Assembly: GCA_016793645.1 (NCBI GenBank)
Contig: JAEUHD010000202.1
Coordinates: 12,174-76,173 of the forward strand
Length of the DNA stretch: 64,000 nt
Origin: Verrucomicrobiales bacterium
GTDB taxonomy: Bacteria; Verrucomicrobiota; Verrucomicrobiia; Limisphaerales; UBA9464
Direction of reading: 5' to 3'
A program made the translations under genes and the position numbers. Position 1 is the first letter of the stretch. Each line of letters starts with the position of its first letter. Shown here one piece after another: positions 1 through 64,000 of the stretch. The notes beneath the pieces were generated by a model. The model saw nothing but the letters and a program-made list of their open reading frames with translations. It was not told where the DNA came from and made no database searches.

Positions 1-1672
1 TGCTGGACCGGCAGCGGATGGACGACTCCTCCGGCGGAAACTGTTCCTGGAGTTCCGAGAGGGCTTCCCGCATCCAGGCGGGCATCGGGGCCTTCCTGAT
101 CGCCTTGCGGAGATCCGACAGCCTCGCCTCCATCACCGCGGGATCATTCCGGAACGAAGGGTCCTCGAGGAGATTGCTGACGACGGTGTAGAAGCCGTTG
201 AACTTCATGAACTCGTCATAGAAGTGGAACGGGATCCCGAAACCGTTCGGGATCACGCCCTCCGCAAATCCGAACGCCGGCTTCCGCATCGCCGCGAGGT
301 TGGCCACCTTGGCGCCGAACGCCCGGGCGTCGGTGAACTGGATTTCGTCGAGCGGTCGGATCCCGGTGATCGAGAGGTCGCGTCCTGGAAACTGGGGATT
401 CTGAGGCCGGATGGAATCAAAGTAGGCGTTGACCTCGTCGACGCTCGCCTCCCGGATTTCGAATCCGTCCGGGGCCACCTTGTAGAAGACGTTTTTCCCC
501 AGGAGGGGGGCAATGAGGGCGTTGCTGGACGCGTTGACGATGTAGGCGTTGGGCGCGTTGTCCTGGATGGCGCGCAGATTGACGTGGGACAGCGGAGTCT
601 GCGGAACCTCGGTGATGATTCCCGCCACGCGCGAGAGTTCATTGGGCAGGGAACGGTAGAGCACCACGTCGCGGGCGGTGGGAACGTCGCCGGGCCCCAT
701 CAGGCGCAGGCGTCCGAAACCTTCGGACAGGTTGAGGGGGAGGAATCCGATGCTTTTGAAGAGATCCTGCTCACGGACGATGGCCACCCGGGAGTGGTCG
801 TAGAGGTCCTTCTCCTTCTCAGTCCGGCTCACCGCGGGACCGATGGGATTGTATCCCAGGTTGTTTCTCACCACGGGCGCGTTGGCTCCGATCAGTTCAA
901 TGGCGCGCTGAATCTTGTGAAACGGGAACTGGTCGTTGGGTTCGAATTCGATGGTGTAATAGCCGGGTTCACCGCTGGGTCCGGAATACAGGGGACGGAA
1001 GACCATCACTCCCCGCATGGTCGCGGCGTTGGGATCGCCCGGCCGGCCGGATTCGCGGATCCCGATCGCCTGCATGAAGGCGGGATGCGAGCGGTGGGTG
1101 ACGGTATTGATGAAGAACAACTGCGGATGGTCGCCGTTGGCCTCCTGGATCTGGAACTTGACGAACTCCAGTCCCTTGAGCTGCGTGTCGATGGCTACCT
1201 GATCCCCCTGGTAGGAGAGTTCCCGGAAGGTGGCGCGGTCCGGAATCCGGGCGCATCCATTGCGAAACTCGATCCGTTTTGATGGGTTCAGCGGGCTGCG
1301 CTGGATCGGATCCGCCATCTCCGTGAGATCGTCGATGCCATCGCTGTCCGTGTCGGCCGGACTCGAGACGGGGTGTTCCAGGACCCGGTAGTATCCGGCG
1401 GGTCCCCCGGCCCCCAGGTTCTCCGTCAGGGTGGTTGTCGCCGGTTGCCCGCGCTCAATGGCGACCGGCCAGTTCGTGGAGAAATCGGGAGTCCAACTGC
1501 GATACAGGACGTAGTAGTGGTCGGGGGTCGATGCAACGGTGAACCGCGCGCGTCCTTCCTGGGTGATCCCGCTGAAGGCGAGGGATGCGGCCGATCCACG
1601 GGAAACGCCCAGGAGGAGCGCCATCGTGGGAAGGAGCCAGGCGAGGCCCCGGGGGTGGGGAACGGAATGCAT
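1..1672 (-). CDS. PEP-utilising-enzyme family protein with N-terminal signal peptide (partial, 3' end outside window)
   Basis: This frame has no stop inside the window, so it is absent from the ORF track. My reverse-complement translation from the ATG at 1672..1670 gives MHSVPHPRGLAWLLPTMALLLGVSRGSAASLAFSG (signal-like). Around position 610 it reads ITEVPQTPLSHVNLRAIQDNAPNAYI, a swivel phospho-His-like T-x-x-SH motif. Further on it reads FGAKVANLAAM, and at position 1 it ends SELQEQFPPEESSIRCRSS; these are PPDK_N/ATP-grasp-like GxKxxNL and VRSS motifs. The + ORF 224..1282 is its antisense shadow. Confidence 0.6.
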   Translation of the reverse strand, partial: MHSVPHPRGLAWLLPTMALLLGVSRGSAASLAFSGITQEGRARFTVASTPDHYYVLYRSWTPDFSTNWPVAIERGQPATTTLTENLGAGGPAGYYRVLEHPVSSPADTDSDGIDDLTEMADPIQRSPLNPSKRIEFRNGCARIPDRATFRELSYQGDQVAIDTQLKGLEFVKFQIQEANGDHPQLFFINTVTHRSHPAFMQAIGIRESGRPGDPNAATMRGVMVFRPLYSGPSGEPGYYTIEFEPNDQFPFHKIQRAIELIGANAPVVRNNLGYNPIGPAVSRTEKEKDLYDHSRVAIVREQDLFKSIGFLPLNLSEGFGRLRLMGPGDVPTARDVVLYRSLPNELSRVAGIITEVPQTPLSHVNLRAIQDNAPNAYIVNASSNALIAPLLGKNVFYKVAPDGFEIREASVDEVNAYFDSIRPQNPQFPGRDLSITGIRPLDEIQFTDARAFGAKVANLAAMRKPAFGFAEGVIPNGFGIPFHFYDEFMKFNGFYTVVSNLLEDPSFRNDPAVMEARLSDLRKAIRKAPMPAWMREALSELQEQFPPEESSIRCRSS

Positions 1673-1835
1673 CCGGGGGAGGCGGGTGGACATCGGAAGG
1701 AAAGAGTGCCCGCGAAGGCGGTTGGTTACAGGTCCGGACGGATGTTCCCGGGCGCCGGCGCGGGTCATCGGAACCGTCGACGAAGGAGTGGTCCGGAGAT
1801 GACGACCTCGTCCGGAGAATTCGAGGATTTCGAGG

Positions 1836-2774
1836 TCATTCGCGCACCACGGCCAGCCGCTGGATTGGCAGTTCGTAGAGGTCGCCGTCGCCCTCGTCTG
1901 CTGAGATGACGAGCGTGTCACCGTCGAGGGCGATGCCTTCCGCCTCGTCGTCCTCCGTGGGAAGCCAGCGCACGGTTCCGTCGAACCACTTCTCCTTCTC
2001 CTTTGCGTCAAACACCCAGACGCCGGTGTACGTCAGCAACGCGAGGCGACGTCCATCGGGTGAGGCGTCCGCACCCGTGACCTGGCCCCGCGTGTCAAAA
2101 CGGTCGAGCTTTGTCAGCAGATTGATTCGATGGGGCTCGGTTGCATCCAGTCGATAGAGTGTGGTGCCGGTGTCGCTGCGGTGCTTGGTCAGGATGTAGA
2201 CATGGCCGTGCGCAAAGAACAGAGCCTCGGCGTCGAAATTCCGCACCGGGGACGGCCATTCCGTCTGGTCCGGATACGCGAAGAACACCTTTCGCACGAC
2301 GCTGGTCTGGCCCACCGAGGGATGGGGCTCGAAGATGTAGTAGAGGCAGAGATCCCGGCGGTCGTTTTTGTCGCTGTTCCCGAAGTCGCCAATGATGAGG
2401 TGTCCCGCGTCGTCGGTGGTAATGTCCTCCCAGTCGACGTTGACCGCATCGGGGATGTGGACGCCATGAGCCGCTCCGTAGCGCTCTGCAGGATAGATCC
2501 GTCCGTCCCGATGCACCGGAAAGATCCGCGGGCCGTCCCCGGAATCATTATGCGCCCAGAACACGTCCGGCCACAGCCGGCTTTTCACCAGTCCGGACGG
2601 TTCCAGGTGGGCGGGGATTTCCAGTGCGGCGTAGGGCTTCAGCGCGACCGGCTTCAGATCGGGAAGCTGGACCCGCTTCATGGGTTCCCCGGGCTGGGCG
2701 AGGAGTCCGGCCGGAAGGATCCAGAGGAGTGACCGAATCTGGCGGGCGAAGGAAGGGGCACCGAGCGGCGACAT
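1836..2774 (-). CDS. hypothetical secreted protein, beta-propeller-like (PD40/TolB-like repeat motif)
   Basis: 312-aa ORF with a hydrophobic N-terminus (IRSLLWILPAGLLAQP). Contains SPDGRRLALLTY-type and DSGDGP motifs. No recognisable catalytic family. Confidence 0.55.
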   Translation of the reverse strand: MSPLGAPSFARQIRSLLWILPAGLLAQPGEPMKRVQLPDLKPVALKPYAALEIPAHLEPSGLVKSRLWPDVFWAHNDSGDGPRIFPVHRDGRIYPAERYGAAHGVHIPDAVNVDWEDITTDDAGHLIIGDFGNSDKNDRRDLCLYYIFEPHPSVGQTSVVRKVFFAYPDQTEWPSPVRNFDAEALFFAHGHVYILTKHRSDTGTTLYRLDATEPHRINLLTKLDRFDTRGQVTGADASPDGRRLALLTYTGVWVFDAKEKEKWFDGTVRWLPTEDDEAEGIALDGDTLVISADEGDGDLYELPIQRLAVVRE

Positions 2775-2834
2775 GAATTTGAAGTTGGCGGTGCCAACCT
2801 CGCCTTCAAGTGAAAACCGGAATGCTCTCCGCGT

Positions 2835-4328
2835 TCAGCGCTCCGGAATCTCGTTGAGCCAGTAGTAGGCGACCGGATGCAGCAGCGGCTCCGCGGATTT
2901 CGAACGTACCCCGGGGAGCTTGAGTTCGTGGACGTGTCCGGGGGTGAGCTTGACCTTGAGGCGGACGCTGCGTCCATCGGGGCCGACGGTCGCGGACTCA
3001 ATGGGCGGCGTGGCCTTGTCCACTTCGGGTGATCCGTAGCTGCTCTGGTAGATGTAGGTGTAGTTCTCGAACTGATACGATGCCGGGTTTCCTGCTGTTA
3101 CCGGGTCCAGGGGTTCCGTGAAGGTCAGTTCGAAGCCGTCCGGACGGACCCGCATCTCGTGGATCTCGAACGGCGTCTTCCCGCTCCAGAGCAGTCGCTG
3201 CAATGCGAAGGGTTGGCCGCCGCGGGCGCCCCAGCCACGGTCGGTACCGCCCACGAAGAGGGAACCATCGGCGGCCATTTCGAGGCTGAGGCATCCGGAG
3301 GCGAATCCTTCGCGGAACGGAAAGCACGCGCCCTGATAGACGCCGTTCACCTGTTCGAGGAAGACCCGCATCACCAGGCTCCAGGTCTGGTCGCCCACAA
3401 AGAGCTGGTTGGTGAAGGGGCCGAATTTGCCGCCGGTGAAATCGTTGGCGATTCCAGACGCGCTCTGGCCGAGTTTGTTGTAGGGGAATGCAATCGCGGG
3501 TGGGAGGAATTCCGGGATTCGGGTGCGCTCGACGGCAATGCGGCTGCCGCTCACGGGTTCCTTGGGAGCCGCACCAAGATTGGTGGCCTGGGCGTACCAT
3601 TTGAATCCGCCAGGGTGCCCGACGAATCCGCCCGGTTTCAGCGGCTTCAGCCAGCAGGTGCCATTCCAGGGTCCCTGGTTGTCGGTGTAGAACATGTCGC
3701 CCACGGAGTTGGTGGCGATCCCACCCGGGGAACGCAGTCCGCTCGTCGTGGGAATGACCCGGCCGTCGGGAGTGATCCGCAGCGCCCAGCCACGGAAGAG
3801 ATTCTCGCTGGTGAAGGAACCGGTCAGGCAGAGCGCCACCCAGATGTTGCCGTCGCGGTCGGGTTTCGAGCCAAAAGCATACTCATGGTAGTCCCCGCCG
3901 ATGCCCCAGCCGTCGGCCACGGTTTCCACAACGTCCGCCCGGCCATCCCCGTCCGTGTCGCGCAGGCGGGTGACCTCCCCGCGCTGCGTGGCATAAATCC
4001 AACCGTCGCCGGAACTCCACAGTCCGAGGACCTCGTGAAGTCCCGAGGCGAACCGGGTGAAGCGGACGTGGTCGGGCGGATTTCCAAACGCGCCGTCCAC
4101 CAGGTAGATGTCGCCCAGTCGCGTGGAGACGGCGAGTCGTTGTCCAGGCAGGATCTGAATCGCGCCGGCCTCGAGGACGATGTCCTTCGGAATCGGAAGG
4201 GTCAGCATCGGGTAGTAAACGGACTCGCGCTCCGCAAGGGAGGCGGGGGCTGCGGTCAGGATGGTCGTCAGCAGGGGGACGAGCAGGCAGGCGAACCGAT
4301 GCAGGGAGCGGGGAAAGCGGGGGTTCAT
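2835..4328 (-). CDS. secreted glucose/sorbosone-dehydrogenase-like beta-propeller protein (membrane-bound dehydrogenase domain family)
   Basis: 497-aa ORF with signal peptide [29 protein letters not shown]. Propeller-type repeats are present ([40 protein letters not shown]). Sits next to a cytochrome c partner gene, as is usual for this PVC family. Confidence 0.65.
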
Positions 4329-4362
4329 GGAAAAGAGGGTTGGTGGTGAATGGGTCTGTGCG

Positions 4363-7128
4363 TTACCAGGTGATTTCCTCCACCAGTTCCCCGGGAACCG
4401 CGACGGGGATTCGAAGTTCGCCCTGAACGATCCGGGCCTCGCCCGCGCCGCCCCGGAAGCGCAGTCGCAGCGTTCCGTTGACGAGCCAGGTGCCCTCGGG
4501 GCCGGGCGTGACCGTCCCGGTTGCGGCCCGGAACCATACCGGACCGGGGGACGCGCCGGTGAAGCGCAGGGTGCGCACGAAGGTCATGTCCACGTCTCCG
4601 GGCTTCGGTGCGAAGGCGTCCTCGATGGAGATTCCACGGAAGCGATACAGGAACACGGGACGTCGCTTCGCATCGAAGCGATAGCCGGAGAACTGGTATC
4701 CCGCTGCGGTACCGGTTTCGGTGGGCCAGGACGCGTCCCCGTCGGGCAGGATGGCGAAAGGGGGGCCGGGCGGCAGAGAGACGGGGTGATCCCCGAGCGG
4801 GGGTTCGAATCCCTCGCCGCGACCCGTGGAATGACGGGCGGTGTCCATGAAGCTGCCCTGCCAGACCAGGGCCGGACGCAGCGTGGCTGCATCGAAGGCC
4901 AGGTTGGCCTTCTCGGGATAACCGACACCGATGGCGCGCGATCCCGCCCCGGCAATGAAGTTTCGGTAGATTTCCGGTTCGCCTGCCGGGATCAGTTCCT
5001 GGCGTCCGCGAACCAGTCCGGTGGGCACCTCCGCCTTGTCGCCCGCGGCCAGATAGGCCCAGATCGCCTGGATCTGGGCGTCGGTATTGCCCCCCAGCAG
5101 GGAATCATTCACCGCGTGGCCTTCGGGCCAGAAGCTCGGCATCCGGGTTCCCGGCCGGAGCGCCGCCGGATCGGGGAGATAGCGGCGGAACCAGTCCCAT
5201 TCGAGTCGTTGCCCAAGGGTTCCGAGCCCCAGTGCGGGAATCCCCAGGGACGGGTATTGGGCGAAGGTATGGCACGCGACGCAGCTCAGTCCGTCGGTCC
5301 CGACCAGCTTCCAACCGAATTTGGCGTCGCGCGTCGTGACGGCCGGATCCGCCGGTGCGCTGGCGTTGCGGTCCGCGGCACGAACCTGGGCGGGGAGCGA
5401 TTCCAGCGCAGGAGAGCCGAACACCGGCATGCGGGTGGCCATGTAGGGACGCACCTTGGTTCCCTCCCGGAGCACCTGGTTCAACCACGCGGGTTTCAGC
5501 TTTGCTCCAACACCGGTCAACGCGGGTGGGATCCGGCCTTCGTCGCCCAGATCCGCCTCGCCCACCACCTGGAACCAATCCGAACGCCCCTCCGCCACGG
5601 GCCCGCCGAGGCCGTCCCGGGAATGGCAGGCGTAGCAGTTGAGGCGGGTCAGGGTGGATTCAACCTGGAGCGCGGGCGACGGTGCGGATGCCAGGGACTC
5701 CGGATGGGCCACGGTCGTGCGCAACGCATCCCGCTGGGGGACACTCAACGTGTATCGCGGAATTCCGACGGAAACGGTTTCGGCGAGACATCCCCGGGTC
5801 GCCTTCGCCTTCAGGGACGGCAGGGGAGTGGCGGGTCGTCCCTCCGGGAGGCCCTTGCCGGCATGGCACGCGCCGCAGTTGAGTTTTGCGAACCAGTCCC
5901 GTCCGCGGGCGGCGCGCGCCGGATCCCCGGTGAATTCCCCCTGGCCCAGGGGAACCAGGGGACGCGCAAAATGTTTCAGGACGCCGGGGGGGATGGGCTG
6001 GCGCTGGAACCCGGGTCCGGACCATTCCACCGAGAATTCAAAACCACCGCCGAGTTGAAAAAACAGGATCTCGAGGGAATGGAATCCCGGGGTCAGGGCC
6101 ACCGTTCCGGAAACCGTGTTGCCCCCGTGTTCGCCGTCGTTGTTGACCACAAGCCGGTCATCCACCCGGATCTGGGAGCCGTCGTCGGAGGAGGCCCAAA
6201 ACGTGTAATCGCCCGCCGTGGCAATCTCGAGGCCCCCGGAAAAGCGCAGGCCGAAATTGTTCTCCCTCCGTGCGGGTTCAGCGGTGATGCGGTCCGTGGT
6301 TCCGGAGGCGACGGGTTCCTTGCGGGCGAGGTCGGCGCAGCGATGGAACTCGCCCTCGAAGAGGTCCCACTTGAGTCCGCCCACCGGCGCGCTTTTTGCC
6401 GCCGTGGATCCAGCCAGTTGTTCCCGGAGCAGGTACACCGCGAGGTCCGAGGCCTCCGTCGCGGTGAGATTGAAGGAGGGCATCCGGCCGGAGGGACGAT
6501 GCAATGCGGGGCTCCGGAGGAACCGGGCCAGTTCACCGGCGGGATACTTCCGGGCGAGGTCCCCGAGGGGGATGGAGCGGGCGGTGGCCGCGGCAAGAAC
6601 CTCGGCGCTGGCGGCGCCCCGTTCGAACGGAGCATGGCAGGCCACGCAGCCCAGGGAATGGTACAGGGTTTGCCCAATGGCGGCCCGGGCGGGGTCGGCG
6701 CTGACCGCGTCGGGGGCGCCCGCGGGTTGTATGGACACCAGGAACTGGGTCAGCGACTCGATGGCATCGGCCTGTTCGGCGGCCGGGAGTCCGTGGAGCA
6801 GGTCGGGCATCGCGGTGCCGGGCTTGGAGGCGGCGGGGTTGGAGAGCCAGGACCGGATCCACTGTGGGGTCAGGCGAAGTCCCTCGGTTCCCAGGCGGGG
6901 AGCGGTGCGCGATTGCAACCGGGCCGAGATCTCCAAGGGCGCGGCGTGGCAGGCGACGCAGTTCAATTCGCCGAGCAGAAGCTCGCCCGCGTCCATTCGC
7001 GCACCGGTGGGAACGGGAACCGCCACGGGGACGTCCGCGGCGAGGAGCGTCGTCAATCCCAACAGGGCAAACACGCCTGCGGACAACCGGAAGGGAAGGG
7101 CATTCACGGGCCAACGGGGACGGATCAC
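4363..7128 (-). CDS. multi-haem c-type cytochrome with embedded PA14 domain
   Basis: 921-aa ORF with a signal peptide. Five CxxCH motifs: CVACH, CVACH, CGACH, CYACH, CVACH. A PA14-like block ([30 protein letters not shown]...[14 protein letters not shown]) lies between haem sites 2 and 3. Confidence 0.8.
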
Positions 7129-7317
7129 GGCGAAACGCTATTCAGGCGTCGGAGCGGCGTCGAGGGCGGTGGCGGGGGGATTGAGGATTCCCGGGGGCGG
7201 CGGTTGGGATGCCGACGGACAGGCGATTCTTCCGGTACCTGGGAAGCCACGTGTCCGGAAGGACTCCGGAACACGAAGGGTACGATGCCGTACCGCGGAG
7301 GCGTCCGAGGCCGGGTT

Positions 7318-10091
<2,774 letters not shown>

Positions 10092-10187
10092 GGGACCCAG
10101 GCGCGAGGTCGGCGGCGCGGGGAAGGCGGACCCTGGACGGGAGGGATTGTGGAACGGCAGGCCTGCGCTCCGGCGGGATTCACGCCG

Positions 10188-10559
10188 TCAGTAGAGCCAC
10201 TGCCACGAGCTGTTCGGGTTGACCGAACCATGCAAATCCGTGTTGGGGCCTCCTGAGGACGCCACGAACTCGGCGGCGTCCTCCTGGATTCCCAGCCGGA
10301 TTTGTACGGTGAGCAAGCCGTTCTCCGGCCCCTGGACCAGATGGCAATCCACGCGCTGACCTGAAACCTTGTAGGTCGCCGGGGTGGTTCCCGACACCGA
10401 TTGCTGCTTGCCGTCCACGCGGAGATTTCCGGAGAAGGTCACCGGCGTGGAACTCGTAACCGCGATGACGAACTCGGTGGGGCGCTGCGGGTGGGTCTGG
10501 CATCCGGTTCCGGCAAGAATTCCGGTCAGAAGCAGAAGGAAGGGAAGGGATGATTTCAT
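10188..10559 (-). CDS. small hypothetical lipoprotein
   Basis: 123-aa ORF with signal peptide and Cys (MKSSLPFLLLLTGILAGTGC). Last gene of a four-lipoprotein run. Confidence 0.6.
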   Translation of the reverse strand: MKSSLPFLLLLTGILAGTGCQTHPQRPTEFVIAVTSSTPVTFSGNLRVDGKQQSVSGTTPATYKVSGQRVDCHLVQGPENGLLTVQIRLGIQEDAAEFVASSGGPNTDLHGSVNPNSSWQWLY

Positions 10560-10568
10560 GGGAGGGAC

Positions 10569-10985
10569 TCACCGGGCCTGACGGACACGGACGGTGTACG
10601 TGGCGGCCTTGTTGTTGAGCGAGGTGAAAGTGAGGGTCTCCATCCCGTTCTCGGTCAGGATGACGTTCTCCCAGGGCGTCTCGTCGCCCGTGGAAAATCC
10701 GGTCGGGTCCTTGAAGACGCACTGAACCTGGACCTGGATTCGCCGGTTTTCCCGGTTTTGGAGAATGCAGGACACCTTGAGCCGGCCGTCGTCGAGGCGG
10801 GTTTCCTGGAGTCCGGCGCTCGTGACCGACCGCTGGGCGCCCGGGTCCATCAGGACGAATTTCGCCGTCAACTCCTGGCGGGACTTCGAATTGTCGGCCG
10901 GAGCGTAGGCACCCTGGTGACTGGCGCAGCCGGCCAGCAGCAGGAGTGCGAGACCCAACGGGAATCCATGTCGCAGTGGTTTCAT
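10569..10985 (-). CDS. YcfL/DUF1425-like lipoprotein
   Basis: 138-aa ORF with canonical lipobox LLLAGC. The beta-sandwich-like body (RLKVSCILQNRENRRIQVQVQCVF) resembles YcfL-family proteins. Confidence 0.6.
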   Translation of the reverse strand: MKPLRHGFPLGLALLLLAGCASHQGAYAPADNSKSRQELTAKFVLMDPGAQRSVTSAGLQETRLDDGRLKVSCILQNRENRRIQVQVQCVFKDPTGFSTGDETPWENVILTENGMETLTFTSLNNKAATYTVRVRQAR

Positions 10986-10994
10986 GGCGGAAGG

Positions 10995-12107
10995 CTATTG
11001 GTTCTGGTCACTCAAGAAAAGCACCGTATCCCGGCCGTGGACGACCTGGAACTTCACCGCCCGGGTCACCAGCGTTTGTCCGGCCGGGGACTGAAACGCG
11101 ACGGTGGCCGTGTAGTCCCCGGCAGGGAGTCGGACGGCGGCGAAGCTGAGGAGATTGGGAAGATTGTTCCACTGTCGGGTGTCGGCTTCCGGAGTGGTGG
11201 CGGCACTGACCACCTTGGTCACCAGTCCCGCGAGGGCGATTCCGAGGCCGGCGTTGCGGGCGGCATTGGAGTCACCGGCGATGGCCACGGCGCTGCCGGC
11301 GATGATGGCGGCGGTTCCCGCCGTGTCCGTGGCGCTCTTGAACACGGCCTTTCCCTGCAGGACGTGGTCCATGACGCGCCCGCCGCGGGTGGTGGCCTGG
11401 AAGGTCAGATCGTCGAACGCGCCGACCCGGACGGTCTGATCCTGGACCGTGATCACCGCAATGGGATCCGGGGCGGTGCCGGGACGGAACTTGAGTTGTT
11501 CCCCGTATTGTCCTGCGGCGTACTTCGTGGGGCCGCGGCCCATTTCGAGAAAGAAGAGGACATTCGCCTGCGGGTCATAGGGAGGGGGTGGGTTGAGCCT
11601 GGCGTTGGTGGATGCCCGTCGCCACGCATCCTTTCCGTCCCCTCCCAGTTTGGCGGTGGCCAGTCCGTCGAGATAGTCCAACAGGACCCAGTCACATTGG
11701 GTCTTTCCGTTCTCGGGATCGGTGTCCTGGACGGCGGCGCTTCGGAATGCGGCCCTCGCATTGTCGGGTTCCCCGTCCATCCAGTACAGGATGCCGCGAT
11801 AGTAGTAGGCCATGGTCCGCTCGTAGGGCTCGCCCCGGAAGGTCTTCGCGGATTCCGGATTGAAGTAACCCCGGGACTCCCGGGCCGTGGCATCGCCGGC
11901 GGACGACGAACCGAGGGTGAGGAGTGCCGAATCGAGAAGGGACTTCGCCTGCGCATCGTTGCCTGCGCGAAGCGCCGTCAATGCCGACTCATAGTCGGTG
12001 AGCACCCGGTTGCGCCGCGCCTGTTCCTCCGGACTGACGGAGGCGCAGCCGAGGGCGGCGGCGAGCAGGACGGCCGGGACCAGAGAGGATAGGATGCGTC
12101 CGATCAC
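10995..12107 (-). CDS. large conserved lipoprotein (COG3014-like, TPR-like N-terminal part)
   Basis: 370-aa ORF with lipobox AAALGC. Overlaps the upstream LpoB-like gene by 4 nt. Confidence 0.55.
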   Translation of the reverse strand: MIGRILSSLVPAVLLAAALGCASVSPEEQARRNRVLTDYESALTALRAGNDAQAKSLLDSALLTLGSSSAGDATARESRGYFNPESAKTFRGEPYERTMAYYYRGILYWMDGEPDNARAAFRSAAVQDTDPENGKTQCDWVLLDYLDGLATAKLGGDGKDAWRRASTNARLNPPPPYDPQANVLFFLEMGRGPTKYAAGQYGEQLKFRPGTAPDPIAVITVQDQTVRVGAFDDLTFQATTRGGRVMDHVLQGKAVFKSATDTAGTAAIIAGSAVAIAGDSNAARNAGLGIALAGLVTKVVSAATTPEADTRQWNNLPNLLSFAAVRLPAGDYTATVAFQSPAGQTLVTRAVKFQVVHGRDTVLFLSDQNQ

Positions 12108-12730
12108 CGGTAGGCGGCGTCTTCCACCGATTGCTTCTTCACCTCGGCGGATTTCTCCCAGACGATCTCGCTGGTGCGCGGATTGATGAGCTGGAACGAG
12201 TACAGGACGTAGTCGCTCACGCCTCCCTTGGCCTGGGTGGTCAGGCCCTGAAGTTTGCCGGTCAGGAAGAAATCCGCGCCCTTGAACTCCTGGACGTTGG
12301 GGTTGCTGTTGGAGGTCACCTTGCCCTCCTGCTTCAACGCGCGTTCCTGCTCCAGCGCGGTCATTCGATCCCGGGCGAGGAAGCGGATTTTTCCTTCGGC
12401 CTGATCGTTGAGCAGCGCCCGGATCCGGGTGGTGAACAGGTCCTTGTTGATGGGGAAGCGGGTTTCGTTCTCGACCGGCAGCAGGACGATGCGCGGGGGC
12501 GCCGGGGTGAAGTCGCGGATTTCGGGAGTGCCCAGGAGACTTCGCGCCATCTTGTCGGTGACGGCGACGAGGTCCTGGGACTCAATGCCCGAACCGGCAA
12601 TGAAGCCCTGTTCATCGGGCTTGAGGACCGTGACGGGGACCCCGGAGGGATTCTGCACCCCGGAAGCACACCCACCGGTGAGCAGGGCAAGGAGAAGGAC
12701 TGCGGAGGCACCGCGGGAGAACTGCTTCAT
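12104..12730 (-). CDS. LpoB-like (COG3417) lipoprotein
   Basis: The track ORF runs 12104..12850. I place the start at the internal ATG (12730..12728), which gives MKQFSRGASAVLLLALLTGGC, a signal peptide plus lipobox. The body (FFLTGKLQGL...YSFQLINPRTSEIVW) is typical of the LpoB/COG3417 fold. Confidence 0.6.
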   Translation of the reverse strand: MKQFSRGASAVLLLALLTGGCASGVQNPSGVPVTVLKPDEQGFIAGSGIESQDLVAVTDKMARSLLGTPEIRDFTPAPPRIVLLPVENETRFPINKDLFTTRIRALLNDQAEGKIRFLARDRMTALEQERALKQEGKVTSNSNPNVQEFKGADFFLTGKLQGLTTQAKGGVSDYVLYSFQLINPRTSEIVWEKSAEVKKQSVEDAAYR

Positions 12731-12911
12731 ACGCCCGGAACTGAAGTTCACTTCGGCGACCCGGTCAACTGGCGAAGCATCAACGCCGTCCATCGGCGGT
12801 GGGCCCGCGCAACCGAAGCTCCGGTCTTTGGAGAATGGATCCCGCGACATGAGCCCGTTCCGAACGGCTTATACCCAGTTCAGGGGGCGCCTCATCGTTC
12901 ATCATAATTGC

Positions 12912-12939
12912 TTGTCAATACCTGCTTCCAAGATAAGAT
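12912..12939 (+). promoter_or_regulatory. putative sigma70-type promoter (TTGTCA - 16 nt - TAAGAT)
   Basis: Lies in a locally AT-rich stretch of a divergent intergenic region. The -10 hexamer ends 11 nt before the ATG at 12951, which implies a very short leader or none. Confidence 0.35.
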
Positions 12940-12950
12940 GCGGTTCCGAA

Positions 12951-13349
12951 ATGAAGCGAGATCCTCTTAAACAATTCGTAGTCCTGCGCGAATCCCTCCT
13001 CAGTCGCCAGGCGGAACTTCAGGCTGAGCTCAAGAGCATTAATGAGGCTCTGGGAGTCGCCGGTGTGGCCGTGGCGGCGGTGGCGGCGGCACCTGCTGCT
13101 GCCGGGAAGCGTCGTGGCCGGGCTCCCGGAACCCGGGGTGGGGGCCGGCGCGCCAAGAACAGCATTTCCCTCAAGGAGGCTGTGATGACGGTCACCAAGT
13201 CGAAGCCGCTGGCGAAGCCTGAGATCCTCAGTGCCGTTGCCAAGCTGGGATATAAGTTCGCGGCGAAGGATCCGATGAACTCCCTGAACACACTGTTGTA
13301 CACCGACAAGCAGATCAAGAATCACGGTGGCAAGTTCGGGCCCGCCTGA
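12951..13349 (+). CDS. small basic protein: coiled-coil N-terminus, Ala/Gly/Arg-rich linker, HARE-HTH-like winged-helix C-terminus
   Basis: In-frame ATG at 12951 inside track ORF 12408..13349; the upstream part of that ORF is antisense to the LpoB-like gene. Sequence: [34 protein letters not shown]...[19 protein letters not shown]...[58 protein letters not shown]. The C-terminal pattern resembles HARE-HTH (RpoE-delta N-terminal type). Confidence 0.6.
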
Positions 13350-13370
13350 ACCTGCGGCCCAGTCATGTTG

Positions 13371-13398
13371 AGCCCGCCTTCATGGCGGGCTTTTTGTT
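13371..13398 (+). terminator. rho-independent terminator
   Basis: Perfect 7-bp GC stem GCCCGCC (13372-13378) / GGCGGGC (13384-13390) with a 5-nt loop, followed by TTTTTGTT. Begins 22 nt after the stop codon at 13349. Confidence 0.8.
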
Positions 13399-13429
13399 CC
13401 CAGCCTCCGGATTCAGACCACTTCTCCCC

Positions 13430-14215
13430 GTGCTCGCCCGCCGTGTCATTCCCTGTTTGGACGTTCATGACGGCCAGGTCACGCGCGGTGTCCAGTTCGG
13501 CCGTGCGGAGTCCGGCGGACTGCGGAACGTGGGGGATCCCGTGGAGCTCGCCGTCCGGTACAACAACCAGGGCGCTGATGAAATGGTCTTCTTTGACATC
13601 ACCGCCAGTTCGCAGGGAAGGGCGAGCATGGTGGATGTCATTGAAAGGACGGCGGACCGCTGCTTCATGCCGCTGACCGTCGGGGGTGGGATCCGGTCGG
13701 TGGACGACATGGGCCTGATGCTGCGGGCGGGTGCGGACAAGATCAGTTTGAATTCCGCGGCACTGGCGCGGCCGGAATTGATCCGGGAAGGGGCCGCGAA
13801 GTATGGCAGCCAATGCATCGTGGTCTCGATCGATGCGCGACGTGCGGGTCCCGGGCGATGGGAGGTTTTTGCCAAGGGAGGGAGGGAGTCCACCGGGCTG
13901 GAGGCCGTGGAATGGGCGGTCCGCGTGGTGGGGTTGGGTGCCGGTGAGGTTGTGCTCAATTCAATCGACGCCGACGGGACACGGGACGGATTCGACCTGG
14001 AGATCACCCGGCGGGTCAGCGAGAGCGTGGGGGTTCCGGTGGTGGCCAGTGGTGGCGCCGGGCGGCTTGAGCATCTGGCGGAGGTGTTGGTGGCGGGGCG
14101 GGCGGATGCCGTGCTCGCGGCGAGCATCTTCCATTTCGGGGATTTCACAGTCTCGGATGTGAAGGAGTTCCTGGCCGGAAGGGGGATTCCCGTCCGACGC
14201 ACCCCACCAATCTGA
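13430..14215 (+). CDS. hisF: imidazole glycerol phosphate synthase, cyclase subunit
   Basis: Contains RRVIPCLDV...[13 protein letters not shown]...PLTVGGGIR...VVASGGAG. The track start (ATG 13382) lies inside the upstream terminator hairpin. The in-frame GTG at 13430 gives the canonical [13 protein letters not shown]-terminus. Confidence 0.9.
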
Positions 14216-14216
14216 A

Positions 14217-14573
14217 ATGAATCCTCTTGCCCAGACCGCCTGGTTTCCCGTGGTCATGTTGTGCGCCAGCAATGTCTTCATGACCTTCGCCTGGTACGGC
14301 CACCTGAAATACAAGTCGGCTCCACTGTGGATGGCGATCCTTGCGAGCTGGGGAATCGCCTTCCTGGAATACCTGATCCAGGTCCCGGCCAACCGCTGGG
14401 GCAGCGTTTCCTTCTCCCCCTACCAACTGAAGATCCTGCAGGAGGTCATCACTGTGGTGGTCTTCATGGTGTTCGCCTTTTTCTATCTCCAAACCCGGCC
14501 GCAATGGAATCATGTGGCCGCCCTGCTGTGCATCATTGCCGCGGTGGCCTTTGGATTCCTGCCCTCCCGCTAA
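14217..14573 (+). CDS. DMT-superfamily small membrane protein (DUF486 family)
   Basis: 118-aa hydrophobic ORF ([12 protein letters not shown]...[13 protein letters not shown]), typical of DUF486. There is a 1-nt gap after hisF. Confidence 0.7.
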
Positions 14574-14590
14574 TCCCACCCCCAATTTTC

Positions 14591-14983
14591 GTGAAGCTAC
14601 TTGAACCATTGAAGTGGACCGCAGACGGCCTGATTCCGGCGATCATCCAGGAGCGGGGAACCGGGCGGGTGTTGATGATGGCCTGGATGAACCGGGCCTC
14701 CCTGGAAAAGACCCTGGAGACCCGGAGAACCTGGTTCTGGAGTCGTTCGCGGAAGAAATTCTGGATGAAGGGTGAGTCGAGCGGCCATGTGCAGGTGGTT
14801 CACGGGATTTCCATGGATTGCGATGGCGACGCGCTGTTGATCGAGGTCGAACAGACCGGCGCCGCCTGTCACGAGGGCTATCGCAGCTGCTTTTTCCGGA
14901 GTGTCGATGAGACGGGACTGGACTGGAGGATTACCGAGCCCCGGTTTCAGGATCCGGGGGCCATTTATGGGACGAAGTCGTAG
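14591..14983 (+). CDS. hisI: phosphoribosyl-AMP cyclohydrolase (monofunctional)
   Basis: The C-terminal part of track ORF 14261..14983 reads [55 protein letters not shown]...DCDGDALL...ACH. Start set at the in-frame GTG 14591, after the DUF486 stop. No HisE domain is fused. Confidence 0.85.
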
Positions 14984-15000
14984 GTTCCCGGCGCCGGAAC

Positions 15001-15531
15001 ATGGTGATCCTTCCCATCGACGATCTGATCCCCGTCGGCACCTCCGAGTGGTGGATTCTGGCTGGCATCGCCGCCTTCGGCCGGGGTTGTGATCTGCTGT
15101 CGACCTATATCGCCACCCCCGGCCTGGTTCTGGAGGGAAATCCGGTGGCCCGACGGCTGGGATGGCGATGGGGCCTTCCGGTGAACCTGCTGGTCGTGCT
15201 GTTGGCGGCGGGGTGGCCGATCCTGGTCGTCTCATTGGCCACGACAAGCTTTCTGGTTGCCGCCCGCAATCTCCAGTCCGCCTGGTTGATGCGGTCCATG
15301 GGGGAGTGGGGCTATCGCCGGTGGATTTCCGAACAGTTGCAGCAGGGACACCGCGGCCTGGCCTGGGGATGCCACCTGGGTGAGGCAGCCCTGTTCGGCG
15401 TGGTCGGGCTGGTCCTCGTCTGGTTCAGTCGATGGCAGCTGGTTCCGTTTGGCGTCGGACTCGGGATTGCCAGCTATGCCGTCGCCGTGGCCGGGTTTAC
15501 GTCGCTGTCCCTGTGGCGCTCCCGACCTTGA
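15001..15531 (+). CDS. hypothetical integral membrane protein
   Basis: 176-aa ORF with about 4 hydrophobic segments. An EGNPVAR motif is reminiscent of DUF5658-type membrane proteins; this assignment is weak. Confidence 0.5.
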   Translation: MVILPIDDLIPVGTSEWWILAGIAAFGRGCDLLSTYIATPGLVLEGNPVARRLGWRWGLPVNLLVVLLAAGWPILVVSLATTSFLVAARNLQSAWLMRSMGEWGYRRWISEQLQQGHRGLAWGCHLGEAALFGVVGLVLVWFSRWQLVPFGVGLGIASYAVAVAGFTSLSLWRSRP

Positions 15532-15569
15532 GCCGCCGACGGCGCGACCGGGCTGGAAGGGGATTGGGA

Positions 15570-18500
15570 CTAGGGCACAACGGCCCGGTAGTACCTCCGG
15601 GTGGTTTCCGAGGCGCCTGGGTCCGAAATGACCAGGGGTGAACCCGTCCCGTCGACCGTGCGCAGGAGGTTCCAGGCGGGAGGATTGAGGGAATCCGACG
15701 ACTCAACCCGGTATCGGATTCCCGGAATGGAGGGCAGGACGATCTCCGGCACGGTGCCATCCAGTTGGATCGTCATCACGGCGGTCCGCGGTGGGGTGAC
15801 GTCGATGGTCACCCGCAGGTCGGTGGACATTCGGGGAATGCCGTCGTCCCGCACGCGGATTCGGACGACGACCGATCCCACCTGTGTGGTCATGGGATTC
15901 CATTGGACCAGGCCCGAAGGGCTCACGGTCAGATTGGCGGGACCGGAAACGAGGCTGAATGTCAGGGACTGGGACGGATCGGGATCGGACGCGGAAATGG
16001 TGAATCGGAGGAGGACACCCGGCGTCGCCGTCAGACCGGCGACGGGGTCCACCACAGGAGCGAGATTGGGTGATCCACTCGATTCCGGGGAGGGATCTGT
16101 CACGCGGCTGGATCCTGCGGGTCCTTCCGGATCGGGAACGGCGGATCGATCCTCGGGCACACCCGAGTATCTCAGGTAGTCCACGATGGCGATTCCTCCG
16201 GGCTGCGGTCGGGAGATCAATACCAGACCGGAGACCGGATCGAGGGAGAATCCCGCATGCCATTCGCCGGGGGTGGTGGCCTCAGGCCGGGCGTCGGCAA
16301 AGAGGATGGTATGACTGTTGGGGGGAAGTACGGCTCCGGCGGGGAACGTCCAGAGACCCGGATTCTCCGCGGAATTGCTGAGGGTCCATCCCGCAAGACT
16401 CACGGCGGTGTCCCCGCGGTTGGCGAGTTCGATCCACGGACGTGGCACGCCGTCCGTTCCGGACACCCCATGGGCATTTCGCGGTTGGATCTCCGTGATC
16501 CAGACGGGCGGAAATTCGGGGAGCGCGAGGGCAACGTTGTTGCTGGATCCCGGAGTGAATGCCGGGACGGATCCGCCTTCGAGGTCCAGGGAACATCCGA
16601 AAACGATGTCGGAACTCGTCCCGCTGACCTGATGAACCTCCGCGGCGAGAACGTTGCGCCCCTTCTCGAGAAGATCCGCGGGCAGGACGAACGGGCCGGT
16701 CAATGTGGCGTTGTCCACGAGGGAGGCGGGCGTGTTGAAGTCCACCACCGAGGCCGGATCGATATTCTGGCGGTGCAGTTCCTTCCCGTTCAGATAGAGG
16801 ACCACCCCGTCATCGACGATGGTGTTGAGAACGAGGCGGGCTCCGGAGGGAACCGTGGGGAGATTGAACTCCGTCCGGAAATAGTAGGTGTTCTGTCCGA
16901 GGGTGAGTTCGGTCGACTTGGGAGCCGGAAGCGCGGAGGTTTCCACATAGAGGAGGCCGCGCCCCGTCGGCCAGGTCGCGTCCGGATAGTCGGGAAGACG
17001 CCAGGGTGAAGCGAGGGGACCCGACTGGTGGTACCGCCATTCGTTGGTCATGGAAACGAGGCTCCGAGGACCATCGTACGTCGTCGCCGATGACCAGTTG
17101 CCGACCCGGGAGTTGTCCCTTCGAACATCGATCACCTGGAGGGAGGCGCCGTTTTCCCGGGAACCCACCGGCCAGGGAGCGGCGGCCTCGTATCTGAATT
17201 CATCCAGGCCCTCCGGTCTGGACCCGTCCGAGGGAAGTCGCAGGTGGAGATGATCCCCGTCGGCGCCGAGGTCGCCCGTCCAGACTCCCGCCACAACGGG
17301 AATCGATCCGTAGGCCGACCGGAACGCGGTGAGATCCCGAACCACGCAGACGGCGCTGCCCGGGTTCAGGATGAAGGGCTCGGGGAAGTGGAAGCTCATC
17401 TGGTTTCCGGCGAGGACCAAGCCACCCAGATCCCATGGAGTCCGCGCAGAGGGATTGCTGATCTCGACATACTCGGAACGGGCTGCGGCAGGACGGTGCA
17501 TGACCTCACTGATCAGCACCTGGAATCGGGGAACCGTAATGACGGTGAAGGGTTGCGACGCGGTCCGGGCATCCGGTCCACCGTCCGTCACCCGAAGGAT
17601 GAACTGATTGGTGGAGGCACCGGCGTCCGGGTCCGTCTGCCACTGGAAAAGGCCGGTGACGGCATCGACCTGTGCCGTCGTCCCGAGGGCTTCGACGGAA
17701 TAGGTCAGCGCCTGGGGCGGAAGGTCGGCATCCTGTGCGCGGGCCGTCACCGAGACCAGATCCCCCTCCTCGACGGAGATGTCCCCAATGGGGTCGAGGA
17801 TCGGCGGTTGGTTGTCCTCCTCGACGGTGATCCCGAGCAGGAACTGATCGGATAGTGCCGCGGCGCCCGCCTGGGTGACGCGGATCAGGAGCTCGTGGCT
17901 GGCCGGGCCGTCCTGTTCCCGGGTGTTCCAGGTGAGGACGCCGGTCGTCGAATCGATGGCCACCCCCTCGGGGGCTCCGGCGGGGAGGCTGAAGCGCAGG
18001 GGGGCGGGTGGGGAGTCCGGATCGGCGGCGCGGTTGGTGACCACCAGTCGCTGGCCTTCACGAAGGGTGATGGGCGCCAGTCGGACAATCTCGGGGGCGT
18101 TGTCCACTTCGCGGACGGAGATCGTGACGACCCTTTCGCCTTGGAGAGGGGGCGATCCATCGTCGGTAACCCGGAGGGTCATGGGATAGATTCCGGGACC
18201 CTGGGCTTCCGAGGGCGTCCATCGGAAGTCCCCGGTCTTTTCGTCCAGAACGGCTCCGGGAGGGGCATTCAGGAGTGAGTAACTCAGCGTTTGCCGGGGA
18301 AGATCCGGGTCCGTCGCCGTCAAGGAGAAGGTCAGCGTGGATCCTTCATCCACCGACTGGTCGGCGATGGAGTCCATCAACGGCGGTGTGTTGGATTCGG
18401 TGACGGCGATCTGGATCCGTTCGGCCGTCGTGCGGGCGGGGGTGCCGCTGTCGGTGACCCGGAACGTCACCGCGTAGATCCCGGGTCCCTGGGACTCGGT

Positions 18501-21500
18501 GGGTGTCCAGGTGAACAATCCCGTGTCCGGTTCGATCGTTGCCCCCGGGGGGGCATCGGCGCCGAGCCCGTAGCGGAGCGTCTGCTGGGGATTGGGATCC
18601 GAGGCCAGCACGCGGAACTGGAGGAGCGATTGTTCCGCCACCTCCCGATTCCCGATGGGGTTCAGAACGGGCGGCAGATTTCCTCCCTGAATGGCATTGG
18701 GGCCGCGGGGAGTGGGTGTGTCCAGCTCCAGCAGGGTGTCCGCCGCGCCGTCCGGGAATCGCCCGGTGGAAACGTCGTCCTTCTGGTCGGAGTATTCGAA
18801 GCCATCGACAAGTCGGCCGTTGGGGTCGTACAGGCCGATGGCTTCGCGCGTTGCGGACAGGCGGAAGTTCACGTGAAGGTCGCCGGGGGGAACGGTGTTC
18901 TGACCCGGCTCACCGTCGGCCCAGACGAGCAGGTAGCCTCCCGGAGGAACAATGACCCCGGACGGAATCCGGTACTGGTTCCAGTTGGCGAAGGAGTCGG
19001 TGAGGTAGTACCCGGACAGATCAGCGGGCTGCGTTCCCGCGTTGAACAGTTCGAACCAGTCCTCGAAGCCCCCATCCGCCGGATCCGCCAGCGTGGCGGT
19101 GTTGGCCGCCATGAACTCATTGATGGTGATCCGGACCTCGGGAATGGCGGGATTGTTGGAGGCGCCGGGGGTGACGAAGTCAAAGTACCGTCGTTCCAGT
19201 GGATCGCCGTCGGGGTAGGACCCAAAACTCCGGTCGGCGCCGATGGTTCCATAGTCCACATGGTCCATGACGGCGGGGGCGGCGGGATTCCCGAGCCGGC
19301 GGATGAGCGAGATCCCTCCCCCCTGGGGTGCGGGTCGAAAACTGGCGTGCGGACTTCCCGGGGCGGATTGCGAGACCTGTCCGTCGGTCCAGACCACAAG
19401 GAACTGCCGGGGTTCCAGAGTCGTTCCGGATGGGAATCTCCACTTTTCCGGGAGTGCGGGATCATCCGTGAGGAAGAACTCCGCCAGATCCACGGCGTCG
19501 GCGCCGGCATTGTAGAGCTCGACGTAGGGATCGCGCTCGGAGGCGTTGTCCACGGGGCCCGAGACGTTGTTGGGCAGAACTTCGTTGATCCAGAGTCCCG
19601 TGAGTTGCGGGAGGGTGGCCTGAACCGAGTTTCGTGCGCCGGGGGTGGCGCTGCCGGGGGATGCCGGCGCCGTGGCCGCCCAATTCCCGGGGCGTCGGCC
19701 GTCCTGGGCCGGATCAATCTTCTGCAACGACGGACCCCTGCCGGCGGCGTTGGTGGGCCAGGGGTAGCGGTTCCCATACCGAACCACATCCACGAGGGTT
19801 TCGTTGGTGCCTCCCGAGGGATCCGGCTTCACCAGGGAGAGGCGTTCCCCGTCGTTGTCCAGGCTTCCCGGGAACACTCCGAAGACCGGGATCGAGGGAC
19901 CATACGCCGACGCAAAGGCTGCGCGATCGCGCGCAAGGACCCAATAGCCGCCGGCAGCGAGGATGGATCCGCTGGGGAATGTGTATCCAACTCCGTCGAG
20001 GCGGAACTCGGACAAATCGAACGGAGTCGACGTGGAGGTGTTCGCCAGCTCGACGAAGGACGTGTTGGGGGCAAGGGGGTCATACTGGATTTCGTTGAGC
20101 GCCACGAAATCCTCGACCTTGGGGATCAGCCCGGTGCTGATGACCTGGACGGTGTCCGAATAGCCGCTGAGAGGGGATCCGAACCGATCAACACCCGTGA
20201 TTTGAAGCTGGTTGGTCTGCTGGGATAGCGGGACGGTCATTCTCCAGGTCGTGTATCCGGTCCACTGGACGGGGTAGGGGACGCCGTTGACCGCCAATCC
20301 GGCCAGCGCCAAGGGCGCTTTTCCGGTCAGGACCACCGACGGGGCTCCCGTGACGACATCGCGTCCCCCGTTGCTGGTGATTTCCAGGGCAGGGACATCA
20401 TTGGCCTTGATCGCGTTCAGGATGGTCTGGCGACGAACCTCCAGATAGGTCCGGGCGCCGGTGTTGTCGGAGGTCGGGACTCCGTTGTTGCGGAGCGCTT
20501 CGGCACGGGAGGTCACCTGGGCCGCGACCTGCTCGGGAAGCAGCGGGCCATTGACTGCATCCAGATACGCCTGCCACAGCCGGCGTCGGATCGTGAAGTC
20601 GTCAAACATCCGGTTGATCGCCGGATCCCCCGCCCCCCACAGGCTGTCCGTGGGTCCATTTCCTCCGCCATCCAGGGCGAAATCCACGTCCCAGGGGAAG
20701 AGTTTCCATCGCAGTCCATCCCGCCGGTACGCGTACATGTTCTTGCCGCGTCCCATTCCGTACGAGTCCCAGTTTCCCACGATGCGTTCGAAGGCGAAGG
20801 TTCGCATCCACTGGTCGACATCGACACTTTCCAGGACGCTGGCGGGATAGCTGCTGGCCGGGGCATTGGCCGCCTCCACGAGCCGGAGGAGGTTGGTGAA
20901 ATTGTTGGCGGAGTCACCGATGGCGCGTTTTCTCCAGCTCCAGCGGTACCGGGCCGGTTTCAGCGGAGCCCCGGAAACGCCCGGTGGGGTGGTGAATCGC
21001 TCGAGGGTGGCGTCCACGTTGCCGAAGGAGGTGCCGTCATCCTGGAACTCAAACCAGTCCTCAATCTTGTAGAGTTCAGGATGGTCGCCCTCGCTGAAGA
21101 ACCGGCTGGCGTAGTCTCCGTTGGGCTCCTCGGAGTCCTCCATGATGTCGCGGAACTGTCCTCCATCCACGTAGAGCCGGATGTACCGGCGGTGGAGGTA
21201 TCCCGCCCCCAGCGCGCGGGCGATGGAGAAGCAGACCTGTTCCCGGAGATTGGTCGTGTCGCTTCCATTGTTGCCCGTCGAGGCCAGCACCAGCTCCCCG
21301 GCTCCCAGCAGGGGCTGGTCCTCGGGCAGGGCCACATACCAGTCCCCGGCGCCCCCCTTGAAGGGGCTCCCCTTGTCCTTGAAACCGGCGCCGTAGATGA
21401 CGCGGGAATTTCCGTAAACAAAGGTCGAGTCGCGGAACAGGTTGTTGAGCGGGGAGGATGCATTGCGGGCGTTCCGGGTCGCGGCGGAGGTCCACAGGTG

Positions 21501-24500
21501 ATAGTGGCCGAAGGTCCCGAACGGAACGGCGTCCCCCCATCGGATCAGGCATTCGTGCGCCGGGTGGTCCGCGGGATATTTGGAATTTCCGGGCGCGGCG
21601 GCTCCGTCCGTCGCCTCGACCCGGAAGGCAACCACCGCGCCGGAGGCCCGGCCGGGAAGCGTCCCGCTGTAAAGTCCGTCTCCGGCAACCGCGTCGCCCA
21701 AAGTCCCGTCATCGCGAAGGATCTGGGAGACCGTCGACGCACTCCCATCCACGCGGCCCAGGACACGCACCGCGGAGATTCCATCCGGGTCCGCCACCCG
21801 CGCCGTGATCAGGACGGACTCGTTGGCGGCGGGAAGGGCGGGGACGTGGGTGACCTCGGAGATGGACGGCCCGGCGTTGTCGACCCTTCGGCTGTTGGGG
21901 AGGCCCGGGCTGCCCAGATTCTCAGGGACCGGGATGGCCACCGGCATTTCCAGCCAATTGCCCCGGATGCGAAAGAGCACTTCCGGCCATCCACGAACCC
22001 AGCGGACCTTGGCGCGAATTGTCGCTGACGCTCCCTCCGACAACCCGGCCGACAGGGGCGTCCGGATCCGGTTGAATCCGGTGTCCCCCCGAGCCTGCGT
22101 CCTGATGTGGAGGCAGCGCGTGCCGGCGGCGGCGTCCGTGGACTGCACAGAGGACTCCGCATGATTCCCCTGGAAGGTCCATCCCGATGCCGTCGCACCG
22201 GAGCCGGATTCGAATCCGGGATTGCTGAGGAGGTTTGCCTGACTGTCGGAACGGAAGACTCCCACGTCGTCCACGAGGACTTCCCCGCCTCCCTGGAGTG
22301 TCACCTGAAGTTGGTTGGGGGGAAAACCGGTATTTCCGTTGTCCAGCCTCCCGGTCAGTGAGAATTCCGTCCAGCTTCCCTTGGCCGATTCGTCGGAGTC
22401 GGCCCAGTTGGAGGCCTGGAGCGGGTCGGCCTGGAGGTCGGTCAGTTCAAGACTGGAACCGCCGCCATCCGACCAGGTGCCCCAGGAGCCCCCGTCGAGA
22501 TAGGTCACCTCGGCAATGTCGATGTAGATCCGCGACGTGCTGATGACCCCCACGTCGTTGGTGGACTGGATGTCATCCGGCCGGGCGAGCGCGATCCGCT
22601 CTCCCCGGTCCGAGAGGGTCCCCGAGTATCCCCCGAACACGGTCCCGGAATTGAGTTGGGGATATTTCGCACGCAGATGAACCGGGTCCTTTGCCACGAC
22701 CAGGTCCCCGGCCGGGGGAATCTGCGTGCCGGGCGGGAATTCAAAGCCGATGCCGCTCGTAAACCGCCAGCCGCCGAGGTCGAGGGTGCGTTCCGAGCGG
22801 TTGTGGAGTTCGAGGTATTCATCCCGGTCATCGTCGCTGATGGGGTGGTACATGAGTTCGCTGATGACCACTTCCTCCCGTCTCCAGGAGGCGTTGGCGG
22901 CCCCCGGCGTGGGCTGCGCGAGGCGTCGGAGGGATTCCGCACCATCCGGTTGGCGTCCAAAGCTGACGCCATTCTCCTGGGCGCCAAACCGGACGGCATC
23001 CAGGACGCGTCCGCCGTCGGGACGGATCAGGAACAGGGTTTCCCCGGCGGCCTTCAGTCGGAATCCGAGGGCGTTCTGATCGAAGACGCGATGGGACCGG
23101 GGAGCGAGCGGCGGGCCGGGAGGGATCCGGAATCGGTTCGTCTGGATGTCGTCGGTGAGGATGCAACCGGCGAGGTCGAGTTCGGAGTTCCCGGCGTTGA
23201 ACACTTCGACGAAATCGACCTGCGGATCGTCGGTATGGGCGAGAAGTTCGTTGATCCTGAGGGCGGCGAGCGGTTCGGGGCGGAGAACCTCCGGTCCTCC
23301 GGGAGTGCCTCCGGGTTCCACGCTGGCGAACCAGGCGCGGGGATCGGAGGGGCCATAACTCGGGCGCGCCAGGGTGAGCGAGTGCCCCGCACCATCCGCA
23401 GCCACCGGCCAAGGGGCGGAGGTGCCGTACCCGACTTCGAACAGGGTGTCGCCTTGTTTTGCCCGGAGTCCGACGACACCGCCCTCATTGGGGAGATGGC
23501 CCGAATAGGGACCCAGGACGCCGCGGATGCCGGAGGCGGACTCCAGTGCCGCGGGATCGGCTGCGACCACGAGATAGCCTCCGGAGGGAATTACGGTGCC
23601 CGAGGGGAAGGTGTACTCCACCTCGCCCATGAGGTGGGCACCGGACAGGTCCTCGAAGATGGCCCCCGTATTATGGATTTCGAGAAACTCGAGGTCGGGG
23701 ACGGGACCAACGCGGTTGCCGCGGGGATGATACATGATCTCGGAGAACACAAGGCCGGTGGCCCGAACGAACGGTCCGGGCGGCTCACGATCCCGAACGA
23801 GGGGGCCCACCGTGGTCTGAACCGCCGGTCCCAGGTCGCGGAACAGCGCCGTGGTTGCCTGGCCGGGATTCTGGCTGGAGACCGCCATCCCGAAGAACAG
23901 GGTCGCCGGCGCCGACGCCAGCGTAACCGATCCCAGGGAGGTCCACGTCCTTCCATCCAGACTGGAGAATCCGGTGAAGGTGTTCCCGGAACGTCGAAGG
24001 CGAAGCCAGGTCTCCGGACCATTGGAGGGAAAGCCCCCGCGAATGCTCGCCGGAACCGGGACCGATCCCGCGGGGTTCCGGGATTCGAAGAAACATCCCA
24101 GCGAGGAGGAGCCTGAGAACACCGCGGCGTACCGGGCATTGGAATCCATGCGCTCGCGGGCCATCAGACCAGCCCGAAGAAAAGCGTCCGTATAATCCAG
24201 GCCGGCAAGCCGCACCTGGATGTCGAAGTCCCCCGTGCGTTCCTCGGCGGCAAACTGCACCTCGTCCGTGCTTCTGCCGAAACTCGAGCCGGCGCCACGG
24301 ACATTGAAGCTGCCCGGGCCAATCCGCACGACGCCGCCGGAGATGGCCGGGTTCCCGAGGTCGGTGGGAACATATTCCAGCGCGGTGAAACGAAGCACGG
24401 TGTCCGGGGTGACCGCATTGGGGGTGCCGGCCCGATCCGTGACGTGATTGATCGTCAGTTCGTACGGGGCACCAAAGTTCAGGGGAGAGACGGCCAGTCG

Positions 24501-25517
24501 GACGTTTCGGCCGTCCGGATCGAGGGATGCCGACAGCACCGACCCGCCGCCGCTGATCCTGAAACTGCCAGGCCGCTGGATCGAAGCCTCCGACACCGGT
24601 TCACTGAACTGGATCCGGACCGTTTGGGCGTTTCGATTCTCTGCAAGCAGGGGGACGGGGCGGGTCGTGTCCGGTGTTACCGTCAGGACGGCCTCAGCGG
24701 AAAGGGCAGCCCCATACTGGTTGGTGAGGGAGACTGAGAATCTCGCGTTGTGGTCGGCGAGCGAGACGGGGGAGTATTCCAGCACACTGTTGGTGGCCCC
24801 TGAAATGATCTCCCCGTTGCGCAACCATTGAAACAGGGAGGGGCCGAGGGGATCGACCTGGACATCGAAGCGCGCCGAAAGTCCTTCGACGGCCGCGGTG
24901 TTCTGTGGTTCGCGAACAATCCGGGGTTTGCTGAGGGTGACACCCCAGGGCAGAAGACGCGACCCGGGTATCGGAGCTTCGTCGACCCCATCCGGACGCA
25001 GCCATCGGACCGCGAGGTTGTCCCCGCCGCCGCCCTCCTTCATCAGGGCCTCCACATAGTAGATCTGTCCGGACTTCAGGGGGATGGGAGCGGATTGCTG
25101 GTTGCCTTCCCGGGTCCATTCCCGGGAGGAAGTCCATCCGTTGACCGTGGCGATCCGGGTTCGACCTGCCGGGGATGCCGTGGTGCTGAGCCACAGTTCC
25201 CCTCCGTCGTCGGAGGCAATCCAGAAGGTGTAGTTTCCCGTGACGGGCGGAACGAGGTAGCCCCGAAGCCTCTGGCCGTAGTTCTCAAGAACGTCGGTGG
25301 GGGCCTCGAAGGCGTCGGTCACATATCCGGTGCTGGTCGGGGAGTTCGGGAAGGAGGGGGCCGAGGTCAGGTCGCTGACCGCGGTCCCACCGATTCCCTC
25401 GTAGACCTCCCGGAGCAATCCGCTCGAAGGCTGGGCTGCCGCCTGAAACCCCGCGAGTAGGGCCGCCAGCAGGAGATGGGGGAGGAGGACGTGAAGGAGT
25501 CCCGTCAGGGTTCTCAT
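15570..25517 (-). CDS. giant secreted surface protein: PA14 - Ig-like - 8 lamin-tail (LTD)-like domains - CotH kinase-like domain - cadherin-like repeats
   Basis: Single uninterrupted frame; the track gives 15570..25730. I start it at ATG 25517, which gives the signal peptide MRTLTGLLHVLLPHLLLAALLAGFQAAAQP. The PA14 block reads GNYTFWIASDDGGELWLS...MKEGGGGDNLAVRW. Eight LTD-like starts are seen (FSEIMYHP, INELLAH, ISELMYHP, LNEIQYDP, INEVLPNN, INEFMAAN, ISEVMHRP, ITEIQPRN). A CotH-like region lies at about 20.5-21.5 kb (NMYAYRRDGLRWKLFPWDVDFAL). Four tandem cadherin/dystroglycan-like repeats lie at about 17.5-18.7 kb, with one more near the C-terminus. Confidence 0.85.
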   Translation of the reverse strand: MRTLTGLLHVLLPHLLLAALLAGFQAAAQPSSGLLREVYEGIGGTAVSDLTSAPSFPNSPTSTGYVTDAFEAPTDVLENYGQRLRGYLVPPVTGNYTFWIASDDGGELWLSTTASPAGRTRIATVNGWTSSREWTREGNQQSAPIPLKSGQIYYVEALMKEGGGGDNLAVRWLRPDGVDEAPIPGSRLLPWGVTLSKPRIVREPQNTAAVEGLSARFDVQVDPLGPSLFQWLRNGEIISGATNSVLEYSPVSLADHNARFSVSLTNQYGAALSAEAVLTVTPDTTRPVPLLAENRNAQTVRIQFSEPVSEASIQRPGSFRISGGGSVLSASLDPDGRNVRLAVSPLNFGAPYELTINHVTDRAGTPNAVTPDTVLRFTALEYVPTDLGNPAISGGVVRIGPGSFNVRGAGSSFGRSTDEVQFAAEERTGDFDIQVRLAGLDYTDAFLRAGLMARERMDSNARYAAVFSGSSSLGCFFESRNPAGSVPVPASIRGGFPSNGPETWLRLRRSGNTFTGFSSLDGRTWTSLGSVTLASAPATLFFGMAVSSQNPGQATTALFRDLGPAVQTTVGPLVRDREPPGPFVRATGLVFSEIMYHPRGNRVGPVPDLEFLEIHNTGAIFEDLSGAHLMGEVEYTFPSGTVIPSGGYLVVAADPAALESASGIRGVLGPYSGHLPNEGGVVGLRAKQGDTLFEVGYGTSAPWPVAADGAGHSLTLARPSYGPSDPRAWFASVEPGGTPGGPEVLRPEPLAALRINELLAHTDDPQVDFVEVFNAGNSELDLAGCILTDDIQTNRFRIPPGPPLAPRSHRVFDQNALGFRLKAAGETLFLIRPDGGRVLDAVRFGAQENGVSFGRQPDGAESLRRLAQPTPGAANASWRREEVVISELMYHPISDDDRDEYLELHNRSERTLDLGGWRFTSGIGFEFPPGTQIPPAGDLVVAKDPVHLRAKYPQLNSGTVFGGYSGTLSDRGERIALARPDDIQSTNDVGVISTSRIYIDIAEVTYLDGGSWGTWSDGGGSSLELTDLQADPLQASNWADSDESAKGSWTEFSLTGRLDNGNTGFPPNQLQVTLQGGGEVLVDDVGVFRSDSQANLLSNPGFESGSGATASGWTFQGNHAESSVQSTDAAAGTRCLHIRTQARGDTGFNRIRTPLSAGLSEGASATIRAKVRWVRGWPEVLFRIRGNWLEMPVAIPVPENLGSPGLPNSRRVDNAGPSISEVTHVPALPAANESVLITARVADPDGISAVRVLGRVDGSASTVSQILRDDGTLGDAVAGDGLYSGTLPGRASGAVVAFRVEATDGAAAPGNSKYPADHPAHECLIRWGDAVPFGTFGHYHLWTSAATRNARNASSPLNNLFRDSTFVYGNSRVIYGAGFKDKGSPFKGGAGDWYVALPEDQPLLGAGELVLASTGNNGSDTTNLREQVCFSIARALGAGYLHRRYIRLYVDGGQFRDIMEDSEEPNGDYASRFFSEGDHPELYKIEDWFEFQDDGTSFGNVDATLERFTTPPGVSGAPLKPARYRWSWRKRAIGDSANNFTNLLRLVEAANAPASSYPASVLESVDVDQWMRTFAFERIVGNWDSYGMGRGKNMYAYRRDGLRWKLFPWDVDFALDGGGNGPTDSLWGAGDPAINRMFDDFTIRRRLWQAYLDAVNGPLLPEQVAAQVTSRAEALRNNGVPTSDNTGARTYLEVRRQTILNAIKANDVPALEITSNGGRDVVTGAPSVVLTGKAPLALAGLAVNGVPYPVQWTGYTTWRMTVPLSQQTNQLQITGVDRFGSPLSGYSDTVQVISTGLIPKVEDFVALNEIQYDPLAPNTSFVELANTSTSTPFDLSEFRLDGVGYTFPSGSILAAGGYWVLARDRAAFASAYGPSIPVFGVFPGSLDNDGERLSLVKPDPSGGTNETLVDVVRYGNRYPWPTNAAGRGPSLQKIDPAQDGRRPGNWAATAPASPGSATPGARNSVQATLPQLTGLWINEVLPNNVSGPVDNASERDPYVELYNAGADAVDLAEFFLTDDPALPEKWRFPSGTTLEPRQFLVVWTDGQVSQSAPGSPHASFRPAPQGGGISLIRRLGNPAAPAVMDHVDYGTIGADRSFGSYPDGDPLERRYFDFVTPGASNNPAIPEVRITINEFMAANTATLADPADGGFEDWFELFNAGTQPADLSGYYLTDSFANWNQYRIPSGVIVPPGGYLLVWADGEPGQNTVPPGDLHVNFRLSATREAIGLYDPNGRLVDGFEYSDQKDDVSTGRFPDGAADTLLELDTPTPRGPNAIQGGNLPPVLNPIGNREVAEQSLLQFRVLASDPNPQQTLRYGLGADAPPGATIEPDTGLFTWTPTESQGPGIYAVTFRVTDSGTPARTTAERIQIAVTESNTPPLMDSIADQSVDEGSTLTFSLTATDPDLPRQTLSYSLLNAPPGAVLDEKTGDFRWTPSEAQGPGIYPMTLRVTDDGSPPLQGERVVTISVREVDNAPEIVRLAPITLREGQRLVVTNRAADPDSPPAPLRFSLPAGAPEGVAIDSTTGVLTWNTREQDGPASHELLIRVTQAGAAALSDQFLLGITVEEDNQPPILDPIGDISVEEGDLVSVTARAQDADLPPQALTYSVEALGTTAQVDAVTGLFQWQTDPDAGASTNQFILRVTDGGPDARTASQPFTVITVPRFQVLISEVMHRPAAARSEYVEISNPSARTPWDLGGLVLAGNQMSFHFPEPFILNPGSAVCVVRDLTAFRSAYGSIPVVAGVWTGDLGADGDHLHLRLPSDGSRPEGLDEFRYEAAAPWPVGSRENGASLQVIDVRRDNSRVGNWSSATTYDGPRSLVSMTNEWRYHQSGPLASPWRLPDYPDATWPTGRGLLYVETSALPAPKSTELTLGQNTYYFRTEFNLPTVPSGARLVLNTIVDDGVVLYLNGKELHRQNIDPASVVDFNTPASLVDNATLTGPFVLPADLLEKGRNVLAAEVHQVSGTSSDIVFGCSLDLEGGSVPAFTPGSSNNVALALPEFPPVWITEIQPRNAHGVSGTDGVPRPWIELANRGDTAVSLAGWTLSNSAENPGLWTFPAGAVLPPNSHTILFADARPEATTPGEWHAGFSLDPVSGLVLISRPQPGGIAIVDYLRYSGVPEDRSAVPDPEGPAGSSRVTDPSPESSGSPNLAPVVDPVAGLTATPGVLLRFTISASDPDPSQSLTFSLVSGPANLTVSPSGLVQWNPMTTQVGSVVVRIRVRDDGIPRMSTDLRVTIDVTPPRTAVMTIQLDGTVPEIVLPSIPGIRYRVESSDSLNPPAWNLLRTVDGTGSPLVISDPGASETTRRYYRAVVP

Positions 25518-25738
25518 CCTCGGATCCAGGGGAAGCGCAAGCGTCCTTCGCGGCAACAGCATAAGAATGGGAAAAAGGTAGCATATCTTTTGCCGGGAAA
25601 AGTCTCGAATTCGCTTCAGGCCCGGATGGGGTTGAGGCTGGGCTCCTGTGGTTCGCCGGGGGATGTTGCCGAGCCATCGATCCGGTGGACTGCATTTCCC
25701 GATTGCGTCGGACACGGACTGTGAGTTCATCCGCGGCC

Positions 25739-27070
25739 GTGAAACTGAGATTTGAGCAACTCCCGGGTGGCGTGGTGGCCGCGGAGGGATTTCGAACCGG
25801 CGGCGTTTTTTGCGACATCAAGCGCCTGGGCACGGGCAAGGGCTCCAACAAGGGGCCCAAGCGGGATCTCGCGATGCTGGTTTCCGACGTCCCCGGTTCC
25901 GTGGCCGGCATGTTCACGACGAACCAGGTTTGCGCGGCGCCGGTGAAGGTTTGCGTGGCACGGGTGGCCAAGGGCGTGGCCCAGGCCGTGGTCATCAATT
26001 CCGGGAATGCCAACGCCTGCACGGGACGCCAGGGGATGAAGGATGCGCTGGAGATGACGCGCCTCGCCGAAAAGGCCCTCGGAATTGGCGATGGTCTGTG
26101 CCTGGTGGGTTCGACCGGCCGCATCGGGGTGGAGCTCCCGATGAAGGAGGTGCGGAGCGGCATCGCGGCGGCCGCGCGGATTCTCGGAAGCACCCCGGAG
26201 CATGCGGACCAGGCCGCCGAGGCGATCATGACCAGTGATTCGCGGCCGAAGCAGGTGGCCATTCAGTTTCGACTGGGGAAGCGCGTGGTCCGACTCGGGG
26301 GAATGTGCAAGGGGGCGGGCATGATCCAGCCCGGAATGAGCGCCAACGGCGCCCGGCCCGCGGCGCTGCCCTCGGGACTGCATGCCACGATGCTCGCCTT
26401 CCTGACGACGGATGCCGCCGTCGAGTCCCGGGCTCTCCAGGCGGCCCTGCGCGAGGCGGTGGCGCTGAGCTTCAACCGGATCACGGTGGATGGGGACATG
26501 AGTACCAACGACACGGTCCTGTTGATGGCCAATGGTCGATCCGGGGCGCCGAAGATCGGGACACGGAGTCCCGAATTCCGGAAGTTCCAGGAGGCGGTCA
26601 CCCAGGTGTGTCTCGAACTCGCCAAGATGATTGTTCGCGACGGCGAAGGCGTGCACCGGGTGGTCACGGTCCGGGTGTCGGGGGCGCGATCCGTCGCCGA
26701 GGCGGATGCCGCCGCCCGTGCGGTGGGGAACAGCGCCCTCGTGAAGACGAGCTGGCACGGCGGGGACCCGAACTGGGGGCGCATCATGGACGCCCTGGGA
26801 TATAGTCCGGCGACGGTGTCCGAGGATCGCGTGGACATCGGATACAGTGCTCCCGGCAGCCGGACGATCCTTTGGAGTCTGAAGCGCGGGCAGCCCACCC
26901 GGGCGACGTTTCGTTCCCTCTGTGCGGCGGTGGCCCCGAAGGAGTTTGACCTTCACATCCGTCTCAATCTGGGGAAGGGGGCCGCGATCCTGTACGCCGG
27001 GGACCTGACGGAGGCGTACGTGGACTTCAACAAGGGCGACGTCACGGATCCGACGACCCTCGGGGGGTAG
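25739..27070 (+). CDS. argJ: bifunctional ornithine acetyltransferase / N-acetylglutamate synthase
   Basis: Contains GGVVAAEGFRTGGV...KRDLAMLVSD...FTTNQVCAAPV and the autoprocessing site HATMLAFLTTDA. The track start is GTG 25685. In-frame GTGs at 25721 and 25739 give a more typical N-terminal length, so the exact start is uncertain. Confidence 0.88.
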   Translation: MKLRFEQLPGGVVAAEGFRTGGVFCDIKRLGTGKGSNKGPKRDLAMLVSDVPGSVAGMFTTNQVCAAPVKVCVARVAKGVAQAVVINSGNANACTGRQGMKDALEMTRLAEKALGIGDGLCLVGSTGRIGVELPMKEVRSGIAAAARILGSTPEHADQAAEAIMTSDSRPKQVAIQFRLGKRVVRLGGMCKGAGMIQPGMSANGARPAALPSGLHATMLAFLTTDAAVESRALQAALREAVALSFNRITVDGDMSTNDTVLLMANGRSGAPKIGTRSPEFRKFQEAVTQVCLELAKMIVRDGEGVHRVVTVRVSGARSVAEADAAARAVGNSALVKTSWHGGDPNWGRIMDALGYSPATVSEDRVDIGYSAPGSRTILWSLKRGQPTRATFRSLCAAVAPKEFDLHIRLNLGKGAAILYAGDLTEAYVDFNKGDVTDPTTLGG

Positions 27071-27169
27071 CCGGCGTTGGCGTTGACCGAACGGGATCGG
27101 GCGTACGAGCATTCGCACACGCTCCTTCGTGAACCGCGCTTGATTGCCGCCGTTTGAAGGCCACCGAAC

Positions 27170-28045
27170 ATGCAAGATCTCATCGCCAAGGCCGCAACGC
27201 TCCTCGAGGCGCTCCCGTACATCCAGAAATTCGCGGGGGCGACCTTCGTCGTGAAATACGGCGGGTCCTTCATGGATTCGCCCGACCCGGCGGTCCGGGA
27301 AGGGGTCGCCCGGGACATCGTTTTCCTGGAGGCCGTGGAGTTGAATCCCGTGGTGGTGCATGGCGGAGGCAAGGCGATCACCCGCGCGTTGGACCAGTCC
27401 GGCATCCAAACCCACTTCGTCCAGGGACAGCGGGTCACGGATGCGGCCTCCGTTGAGGTCGTGGACCGGGTGCTGTCGCGGGAGATCAATCCGGAGATCG
27501 TCAATACCATCAACCACCTGGGCGGCGTGGCCCAGGGGTTTGCGGGCACGGACATTTTTACGTGTCGAAAGTTGTGGCTGACCGGTCCCACGGGTGAGCG
27601 GCTAGATCCCGGATTTGTGGGGGAGGTCATCCATGTGAACACGGCTCCGCTGCTGGAATGCCTGGAGCGGGGATTCACCCCGGTGATCAGTCCGACCGCG
27701 CGCGGCGAGGACGGGCGGATCTACAACTGCAACGCCGACGTTGCCGCGGGCATGACGGCGATCGCGCTGAAGGCCCGCCGGCTGGTGTTCATGAGCGATG
27801 TTCCGGGCTTGATGCGGGATCCCAAGGATCCGTCCACCCTGATTTCGCATTTGCGCACCGGCGAGGTGGACGCCCTCAAGCGGGCGGGTGTCGTGGACAA
27901 GGGGATGATTCCCAAGGTGGACAGTGCCGCGGCGGCGATCCGATCCGGGGTTGAGAAGGTCCAGTTCGTCGACGGACGCATCCCGCATTCCGTGCTTTTG
28001 GAGATCTTCACCGACGAGGGCGTCGGAACGGAAGTGGTGCCGTGA
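27170..28045 (+). CDS. argB: acetylglutamate kinase
   Basis: 291-aa ORF with [20 protein letters not shown]...NPVVVHGGG, the ArgB signature. Confidence 0.92.
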
Positions 28046-28623
28046 CGTCCGTGGATTCCGATTCGGCCCGGTGGCCGCAGGTGGTGGTTCACACGGATGG
28101 CGGGTGCCAGGGGAACCCCGGTGTGGGCGCTTGGGCGTGCGTGCTGCAGAGTGGGGACCGTCGACGGGAACATTCCGGCGGAGCCCTGGCGACCACCAAC
28201 AACCGGATGGAATTGTCGGCGGCCATCGGGGCGCTTCGGCTGCTCAAGCGGCCCTGCCGGGTGACGCTCTACACGGATTCGGACTATCTTCGTCAGGGAA
28301 TCACGGGATGGATCCGGGGCTGGAAACGAAACGGGTGGAAGACCCGGGACCGGATGCCGGTGAAGAACCAGGACCTGTGGCAGGAATTGGATTCGTTGGC
28401 GGCCGTCCATTGCATCGAATGGAAGTGGCTCAAGGGGCACGCCGGGCATGCGGAGAATGAACGATGTGATTTTCTGGCGGGTTCGGTGATGGACCGTCTT
28501 CGCAGGGAAGCCGGGCCGGCGCGTCTTGCGGCGGCCTTGAAGGAGTTCGAGGCGGGGGCGTTGACCACTGCGACCTCAGGAGCGTCCTCGGCAGGACTTG
28601 CGCCTCCCTCCCGTTTGTCCTGA
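28042..28623 (+). CDS. rnhA: ribonuclease HI
   Basis: Contains [22 protein letters not shown]...[14 protein letters not shown]...LYTDSDYL...[17 protein letters not shown]. Its GTG start overlaps the argB TGA stop (GTGA). Confidence 0.9.
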
Positions 28624-28636
28624 ACTCGCGGTGCAC

Positions 28637-29941
28637 ATGCGCGATCCCTTGAGTCCGCCTCCCGCCATTCAGCACAACCAGCACGCCGAAATTCGGGAAC
28701 TGTTCAGCCGTTACGTGGTTCCGAGCTATGGACGTTTTGATCTGGTGCTGAGCCACGGCGCGGGCAGCTACGTCTGGGATGTTTCCGGGCGCCGTTATCT
28801 GGACCTGGGTGGTGGCATCGCGGTCTGCTCCCTCGGACATGCCCACCCGGAGATCAGTGAAACGCTGGCGGAGCAGTCGCGCCGCCTCCTGCATGTTTCA
28901 AATCTGTATTTCCACGGTCCCCAGGGTCGGCTCGCGGAACGCCTGGTGCGGGAGATCGGTCCCGGAAAGGTCTTCTTCTGCAATTCCGGTGCGGAGGCGA
29001 ACGAGGGACTGTTCAAACTCGCCCGGCGCTTTGGTCATGACGAGGGCCGCTTCGAAGTGATCACCGCAACGAATTCATTTCACGGTCGAACCCTTGGGGG
29101 CATTGCCGCCACGGGGCAGGAAAAGGTGAAGAAGGGATTCGAGCCCATCATTCCCGGGTTCCGCCACGTGCCCTACAATAATCTGGACGCCATTCGCGAG
29201 GCCCTGACTCCGGCCACGGCGGCGATCCTGATCGAGGGAATCCAGGGCGAGGGGGGGATCACGCCTGCGGACCCTTCGTACCTGATGGGACTGCGGCGGC
29301 TCTGTGATGAGCGGCGTCTGTTGTTGCTGATGGACGCCGTGCAGTGCGGGCACTTTCGGAGCGGCCGTTTTCAGAGTTTCCAGCGGATCCTGGAATCGGA
29401 TCCGGGGGCGGCCGGGTTTCTTCCGGACGGCATTTCGATGGCCAAATCGCTCGGGGGAGGATTCCCGATCGGGGCGTTCTGGATTCGTGACCGGGCCCAC
29501 GGGATGGATCTTTCGATGCTCCTGGGACCGGGCACCCATGGGACGACATTTGGCGGGACTCCGCTGGGCTGTGCCGTTGCCCTGAAAATCTTCGAGGTCA
29601 TCGACCGTGACGCCCTCCAGAACCATGTGCGCGTGGCCGGGGATTGGCTGGACGGGGAACTGAGACGACTCGTTCGGACGTATCCGGGCGTGGTTCGCGG
29701 TTCCCGGGGCATGGGATTCATGCTGGGCTTGGAGTTGCAGCCTCGCGAACAGATTCCCGCCTTCGCAAAGGATGATCGGGCTTCCAGTCTTCAGTTCGTC
29801 CAGCGGCTCCATCAGGCGGGTCTGCTCACCATTCCCAGCGGAAGCCAGGTGATCCGCCTGCTGCCGGCACTGAATATCGGACGGGCGCAACTGGAGGAGG
29901 GGGTCGCCCTACTGGAAGGTGCCTTGAAGGCGATCAGTTGA
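28637..29941 (+). CDS. argD: acetylornithine aminotransferase (class III PLP aminotransferase)
   Basis: Contains YGRFDLVLSHGAGSYVWDVSGRRYLDLGGGIAVCSLGH...HGTTFGGTPLGCAV. Start moved to ATG 28637, just after the rnhA stop. Confidence 0.9.
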   Translation: MRDPLSPPPAIQHNQHAEIRELFSRYVVPSYGRFDLVLSHGAGSYVWDVSGRRYLDLGGGIAVCSLGHAHPEISETLAEQSRRLLHVSNLYFHGPQGRLAERLVREIGPGKVFFCNSGAEANEGLFKLARRFGHDEGRFEVITATNSFHGRTLGGIAATGQEKVKKGFEPIIPGFRHVPYNNLDAIREALTPATAAILIEGIQGEGGITPADPSYLMGLRRLCDERRLLLLMDAVQCGHFRSGRFQSFQRILESDPGAAGFLPDGISMAKSLGGGFPIGAFWIRDRAHGMDLSMLLGPGTHGTTFGGTPLGCAVALKIFEVIDRDALQNHVRVAGDWLDGELRRLVRTYPGVVRGSRGMGFMLGLELQPREQIPAFAKDDRASSLQFVQRLHQAGLLTIPSGSQVIRLLPALNIGRAQLEEGVALLEGALKAIS

Positions 29942-30000
29942 ATTTGTTGACTCTTTGGTAAAGAAATGGAAAGTGGGCGGTGTCCGTTGGGGACGTCGAC

Positions 30001-30603
30001 ATGGGAAGAACCAGTGATGCCCGGGAACGCCTTTTGGCCGCAGCGCTCGATCTGATTTGGACGAGCAGCTACGGCAGCGTGAGCGTGGATGACATCTGCG
30101 TTCATGCCGGGGTCAAGAAGGGGAGCTTTTACCATTTCTTCCCGTCCAAAGCCGATCTCGCGTTGGCCGCCTATGAGGAGCATTGGCGCCAGAAGCAGCC
30201 GGCTCTGGATGCGATCTTCTCTCCCCAGGTGCCGCCGTTGGAGCGCCTGTCCCGATGGTGTGGGAGTGTGTTTGAGGCGCAGGATTCCCTGTTTCGGAAG
30301 TTTGGGCACGTTTGTGGGTGTCCCTACGCCAATCTTGGGGCCGAATTGGCAACCCAGGATGACCGGCTTCGGGCGAAATCGGAGGAACTTCTGAACCGTG
30401 GGCTTCGTTATCTGGAGACCGCCATCGGCGACGCGCAGCGCGAGGGGTTGATTGCGGTGACGGACGTCAAAGCGGCCGCCCAATCCGTCGGCACCTGCCT
30501 GATGGGGCTGATTTTCCGGGCCAAGGTTCAGAACAATCCGGCCCTGTTGCGTGAACTGGAGCCCTCCGTGATGCGCATCCTGGGCACCGCGGTCCCGGCC
30601 TAG
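30001..30603 (+). CDS. TetR/AcrR family transcriptional regulator
   Basis: MGRTSDARERLLAAALDLIWTSSYGSVSVDDICVHAGVKKGSFYHFFPSKADL is the canonical TetR HTH. The track start is GTG 29980; ATG 30001 is preferred. Confidence 0.88.
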   Translation: MGRTSDARERLLAAALDLIWTSSYGSVSVDDICVHAGVKKGSFYHFFPSKADLALAAYEEHWRQKQPALDAIFSPQVPPLERLSRWCGSVFEAQDSLFRKFGHVCGCPYANLGAELATQDDRLRAKSEELLNRGLRYLETAIGDAQREGLIAVTDVKAAAQSVGTCLMGLIFRAKVQNNPALLRELEPSVMRILGTAVPA

Positions 30604-30671
30604 ACCTCCATTGACACGATCATTTCCTGAGACACTTTGGCGCGAAATAATAGACGACCGGTCAACAATAA

Positions 30672-31001
30672 ATGGAACGTATGAACGAAGAACCGAATCG
30701 ATTCCCGAAGAGTGTTCCGACCTTCACCGATCTGGCACCGGATCGATGGAACCGCAGGTCCGAGGTGCTGATTGGAGCCTTCCGGAAAACCCTTCTGGGT
30801 GCCTTGCTGGACGCCCACGCCGGCGAATTGCCGGCGGACCTCCTGATGGGCGCATTGAATGAGGCGGAGGCACTGGCCAGTTTGACGCCGTTTCCTGAAC
30901 TTTTTCTCCCGGCCCTTGCGGAGGAGAAGATTTCCGGGGTTCGTTCCTGGCTGAATCGTCAACGACAGATCCGGAATCAGGAGGTATCCCTTGCCGCCTG
31001 A
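30672..31001 (+). CDS. hypothetical small protein
   Basis: 109-aa ORF preceded by an AT-rich region containing a perfect TTGACA at 30611. Codon usage looks coding. No recognisable family. Overlaps the most-upstream candidate start of the adaptor gene. Confidence 0.45.
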   Translation: MERMNEEPNRFPKSVPTFTDLAPDRWNRRSEVLIGAFRKTLLGALLDAHAGELPADLLMGALNEAEALASLTPFPELFLPALAEEKISGVRSWLNRQRQIRNQEVSLAA

Positions 31002-32190
31002 ACTGTCGGGAGGTCGGGGCTTCGGTTTCCTCCCCCGACTCCGAGGGCACGGGGTGGCTGGACTGGCGGTTTTCGTGTCCCTGCTGTGCACCGCCTGTCA
31101 CCGCCCGGCTTCAGGACCGGCCGGGATGCCTCCGGCACCGGCGGTGACGGTGGAGCCGGTGCGATTCCAGGACGTGGTGGAGTTCGACGAGTTTCCCGCC
31201 CGACTGGACTCCAAGGAGACGGTTGAAATCCGGCCGCGGGTCTCGGGCTATCTGTCCGAGGTGCGATTTGAGGCCGGGGAACTGGTGAAGAAGGGGGACC
31301 TCCTGTTCGTGATCGATCCGCGTCCCAAGCAGGCGGTGCTGGACCGTGCGGACGCCGAGGTGCAGCGGGCCCGGGTTCGGATGGAGAATGCGACGCGGGA
31401 GGCGAAGCGGGCCGAGGTGTTGTTCGAGACGAAGTCCATTTCCAACGAGGAGGCGGACCAGCGCCGCTGGGCCAGGACCGATGCGGAAGCGGCGTTGAAG
31501 GCGGCCGAAGCGCAGCGCGAAACCGCGAGACTGGATCTGGAATACTGCCGGGTCCGGTCCCCCATTGATGGGCGCGTCGGACGTCCCCTGGTTACCGTGG
31601 GCAACAATGTCAGCGGCGTGGACGGGTTCACGACACTGCTGGCGACCGTGGTCAGTGTGGATCCCATGCTGGCGTACGGCGACATCGACGAGGCGACCCT
31701 GCTCAAATTCCGGGGATTGCTCCGCGCCGGCGCGCTGGAGACGAACCAGCAGGGCAAGGTGATCGTGGAAATGGGGCTCGGAAACGAGTCGGGCTTTCCC
31801 CACCGCGGCTATGTTGAATCGATCGACAACCGGCTGGATGCCGGGACAGGCAGTATTCTGGTTCGGACCCTGTTTCCGAATCCGGACGGACTCCTGTTGC
31901 CCGGACTGTTTGCGCGCGTGCGGGTGCCGGGGAGTCCGAGGCAACCCGCCATCCTGATTGGCGAGGAGGCGATCGGGACGGACCAGAATCAGCGGTTTGT
32001 CCTTACCGTCACGTCCAGCAACACCGTGGCCTATCGGCCGGTCAAACTGGGGACGACCATCGCTGGAAAGCGGGTCGTGCGGGAGGGGTTGAAGGAGGGC
32101 GATCCGGTGGTGGTCAACGGATTGATCCGCGTCCGCCCCGGAATGACGGTCAACCCGGTTGCCGCGACGCCGCCGACCAACGCCCGCTGA
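30991..32190 (+). CDS. RND efflux periplasmic adaptor (membrane fusion protein)
   Basis: Contains IRPRVSGYLSEVRFEAGELVKKGDLLFVIDPRP, a coiled-coil hairpin, and SPIDGRVGR. The start is uncertain: TTG 30991 in the track, or an alternative in-frame GTG at 31054 giving MAGLAVFVSLLCTAC. Confidence 0.85.
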   Translation: MPPELSGGRGFGFLPRLRGHGVAGLAVFVSLLCTACHRPASGPAGMPPAPAVTVEPVRFQDVVEFDEFPARLDSKETVEIRPRVSGYLSEVRFEAGELVKKGDLLFVIDPRPKQAVLDRADAEVQRARVRMENATREAKRAEVLFETKSISNEEADQRRWARTDAEAALKAAEAQRETARLDLEYCRVRSPIDGRVGRPLVTVGNNVSGVDGFTTLLATVVSVDPMLAYGDIDEATLLKFRGLLRAGALETNQQGKVIVEMGLGNESGFPHRGYVESIDNRLDAGTGSILVRTLFPNPDGLLLPGLFARVRVPGSPRQPAILIGEEAIGTDQNQRFVLTVTSSNTVAYRPVKLGTTIAGKRVVREGLKEGDPVVVNGLIRVRPGMTVNPVAATPPTNAR

Positions 32191-32221
32191 ACGATCCGAC
32201 GCCGGCGTTTCCCCGCATCCC

Positions 32222-35200
32222 ATGTCCTTCAGCCACTTTTTCATCCGGCGCCCCATCTTTGCCGGCGTGCTTTCGGTCCTGATCTTCCTGGTGGGCCTCA
32301 TCGCCATGTTCCGGCTTCCGGTTTCGGAGTACCCGGAAGTGGTCCCGCCCCAGATCGTGGTTCGGGCGGTGTATCCGGGCGCCAACCCGGGGACGATTTC
32401 AGAGACGGTCGCGGTGCCCCTGGAGCAACAGCTCAATGGGGTGGAGAATTCGCTCTACATGTTCTCCCAGGCGACGAGTGACGGGGTGATGACCCTGACG
32501 GTGACCTTCAAGCTGGGAACGGACATCGATCAGGCCCAGGTGCTCGTCCAGAATCGCGTTGCCCAGGCGCTGCCCAAGCTGCCGGAGGAGGTTCGCCGTC
32601 TGGGGGTGCTGACCATCAAGTCCACTCCCGATCTGACGATGGTGGTGCACCTGATCAGCGATGGCACCTATGACGACATCTACGTCCGGAACTACGGGAC
32701 GCTGCAGGTGAAGGATGTCCTGGCGCGGATTCCCGGGGTGGGCCAGGTGCAGATTTTCGGGTCCGGGGATTATGCCATGCGGGTCTGGCTGGATCCGGCC
32801 AAGGTGGCTGCGAAGGGAATGACGGCGGGCGACGTGGTCGCTGCGATCCGCGAACAGAATGTCCAGGTTGCCGCCGGAGCCGTGGGCCAGCAGCCCGTCT
32901 CCTCCCCGGTGGGATTCGAGGTTCAGATCAACGCCCGGGGACGGCTGGTCACGGAGGACGAATTTGGCGAGATCATCATCAAGCGGGGGGCGCAGGGGGA
33001 GACGGTCCTGCTCCGGGACGTGGCCCGGATCGAACTGGGCGCGGGTGAATTCGCGCTGCGGTCCCAGCTCAACAACAAGTCGGCGGTCGCAATCCCCATT
33101 TTTCAACAGCCGGGCAGCAATGCCCTGGAGTTGTCGCGCAACGTCCGGAAGACCATGGAGGAGTTGAAGAAGTCCTTTCCTCCGGGACTGGACTACGTCG
33201 TCGCCTATGACCCCACCGTCTTCGTCGCCCGTTCCATCGACGCGGTCGTGCACACGCTGTTCGAGGCGATCCTTCTGGTGGTCCTCGTGGTGCTCCTTTT
33301 CCTCCAGACGTGGCGGGCCAGCATCATTCCGCTGGCGGCGGTCCCGGTGTCCCTCGTGGGCACCTTTGCGGTGATGTCCGCCCTGGGATTCAGCATCAAC
33401 GCCCTGTCGCTCTTCGGACTCGTGCTCGCGATCGGCATTGTCGTCGATGACGCCATCGTGGTGGTGGAGAATGTGGAGCGGAACATTGCCCTCGGACTGA
33501 GTCCTGTGGAGGCGACGCGGAAGGCCATGGACGAGGTGACCGGCCCGATCATCGCCACCGCCCTGGTGCTGTGCGCGGTGTTCATTCCGACTGCATTCAT
33601 CAGCGGACTGACGGGGCAGTTCTACAAGCAGTTCGCGATCACCATCGCCATCTCGACGGTGATCTCGGCCTTCAATTCGCTGACCCTCTCGCCGGCGCTG
33701 AGTGCGCTGCTGCTCCAGGGACACGACCAGCCGCGCGACCGGGTGACGCGGGGGATCGAGGCGCTGTTCGGTTGGTTCTTCCGTCCGTTCAACCGGTTCT
33801 TCGCGTGGTCTGCCGCCCGGTACACCGCGGGTGTGGCCCGGGTGCTGCGGGTGAGTGGGGTCGCCCTGCTGGTGTACGTCGGCCTGGTGGTGCTGGGAGT
33901 CCGGGTGTTCAACGCGGTTCCGGCCGGATTCATTCCCGACCAGGACAAGCAGTACCTGATCTGCGTGGCCCAATTGCCGGATGCCGCCTCGCTGGACCGG
34001 ACGGATGCCGTCCTGCGCCGGATGACGGAGATGGCGCTGAAGGTTCCGGGTGTGGAGGCGTCCGTGGCGTTCCCGGGTCTGTCGCCCAACGGGTTCACCG
34101 CCAGTCCGAACTCGGGCATCACGTTCATCTGTCTGAAGCCTTTTGAGGAGCGGACGACTCCGGACCTGTCGGCGTCCGCCATCGCCGCGCGTTTGAACGG
34201 ACTCTTTGCGGAGATCCAGGAGGCGCGAACGCTGGTCATCAACGCGCCGCCGGTCAACGGATTGAGCACCGGGGGAGGCTTCAAGCTGTTCCTTGAGGAT
34301 CGGGGGAATCTGGGTTCGGGAATGCTGTATGGGACCACGTGGGGCATCATCGGACAGTGTTACGCCACCAACGTCCTCCAGGGTGTTTACTCCACATTCC
34401 AGATCAATGTACCCCGGATCGACGCTGATGTGGACCGGTTGAAGGCCAAGTCCATGGGCGTTTCGCTCGGCAGTGTTTTTGAGGCGATGCAGGTGTATCT
34501 CGGCTCCCTGTATGTGAATGATTTCAACCGATTCGGGCGGACCTATCAGGTGATCGCCCAGGCGGATGCCCCGTTCCGGGCGTCGGCCGACCAGGTGGCG
34601 CGCCTGAAGGTGAGGAATGAGGCGGGGCAGATGGTTCCGCTGGGGACCCTGGTGACGGTGAGGGAGGGGGCAGGGCCGGACCGGGTGATGCGGTACAACG
34701 GGCATCCCGCCGCCGAGATCAATGGTGCGCCGGCTCCGGGCTTCAGTTCCGGACAGGCCGAGGCCTTCATTGAGAATCTGGTGCAGGCGAACCTGCCCCA
34801 GGGAATGGCCTATGAATGGACGGAGCTTACCTACCAGCAGCGCATTGCTGGAAACACGGCCGTATATGTGTTCCCGCTTTGCGTGTTGCTCGTATTCCTC
34901 GTGCTGGCCGCGCAGTATGAAAGTCTGAGCCTGCCTCTCGTCATCATTCTTATCGTCCCCATGTGCCTGCTCAGCGCGATGCTGGGAGTGCTGTTGAAGG
35001 GAGGGGATAACAACATCTTCACCCAGATCGGGCTCATCGTCCTGGTCGGACTGGCCTGCAAGAATGCAATTCTCATCGTGGAGTTTGCACGGGAGCGGAA
35101 GGACGCCGGGGCGGACGTGGTATCGGCGGCCCTGGAAGCGTGCCGTCTTCGATTGCGGCCGATCCTCATGACCAGCATTGCGTTCATTGCCGGCGTGTTT

Positions 35201-35401
35201 CCCCTGGTCGTTTCCCACGGTGCCGGTGCCGAAATGCGGCAGGCGATGGGCGTCGCCGTCTTTTCCGGAATGATCGGGGTGACTGTCTTCGGGCTTTTTC
35301 TGACGCCCGTCTTCTATGTGGTGATCCTGCGGGTCGTGGACTCATTCCGCCGGAGGGGTCCGTCATCTGCATCGCCCGCCCCTGCGATCCCGGGCCGCTA
35401 A
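32222..35401 (+). CDS. RND multidrug efflux transporter permease (AcrB/HAE1 family)
   Basis: ATG 32222 gives MSFSHFFIRRPIFAGVLSVLIFLVGLIAMFRLPVSEYPEV, the canonical AcrB N-terminus. About 1,059 aa. The track ORF begins further upstream at 32159. Confidence 0.93.
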   Translation: MSFSHFFIRRPIFAGVLSVLIFLVGLIAMFRLPVSEYPEVVPPQIVVRAVYPGANPGTISETVAVPLEQQLNGVENSLYMFSQATSDGVMTLTVTFKLGTDIDQAQVLVQNRVAQALPKLPEEVRRLGVLTIKSTPDLTMVVHLISDGTYDDIYVRNYGTLQVKDVLARIPGVGQVQIFGSGDYAMRVWLDPAKVAAKGMTAGDVVAAIREQNVQVAAGAVGQQPVSSPVGFEVQINARGRLVTEDEFGEIIIKRGAQGETVLLRDVARIELGAGEFALRSQLNNKSAVAIPIFQQPGSNALELSRNVRKTMEELKKSFPPGLDYVVAYDPTVFVARSIDAVVHTLFEAILLVVLVVLLFLQTWRASIIPLAAVPVSLVGTFAVMSALGFSINALSLFGLVLAIGIVVDDAIVVVENVERNIALGLSPVEATRKAMDEVTGPIIATALVLCAVFIPTAFISGLTGQFYKQFAITIAISTVISAFNSLTLSPALSALLLQGHDQPRDRVTRGIEALFGWFFRPFNRFFAWSAARYTAGVARVLRVSGVALLVYVGLVVLGVRVFNAVPAGFIPDQDKQYLICVAQLPDAASLDRTDAVLRRMTEMALKVPGVEASVAFPGLSPNGFTASPNSGITFICLKPFEERTTPDLSASAIAARLNGLFAEIQEARTLVINAPPVNGLSTGGGFKLFLEDRGNLGSGMLYGTTWGIIGQCYATNVLQGVYSTFQINVPRIDADVDRLKAKSMGVSLGSVFEAMQVYLGSLYVNDFNRFGRTYQVIAQADAPFRASADQVARLKVRNEAGQMVPLGTLVTVREGAGPDRVMRYNGHPAAEINGAPAPGFSSGQAEAFIENLVQANLPQGMAYEWTELTYQQRIAGNTAVYVFPLCVLLVFLVLAAQYESLSLPLVIILIVPMCLLSAMLGVLLKGGDNNIFTQIGLIVLVGLACKNAILIVEFARERKDAGADVVSAALEACRLRLRPILMTSIAFIAGVFPLVVSHGAGAEMRQAMGVAVFSGMIGVTVFGLFLTPVFYVVILRVVDSFRRRGPSSASPAPAIPGR

Positions 35402-35415
35402 ATTTTCCCCAAACC

Positions 35416-36492
35416 ATGAGCACAATCCATTCCCTGTTCACCCCAGTTCAGATCGGAGCCCTCAGGCTCCCCAACCGCATCATGATGGCGCCGCTCACGC
35501 GGTGTCGGGCGGAGGGCGCCCATGTCCCCACGCCACTGATGGCGGAGTATTATGCGCAGCGGGCCTCCGCCGGATTGATCGTTGCGGAGGCCACCATGGT
35601 CCTGGAGGGCAATTCCTCCTTCTGGCGCGAACCCGGAATCTACTCCGAGGAGCAGGTGGCCGGATGGCGCATGGTCACGGATGCCGTCCACGGTGCCGGG
35701 GGACACATCTTCCTTCAGCTCTGGCACGGGGGGCGGTCCTGCCATCCGCTGCTCAATGACGGACGCCAGCCGGTCGCCCCGAGCGCACTGGCCATCCAGG
35801 GCGATGAGGTCCACACCCCCGAAGGCAAGAAGCCGTACGTTCTGCCGCGGGCGCTGCGCGATGACGAACTTCCCGGGATCATTGAGGGATTCCGGCTCGC
35901 CGCGGTTCGTGCGCAGAAGGCGGGATTCGACGGTGTGGAGATCCACGGAGCCAACGGATATCTGCTGGATGAATTCCTCCGCGATGGGACGAATCGTCGG
36001 GAGGGTCCGTACGGCGGTCCGGTGGCGAATCGGGCTCGGCTGCTGTTGGAGGCGACGGACGCCGCGATCGGTGTCTGGGGTGCGGGCCGGGTGGGGGTTC
36101 GGATTTCGCCGCTCAACAGCTACAATGACATGCGGGATTCCGACCCGGTGGGATTGACCCGTCATGTCGCCGCGGAGTTGTCAAAACGGCAGGTGGGATA
36201 CCTCCACCTGATGCGGGGCGATTTCTTCGGGGTCCAGAAGGGGGACGTGGTCACCGCCGCGCGGCAGGCGTTTGCGGGCAACCTGGTGGGAAACATGGGC
36301 TACACCCCCGCCGAGGCAGGAGCTGCCATGGATGCGGGGACCCTCCAGATGGTGGCCTTTGGTCACCACTACGTGAGCAATCCCGACCTGGTCGGCCGGA
36401 TTCAACGGGGAATTCCGCTGGTGGAGCCGAATCCGGCGACCTTCTACAGTCCGGGTCCTGCCGGTTATACCGATTATCCCGCGGCCGACTGA
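35416..36492 (+). CDS. Old Yellow Enzyme family NADH:flavin oxidoreductase (N-ethylmaleimide reductase-like)
   Basis: ATG 35416 gives MSTIHSLFTPVQIGALRLPNRIMMAPLTRCRA...FLQLWHGGR...GFDGVEIHGANGYLLDEFL, which are OYE hallmarks. Confidence 0.9.
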   Translation: MSTIHSLFTPVQIGALRLPNRIMMAPLTRCRAEGAHVPTPLMAEYYAQRASAGLIVAEATMVLEGNSSFWREPGIYSEEQVAGWRMVTDAVHGAGGHIFLQLWHGGRSCHPLLNDGRQPVAPSALAIQGDEVHTPEGKKPYVLPRALRDDELPGIIEGFRLAAVRAQKAGFDGVEIHGANGYLLDEFLRDGTNRREGPYGGPVANRARLLLEATDAAIGVWGAGRVGVRISPLNSYNDMRDSDPVGLTRHVAAELSKRQVGYLHLMRGDFFGVQKGDVVTAARQAFAGNLVGNMGYTPAEAGAAMDAGTLQMVAFGHHYVSNPDLVGRIQRGIPLVEPNPATFYSPGPAGYTDYPAAD

Positions 36493-36500
36493 GGGCCGAA

Positions 36501-39500
36501 TCAGAGTTCCCTCAACGCCGGGAGCAACGGGGCGGCCAGGGCACGACGGGTGGCGACCCAGGCCCAGGCCGCTCCGTTGGCCGCGACGATGAGGAGGGTC
36601 CAGGAAAGGGAACTCCACGGGATGCCGGATCCCGGAGTGAGAAGGGCAGGCATGACGGCGATGCCTGCCGAGACGGCTCCCAACCCGAGGCCCAGGAGCA
36701 ACAGGACCAGATGCTCCCGGAGAACGAGTCCGCGAATTGCAGACGCTTCAAATCCGAGGGCCTGCATGAGGGCCAGTTCCCCCCGGCGGTCCTGGACATT
36801 CCTCAGCACGAGGACGCCGAGCCCGAAGCTTCCCAGAAGGAGCCCCAGGCCTCCCAGCACTTGGAACGTGTTCAGGTACGTGTTCTGAACGGAATTGAAG
36901 CGATCCAGCCGATCCCGCGTGGTGATCAGCTCCAGTCCCGCATCCGAAAGGGCGCGGGTCAACTGGGCGGAAATGGCGCCCGCGGAATCCGGAGGGGCAT
37001 CGAGCAGGAAGGCTCGATGGCCGGTCTCGCTCGGGAACAGGCGGATGAAATCCGGGTCGGCGATGACGAGGTTTCCCTGGAGAATTGAGTTGGCCACGGC
37101 GCCCACAAGCCGGATCCGAAACGGACGGCCCCGCTCATCGGTGTAGTCCAGGCGATCGCCGAGGCGTTTTCCAAGGGCCCACTGGATGGAGTTGGCATCC
37201 CCCACCGCAGGGATTTCCTCGATGCCGTCCGCTCCCCGGGTCGGCTTCTGAAGCAGGACGTTCCAGCCGTTGGTCGTCGGTGTGCCGGTTTCCAACGCGG
37301 TGAAGGTGAACGCCTGTCGTTGGGCGAGGGAGTCCGGGGAGACGCCCAGCAGCCGGGGGCGCTGGGCCCGGTTCAGGTTCAGGCAACTGGCGTCGTCCCC
37401 GTCCCGAACCCGGAGGGGAACGACCGAGACCCGGGACATGGCCGAGGGGTCGAGTCCGTAGAACTCCCGGCCCCGGCGGGAATTGAGGTCCTGCGTGACG
37501 GGCAGGGACGACTCCCCCCAGAGCGCGAACCCTCCGGTCCCCGAACGTCGCTCGGTGGCGTCCTTCCCTGCATCGAGACGATTGGCCGCCACCGCGATGA
37601 TCAGAAAGGTCGCGCAGGCGAGGAGGAGGATGGTGGCGAGGCATCTCCCGGGCCGCCGGCGAAGGGATCTTATGGCGATGGAGCGGAGCGATGGTGCGAT
37701 GCGGGGCGAAACCCGGGACGCGCGGATCCACAAGCGGACCCCAAGGATTCCGCAGACCAGTCCGCTGGTCCCGGCGAGAAAGAACAGGGCCGGTTTTTGT
37801 CCGGAGTTGGATGCCAATCCCCCCGCGGAGGCACCGACGGCGGCGATCCCCGCCAGGACCGCCCCGCGTTGGACCCACGGAGATCCTGTGCGACGAGTCC
37901 CCGCGTCATCCAGGGTTTCGGTTCCGGACAGGAGGACTCGGGCTGGCTGCGCCACCCGGTTCCGGAGGGAAATCCACAGGGTGGCCGCGGCCACCAGCAG
38001 TCCCAGTGCAGCACCCGCGGCGACGGTTCCGATCCGGATAAAGAGCAGGAGCGATTCCCCCGCCACCGCCCCGGTCCACAGGGTGTTCAATCCCCAAAGA
38101 ATTCCCTTCGCATAGGCGAGTCCCAACAGGGCTCCGGCGACGGTTCCGATCGCCGCAACGCCGAGTCCCTCCCGGAAGAGCACCTGTCGGACGCGGCGGG
38201 GCGGCCAACCGAGGGCCAGCAGGACGCCGGTTTCCTGCAGTCTCAGGTCGAGGGCGAACTGGAACAGCATGGAGGTCAGGAGGAGGGACGCGACGATGAG
38301 GAAGAAGCTGAACCCGATAAAGAGACCTCCAAAGTCTTGTCCCGACGCGGCGCCCCTCCGGGCGATTTCCGCGACGGGCTGCCAGACCATCCCGAGGTCG
38401 TCCGGCTTCAGTCGGGATCGGATCTCCTCTGCGATCTGCTGGCGGGCGTTGGCGGCGTCAGCGGAGGGCGGCAGGAACCAGCGGACCGCAGTGAAATCCC
38501 CGAACCGATTCCCCCAAATCCGGCGACCTGCTTCGACGTTGATGAACGCCTTGGGAGTTCCCCGCCACTGTTTCCAATATGCCTCGTCGCGATCCCGGAT
38601 CTTGTGAACGAGGTCGAACCCGGCATCCCAATCCCGCGTGCTTTCAGCTTTGGCGAGGCCGGGAAACTCCGGCATGAGGGATCGGTCGGCGTGAACGCCC
38701 TCCAAGGGGATGACGGCACGGACGCGGAACTGATTGGTTTGTTCGACCAACGTTGTTCCAGAATCCGCCCGGTAGTACGCCACTTGAACCGCGTCCCCGG
38801 GATGAAGACCCAGGTCCTCAGCCAGCCAGGTGTTGACCAGGATTTCGTCGTCTTTGAGGTCCGCCGGCGTATAGGGAGGCCCCGCGGCGGTCACCATGGA
38901 GTAGGGGACCATTCGGTCCCCGGATGAAATCGAGTTGACCAGGTAGGTTAGGACGGGGGTCGGGGTGGCGACCGCGTTGGTCGAGACGGAGATCGCTGCA
39001 GTGGCGATCGGCGGGTCGATGAAGATCCGGCGGGAGGAGAGTTCCAGGAACTCGGGACCGGTCGCCCGGGAAAGGTTCGTCCCCAGGCGGAGGGAAGCTT
39101 CTGCGTCCTCGAGCGACCAGGTTTCCTCCAGGATCCGGGTCATTTCGCGGTTCGCGGATTCCGGATCCAGGGGACGGGAAAGATTGATCAGATCCGAATT
39201 CCAGAAACTTCTAATTCCCCCACTCCGCAACTCCGAGGTCTTGTGTTTCCAGCGATCAGACATTCGGGGAGTCTCCATGCGGGACAGCGGGCCCCCGAGC
39301 AGAAGATTGACGCGTCCGGGAAGTCCAGCAGCGACGGCCAGGGTGTCGTACGTAACAAAGGCATTCATCGGCGATCCGGATCCAGTGTGGAGTCCGAAGG
39401 TCCCGCCTTCCGCAGAGGAGAGAATGCGGTCGACTCGGACCCGCAGGGCGACGCTCTGATCGTCGCGGGGTGAGAGGATCGCCTCCCGTGAGAGGGCACC

Positions 39501-40025
39501 AGGGCGGTGAATCCGGAAAACGAGGGAGTCGCCAATGCCGACTTGAAGCTGGCGGGCCAAAGGTTCGCCGAGCCAGACGTTGTTTCCTGCGGGCGCGTTG
39601 GAACCAAGCCGGAAGGAAAGCGTGGTGATGAATCCAGGAGTGACCCCGTGAAGGCGTACACGGTTCGCTCGGGAGGTGCCGTCCTGGCGGGTTGCGGTTG
39701 CCGGTAGCACGAGTTCACCGGCGGGTGACCAGAACGGGCTCAGAACGTCACCGACCTTAAGTGCTCGGGATCCGATGGTAGGAAATCGCGAACGCATCCC
39801 GTCCGCCAGGTTCGTGGTGACAAACCGGTCGCGGAGATCCATCGCGGTGGCGATGCCAAACCCCAGTCGCTCCCGGACCCGCGTCTGGAGTGTGCCCCGG
39901 ACCGAATCCCCAACGACGAGCGCACCGACCAGAACGGCGGCGGCCACGGCCGTCCCGGCGAGCAGCCCGAGATGGGACCGCCAGAAGTGCCTTCGGGACC
40001 GCCGGGCGAGATCTCGGAGTGTCAT
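36501..40025 (-). CDS. very large FtsX-type ABC transporter permease (two FtsX modules with large extracytoplasmic domains)
   Basis: 1,174-aa ORF with N-terminus MTLRDLARRSRRHFWRSHLGLLAGTAVAAAVLVGALVVGDSV. The C-terminal module is FtsX-like (LMQALGFEASAIRGLVLREHLVLLLLG). Overlaps the ATPase gene by 4 nt. Confidence 0.8.
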   Translation of the reverse strand: MTLRDLARRSRRHFWRSHLGLLAGTAVAAAVLVGALVVGDSVRGTLQTRVRERLGFGIATAMDLRDRFVTTNLADGMRSRFPTIGSRALKVGDVLSPFWSPAGELVLPATATRQDGTSRANRVRLHGVTPGFITTLSFRLGSNAPAGNNVWLGEPLARQLQVGIGDSLVFRIHRPGALSREAILSPRDDQSVALRVRVDRILSSAEGGTFGLHTGSGSPMNAFVTYDTLAVAAGLPGRVNLLLGGPLSRMETPRMSDRWKHKTSELRSGGIRSFWNSDLINLSRPLDPESANREMTRILEETWSLEDAEASLRLGTNLSRATGPEFLELSSRRIFIDPPIATAAISVSTNAVATPTPVLTYLVNSISSGDRMVPYSMVTAAGPPYTPADLKDDEILVNTWLAEDLGLHPGDAVQVAYYRADSGTTLVEQTNQFRVRAVIPLEGVHADRSLMPEFPGLAKAESTRDWDAGFDLVHKIRDRDEAYWKQWRGTPKAFINVEAGRRIWGNRFGDFTAVRWFLPPSADAANARQQIAEEIRSRLKPDDLGMVWQPVAEIARRGAASGQDFGGLFIGFSFFLIVASLLLTSMLFQFALDLRLQETGVLLALGWPPRRVRQVLFREGLGVAAIGTVAGALLGLAYAKGILWGLNTLWTGAVAGESLLLFIRIGTVAAGAALGLLVAAATLWISLRNRVAQPARVLLSGTETLDDAGTRRTGSPWVQRGAVLAGIAAVGASAGGLASNSGQKPALFFLAGTSGLVCGILGVRLWIRASRVSPRIAPSLRSIAIRSLRRRPGRCLATILLLACATFLIIAVAANRLDAGKDATERRSGTGGFALWGESSLPVTQDLNSRRGREFYGLDPSAMSRVSVVPLRVRDGDDASCLNLNRAQRPRLLGVSPDSLAQRQAFTFTALETGTPTTNGWNVLLQKPTRGADGIEEIPAVGDANSIQWALGKRLGDRLDYTDERGRPFRIRLVGAVANSILQGNLVIADPDFIRLFPSETGHRAFLLDAPPDSAGAISAQLTRALSDAGLELITTRDRLDRFNSVQNTYLNTFQVLGGLGLLLGSFGLGVLVLRNVQDRRGELALMQALGFEASAIRGLVLREHLVLLLLGLGLGAVSAGIAVMPALLTPGSGIPWSSLSWTLLIVAANGAAWAWVATRRALAAPLLPALREL

Positions 40026-40714
40026 GACGTGACCAGGGCTCCGTCGCGAAGTTCCACGATCCGGTCCATCCGGCGTGCGAGGTCGGGGCTGTGGGTGACC
40101 ACGATCAAGGTGACCGATTCATCCCGGTTCAATCCGACCAGCAGGTCTCCCAGAACCTCGGCGTTGGCCTGGTCAAGGGCTCCGGTCGGTTCATCCGCCA
40201 GCACCAGGAGCGGGGAATTGATCAGGGCCCGCACGACGGCGGTCCGTTGCCGTTCGCCCCCGCTGAGTTGACCCGGAACGTGATTCGTTCGTGAACCGAG
40301 GCCCACCCGATCCAGGAGTTGGCGCGCCCGGTCCTCCGCGGAGGCGGGAGAAGTCCCTGTTTCTGCGAGGGTGGGGAGCAGGACGTTCTCCAGAACGGTG
40401 CACTGGGGCAGGAGGTGATGGCTTTGAAAGACAAATCCGATGCGACGGTTCCGGAGTTGCGCGAGTTCGCGGGCGTCCAGCGTGGAGAGGTCCCGGCCGT
40501 CGAAGTGGATGGATCCCGAGTCGGGACGGTCCAGGGTTCCGAGAAGATTGAGGATCGTGCTTTTTCCGGATCCGCTCGGTCCGAGGATTGCAATGCGTTC
40601 CCCGCGGGCGACCTGGAGACGCGCACTTTTCAGAACCGGGACCGGGACCTCGCCGGGGTACGACTTGGACACGTTCCGGAGTTCCAGCAGGGGGACCACT
40701 TCGTTGGCCGACAT
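40022..40714 (-). CDS. ABC transporter ATP-binding protein (LolD/MacB-type)
   Basis: Walker A GPSGSGKST, Q-loop, signature LSGGERQR and Walker B LLVLADEPTGALD are all present. Start set at the internal ATG 40714 (MSANEVVPLLELRNV); the track start is 40753. Confidence 0.9.
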   Translation of the reverse strand: MSANEVVPLLELRNVSKSYPGEVPVPVLKSARLQVARGERIAILGPSGSGKSTILNLLGTLDRPDSGSIHFDGRDLSTLDARELAQLRNRRIGFVFQSHHLLPQCTVLENVLLPTLAETGTSPASAEDRARQLLDRVGLGSRTNHVPGQLSGGERQRTAVVRALINSPLLVLADEPTGALDQANAEVLGDLLVGLNRDESVTLIVVTHSPDLARRMDRIVELRDGALVTS

Positions 40715-40813
40715 TCGGACGGCAGGGTAGTGCCGGAACGAAATGGAATCCATGGCGGATCGCCATTCCGTGCGGGCAATGTCGTCCGGGTGCCGGTGTG
40801 CGGCCCCGTCCGG

Positions 40814-41731
40814 CTACGACAACCGGTACACGCGACGGGCGTTCCGATGGAAGTACTTTGCCGAGGCCCTGGGGCCCTTGGTGGCGAAGTACTCCTGAAC
40901 AAGGTGAAGCACCGTCCCATAGGTGGCGAAATGAAGGCTCACGGGCCAGTTGCTTCCGAAGAGGACGCGGTCCTCCCCGAAGGGATGCCAGATGGCGTCG
41001 AGAACGGACTGGTAGACCGAAAGGTCCTGGGGCGCCGTGCCTCCGCGGCGGCCCGTTCCCTCCACCAGTCCGCTCACCTTCATGCTGACATTGGGGGCGT
41101 AGTGACAGGCGACCAGACCGGCGATCCATTCATTCGGTGGCGGCGTTTCTACCGGGACGTTGCTGCAATGATCCACGATGATCTGAAGGTCGGGGAGGGT
41201 CCGTCCGAGGTTGGCGGCCTCGGGCAGTTGTTCCGGGGGGATCAGGACGTCCACGGACAATCCCCGCCGGGCGAGGTGTTTCAGGTCGTCCTGGACGGCC
41301 CCCGGGGACTGCGCGGCGCGCAGGGTTTCGGAACCGATGCGTATTCCCCGAAAGCGGCGATTTCGGGCGAGGGCATCGAGCTGTTTCCGGAAGGTGGGCG
41401 CGCCGGGAGTCAGATTGCCCACGACGCCGAGGATCACGGGATTCCTGTCCGCGAGGGCAAGCAGCCACTCGTTGTCCTTCGGCCAGGGACTCGCCTCGAT
41501 GACCACGGTGCCGACCACGCCGAGCGGTTGGGTGAGCGCCGTGAACTCCGCGGTGAGCACGGGACGGTAGAGGACCGGATCCCGGGCATCCGGCCAGGGA
41601 ACCCCTTCAGCCCGGGTGGGATCGTAGAAATGGGTGTGGCTGTCGATGATTTGCGGCCGGGACGCTTCGGAGGTGGCGCACCCGGCGACCGTGGCGACGA
41701 TCGCGGACTGGAGGAAACCTCGACGATTCAT
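40814..41731 (-). CDS. amidohydrolase-2 family metal-dependent hydrolase with Tat signal / lipobox
   Basis: The internal ATG at 41731 of track ORF 40814..42577 gives MNRRGFLQSAIVATVAGC (twin-arginine motif plus Cys), followed by IIDSHTHFYDP (metal-binding HxH). The upstream 282 codons of the track ORF overlap nuoN out of frame and are Arg/Gly/Pro-rich noise. Confidence 0.8.
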   Translation of the reverse strand: MNRRGFLQSAIVATVAGCATSEASRPQIIDSHTHFYDPTRAEGVPWPDARDPVLYRPVLTAEFTALTQPLGVVGTVVIEASPWPKDNEWLLALADRNPVILGVVGNLTPGAPTFRKQLDALARNRRFRGIRIGSETLRAAQSPGAVQDDLKHLARRGLSVDVLIPPEQLPEAANLGRTLPDLQIIVDHCSNVPVETPPPNEWIAGLVACHYAPNVSMKVSGLVEGTGRRGGTAPQDLSVYQSVLDAIWHPFGEDRVLFGSNWPVSLHFATYGTVLHLVQEYFATKGPRASAKYFHRNARRVYRLS

Positions 41732-43200
41732 TGCAGCGGATTGAGGAGGAGACCGGGGAGGAATCCGAGAACGAGGGTCGCCCCGGCGAGCAGGAGCAGA
41801 GCGAACAGGGTCAGGGGGGCGACCCGCAGCGCGGGGGCCGGGGTGGCTGCGGGCAGCAGCAGCGCATGACGGACGATCTGCAGGTAGTAATAGAGGGCCA
41901 CGGCGCTGGTCCCGACTGCGACCGAAAGGATCCAGAGCCGCCCGGACTGGGGTTCGCTGGAAATGGCCCGGACGAAGACGAAGAATTTCCCGAAGAATCC
42001 GGCGAGCGGCGGAATGCCCGCCATCGAGAGGACGAATACCGAGAGGCATGCCGCCAGGACCGGCGAGCGGCGTCCGAGGCCGGCCAAGCCCGGCAGGGTC
42101 GGTTCCTCGCCGGCCGCCTCCATCGCCGCCACCACCCCGAATGCTCCGAGCGCGGTGATGGCATAGGTCACGGCGAAGTAGAGCACGGCGGCGCCGGATT
42201 CCGGGCGCGGATCCATCAGGCCGAGGAGGCCATAGCCGCCCTGCGCGATGGCCGAGTAGGCGAGCAGTCGGCGCAGGTCGGTTTGACGGAGCGCGGTCAG
42301 GTTCCCGGCGACCATCGAAAGCGTGGACAGGACCGCGATCCAGGGGATCCAGCCCGGACTCCAGGGGATCCTGCCGGCCGAACCCGCCGTGTTCGCACCG
42401 AATCCGACGTGCAGCACCCGCAGGAGCAGGACAAATCCCGCGACCTTCGAGCCCGAAGCCACGAGGGCGGCTGCCGGTGTCGGTGCCCCCTGGTACACAT
42501 CCGGAGCCCAGAGGTGAAAGGGGGCCACGGCAATCTTGAAGGCGAGGCCCGACAGGGTCATGACGAGGGCGATCCAAAGAAGCGGTTCCCGGGGAAGTGC
42601 GGCGAGGCGGGACCCGATCACACTGAGTTGGACGGAGCCCGTGAGTCCGTAGAGAAGGCTCATGCCAAACAGCGTGAGGGCGGCGGCGATGCCTCCGAAG
42701 AGGAAGTACTTGAGCGCGGCTTCCGTGGCGCCGGGTCGTTCCTCGTGAAGCGCCGTCAACACGTAGAGGGTCAGGCTGACGAGTTCGAGGGCGACGAACA
42801 GCATGAGCAGGTTGTCGGTGCCGATGAGCAGCATCATTCCGGCAGTCGCGATGAGCAGCAGGGCAAAGAATTCACCGGCATGGCGGGTGAACCGACCCGG
42901 CATGGCGAACACCACGGTTGCCAGGGAAAGTAGGAGCAGGACTCCCTTCAGGAACTGGGTTCCGGGCAGGGGTCGAAACGCGCCCGCCAGTGTTTCCACG
43001 GGGACGGCACCCATCCCCAGGACTCCCCAGGATGCCAGGAGTCCCACGGCGGCGCAGGTCCCCGAGTTCGCCATTCGTTCCGAAAGGGCGCGCCTGCCGA
43101 AGACGCGCAGGTCGAGCAACAACACGGCCAGCGCGGAAACGACCAGCACCGCTTCGGGAAGCAGTTGCCTGAGCAGGTCGAGATGCAGGGGGCCGTTCAT
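41728..43200 (-). CDS. nuoN: NADH-quinone oxidoreductase subunit N
   Basis: 490-aa polytopic ORF of the ND2/NuoN type (LELVSLTLYVL...FHLWAPDVYQGAPTP). Last nuo gene in the array. Confidence 0.9.
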   Translation of the reverse strand: MNGPLHLDLLRQLLPEAVLVVSALAVLLLDLRVFGRRALSERMANSGTCAAVGLLASWGVLGMGAVPVETLAGAFRPLPGTQFLKGVLLLLSLATVVFAMPGRFTRHAGEFFALLLIATAGMMLLIGTDNLLMLFVALELVSLTLYVLTALHEERPGATEAALKYFLFGGIAAALTLFGMSLLYGLTGSVQLSVIGSRLAALPREPLLWIALVMTLSGLAFKIAVAPFHLWAPDVYQGAPTPAAALVASGSKVAGFVLLLRVLHVGFGANTAGSAGRIPWSPGWIPWIAVLSTLSMVAGNLTALRQTDLRRLLAYSAIAQGGYGLLGLMDPRPESGAAVLYFAVTYAITALGAFGVVAAMEAAGEEPTLPGLAGLGRRSPVLAACLSVFVLSMAGIPPLAGFFGKFFVFVRAISSEPQSGRLWILSVAVGTSAVALYYYLQIVRHALLLPAATPAPALRVAPLTLFALLLLAGATLVLGFLPGLLLNPLQ

Positions 43201-43228
43201 CCGGGTGCTTGCAGGGATTGCGATTCAC

Positions 43229-44713
43229 TCATGGGACCATCACGCGCCGGAGTCCGTCAAAGAAGGGGCCCGCCAGTGCCGGCTGGATCCAGTCCAGCAC
43301 GAATCCCGGGAACAATCCCAGGCCCACGGTGGACACCAGCAGCAGGCCGGATCCCAGCACCTCGGGGACGGTGATGGGTGCGGGGGGCGCGAGGGCCTCC
43401 AGCGGAGGTGAGTCGTCGCCGCGGAAGAATCCGAGGTGGACGGCCCGAAGCACGTAGGCGGCCCCCAGGAGGATTCCAAATCCCGCGACCGCCACCAGGC
43501 GTCCGGAAACCGGCCAGGTGCCGAGAAGAATCTGAAGTTCCGCGATGAAGCCGCTGAATCCGGGAACTCCCATGGAGGCAAATCCGGCGAGCACAAACGT
43601 GACTGCGGCGAACGGCAGGGTTTTCCCGAGACGGTGCGCCCCGAGTTCCTCCAGGTCGCGCGTATGGGTCCGGTCATAGACCATTCGTCCGACCACCGCG
43701 AACAGGAGTCCGGCAATGATGCCGTGGGAGATCATTTGCAGGACAGCTCCGGACAACGCCAGGGGGGTCGCCATCGCCAGTCCGAGGATCACAAAGCCCA
43801 TGTGGCTGACGCTGGAGTAGCCGATGACGAACTTGAAGTCGCGCTGCCGGAGGGCGACCAGGGCTCCCCAGACGATTCCGGCCACGGCGAGCACGCCGAA
43901 TACGAATCTGGACTCCCGCGCTCCCTCCGGGAGGAGGGGCAGGGCGATGCGGAGACATCCGTAGGCGCCCAGCTTCATGATGACGCCGGCCAGCAACATG
44001 GAGGCGGCTGTCGGGGCCGCCACATGTCCCGTGGGCGCCCAGGTGTGGAGGGGCCAAAGACCGGCGAGGATGGCAAATCCGGCAAACAGGACCGGAAAGG
44101 CCCAGGCTTGGGTGGATGGTGGAAACGAGTGCCGGGCCAGGGCGGAAAGATCCAGTGTGTTGAGGCCGCTCGTGGCGTACAGGGCGACGATCCCGACCAG
44201 CACCGCCGCGCTCCCGAGGAACGAATAGAGGGCAAGCTTCATCGCCGCGTAATCCCTCCGGGTCGAACCCCAGCGTGCGATGAGGAGGTACTTCGGGATG
44301 ATCGCCAGTTCGTAGAACACGAAGAACAGCAGCAGATCCCAGCTGAGGAAGACGCCGTACACGGCACCAATCAGCGTCAGGTAAAGTGAGAAGAACTCAC
44401 CGGGCCGATCCTGGACATTCCAGGAGAATAGGACGCCCCCCACGGAGGCGATTCCCGTGAGGACCAGGAGGGATGCGCTCAGGCCATCCGCCGCGAGGTG
44501 GAACTCGGCGCCCCAGGTGGGGATCCAGGGCAGGCGCACGAGGGTCACGACCTCCGCCCCGGGCGTCCGCTGGATCACGGCGGTGACCGTCAAAAGGAGC
44601 CCGAGGCCGCAGGTGGCGAGGGTGATCCAGTGGGGCAGACGCGAGGCCGTTCGGCGCCACAGGAGCAGGCCCAGGGCGCTCGCGAAGCAGAGGTAGAGGG
44701 GGAAGGCGAGCAT
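43229..44713 (-). CDS. nuoM: NADH-quinone oxidoreductase subunit M, second tandem copy
   Basis: 494-aa ND4/NuoM-type ORF (FYELAIIPKYLLIARWGSTRRDYAAMKLALYSFLGSAAVL...HTWAPTGHVAAPTAASMLLAGVIMKLG). Confidence 0.85.
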   Translation of the reverse strand: MLAFPLYLCFASALGLLLWRRTASRLPHWITLATCGLGLLLTVTAVIQRTPGAEVVTLVRLPWIPTWGAEFHLAADGLSASLLVLTGIASVGGVLFSWNVQDRPGEFFSLYLTLIGAVYGVFLSWDLLLFFVFYELAIIPKYLLIARWGSTRRDYAAMKLALYSFLGSAAVLVGIVALYATSGLNTLDLSALARHSFPPSTQAWAFPVLFAGFAILAGLWPLHTWAPTGHVAAPTAASMLLAGVIMKLGAYGCLRIALPLLPEGARESRFVFGVLAVAGIVWGALVALRQRDFKFVIGYSSVSHMGFVILGLAMATPLALSGAVLQMISHGIIAGLLFAVVGRMVYDRTHTRDLEELGAHRLGKTLPFAAVTFVLAGFASMGVPGFSGFIAELQILLGTWPVSGRLVAVAGFGILLGAAYVLRAVHLGFFRGDDSPPLEALAPPAPITVPEVLGSGLLLVSTVGLGLFPGFVLDWIQPALAGPFFDGLRRVMVP

Positions 44714-44720
44714 GGGCGGG

Positions 44721-46277
44721 CTACGGAGCGAGTCCGGCGACGAAGGCCACGACGGACGGATTCGTCCATCGCAACAGCAGTTGGGGGAGGATCCCCGGCA
44801 GCACCAGCAGCGCCAGCATGGGGGCGAGCACCAGGCATTCCCGGCGGCTGAGGTCCTGGAATTCCTGTCGGGCCGGGTTCACGGGACCGTTCAGGACGCG
44901 GTGGAGCAGCGTCAGCAGGAAGACGGCGGTCATCATCAAGCCGGGCAGGGCGAGGGCGGCGGCCCCCGGAGCCAGCGGGAAGGCGCCCTTGAAGATCAGG
45001 AACTCACCAATGAACCCCGAAAGTCCCGGCAGGCCCAGGGATGCAAAGACGGCGGTTCCGAGCATTCCGGCGAGGATGGGAGCCCGTGCCCGGAGGCCGC
45101 CGAAGTCCTCCAGTTGCCGGCGTCCTCCGGTGCGTTGTTCCAGGATCCCGACCAGTGCGAAGAGCAGGGCGGCATTGATGCCGTGATTGAACATCTGGAG
45201 TACGGCGCCATTGAGGGCCGCCGCCCGTTCATTGGCCCACTGCGGACCCTGGGGAACCGGATCCAAGGCCACGAAAATCCCGAGGAGGCAGTATCCGAGG
45301 TGATTGATGGAGGAGTAGGCCAGGATTCGCTTGAGGTCGGTTTGTGCCAGGGCCACCAGGGTGGGAAACACGATGGAAACCACGACTCCCACGAGAATGG
45401 GGCTGAGCATGGTCCGGGTTTCTGCAGGGAAGATCGGGATGAGAATCCGCAGGATCCCGTAGACCCCCATCTTGGACAGGGCTCCGGTCAGCAACAGCGT
45501 GACACTCGTGGGTGCCTCGGCGTAGGTGTCCGGGAGCCACGTGTGGAAGGGGACCAGGGGAATCTTCACCGCCAATCCGGCGAAGGTGCCGAGGAAGAGA
45601 ATCGAGGCGAGGCGGGTCGGATTGAGGCCGGTCCAGGCAAAGGCGCGCGACAATCCGGAGGACAGGGAGCCGTCCCGGGCTAACGCCGCCAGATTTGGAA
45701 AATCCATCGTGCCGGTGGCCAGGAACAGGGCCTGGAACGCGAGAAGAAGGGCCACGCTTCCCGCGAAGGTGAACAGGAAGAACTGCAGTGCCGCCGTTCG
45801 ACGACCGGGCCCCCCCCAGAACTTGATGAGGAAGTACGCTGGGATCAGTCCCAGTTCCCAGTACAGGAACCAGTGGACGAAATTGAGTGCGGTGAAGTTC
45901 CCGAGGAGTCCCGTTTCCAGGGCAAGGATGAGGGCGAAGTAGAGGCGGGGACGCTCGGAGGGGAACGGGGACGTCGCGATGGCGAACGGAATGAGGAGCG
46001 TCGTCAGAAGGATGAGCAGGAGGTTGAGACCGTCCACGCCCACGAAATACTCGGCGCCCACCGAGGGGATCCAGGGAGCCCGTTCGATGAACTGCAGTTG
46101 CCCACCCTCCGTGCGGAACTGATGGGCCAGGAAGACGCCCTCCAGAAGGGTCAGCAGCGAGATCCCGAGGGTGATCGGACGGGACGCCCGCGCGAGCGAT
46201 GCCGGAAGCACCATGAGAACGACGACACCGATCAGCGGTGTCAGCGTCATCAGGGTCAGCATGGGCAGATCCGTCAT
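44721..46277 (-). CDS. nuoM: NADH-quinone oxidoreductase subunit M, first tandem copy
   Basis: 518-aa ND4/NuoM-type ORF (YWELGLIPAYFLIKFWGGPGRRTAALQFFLFTFAGSVALL...FHTWLPDTYAEAPTSVTLLLTGALSKMG). Confidence 0.88.
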   Translation of the reverse strand: MTDLPMLTLMTLTPLIGVVVLMVLPASLARASRPITLGISLLTLLEGVFLAHQFRTEGGQLQFIERAPWIPSVGAEYFVGVDGLNLLLILLTTLLIPFAIATSPFPSERPRLYFALILALETGLLGNFTALNFVHWFLYWELGLIPAYFLIKFWGGPGRRTAALQFFLFTFAGSVALLLAFQALFLATGTMDFPNLAALARDGSLSSGLSRAFAWTGLNPTRLASILFLGTFAGLAVKIPLVPFHTWLPDTYAEAPTSVTLLLTGALSKMGVYGILRILIPIFPAETRTMLSPILVGVVVSIVFPTLVALAQTDLKRILAYSSINHLGYCLLGIFVALDPVPQGPQWANERAAALNGAVLQMFNHGINAALLFALVGILEQRTGGRRQLEDFGGLRARAPILAGMLGTAVFASLGLPGLSGFIGEFLIFKGAFPLAPGAAALALPGLMMTAVFLLTLLHRVLNGPVNPARQEFQDLSRRECLVLAPMLALLVLPGILPQLLLRWTNPSVVAFVAGLAP

Positions 46278-46283
46278 GTTGAT

Positions 46284-48296
46284 TCAGGACGTGGCCAGAA
46301 ACAGCAATCCGGCCGCGAGGGCGATGACTCCCGCGATGAGGATTCTGAGGGAGCGCTGGGGTTGGCCATCGTGGGTCCTTGAGAGCAGACCGCCGGCATC
46401 GCGTGCGGCCTGGCAGCCGTCATCGAAACTGGCATTCAGAACGCCCTGGTCCACCGTGCGGCTGAGCCAGGAACCCGCGGAGGCCGCAAACGACGCAAGG
46501 TCCCGAAAGACACTTCCGAGCGACTGATCCAATGCGGCGGAAATCCAGGCCGCGGCACCCACCCACTTCACGAGGGTCGCCCGGTAGAATTCGTCGAAAC
46601 GGAACCGGTCACGCATCAGGGTGTACATGCGCGGCACCCACCGTTCCAAGGGATCCCGTCCTGTTTTCAGCGCCACCCCCAGGTTGCGATAAAGGATCCC
46701 CCCGGCGGCCAGGCCCGCCCCGCAGGCCAGCGCGGACAGGATGAGAATGCCCCAGACGGAACCGGACTCGGACGGGGTCGATGCGGGGGAAAGAAAGTGT
46801 TCCAGCCAGGGACGGAACGGGGTCGTGACCGCGCTCAGGGCAATGCTCGCTCCGGCGAGAATTCCCAGGGGGACGGTCAGGACCGGTGAACCTTCATGGG
46901 CATGGGCCGAGTCGGGGCCCCGGGACGTCCCGGCGAACACGTAGATCATCTGGCGCGTCATGTAGAAGGCGGTCACCGCCGCGGTTAGCACACCGAGGAG
47001 GAAGGGAACCCGCGAGGGTGCCCAGTGGGAAAGCGAGTGAAGGATCGCGTCCTTGCTCCAGAATCCGGAGAAGAACACCGGAACGCCCGAGAGCGCCATC
47101 ATGCCCACGGCGTAGGTGGCGAAGGTGAGCGGCATGCGGCGCCGCAGTCCGCCCAGGTGCCGGATGTCCTGCTCTCCGTGGCAGCCGTGGATGACCGAGC
47201 CGGCGCCGAGGAACAGGAGCGCCTTGAAAAAGGCGTGGGTGAGCAGGTGAACCATGCCGACGGCCGGACCGCCCGTGGCGAGACCCATCATCATGAATCC
47301 CAACTGGGAAATGGTGGAATAGGCCAGGATACGTTTGATGTCCGTCTGGGCGACGGCCGTCAGGGCGCCGAAGAGGGCGGTGAGGGCGCCGGTCCATGCC
47401 ATGACCACGAGTGCGGGCGCCGGCAGTTCGGCTGATCCTCCCAGGGCGACCAGGGGAAACATGCGCGCCATCAGAAAGACGCCGGCGGCCACCATGGTGG
47501 CGGCATGGATCAGGGCGCTGACCGGTGTCGGTCCTTCCATGGCGTCCGGAAGCCAGACGTGCAGCGGCAGTTGCCCCGATTTCCCGACCGCCCCGCAGAA
47601 CAGGAGCAGTGAGATGGCGGTGCCCAAGGCGAGACCACCTGCGGTGGCGCGACCGGCGATCCCCGAAAGCGCCGCCGGCTCGAGGCATCCGGCGCCCTGA
47701 TCGTAGAACAGGACCGTGCCGCTCTCCGAGTAAAGCCAGATCAGTCCCACCAGAAATCCCAGATCCCCGATCCGGGTTGTCAGGAAGGCCTTTCGGGCGG
47801 CGTCGGCGGCCGGGGGGCGTGAATACCAAAATCCGATGAGGAGGTAGGAGGCGAGCCCGACGAGTTCCCAGCAGATGAACAGAAGGAGCAGGCTGTTGGA
47901 CAGGATCAGGCCGAGCATGGCCGCGGCAAACAGGGAGAGGAAACAGAAGAAGCGTCCGGAATCGGGGTCCTCCGCCATGTATCCGGTGCTGAAGATGAAA
48001 ATCAGCGTTCCGACCACGGTGATCATGAGCAGCATCGCGGCGCTCAGCGGATCCAGAATCCATCCGACGCGCACCGACAGGGTCCCCGTCTCAAACCAGG
48101 GCACGTTCGAATACAGCGCGCCACCCCGGACCACGGACAGGAACGCCGCCGCGGCGAGGATCGCGGCCGTCGCGAGTGCGGCCACGGAAAGTCCCGCGGT
48201 CACCCGATGGAGCCGCCGCGGGAGAAAGGTTCCCACCGTCGCCGCCAGCAGCGGCAGCAGTGGGATCACCCACAGGTTCTTGGCGAGGTTCTCCAT
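46284..48296 (-). CDS. nuoL: NADH-quinone oxidoreductase subunit L (long form, 670 aa)
   Basis: Contains FSTGYMAEDPDSGRFFCFLSLFAAAMLGLILSNSLLLLFICWELVGLASYLLIGFWY and HVWLPDAMEGPTPVSALIHAATMV. The C-terminal tail is extended. Confidence 0.92.
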   Translation of the reverse strand: MENLAKNLWVIPLLPLLAATVGTFLPRRLHRVTAGLSVAALATAAILAAAAFLSVVRGGALYSNVPWFETGTLSVRVGWILDPLSAAMLLMITVVGTLIFIFSTGYMAEDPDSGRFFCFLSLFAAAMLGLILSNSLLLLFICWELVGLASYLLIGFWYSRPPAADAARKAFLTTRIGDLGFLVGLIWLYSESGTVLFYDQGAGCLEPAALSGIAGRATAGGLALGTAISLLLFCGAVGKSGQLPLHVWLPDAMEGPTPVSALIHAATMVAAGVFLMARMFPLVALGGSAELPAPALVVMAWTGALTALFGALTAVAQTDIKRILAYSTISQLGFMMMGLATGGPAVGMVHLLTHAFFKALLFLGAGSVIHGCHGEQDIRHLGGLRRRMPLTFATYAVGMMALSGVPVFFSGFWSKDAILHSLSHWAPSRVPFLLGVLTAAVTAFYMTRQMIYVFAGTSRGPDSAHAHEGSPVLTVPLGILAGASIALSAVTTPFRPWLEHFLSPASTPSESGSVWGILILSALACGAGLAAGGILYRNLGVALKTGRDPLERWVPRMYTLMRDRFRFDEFYRATLVKWVGAAAWISAALDQSLGSVFRDLASFAASAGSWLSRTVDQGVLNASFDDGCQAARDAGGLLSRTHDGQPQRSLRILIAGVIALAAGLLFLATS

Positions 48297-48326
48297 GATG
48301 ACGGGCAGGGGAGGCAGGCCGGTGTC

Positions 48327-48638
48327 TCAGCCCCTGAGGCGTGAAATCTCCTCGAGTTGGGTGGTTCGGTACCGCCGGTGGATGGCGATGATGAGCGCCA
48401 GGCCCACCGCCGCCTCCGCGGCCGCGATGGCGACTGAAAACAGGACGAACACCGGCCCGTCGAGGGGTTGGGGCTGCGGGCCGTACTTCCAAAAGGTCAG
48501 GAAATTCAGGTTGGCGGCGTTCAGCATCAGCTCAATGCCGATCAATACGAGGATGGCATTGCGGCGGCACAGGGCACCGGCGAGTCCGATGCAGAACATC
48601 GCGGCGGCCAGAAGAAGGTGGAGTGTGGCGGCGGACAT
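48327..48638 (-). CDS. nuoK: NADH-quinone oxidoreductase subunit K
   Basis: The internal ATG 48638 gives MSAATLHLLLAAAMFCIGLAGALCRRNAILVLIGIELMLNAANLNF (103 aa). The track ORF is extended upstream to 48740. Confidence 0.9.
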   Translation of the reverse strand: MSAATLHLLLAAAMFCIGLAGALCRRNAILVLIGIELMLNAANLNFLTFWKYGPQPQPLDGPVFVLFSVAIAAAEAAVGLALIIAIHRRYRTTQLEEISRLRG

Positions 48639-48651
48639 GGTGGGCGATGCG

Positions 48652-49227
48652 TCAGGTGGGGGACGAAGGGGGCGTTTCGGTCCCCGCACTCCCGTGGGAA
48701 CCGGACGGGCGGGGAGAGATGCCGGGTTCGGGCAGGGCAATCAGCGCCGCCCCGATGAGGGCGGCGGTGAGGAGCAGTCCCACCGTTTGCAGGGGGAGGA
48801 GTTCCTCCCGGAGCAGTCGTTCCCCCAGATCCCGAACGGCCATCGATGGCGGAGGGGACGGAGTTGCGATGGCGCCCGGGCTGCGATGGAGAATGCCCCA
48901 GGCGAGGACTCCCCACAGGAGCACCGCAAGGCCGATTCCGATTCCGGGAGCGTTGGACCGTCGTTCGTGCGCCGAGTCGCTGCCGCGCGTCAGGAGGATG
49001 GCGAAGACGATCAGCACGGCGACGGCACCGACGTAGACCAGTATCTGGATGAACCCAAGGAACTCCGCACCCATCCGGAGGAAGACCAACGCCAGGCCCA
49101 CCAGCGCGACCGCGAGGAACAGCCCGGCATGAACCCGGTTGCGGCACGAGACCGCGGCGACCGAGCCGCCGAGGACCAGTCCCGCGACGATGGCGAAGGC
49201 GAGGCTGAGCACGGGTTCAGGAGGCAT
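48652..49227 (-). CDS. nuoJ: NADH-quinone oxidoreductase subunit J
   Basis: 191-aa ORF with AEFLGFIQILVYVGAVAVLIVFAILL, the NuoJ hallmark. Confidence 0.88.
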   Translation of the reverse strand: MPPEPVLSLAFAIVAGLVLGGSVAAVSCRNRVHAGLFLAVALVGLALVFLRMGAEFLGFIQILVYVGAVAVLIVFAILLTRGSDSAHERRSNAPGIGIGLAVLLWGVLAWGILHRSPGAIATPSPPPSMAVRDLGERLLREELLPLQTVGLLLTAALIGAALIALPEPGISPRPSGSHGSAGTETPPSSPT

Positions 49228-50395
49228 AGCGATAGGTTCGCGGAGGGTGTTGCCGCAGGAACGCGCGGTGGTAGAGAAGGTAGGGAATGCCGAACAGGAT
49301 CGCTGCAGGCAGCCAGCGCAGGAGATGGGGCCAGGGCGTCGAATACTGCCAAAGGGCCGCGACCAGGAGGTTGATCAGGCTCATGGGAAGCAGGAACTGC
49401 CAGGCGAACCGCATCAGCTGGTCCATGCGCAGGCGGGGAAGTGTTCCCCGCAGCCAGATGAAGATTCCCATCAGCACCGCCAGTTTCCCGAAAAACCACA
49501 GCCACGAGGGCACCCAGGACAGCACCGTCAGCGGAGGCAGCCAGCCGCCGAGGAAGAGTGTGATTCCGAGTCCGCTCACGGCGAAGAGTCCGAGGTACTC
49601 CCCGAGGAAAAAGAGGGCGAACTTGAATCCCGAGTACTCGGTGAAATAACCCGCGACGATCTCGGATTCCGCCTCCGGGAGATCAAACGGCGAGCGGTTT
49701 GCCTCGGCGAGCGCGGCGATGAAGAACAGGACCGCGCCGGCGGCGCCCCACGGGGTGAACACGTTCCAGCCGAGGAGAACGCCCGCGTGGACTTCGGACT
49801 GGTGGCCGATGATCGCATTCAGGGACAGCGAGCCGGTCAGCATGACGACGGAGACCGTGGACAGGAGCAGGGGCAGTTCGTAGCTCAGCAGTTGGGCGAT
49901 GGCCCGCATGGCGCCCAGGAGGGAATACTTGTTGTGGCTGGACCAGCCGGCCATGAACACCCCGAGTTCGACGGCGGTGCCGACCATCAGGAAAAACAGC
50001 AGTCCGGTTTCGGGAAGGTCGAGCGCCACCATGTTGCGTCCGACCGGCAGCACCGCAAGGGCGAGCAATGGAGGTACCACGACCACCAGGGGCGCGAGGA
50101 AGTGGACCACGGAATCCGCGGCCCTGGGGACGATGTCCTCCTTGGTGAGGGATTTGATTCCGTCCGCAGCAAACTGGAGGAAGCCAGCCGGGCCGACGCG
50201 GTTGGGACCGGGCCGATTCTGGATCCGGCCCAGCGCCTTCCGTTCAATCACGGTCGTGAGGGCAAAGATCATCGGGTAGACCGCGAGGATCGCGCCGATC
50301 GACAGGACCGCGGAAATCCACGGCTGGACCGGTGTCGGAAACCAGGAGACCACGGCGTGCTTCAGCAGGACGAAGATCTGGTCGGGGGCATCCAT
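49217..50395 (-). CDS. nuoH: NADH-quinone oxidoreductase subunit H
   Basis: 392-aa ORF with IERKALGRIQNRPGPNRVGPAGFLQFAADGIKSLTKED, the canonical NuoH/ND1 motif. Confidence 0.93.
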   Translation of the reverse strand: MDAPDQIFVLLKHAVVSWFPTPVQPWISAVLSIGAILAVYPMIFALTTVIERKALGRIQNRPGPNRVGPAGFLQFAADGIKSLTKEDIVPRAADSVVHFLAPLVVVVPPLLALAVLPVGRNMVALDLPETGLLFFLMVGTAVELGVFMAGWSSHNKYSLLGAMRAIAQLLSYELPLLLSTVSVVMLTGSLSLNAIIGHQSEVHAGVLLGWNVFTPWGAAGAVLFFIAALAEANRSPFDLPEAESEIVAGYFTEYSGFKFALFFLGEYLGLFAVSGLGITLFLGGWLPPLTVLSWVPSWLWFFGKLAVLMGIFIWLRGTLPRLRMDQLMRFAWQFLLPMSLINLLVAALWQYSTPWPHLLRWLPAAILFGIPYLLYHRAFLRQHPPRTYRYAS

Positions 50396-50398
50396 GGG

Positions 50399-50992
50399 TT
50401 ACGCGGCCGGAGGGGATTCCGGCGCCGGTTTCCGGGGTGCGGCTGCCGCAGCCGTTGCCGCCGCGGCTGCCTTGGCAAGTTCCTCCGCACGCCGGGCGTC
50501 GATGGCGGCGGCATCGGTCGGGTGCAGCTTCTGAAAGTGGGCGTTGGGCCGGGCCAACTGGTCGCGGTGCCGGAGCAGTCCCTCGAACCGGTCGTTCGTC
50601 GCCAGCTCGAACTCCTGGTCCATCTTGATCGCGTCGAAGGGGCAGACCTCGACACAGATCTGGCAGCTCATGCAGACGGAAAGGTCGATATCGAAGGTCG
50701 CGGGGAAGAACTGGGGTTTCCCGAGGTGGTCCGGCTTCTTGGTCTTGCTCTTGACGATCAGGATGCACTGCGGGGGGCACTCCTTTTCGCAAATCTGGCA
50801 GGCCACACAGCGGAGCCCGGCCTGGGGATCGGCACCGTCAAAGACGAGAAACGGAAACTGGCGCGCGTTTTCCTTGGCGGGGGCGCGCTCCTCGGGATAA
50901 CCCAGAGTCACCAGACGCTCCGGGTCGGTGAAGCTTCCGACGAAATTCTTCGCCGTGACCGCCAGACCGTGAAGTATGCCGCCTCCGAGCAT
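50399..50992 (-). CDS. nuoI: NADH-quinone oxidoreductase subunit I (2x[4Fe-4S]) with Ala/Pro-rich C-terminal tail
   Basis: 197-aa ORF with two ferredoxin motifs, CVACQICEKECP and CMSCQICVEVCP. The tail reads AKAAAAATAAAAAPRKPAPESPPAA. Confidence 0.88.
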   Translation of the reverse strand: MLGGGILHGLAVTAKNFVGSFTDPERLVTLGYPEERAPAKENARQFPFLVFDGADPQAGLRCVACQICEKECPPQCILIVKSKTKKPDHLGKPQFFPATFDIDLSVCMSCQICVEVCPFDAIKMDQEFELATNDRFEGLLRHRDQLARPNAHFQKLHPTDAAAIDARRAEELAKAAAAATAAAAAPRKPAPESPPAA

Positions 50993-51001
50993 GGTTGGGT
51001 C

Positions 51002-52171
51002 CTAACGGTCCACTTCGCCGAGGACGATGTCGACACTTCCGAGGATCACCACGGCATCCGCCACCGAGCGGCCGAGGCAAAGGTCCTCCAGGATGGTCAG
51101 GTTGATGAAGCTGGGCGGACGGATCCGGTATCGCCACGGATTCGGGCCGCCATCGCTGATGAGGTAGAATCCCAGCTCGCCCTTGGGGGATTCGATCCGG
51201 CCGTAGGATTCCCCGGGTTTCGGCCGGAATCCGCGCAGCTTTGCCTTGGGATCGATCACCGGGCCTGCGGGGATGCGTTGCAGTGCGGCGCCCAGGATCC
51301 GGAGCGATTCCCGCATTTCCAAGGCCCGGATCATGTAGCGATCAAAGACGTCCCCGTGATCCCCCAGCGGCACCCGGAACTCGAACTGGTCGTAGATTCC
51401 GTACCGGTCGACCTTGCGGATGTCGTACGCCACGCCGCTGGCCCGGGCCATGGGACCCGAGATGCCCGCGTTGATCGCCAGTTCCCTGGGGAGGATCCCG
51501 ATGCCCTGGGTGCGCCCCAGGAGGATTTCGTTGGAGGAGAGGAGGGCCTCGAACTCGTCCAGAAACGCGCCGAACCCGGTCACGACGGATCGTGCCTGTT
51601 CCAGCCAGCCCGGAGGAGTGTCGCAACGACATCCGCCAAACCGCATGTAGTTGCACATCATCCGGGCCCCCGTCAGGGACTCGAACAGATCCAAAATCCT
51701 TTCGCGCTCCCGGAAGGCGTACATCAGGGGAGTTCCCAGGGCGCCCATGTCCTGGAGCAGGAATCCGCAAACGGCGGCGTGGTTCTGGAGGCGGGTGAGT
51801 TCCGCGGTGATCACGCGGAGGTACTCGGCGCGTTCGGGAACCTGAAGTCCGGCGAGTCGCTCGACGGTCAGGGCGTAGGCCCAGTTGCTGGTCAGCGAAC
51901 AGAAGTAGTCGAGACGGTCCGTGTACGGCATCGAACCGAGGTAGCTGGTGTTTTCAGCGATCTTCTCGTGGTTTCGGTGCAGGTATCCGAAGACCGGCTT
52001 CAGCTTCACCACGGTTTCGCCGTCAAGCACCACGTCCATCCGGAAGACCCCGTGGGTCGAGGGATGCTGGGGGCCGAGGGAAACTTCCAAAAGGCTCCCA
52101 TCGTGAACCGGATCGGCCGCGTCCGGGGACGGCCGGACTTCAAAGGTGCGCGGGGCCGCGGCCGGATTCAT
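51002..52171 (-). CDS. nuoD: NADH-quinone oxidoreductase subunit D
   Basis: 389-aa ORF with [21 protein letters not shown]...[12 protein letters not shown]...PYTDRLDY...[11 protein letters not shown]...IVLGEVDR. Confidence 0.94.
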
Positions 52172-52866
52172 CGGGGCGCCTCCTGGCTGGCACGGTGTCG
52201 CTGGGCGCGTTCAAGGACTTCGTCGTGCGGAGTGGGTTCGTACTCGTAGTCGTCGGGAGGAACGTAGTCCCTCCGCATCGGATGATCCCGGAAGCCTTCC
52301 CACAAAAGGATTCTTCGCAGGTCGGGATGATCCGAAAACCGGACGCCGAACAGGTCGTACACCTCCCGCTCCTGAAATTCACAGCTCCTCCACACCGGGG
52401 TCAGCGAGGCGACCTCCACGTCCGTGGTGCGGTTGGAGGTTCGCTGCCGCAGGATGACCGGTCCGCCCCCGAGGGCGACGGAGTACAGGTGATAAACAAC
52501 CTCAAGATACCCCGGGCGGTGCTGGACCTCGGTCACCTCCTTCTCGATCCCGTCCACCGTCCTTCGGACCATCACCTTCTCGTCCCGATCCGGCCAATCC
52601 ACGCCGGTGACATTGGAACAGAAGTCGAGCCGGAGATCCGGCGTGTCGCGCAGCCACCGGGCCACCGCGCGCGCATCGGAAGGGGGCACTGCCAGGGAGC
52701 CTTGGGACGGGACGGCGGCATTGGACACCAGCGCGATCCGGGTGCCGGGGAGCTCCCGAAGGAGTCGGGTCTTGAGCGCTTCCAATTGCTCCACAGCCCC
52801 GTTGTAGTGGGACTGCTCCGATGAGAAAAGGCTTTCCCGCACGAAGTTGCGGATTCCCGAAACCAC
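52168..52866 (-). CDS. nuoC: NADH-quinone oxidoreductase subunit C
   Basis: 232-aa ORF with LEVVYHLYS...[30 protein letters not shown], the NuoC signature. GTG start taken from the track; the N-terminus is uncertain. Overlaps nuoD by 4 nt. Confidence 0.85.
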
Positions 52867-52890
52867 CGGCCCTCCCGCATGCGGACCCGG

Positions 52891-54570
52891 TCAACGGGGA
52901 CGCGTTTGAAAGGGACGGAAGTTGTACCACCGCAGTTCCAGATCCCGGCTTGCGAGCCACCCCCAGACGCAGGCAAGCGTCCCTTGTGTGAGCCCGAATC
53001 CCAGTCCGAACCAGCAGGCGGCGGAACGATCCTCCGAAACACCCGGAAACGGCGGGCCGGAGGAGCACCAGGCGAGGGTGGCCAGGCCAATCAGGAAGGG
53101 GAGAATCCCCGCCGTCAGGAGACTCCAGATCATTCCCGCGAGCGGATGAAGGCGCCGGACGGCGTAGCGAATTCCGATGGCGGGGATCGCGGCGAGGGAG
53201 GTCGTGCCGGCGAGAAGGATCGCAAACATCAGCGGGTAGGACGGGTCCGTCCGCGGGGATTGCACCGCCAGCAACAGCAGATTGAGGGAGATGGCCGGGA
53301 TGAACAGGGACCAGGCTTCAACGACCCGGGCGGAGACCAGTCGCGCGGCCTCCAGGGGTGTCACGAGCAGGAGTTCCAGCGTTCCCTCCTCCATCTCCCG
53401 CCGCAGGCTTGCGGCTGCGGACATGGCCATGGGAATGGACAGGGCCAGAGGGATTGAACGGGGGATGATGGTCCATGCCTCGGAATCCGGGGACAGGACA
53501 AGAGTTCCCATCCAGAGTGAGGCGACCACGGCCACCCAGGCCCCTCGTGCCCAGTATCCCGGGCCGGCCTTCGCCCAGAGCCAGCGGGCCGGATTCCCTT
53601 GGAGCCATTTCAAACGCTGCTTCTCCCGGACCCGATCCAGCCAGGTGGCGGAGGTGCGGACGGATCCGGAGGACGGGCGTCGACGCTGTTCGTCGTGGGA
53701 TTTGGGGCGGAGGAGCGCCTCCACCCGCCATCCCGCAAACGCGATCGCCGCAGCGGACAGGGGCAAGGTGCCGATGACCCCCGCGAGGAGCATCCACATC
53801 AGGGTGGACTGCGTTGCGGGCGGCATGGAGGCGAGTCCATTGCCAAAACCTCCGAAAGGGACGCCGGAGCCGATGCTCAGGATGTCAATACTGACGGTCC
53901 ACACGCTGCCCTGCCAGCGGGCGGTCTGCATCAGGGAGGCCTTCGCCCCGGGAGACTGCAACAATGCGGATCCGGCCGTGACCGCCATCAACCCTCCGGC
54001 GGCCAGGGTCATCGCAAATGCCAGTCCGGCGGATTGCGTCCACTGACGGCATACGGACGTGGACACCAGGCCCGAGGCGAGGCCTGTCGCCAGGATGATC
54101 CACTCCACTCCCAGGGCAATCTCCAGATCCCGCGGCGCGACCCCGCCGGCCAGGACGGGAATGATCAATACCGGGACGCAGGCGAGCCAGAGGGGAATGA
54201 GGCGAAGGATCTGGGCTGCGGCTTTTCCCAGAACGATTTCGATGGGGCGCAGCGGGGTCAGTCCCAATAGGGGAAGGGTTCCCTCCCTTCGTTCCCTCGA
54301 GATGGTGTCCGCGGCGATCATGGGGGCGGCCAGGAGCAGAACGAGGGAGAGCACCGTGTGGAGAAGTGCGAAAACCCCGGCGCCCGGGTTGAGGGTTGAG
54401 CCCCGACCAAGGGTTGAGGCGACGTTGTCCCCGACCCCGTGCAGGAACAGGGTCAGCAGTGCGGCGGCGGCGATGGTTGTCCGAAGCCAGTAGGTTCCCC
54501 GGCGTCGCGCCGCCGCCCTCAATTCTCGAAGGAGTACGGCCGGGAGTAATTGGGGGGACCTGATGGCCAT
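52891..54570 (-). CDS. fused (internally duplicated) ABC-2 type transporter permease
   Basis: 559-aa polytopic ORF. The ABC-2/NosY-type motif occurs twice: ISRERREGTLPLLGLTPL in the first half and LRREMEEGTLELLLVTPL in the second. No ATPase gene is adjacent. Confidence 0.65.
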   Translation of the reverse strand: MAIRSPQLLPAVLLRELRAAARRRGTYWLRTTIAAAALLTLFLHGVGDNVASTLGRGSTLNPGAGVFALLHTVLSLVLLLAAPMIAADTISRERREGTLPLLGLTPLRPIEIVLGKAAAQILRLIPLWLACVPVLIIPVLAGGVAPRDLEIALGVEWIILATGLASGLVSTSVCRQWTQSAGLAFAMTLAAGGLMAVTAGSALLQSPGAKASLMQTARWQGSVWTVSIDILSIGSGVPFGGFGNGLASMPPATQSTLMWMLLAGVIGTLPLSAAAIAFAGWRVEALLRPKSHDEQRRRPSSGSVRTSATWLDRVREKQRLKWLQGNPARWLWAKAGPGYWARGAWVAVVASLWMGTLVLSPDSEAWTIIPRSIPLALSIPMAMSAAASLRREMEEGTLELLLVTPLEAARLVSARVVEAWSLFIPAISLNLLLLAVQSPRTDPSYPLMFAILLAGTTSLAAIPAIGIRYAVRRLHPLAGMIWSLLTAGILPFLIGLATLAWCSSGPPFPGVSEDRSAACWFGLGFGLTQGTLACVWGWLASRDLELRWYNFRPFQTRPR

Positions 54571-54765
54571 GCGGGTTCAGTTCTCAGTGGCGGACATGGC
54601 AGGGGGCAAGGGCGCAGGAAATCATCAGAAGCGATCCATGCCGGTGTCCGACTCGCAACCCCGCAAGGCTGCAACAAGTCCTCCGCGACATCGAGAAAGA
54701 CCAGGTTGAATTCGACGCCCGCCCGCACGGGCGACCGACTTTCCGGGTTCCCCCAGGGGTGCAAC

Positions 54766-54796
54766 GATCTTTTGAAAGATTTTTGAAAGATTTTTG
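54766..54796. repeat. AT-rich tandem repeat, 11-bp unit TTTGAAAGATT x2.4 (GATYTTTTG x3)
   Basis: Read directly: gatcttttgaaa gatttttgaaa gatttttg. Lies in the lowest-GC stretch of the window, between the ABC-2 permease start and the IS630-type ORF. Confidence 0.8.
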
Positions 54797-54947
54797 CTGC
54801 GCATCCACGTAACCTTCAGTAAAGGTTTTTCGTAGTCATTGTTTTGTAGTTCTTCAATGCCGGCGGCCTTGTGCGTGGGGTGGGAAACTCCGCACGTGGA
54901 GGTTGTTGGGGGAGAATGTGATCCGCCTAGAACCGACTAACCAATTT

Positions 54948-55460
54948 ATGCGTTTGGACCAGAAATTTATTTCAAAGGCTAAGTCTCCCCGCAGGGATTT
55001 CGGACAATTGGAGGCGCGGCGGCGTGAAGGAATGCGCCTGTTGGGTGAGGGGCATGCCCAGGCGGACATTGCCCGCATGCTGGGAGTTTCCGAGGTATCG
55101 GTTTCTCGGTGGAAACGAGCCTTCCAATGTCGGGGGAATGATGCCTGGCGCCGGGGTAGGCTGGGCAAGCCCCCCAAGGTGGAGGATCACCATTTGACGG
55201 TGATGCAGCAGTTCATTTCCGCTGGGGCTCGGGTTTACGGTTACCAGGATGATCGGTGGACCTATCCCCGGATCGCCTCGGTCCTCGAGGTCCTGACCGG
55301 CTTGAAGATTCATCCGGACCATTTGTGCCGGGTTTTTCATCGGGCTGGAATGACAACGGCCCGGAAGTTTTCCCCGGCGGGTGTTGTCGCCGGCAGCGGT
55401 TCCACGAAGGCGGCCGCAGTGGCGGCGAAGCGGGCCGTCCGTGACGTCGTCGTTCGCTGA
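54948..55460 (+). CDS. IS630-family transposase N-terminal HTH/winged-helix ORF without a DDE domain (probable IS remnant or domesticated HTH protein)
   Basis: Contains EARRREGMRLLGEGHAQADIARMLGVSEVSVSRWKRAF...GRLGKPPKV...WTYPRIASVLEVLTGLKIHPDHLCRVFHRAGMT, matching the HTH + wHTH layout of IS630/Tc1 transposase N-termini. The ORF stops before any DDE region, and only about 170 nt remain before the next gene. Early codons are AT-richer than the rest of the window. The track start is TTG 54903; ATG 54948 is preferred. Confidence 0.6.
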   Translation: MRLDQKFISKAKSPRRDFGQLEARRREGMRLLGEGHAQADIARMLGVSEVSVSRWKRAFQCRGNDAWRRGRLGKPPKVEDHHLTVMQQFISAGARVYGYQDDRWTYPRIASVLEVLTGLKIHPDHLCRVFHRAGMTTARKFSPAGVVAGSGSTKAAAVAAKRAVRDVVVR

Positions 55461-55628
55461 TTACGGCGTTCGGGTTCGCTGAATCAACGGGGGAAACCCT
55501 GAACGGCGCACTCGAAAGGTGTTCGCCGAGTGGATTCCGCGAGCTTTGGGCCTTGAATCGGCTGCCTGTGCCGGGCGATTTGAAGGGGGCGCTGTTTCGG
55601 AACGTCCGTTCCGGCCGCTGGAAGTGCC

Positions 55629-57635
55629 ATGGTACCCTTCGGAGTCCACTTCATTCGCCCCGCGCTTCGATGCGCGCTGGCCATCGGCATGTCCTGGGGA
55701 GGGTTGAGCCTTCAGGCCGGTGACGATCCATTCTGGGAGTCGCACGTGGCACCCTTGTTGAAGGAGCGCTGTGGGGAATGCCACAATCCCTTGAAGGCGA
55801 AGAGCCGACTGGATCTCAGCTCCCTTCAGACCGTTCTTCGGGGGGGGGATCGCGGAGCGGCGGTCCTACCCGGACGCGTGGAAGACAGCCTGCTGTTCCG
55901 GGTGCTTTCGGCCGGCGCGGATCCGCACATGCCCCCGAAGGGGCAGTTGTCGGAGGACCAAGTCGACGTCATTCGAACCTGGATTTCCCGGATACCCGCC
56001 ACCGCGGTTTCGTCCGCATCAACGTCGGCCCGGGCCGAGCCCTCCACAAAGGTTCCTCCCGCTTTCGCAGGATCGGTGGACTGGGTGCCTCCCACCCACC
56101 TGCCGGTGTCCCGTGTCGTGGACCGGTACCTCGAATTGGGTTGGAAGTCGCGGAAACTGACACCCGCATCGTTGGCTCCGGTTCCGACCCTGGTACGCCG
56201 CGTGTATCTCGATCTCGTGGGACGTGTCCCGACTGCGGAGGAACTCTCCCGATACCTTTCGGACCGCAGGCGGGACCGGTGGGAGTGGCTGGTGGATGAA
56301 CTGCTGGCGGGACCGGAATACTCCCGTCACATGGCCGAGGTCATGGATGTTGTCCTGATGGGGCGGAAGGGGCCGGATGCGGAGAAGCAGCGACGCGAAC
56401 GCCATTGGTTTGCCTATTTGGAGTCCTCGTTCCGCGAGAACCGGCCCTGGAATCGGGTCGTGGCGGAGATGATCCGGGGACGTCCGGAACCCGCGGATCG
56501 CGGCGCGGAATGGTATCTCTACGAACGAAGGAACAATCCCCAGGCCATGGCCGAGGCGCTGGCTCCCGTCGTCTTTGGGGTTCAGATCAAATGCGCCCAA
56601 TGCCACGACCACATGGTCGCGCGGGAAATCAAGCAGGCCCACTATTGGGGGTTGGTTGCGGCCTTCAATCGGACGCGCAACGTGGACACGCCGTCGGGTC
56701 CCGGCCTGTCGGAATCCGCGATCGGGGGCTTTGTCTCCTTCGCCAACCTGAAGAAGGAGTCGCAGCCCGCCGTACTGACGTTTTTCAACGGCAGGCGGGT
56801 GGATGAGCCGTGGCCCAGGGAGGGTGAGAAGGAGGTCGATTCCCCCGAGAAGTACTGGGTTCCTCCGCCGGAAGGAAAGGAGCCATGGAAGGAGCCGGCG
56901 CGCCCAAAATTTTCCCGACGCGATGCGTTGGCGGAGGCCGTCACCGAGGGGAATTCGCTCCTGTCCCGGGCCATGGTGAACCGGTTGTGGGCCCTGATGT
57001 TCGGGCGCGGTCTCGTTCACCCCGTGGATCTCATGGATTCGAAGCATCCTCCGAGTCATCCCGAACTTCTGGACTGGTTGTCCGGCGAATTCGCGCGCAG
57101 CGGCTATGATGTGCAGCGCCTGCTGAGGGAGATGGCGTTGACCCGGGCGTACCGGCTCGATTCGAGACCCCAAGGGGGGAAATCGGTTCCCTCGGACTCG
57201 TTTGCCACGGCGACGGAGAAGCCTCTCTCTGCGGAACAGCAGGTTGCATCCCTGGTCACGGTCCTGACCGGGCATCCGCCCCAATTCACCGTTCCGGTCA
57301 ACGCAACCCGGCGTCAGGCATGGATCAAACAATTCCCGGAACTTTTCGCCGCGGAGTATCAGCCCTCACTGCAGCAGTCCTTGTTCTTTGCGAATTCGGC
57401 GGTCGTGGATGAATTGCTGTCCGCGTCCGAAGGGAGTCTCACGGCGCGACTGGCGGCGATCCCGGATCCCCGGGCGCGGGCCCGCGAGGCGATCGTGTCC
57501 GTGTATGGGAGGGAGGCCGAACCGGAGGAGCTTCGGGAGACCGTCGCCTTTTTGTCGCGGCGTCCACCGGACACGGGCACGCGGGACCTGGTCTGGGCGC
57601 TGGTGACCAGTGCCGAATTTCAGTTCAACCATTGA
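55629..57635 (+). CDS. PSCyt1 / DUF1549 (PSCyt2) / DUF1553 (PSD1) domain protein
   Basis: 668-aa ORF with a signal peptide. Haem-type motif CGECHNP...PPKGQL (PSCyt1). Also LVRRVYLDLVGRVPTAEEL (DUF1549), CAQCHDH, and NRLWALMFGRGLVHPVDLM (DUF1553). Confidence 0.88.
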   Translation: MVPFGVHFIRPALRCALAIGMSWGGLSLQAGDDPFWESHVAPLLKERCGECHNPLKAKSRLDLSSLQTVLRGGDRGAAVLPGRVEDSLLFRVLSAGADPHMPPKGQLSEDQVDVIRTWISRIPATAVSSASTSARAEPSTKVPPAFAGSVDWVPPTHLPVSRVVDRYLELGWKSRKLTPASLAPVPTLVRRVYLDLVGRVPTAEELSRYLSDRRRDRWEWLVDELLAGPEYSRHMAEVMDVVLMGRKGPDAEKQRRERHWFAYLESSFRENRPWNRVVAEMIRGRPEPADRGAEWYLYERRNNPQAMAEALAPVVFGVQIKCAQCHDHMVAREIKQAHYWGLVAAFNRTRNVDTPSGPGLSESAIGGFVSFANLKKESQPAVLTFFNGRRVDEPWPREGEKEVDSPEKYWVPPPEGKEPWKEPARPKFSRRDALAEAVTEGNSLLSRAMVNRLWALMFGRGLVHPVDLMDSKHPPSHPELLDWLSGEFARSGYDVQRLLREMALTRAYRLDSRPQGGKSVPSDSFATATEKPLSAEQQVASLVTVLTGHPPQFTVPVNATRRQAWIKQFPELFAAEYQPSLQQSLFFANSAVVDELLSASEGSLTARLAAIPDPRARAREAIVSVYGREAEPEELRETVAFLSRRPPDTGTRDLVWALVTSAEFQFNH

Positions 57636-57653
57636 GGAAGGCACGGTTCCCGG

Positions 57654-58994
57654 ATGTTCCATCAATCCTCCAACGGTGGTGCTCACGGGGCTCTCTGTGG
57701 CCAGCCGGATCATCGCATCCACCGCCGCAAGTTCCTCACCGGACTCGGAGCCGCGGGCGCTGTTTCCGTGGGGAGTTGGGCGGGGCTCTTTTCCGTACCC
57801 GCCTTCGCCGAAGCGGCACGTCGGCGTGGAAAACACTGCATCCTGATGTGGCTGTGCGGTGCCCCGAGCCAGTTTGAGACCTGGGATCCCAAGCCCGGAC
57901 GGATTTCCGGCGGTCCCTTCGGGAGCATTCCGACGAGCATTCCCGGGGTTCATTTTGGGGAGTTGATGCCGAAGGTCGCCGGGATCGCGGACCGATTGGC
58001 GGTGGTTCGGTCGATGAAGACCAACCAAAGTGAGCACCTGCAGGGGATTGATCTGCTGAATCGCGGCGCGGCGCCACGGCCGCCGTTCATCCGCCCCACG
58101 CTGGGTGCGGTCCTTGCGCAGCAGTTGGGTCATCTCGACAGCCCGATTCCCAATTTCATCCTGTTGGATCCCTGTCCCGAGGGGAACGAGTTCAAGGAGT
58201 TCAAGGCGGGCAATTGGGCCGGCTGGCTGGGGGCCGAATACGGACCCGTACGGGTGGGGGGAGAGTATCGCCTGGAGAACGTGGACCGCTTGGCGGATGT
58301 GACGGCGGACGACCAGGAGGCGCGCAATGCGCTGCGCCGCTTCTTCACGCGGAAGTATCAGAATGAACGGAAGTCCGCAGCGGCGGCCTCGCAGAACGCC
58401 GTGTTTGAGCGGGTCAAGGGTCTGATGAGCTGCGCACACCTCTTTGACCTCAACCAACTGCCGGCCGGTGACCGGGAACGCTATGGGCCCGGTGCCTTCG
58501 GTCTTCATGTCCTCCAGGCGCGACACCTGGTGGAGAACGGGGCGCCCTTTGTGATGGTGGCCAATGGCATGCCGTGGGACAGCCATGTCTTCCACAACGA
58601 AATCTACCAGATGCTCGTTCCCGAACTGGACCGCATCATCTTCAACCTAATCACCGACCTGGAAGTGCGCGGGCTGTTGGAGGACACCCTGGTGGTGATG
58701 ATGGGGGAATTCGGACGCACGCCGTGGATGAACCAGGCGCGGGGTCGCGATCACTATCCGCAGGCGTGGTCCCTCGCCATGGCGGGATGCGGCATCCGCA
58801 GGGGCGTCGTGGTCGGGGCAACCGATGCGGACGGGGTCGACGTGGATGGCCCCGCCTTCCATGAGAAGAACCTCTTCGCGACCATCTTCTCCGCCCTGGG
58901 ACTGGATCCCTACGCCGACTACGACATTCCCGAGCTGCCCAATTTCCACCGGGTTGAGGACCGCGCGGAACCCATCCGGTCCATTCTCGCCTGA
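57654..58994 (+). CDS. DUF1501 domain protein (sulfatase-like fold, Tat signal)
   Basis: 446-aa ORF with HRRKFLTGLGAAGA (Tat-like), ILMWLCGAPSQFETWDPKPG and MGEFGRTPWMNQARGRDHYP. This is the classic partner of the preceding gene. Confidence 0.88.
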   Translation: MFHQSSNGGAHGALCGQPDHRIHRRKFLTGLGAAGAVSVGSWAGLFSVPAFAEAARRRGKHCILMWLCGAPSQFETWDPKPGRISGGPFGSIPTSIPGVHFGELMPKVAGIADRLAVVRSMKTNQSEHLQGIDLLNRGAAPRPPFIRPTLGAVLAQQLGHLDSPIPNFILLDPCPEGNEFKEFKAGNWAGWLGAEYGPVRVGGEYRLENVDRLADVTADDQEARNALRRFFTRKYQNERKSAAAASQNAVFERVKGLMSCAHLFDLNQLPAGDRERYGPGAFGLHVLQARHLVENGAPFVMVANGMPWDSHVFHNEIYQMLVPELDRIIFNLITDLEVRGLLEDTLVVMMGEFGRTPWMNQARGRDHYPQAWSLAMAGCGIRRGVVVGATDADGVDVDGPAFHEKNLFATIFSALGLDPYADYDIPELPNFHRVEDRAEPIRSILA

Positions 58995-58999
58995 CTCCC

Positions 59000-60085
59000 A
59001 TGCCCGAATCCGAACCCAAGCCGACGCCGGCCGTGCTGGAAAAGATCCGGGAGGTCGTACTGCCGTCCCCGGTGCTGGGGTTGGATGTCGACCCGGAGGG
59101 TCGGACGCTGTACGCGGGGGGACACGATGGCGCGCTGGTCCTCATTCCCGTGGAGCCCGGGACTCCGGAGCGGGTTTCCCGCCACACCAGTTATTGCAGC
59201 GGAGTGCGTCGGATTCCGGGGACTCCGTGGGTGGTGACCGGGGGCTACGACGGACGATTGTGTTGGACGGATGTGGACTCGCGTTCCCTCGTTCGGGAGG
59301 TGCGCGCCCATGAATTCTGGTCCTGGGACCTGGCGGTCTCCGGCGATGGGCGATGGATTGCCTCGGTGACCGGACGCTACGAGGCGGGCGGCTATCGCTA
59401 TGAACCGGCCCCCGGACGGGAACCGGGAGTCCGGGTGTTCGACGCGGCCACAGGCGCGCTGCATCGCAGTTGGGAACACGTTCCGCCGGTCCAGTCGGTG
59501 GCTATTTCCCCCGACGGACGATTCGTCGCCGCAGGAAACCTCATGGGTGAGGTGCGCGTGTGGGACCGAGAGGCGGATACGTTGGCGTCCTCATGGCGCG
59601 ATGACGGCCTGACCAGTTGGGGCGTCATCAAGAGCCATCATTTCCTCGGGGGAATTTTTTCGATGATGTTCAGTCCGGACGGGAAGGACCTCTACGTGTG
59701 CGGCATGGGGCCGATGGTGGATCCGATGGCGGGGAACGGCGTGCAGCGGTGGCAGCGATTTGACTGGAGATCCGGAAAGCGGCTGGACCAGACGCACGAC
59801 GGGGAAAGTGGGCAGGGACTGATGGAGGCGCTGGCCTTCCATCCGGACGGATCCCGATTCGCCATGGCGGGACGGCTGTTTCAGGGGACCTGGAATCTCG
59901 CGCTTTTTGACGTGGCGACCGGGAGGAATCTCCATGCCGTGGATGCCAAGCACCGGATCACCGGCCTCAAATTTTCCGCCGACGGTTCGCGGCTGTTCCT
60001 GTCCAAGGCGCGCGGTCAGGAGAAGCCGAAGGACGGCCGGTGGAAGGAAAGCGGCCTGGTGGAGATATACGCGGTCCGCGAATAG
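59000..60085 (+). CDS. WD40/beta-propeller repeat protein
   Basis: 361-aa ORF with repeated GHDG/SPDGR/GEVRVWD-type WD-like blades. There is a 5-nt gap after DUF1501. Confidence 0.7.
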   Translation: MPESEPKPTPAVLEKIREVVLPSPVLGLDVDPEGRTLYAGGHDGALVLIPVEPGTPERVSRHTSYCSGVRRIPGTPWVVTGGYDGRLCWTDVDSRSLVREVRAHEFWSWDLAVSGDGRWIASVTGRYEAGGYRYEPAPGREPGVRVFDAATGALHRSWEHVPPVQSVAISPDGRFVAAGNLMGEVRVWDREADTLASSWRDDGLTSWGVIKSHHFLGGIFSMMFSPDGKDLYVCGMGPMVDPMAGNGVQRWQRFDWRSGKRLDQTHDGESGQGLMEALAFHPDGSRFAMAGRLFQGTWNLALFDVATGRNLHAVDAKHRITGLKFSADGSRLFLSKARGQEKPKDGRWKESGLVEIYAVRE

Positions 60086-60140
60086 ATCCTTCGAGGGGTG
60101 ACCGCGCATTTCCCGGCCACCGCGGACTCCGGCGGGCGGT

Positions 60141-61175
60141 TCACTTGTACGCGATCGCGGCGCTCGAGGGGCCGGCGAGAGGGATGACTTCGAAACTCCG
60201 GAAGCCCGCCTCCCGGCACCACCCCTGAAAATCGGCTCCCGAGTAGTCGAAGGCGTCGCCAAACTCGATGAGCATGTTCAGCGACATCAGGAGACCAAAG
60301 AGGTTCTCGCGACGCGCGTCATCAATGAGGGCCTCCACGACAATGAACGCACCGCCCGGCTGCAGGGCGTCGTAGGCGGACCGGATGAGATGGCGTTTCT
60401 TTTCGAGGTTCCAGTCGTGGAGGATCATTCCCATCGTGATCACGTCCGCACGGGGCAGGGGATCCTTGAAGAAATCCCCGGCGGCGGTGGTGACACGATC
60501 AGAGAGACCGGCCGTGGCGATGTGGCGCTGTGCGATGGTCTCCACCGGCGGCAGGTCGAAGGAGATGCAGCGAAGGTCTGGATGCCGTCGCGCGACCTCG
60601 ATGGACAGGAGTCCTGTCGCACCACCGACGTCGCACAAGGTCTTGAAGCGGGAGAAGTCGAACTTCTCCGCCAGCGCCTCGAAGTTGATCCGGGAGAGTC
60701 CGGTCATGGCGCCCATGAACTGCTCCAGGCGGGGAAGCTCGGCGTAGAGTTCCTCGAAGACACCTTTCTGTCCGTGCTTCGACTCGTTTTGCGGGCGTCC
60801 GGTGCGAAGGGCCTCGGGAAGATCGTGCCAGTACTTGAAGAGCCGGGCGTTCAACATTTCCAGGATGCCCCCGACGTATCGCGGACTTCGGCGATCCAGG
60901 TAGAGCGCGGTGGCGGGTGTGTTGGCGTACCGCGCTCCCGGGCCGTCTCCGTCGCGTTCCAGAAACTTCATTGCCACCAGTGCATCAAAGAAGTCGGCGA
61001 TGCCCCTGGGGTGGACGCCGGTCGCAACGCCGAGTTCCGTTCCGGTCATCGGACGCTCTGCGAGATGCGAAAATACCCCGAATTCGACGGCGGTGAGCAG
61101 CACCTTGGAGGACCAGAATCCGAAAGCGGTCTGCAGGATGGATGAGGGGTCCGGAGGCGAAGTGGAGATCGGCAT
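60141..61175 (-). CDS. class I SAM-dependent O-methyltransferase (Methyltransf_2 with N-terminal dimerisation domain)
   Basis: The internal ATG 61175 gives MPISTSPPDPSSILQTAFGFWSSKVLLTAVEFGVFSHL. The SAM motif is LCDVGGATGLL, followed by DLPPV...GDFF...MGMILHDW. The track ORF is extended upstream to 61379. Confidence 0.82.
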   Translation of the reverse strand: MPISTSPPDPSSILQTAFGFWSSKVLLTAVEFGVFSHLAERPMTGTELGVATGVHPRGIADFFDALVAMKFLERDGDGPGARYANTPATALYLDRRSPRYVGGILEMLNARLFKYWHDLPEALRTGRPQNESKHGQKGVFEELYAELPRLEQFMGAMTGLSRINFEALAEKFDFSRFKTLCDVGGATGLLSIEVARRHPDLRCISFDLPPVETIAQRHIATAGLSDRVTTAAGDFFKDPLPRADVITMGMILHDWNLEKKRHLIRSAYDALQPGGAFIVVEALIDDARRENLFGLLMSLNMLIEFGDAFDYSGADFQGWCREAGFRSFEVIPLAGPSSAAIAYK

Positions 61176-61280
61176 GGGCCATGGAAACTGAGGAGGGGAC
61201 GGGAATGGAAGCGGAGATCGGGTCGGCAGGCGGTCTTTCGGGACGGTGCACTTTCGTGAAATCGGGTCTACGTTGCCTCC

Positions 61281-62174
61281 GTGTTGATTCTCGTCACCGG
61301 AGGGTCGGGGTTTGTTGGGCGGGAGGTCGTCGGCCAATTGCAGGCGGCCGGACATCGACTCCGAGTGCTCGCGCGCCACACTTCAGGGTCCCAAGATGGC
61401 GTGGAGAGGATTCGTTGCTCGGTGCTGGAACCGGCATCGGTGGTGGCGGCGGTGTCCGGCGTGGATGCGGTGGTGCACCTGGTGGGCATCATCAGTGAGG
61501 TGGGCGACCAGACCTTCGAGCGGGTTCACGTGGGGGGAACTGAAGCGGTGGTGTCCGCAGCCCGCGCGGCGGGTGTCCGGCGCTACGTCCATATGAGTGC
61601 GCTGGGCACGCGTCCGGGGGCCCGATCCCGATATCATCGGACGAAGTGGGACGCGGAGGAACTGGTGCGCAGGAGTGGGCTTGATTGGACGATCCTCCGC
61701 CCCAGCCTGATCTACGGTCCCGGGGACGGGTTCATCAATCTCTTCGCCCGGATGTCCGCGGTATCGCCCGTCCTGCCGGTGGTGGGACCCGGAACGAATC
61801 AGATGCAGCCGGTGGCGGTGGAGGATGTGGCACGGTGCTTCTGCGGGGCGCTGGCCCACTCCGGGAGTTTGCATCAGACCCTGGACGTCTGCGGACGGGA
61901 ACGGTTCAGCGTGAACGAGATTCTGGCGATGGTGCTGGAGACGCTGGGGCGGAGGCGCGGAAGAATCCACCTGCCGTGGGGAATCGCGGGAATTCAGGCG
62001 CGGGTCCTCGAGACCGTGTACCCGCGTCTGTTGGGTAAGGCCGCCCCCTTGAATCGGGACCAGATCCTTATGCTGCAGGAGGACAACGTGGGGGATCCGG
62101 ACCCGGCGTGCCGGATGTTTGGGTTCGAACCGGTCCGGATGCGCGAGGGAATCCGGAGATTCCTGTCGCCCTGA
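61281..62174 (+). CDS. NAD(P)-binding SDR, complex I NDUFA9-subunit-like family
   Basis: 297-aa ORF with GTG start. Contains MLILVTGGSGFVGREVV (Rossmann GxxGxxG), YHRTKWDAE (YxxxK) and ILRPSLIYGPGD. Confidence 0.78.
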   Translation: MLILVTGGSGFVGREVVGQLQAAGHRLRVLARHTSGSQDGVERIRCSVLEPASVVAAVSGVDAVVHLVGIISEVGDQTFERVHVGGTEAVVSAARAAGVRRYVHMSALGTRPGARSRYHRTKWDAEELVRRSGLDWTILRPSLIYGPGDGFINLFARMSAVSPVLPVVGPGTNQMQPVAVEDVARCFCGALAHSGSLHQTLDVCGRERFSVNEILAMVLETLGRRRGRIHLPWGIAGIQARVLETVYPRLLGKAAPLNRDQILMLQEDNVGDPDPACRMFGFEPVRMREGIRRFLSP

Positions 62175-62240
62175 ACGAGGACGCGGGCGCGGAATTTCAT
62201 TCCGCTTGACCCGACGAGCTGCGCGGACCGAAGTGGGTTC

Positions 62241-63191
62241 ATGCGCCTGTCGATTCTCCTCGGAGGGATGCTGTGTTGCCGCGGGGTCGCGGCGGACTTT
62301 CCACCCGTGACTGGGCAGCGGGAGGGGACACAGGTGGTGTTTCGATCGGGCTCCCACGAGGTGGGACGGTATCAGGCGGAGGCGGGTGAACTTCCACGTC
62401 CCGGGATTGCGGAACGCTTCCGCCGGGGAGGGTATCTCCATCCATTGCTGACTCCGTCGGGACGGAGCGTCACCGACGATTTTCCCGCCAATCACCTCCA
62501 CCACCACGGAGTCTGGTCACCCTGGGCCAGGACGGAATTTGAGGGGCGGAATCCGGATTTCTGGAACATGGGGGACGGGACCGGCCGCGTGGAGTTCCTC
62601 GCCGTGGATCGCCTCTGGAACGATGTGTCCGGGGCCGGTTTGATGGCACGCCACAACTTCGTGGATCTCGTCGCAGTCCCTCCCAAGGTTGTCCTCGCGG
62701 AGACCTGGGAGGTACGGGCGTCCGTTTGTTCGGGTCCAAGGACCGCCTTCCAGTGGGATTGGAAATCCACGCAACGGTGTTCAGGAAACTCTCCCCTGAC
62801 ATTGCCCGAGTACCGGTATGGTGGTTTCGGATTCCGGGGAAACTGGGCGTGGAATGGCGCCAACCACGGGCTGTTCCTGACTTCGGAGGGGGAGACCAAC
62901 CGCGTCCGGATCAACACGTCCCGTGCGCGGTGGTTCTGGATGGGAGGCCCCGTGGAGGGCTCGATCGCGGGCATGGCGGTGTTGGGCCATCCCTCCAATT
63001 TCCGATTTCCCCAGCCGATTCGGTTGCATCCCGAAGAGCCGTTCTTTTGTTTCGCGCCGCAGCAACTGGGCGTGATGACGATCCGTCCCGGGGAACCGTA
63101 CGAGGCGCGATACCGGCTGTTGGTGATGGATGGATTTCCCGACCGGGAGTCCCTGGAGGCGATGTGGAAGGAGTACGCGGCCGTCCCATGA
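62241..63191 (+). CDS. PmoA-family (DUF6807-like) secreted protein
   Basis: 316-aa ORF with a signal peptide. Contains YLHPLLTPSGRSVTDDFPANHLHHHGVWSPW...GGFGFRGN...WFWMGGP, typical of the PVC 'PmoA family protein'. Confidence 0.7.
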   Translation: MRLSILLGGMLCCRGVAADFPPVTGQREGTQVVFRSGSHEVGRYQAEAGELPRPGIAERFRRGGYLHPLLTPSGRSVTDDFPANHLHHHGVWSPWARTEFEGRNPDFWNMGDGTGRVEFLAVDRLWNDVSGAGLMARHNFVDLVAVPPKVVLAETWEVRASVCSGPRTAFQWDWKSTQRCSGNSPLTLPEYRYGGFGFRGNWAWNGANHGLFLTSEGETNRVRINTSRARWFWMGGPVEGSIAGMAVLGHPSNFRFPQPIRLHPEEPFFCFAPQQLGVMTIRPGEPYEARYRLLVMDGFPDRESLEAMWKEYAAVP

Positions 63192-63249
63192 AGGAGTGCC
63201 CGGTCCTCGTGGTCCTTGATTTCCACGTCTTCGCTCCCAAGCTGCTCCG

Positions 63250-63579
63250 GTGTTTCCCATCACCGTTGCTCCCGGTCAGGGTGCCTGGATTGCCGGGCCG
63301 TATCCCGGGGTTGAATTAAAGGTCCTGCGCCGGGACGAAGCCACCGGCGGTGTGACCGTCCTGCGAAAATTTCAGGCCGGGATCACCGTCCCGGCCCACA
63401 CGCATCCGGAGGCCTCCGAGTCGGTGTATGTGATTTCGGGGGAATGGGAGGAGGACGGGGTCGTCCATGGGCCGGGAACCTTCTTCCAGGTTCCCCGCGG
63501 GGACCGGCACGGGCCGCACCGCGCCCGGACGGAAGTTCTCAGTCTGACCATTTTTGATGGACCGCTGACGGTGTCCTGA
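63250..63579 (+). CDS. cupin domain protein
   Basis: 109-aa ORF with VPAHTHPEASESVYVISGEW...PRGDRHGP, a cupin two-His metal motif pattern. Confidence 0.7.
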   Translation: MFPITVAPGQGAWIAGPYPGVELKVLRRDEATGGVTVLRKFQAGITVPAHTHPEASESVYVISGEWEEDGVVHGPGTFFQVPRGDRHGPHRARTEVLSLTIFDGPLTVS

Positions 63580-63700
63580 GTGCGCGAACCGGGCGGTTGC
63601 GCCCGGCTTCCGGAAGAGTGGATGCGATACGGTGGGTTGGGGGTAGGCTTCCTTAAGATTTTTTGTTCGGAACGGTTCGCCTGCGGCTTCTTCCGGGAAA

Positions 63701-64000
63701 GTGATCGCCACACAGGACAGCACACTATTGCTGCGTCGGTACGCCTGCGACGGATCCGAGGATGCCTTTGCCGAACTCGTGTCCCGACATCTCGACCTCG
63801 TGTATTCGGCGGCGGCCCGCTGTTGTTACGGGGACGAGGCCCTGGCGGGAGAGGTTGCACAGCGGGTCTTTGTGGATCTGGCCCGGAAGTTCCGGCCCGA
63901 GGGCAGGGGGACGATCTCCGCCGCGGAAGGCGTCCGGTCGGTTCCCGCGTGGCTGCACCGGCATACCTGTTTTGTCGCCGCATCCGCCATTCGGTCCGAA
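63701..64000 (+). CDS. ECF-type RNA polymerase sigma factor (partial, runs off the window)
   Basis: Not in the track because there is no stop inside the window. Translation from GTG 63701 gives VIATQDSTLLLRRYACDGSEDAFAELVSRHLDLVYSAAARCCYGDEALAGEVAQRVFVDLARKF...VPAWLHRHTCFVAASAIRSE, the typical sigma-70 region 2 of PVC ECF sigma factors. All 100 codons to position 64000 are open. Confidence 0.75.
   Translation, partial: MIATQDSTLLLRRYACDGSEDAFAELVSRHLDLVYSAAARCCYGDEALAGEVAQRVFVDLARKFRPEGRGTISAAEGVRSVPAWLHRHTCFVAASAIRSE

Follow-up and report, generated by a model that had tools for sequence, protein, structure and literature searches.

The analysed window, a 64-kb stretch of DNA from an uncultured Verrucomicrobiales bacterium, carries one tightly packed operon on its minus strand, nuoC-D-I-H-J-K-L-M1-M2-N, as read from the list of open reading frames and their translations. 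The product of nuoC (52168..52866, minus strand, like all features given below) was matched by NuoC models, NCBIfam TIGR01961 among them, none of whose scores reached the curated cut-off; its start codon is uncertain, and the orthologue in the related locus L083 was called at 216 aa with the Pfam domain Complex1_30kDa. Over 4 nt it overlaps nuoD (51002..52171; NF004739, 414.9 vs a cut-off of 360), which encodes the 49-kDa subunit of the quinone module. The gene for the 2x[4Fe-4S] subunit, nuoI (50399..50992), was recognised by the NuoI model and by two CxxCxxCxxxCP motifs in its translation, and it precedes nuoH (49217..50395; NF004741, 327 vs 305), opposite to the order in E. coli. Then come nuoJ (48652..49227; matched by the NuoJ model, with Pfam Oxidored_q3 in the L083 orthologue) and nuoK (48327..48638; NF004320, 99.1 vs 57), whose start at the ATG of MSAATLH, giving 103 aa, was picked by comparison with a 103-aa orthologue. 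The remaining genes encode antiporter-like subunits: a long form of nuoL (46284..48296, 670 aa; NF005141, 580.8 vs 556), two copies of nuoM, M1 (44721..46277, 518 aa) and M2 (43229..44713, 494 aa), scoring 454.7 and 426 on TIGR01972 vs a cut-off of 263.8, and nuoN (41728..43200, 490 aa; TIGR01770, 358.4 vs 332.6), in which E139, K222, and K405 are conserved.

Only 6 nt separate nuoL from M1, 7 nt M1 from M2, and 28 nt M2 from nuoN. Two NuoM-type genes thus lie in a single nuo cluster between nuoL and nuoN; the earlier note had described them as full-length and 7 nt apart, and its coordinates were exact. The same gene order was found in L083, an independent assembly with approximately 90% amino-acid identity, where the lengths of L, M1, M2, and N (670/518/494/490) are identical. 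A promoter and terminator scan of positions 40500-56000 returned sites no more numerous than in shuffled sequence.

NuoA and NuoB belong to the 11 conserved core subunits of complex I (NuoA-D and H-N), but tblastn found neither gene in the 64-kb window, and the close relative L083 likewise lacks both upstream of nuoC. An ABC-2 permease gene abuts nuoC in their stead. Searches of the window with tblastn did not find nuoE, nuoF, or nuoG either, and none of the two-M loci compared carries any of them; the locus does not encode the NuoE, NuoF, and NuoG module that defines an NADH:quinone oxidoreductase in the strict sense. Because the window lacks these three genes, the electron partner is presumably something other than NADH via NuoEFG, with ferredoxin or a module encoded at another site as candidates. 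NuoA and NuoB would be supplied from another locus.

The NuoL of the window is 100% identical to the NCBI record "NuoL [Verrucomicrobiales bacterium]" and aligned in Foldseek with NdhF/NuoL/ND5 chains at TM-scores of 0.72-0.79. At 670 aa it is indeed longer than the canonical protein, as claimed earlier (613 aa in E. coli; 606 aa in T. thermophilus Nqo12). The FDEFYRATL motif begins at residue 567 and leaves a tail of 104 aa, so the count in the earlier note and its estimate of roughly 30 aa more than in E. coli were right: counted from the same motif, the tail has 73 aa in E. coli NuoL, approximately 73 aa in Nqo12, and 75-82 aa in single-M loci with short tails. The excess over E. coli NuoL amounts to 57 residues, approximately 31 of them after the FDE.Y motif and before TM16, in the central part of the C-terminal lateral amphipathic helix (HL), and the other 26 or so in loops. 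Profile-profile alignment of 21 short tails with 56 long ones left approximately 25-28 columns unmatched in mid-helix (long-tail columns 33-53 and 57-60), corresponding to residues ~599-626 (46419..46502, boundaries approximate). The HL region, residues ~539-641 (46374..46682), was predicted by AlphaFold2 as helices 539-545, 549-553, 555-562, and 564-641, the last one continuous and followed by the TM16 anchor helix at 646-669 (46290..46361), which is also seen in the hydropathy profile; the confidence of the distal part is low (pLDDT 50-67 at 611-650). The mean hydrophobic moment of HL was 0.32 vs 0.23 in shuffles (p ~0.03). No internal duplication in HL is claimed, as self-comparison of the long-tail profile gave nothing stronger than a weak peak at offset 26, itself one of a set of helical-period peaks (22, 26, and 30). 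Altogether, the alignments and the predicted model place the extra ~28-31 residues within the lateral helix. At 1.5 Å per residue, 28-31 residues span roughly 40-45 Å, close to the width of one antiporter-like subunit.

The association of the long helix with a second M was then assessed in 60 related loci with enough downstream sequence, 44 of them with long tails (99-109 aa) and 16 with short ones (75-82 aa). Two M genes are present in 41 of the 44 long-tail loci. Scoring gave three antiporter-like genes after nuoL in 38 of these 44; L023, L036, and L051, which it under-counted, carry both M genes and are included in the 41. None of the 16 short-tail loci had more than M and N. The long helix and the second M co-occur in Verrucomicrobiota, Acidobacteriaceae, Chloroflexota, and one MAG labelled Acetobacteraceae. 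Apparent M1-M2 fusions in L014 and L032 (ORFs of 1030 and 1005 aa) were discarded as artefacts of ORF extension in high-GC DNA, since tblastn recovered a separate M1, as it also did in L008. Three loci, L055 (Omnitrophota), L071 (Ignavibacteria), and L077 (Anaerolineales), have a single M gene in the locus despite the long helix, and what follows their nuoN is unrelated, the genes there including a GlmS-type domain pair, DUF3048, and an ATP synthase subunit. Because of these three, the long helix alone is no proof of a fourth antiporter-like subunit; a long helix with one M has likewise been reported for some Manganitrophaceae complexes (PMC9040806). In this sample helix length and M-gene number are linked almost perfectly, which offers clean comparative support for the idea of a clamping helix.

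The best explanation, which we regard as probable, is that this region codes for the membrane arm of a complex-I-like enzyme of the "2M" type. Four antiporter-like subunits would stand side by side in the order L-M1-M2-N, with both M proteins in the complex simultaneously and the NuoL lateral helix, some 28-31 residues longer than usual, clamping all four. Such an arm would move one more proton per two electrons (five vs four), or would need one more in reverse. No structure with four antiporter-like subunits was among the best 50 Foldseek matches in the PDB.

Whether M2 pumps in the standard way bears directly on this reading. The canonical channel residues are the TM5 Glu, the TM7 Lys, the TM8 Lys/His, and the TM12 Lys/Glu, and the TM7 Lys/TM5 Glu pair is stated to be present in every antiporter-like subunit (review, PMC10212512). 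M1 has the full charge set (E141, K238, K269, H326, H365, E425), with all four canonical positions occupied and E141, K238, K269, and E425 invariant in 20/20 orthologues. The expectation of conserved channel residues in each copy thus held for M1, but only in part for M2, which keeps E135 (TM5), K247 (TM8), H304, H330, and E392 (TM12), all of them unchanged across 21/21 M2 sequences. At the position of the TM7 Lys, however, M2 has Leu216, and so it lacks the four-charge set. The Leu216 codon (44066..44068) aligns with K234 of E. coli NuoM both in MAFFT and in phmmer matches to PDB 8qby_M and 7p61_M, and the residue is Leu in 21/21 orthologues from the loci and in 120/120 database homologues. 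M2 also lacks the Asp of the WLPD motif, reading WAPT instead. Since both the TM7 Lys and this Asp are missing, M2 may not work as a standard channel.

These same changes are what recommends the reading in which the complex does hold four antiporter-like subunits but M2 serves as a structural or relay spacer, the enzyme moving four protons or having its stoichiometry altered in another way. The charged positions that co-vary with the TM7 Leu (E106 and R423 gained, the Arg equivalent to E. coli R313 lost) fit this reading as well. Against it, the Lys-to-Leu change is fixed in the sister clade of single-copy NuoM from ordinary 14-subunit operons that have no other M, which makes the TM7-Leu lineage presumably competent in pumping. 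A search for named cultured relatives of these Lys-less single-copy proteins gave only close environmental relatives. The other key charges of M2 are invariant, and its dN/dS against L083 is 0.077, beside 0.084 for M1, 0.105 for nuoL, 0.109 for nuoN, and 0.048 for nuoD. Both M genes are intact members of the NuoM family under strong purifying selection, and for this reason, together with its fixation in single-copy NuoM, the TM7 change is no mark of a dead subunit. We hold a spacer role of M2 to be unlikely. A related proposal, that M2 and a widespread NuoM lineage including the only M of many 14-subunit operons work without the TM7 Lys/TM5 Glu pair, is put forward tentatively, as a possibility with the odds still against it. 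Besides its TM7 Leu, M2 carries a lineage-specific Lys adjoining the TM5 Pro, one Glu more in TM4, and an Arg in TM13. If the proposal is true, the ion pair would be dispensable for pumping, or else M2 would be a relay and the "2M" enzyme would not simply gain one standard channel. M2 without its TM7 Lys offers a natural test of the degree to which the Glu-Lys pair is essential.

A different arrangement would have M1 and M2 as alternative isoforms, one at a time occupying a complex with three antiporter-like subunits. The alternative NdhD and NdhF subunits of cyanobacterial NDH-1 provide a model for such an exchange, and the apparent origin of M1 and M2 in different NuoM lineages and the long-helix loci with a single M would suit it. 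We nonetheless find it quite improbable, as only 7 nt separate the two genes within a single operon and they were always kept together, in the same order, in the 41 loci from several phyla; moreover, two M genes accompany the lengthened helix and occur in none of the short-helix loci.

The two copies share 35% identity over 487 aa, which is incompatible with a recent duplication or an assembly repeat, and the motifs quoted for them earlier were found in the translations (YWELGLIPAYFLIKFWGG in M1 and FYELAIIPKYLLIARWGS in M2). In a neighbour-joining tree with simple distance correction, which included Hyf outgroups and no MrpD, all M-type sequences grouped together (200/200 bootstraps) with E. 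coli HyfB, HyfD, and HyfF outside. The M1 core was recovered in 172/200 replicates (86%) and the M2 core in 199/200 (99.5%); M2 joined the canonical single M of NuoEFG-type operons in 182/200 (91%), and M1 and M2 were never sisters (0/200). The tree thus assigns M1 and M2 to different deep NuoM lineages, and from its grouping with the lone M found in NuoEFG-type operons, M2 was an old acquisition or an old duplication and not a local copy. The claim in the earlier note that the copies are diverged and neither a recent duplication nor an assembly artefact is borne out by their identity and by the synteny with L083. The second M as an artefact, be it a recent tandem duplication, an assembly error, or a decaying pseudogene, is refuted by this divergence, the low dN/dS of two full-length genes, their arrangement in independent assemblies, and the tree, and retains next to no probability. 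Just as negligible is the reading of one copy as an Mrp- or Hyf-type subunit of a different machine, effectively refuted by scores of 426-455 bits on NuoM models vs 138-170 bits (approximately 3-fold lower) on MrpD/Hyf models and by the placement of both copies inside the NuoM clade relative to the Hyf outgroups, MrpD being outside the sample of the tree.

The preferred 2M-type reading has precedents, and the statement in the earlier note that such complexes had been described was correct (PMC6606698, PMC9040806). With its two M genes and lengthened HL the locus is a member of the 2M class already described in 2018 (Chadwick et al. 2018, as cited in PMC8004040 and PMC11636273). The 12-gene cluster of Chloroflexus aggregans with an extra nuoM (Cagg_1620-1631) is transcribed (PMC8004040), and the 2M version of Acidobacterium capsulatum is expressed (PMC11636273). 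Both share with the window the core order C-D-I-H-J-K-L-M-M-N, the lack of nuoEFG, and the position of the extra nuoM, after the first copy and before nuoN; unlike them, the window has no nuoA or nuoB upstream of nuoC and carries the ABC-2 permease gene there. The M1, M2, and long-tail NuoL (104 aa) of a Chloroflexus sp. MAG (L081) and of many Acidobacteriaceae MAGs group with those of the window, and the match to the published operon type was made via these related MAGs, not the published strains. The Nitrospira 2M complex is, by description, similar in its second NuoM, an HL insertion of ~26 aa in NuoL, and the lack of nuoE and nuoF (PMC6606698, PMC12342949); a 26-aa HL insertion in the NuoL of a 2M complex is also reported in PMC9040806. 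For Nitrospira an extra proton, and possibly reverse running towards ferredoxin, were proposed (PMC6606698, PMC12342949). That complex is described as a separate clade ("clade 3" of Chadwick et al. 2018, as cited) with an enlarged nuoG homologue, the window being without nuoG, and the 80 closest NuoL loci included none from Nitrospira.

More distant systems share less. Canonical complex I (E. coli NuoA-N; T. thermophilus Nqo1-15) has the same folds and families of C, D, H, I, J, K, L, M, and N, and its charged residues recur in M1, L, and N of the window, but it has one M with the TM7 Lys, a NuoL of 606-613 aa whose tail measures 73 aa, the NADH-oxidising NuoEFG module, and nuoH before nuoI. 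Complex_I_3 of "Candidatus Manganitrophus", which totals five pumping subunits, and the rhizobial green complex I also hold extra ion-pumping subunits, for which a 26-aa HL insertion makes room; in these, two MrpD-like subunits replace NuoL, whereas the window has an ordinary NuoL-family protein (PMC9040806). The NdhF1 of cyanobacterial and chloroplast NDH-1 (6hum, 6khj) is the best PDB match to the window NuoL in both sequence and structure, and NDH-1 likewise lacks NuoEFG and takes electrons from ferredoxin (6l7o, entry title "Fd-NDH-1L complex"). It differs in its single NdhD per complex, its subunits specific to oxygenic phototrophs, and an HL without the extension, the retrieved cyanobacterial loci L073 and L079 having tails of ~75 aa.

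No verrucomicrobial 2M complex I was found in the open-access literature. The 2M complex I is thought to alter the proton-to-electron ratio at the entry point of the respiratory chain, and with it the energy yield or what reverse electron flow to ferredoxin costs. In soil and freshwater Verrucomicrobiota and Acidobacteriaceae the type is common, which extends it beyond the nitrifiers and gives it a wider ecological relevance.

The complex I operon lies on the minus strand, with its genes tightly packed (intergenic gaps of -11 to +30 nt) in the order nuoC (52168-52866), nuoD (51002-52171), nuoI (50399-50992), nuoH (49217-50395), nuoJ (48652-49227), nuoK (48327-48638), nuoL (46284-48296, 670 aa), first nuoM (M1, 44721-46277, 518 aa), second nuoM (M2, 43229-44713, 494 aa), and nuoN (41728-43200, 490 aa). 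The D, H, K, L, M1, M2, and N subunits passed the curated NCBIfam cut-offs, and nuoC, nuoI, and nuoJ were named by their best NCBIfam match. An identical NuoL protein is on record at NCBI for a Verrucomicrobiales MAG. The nuoI gene precedes nuoH (49217-50992), the opposite of the E. coli order, as in the two-M loci for which upstream sequence was covered. NuoI (50399-50992) ends in a low-complexity Ala/Pro-rich tail (…AKAAAAATAAAAAPRKPAPESPPAA), and NuoC carries surplus N-terminal residues relative to the family models. The AT skew of the plus strand rose to about 0.24-0.26 exactly across the membrane-subunit genes (42000-50000); we take this to reflect the T-richness of hydrophobic codons in genes coded on the minus strand rather than a feature in its own right. 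One open reading frame of 3386 aa (15570-25730) also lies on the minus strand.

The earlier note had claimed that two diverged NuoM genes and an over-long NuoL form a probable five-channel complex I of the 2M class. The coordinates and lengths of the two nuoM genes, placed 7 nt apart between nuoL and nuoN, were confirmed, and their products shared 35% identity. Both copies are NuoM and not Hyf-type proteins: TIGR01972 scored 454.7 for M1 and 426 for M2 against a cut-off of 263.8, and the MrpD and Hyf models of NCBIfam scored about three times lower. A neighbour-joining tree was computed from 144 antiporter-like sequences (450 columns, 200 bootstraps); the M-type sequences stayed together in 200/200 bootstraps with E. 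coli HyfB, HyfD, and HyfF outside. The M1 orthologues formed one clade (172/200) and the M2 orthologues their own (199/200); a sister relation of M1 and M2 was never recovered (0/200). M2 joined the lone M of EFG-type operons in 182/200 bootstraps, and the point tree placed M1, with weak support, beside the M of long-helix single-M operons. These placements agree with a published account in which the extra nuoM was inserted after the original one and before nuoN (PMC8004040). When compared with a relative of about 90% amino-acid identity whose gene order is identical, M1 and M2 showed dN/dS values (0.084 and 0.077) equally low as or lower than those of L (0.105) and N (0.109). Through an insertion (45225-45272, M1 residues 336-351), the TM10-TM11 loop of the M1 clade is about 14 residues longer than in M2, E. 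coli NuoM, or canonical M proteins. The single M of an Anaerolineales locus (L077) shares this insertion, and the Omnitrophota and Ignavibacteria ones lack it.

The length of NuoL was confirmed as well. The FDE.Y motif stands at residue 567, leaving 104 residues to the stop codon, versus 73 in E. coli NuoL and about 73 in Thermus Nqo12. Hydropathy placed the anchor helix TM16 at the extreme C-terminal end in all NuoL forms, so the extra residues must lie between the motif and TM16, a stretch of 83-87 residues in long forms vs. 54-64 in short ones. The profile–profile alignment of 21 short and 56 long tails matched both flanks and left about 25-28 long-tail columns without a partner mid-tail (roughly residues 599-626), in the lateral helix (HL), as the earlier note had supposed; about 26 further surplus residues relative to E. 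coli fell in main-body loops. The AlphaFold2 model of NuoL (49-sequence alignment, mean pLDDT 79, pTM 0.78) predicted TM15 at 511-535, helical pieces from 539, a continuous helix at 564-641, and TM16 at 646-669, with pLDDT of only 50-67 over 611-650. The amphipathicity of HL exceeded that of shuffled sequence (p about 0.03).

The expected channel residues were found in full only in M1, where E141, K238, K269, H326, H365, and E425 correspond to E144, K234, K265, H322, H348, and E407 of E. coli NuoM. M2 keeps E135, K247, H304, H330, and E392 but has Leu216 (codon 44066-44068) at the position of the TM7 lysine K234, and WAPT in place of the WLPD of other subunits; phmmer alignments to PDB chains of NuoM from Paracoccus and E. 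coli, made independently, repeated this result. A recent review describes the pair formed by TM5 Glu and TM7 Lys as common to all antiporter-like subunits (PMC10212512). At this position, Leu was present in 21/21 of the M2 orthologues that the loci provided and in 120/120 database homologues, and all single-copy NuoM proteins of the M2 sister clade share the change, including those from 14-subunit operons of Verrucomicrobia, a MAG labelled Gemmatimonas, and a deltaproteobacterium. We take the missing TM7 Lys to be a lineage trait, characteristic of a functional NuoM subfamily, and not a sign of decay; given Leu216, the status of M2 as a standard channel is not to be assumed. In all 120 database M2 homologues the TM5 proline is immediately followed by a Lys (K141, codon 44291-44293). 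Among the loci, this Lys occurs in M2 of Verrucomicrobiota, Acidobacteriaceae, and the MAG labelled Acetobacteraceae, and also in the single M of the Gemmatimonas-labelled L070; the Chloroflexota M2 proteins are without it. Single-copy NuoM proteins with the TM7 Leu were seen in the 14-subunit operons of L050, L057, L058, L064, L065, L067, L070, and others. The Leu co-varies with a gained TM4 Glu (M2 E106, codon 44396-44398), a gained TM13 Arg, and the loss of the Arg that corresponds to R313 of E. coli.

The pairing of the long helix with the second M was followed in 80 nuoL loci from a scan of one genome per species. Where the sequence ran far enough beyond nuoL, 44 loci had long tails (99-109 aa, mostly exactly 104), and in 38 of these three antiporter-like genes (M1, M2, and N) followed nuoL. 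Three more (L023, L036, and L051) also have both M genes and were scored as two through contig truncation or the length filter. All 16 short-tail loci (75-82 aa) had M and N alone, and in 10 of them the retrieved stretch included nuoE, F, or G. The loci are related, so these counts are not independent events. In the literature, separate 2M clades show the same pairing, and the HL insertion is also known from some single-M complexes (PMC9040806). Three of the 44 long-tail loci, from Omnitrophota (L055), Ignavibacteria (L071), and Anaerolineales (L077), had M and N alone. In these (L055:9980-14890, L071:9971-15240, L077:9923-15277), with tails of 101-104 aa, unrelated genes follow nuoN, and the single M grouped loosely with the M1 clade. 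A second M may be encoded at another site in these genomes, or the one M may serve twice. The two-M loci came from Verrucomicrobiota, Acidobacteriaceae, Chloroflexota, and one MAG labelled Acetobacteraceae, and share the order (A)-B-C-D-I-H-J-K-L-M1-M2-N without nuoEFG. In Chthoniobacterales and relatives (L026, L031, L033, and L047) the operon is split and divergent, with B-C-D-I and H-J-K-L-M1-M2-N on opposite strands. An Opitutales MAG (L049:1-22000) carries both complex I types in tandem: the end of an ordinary nuoL-M-N cluster is followed immediately by a full B-C-D-I-H-J-K-L-M1-M2-N set.

No nuoA, B, E, F, or G was found in the 64-kb window. Directly upstream of nuoC lies a gene for an ABC-2 type permease/membrane protein (52891-54570), ending 24 nt before nuoC, and the same layout without nuoA and nuoB recurs in the relative of about 90% amino-acid identity (L083, L084). 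In most other two-M loci, nuoA and nuoB directly precede nuoC. NuoA belongs to the membrane core and NuoB bears an essential iron–sulfur cluster; if the enzyme works, both must therefore be encoded outside the window. Ferredoxin has been proposed as the donor for 2M complexes, reverse operation included (PMC6606698, PMC9040806).

Foldseek against the PDB gave no four-antiporter structure among its 50 best matches, and we found no description of a verrucomicrobial 2M complex I in the open-access literature. The class is defined by a second NuoM and by a NuoL lengthened through about 26 inserted aa in HL (PMC6606698, PMC9040806), and the window operon has both features. Its operon type is that of Chloroflexus and Acidobacteriaceae, and the 2M clusters of Chloroflexus aggregans and Acidobacterium capsulatum are transcribed (PMC8004040, PMC11636273). 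Cultured carriers include these two species and Fontisphaera persica. Altogether, the observation of the earlier note is real and its 2M interpretation is supported. Four antiporter-like genes may imply five pumped protons, a reading made somewhat weaker by the missing TM7 lysine of M2, the long-helix single-M loci, and the lack of nuoA and nuoB in the window. The 2M class is already known, and the window operon adds one member to it.
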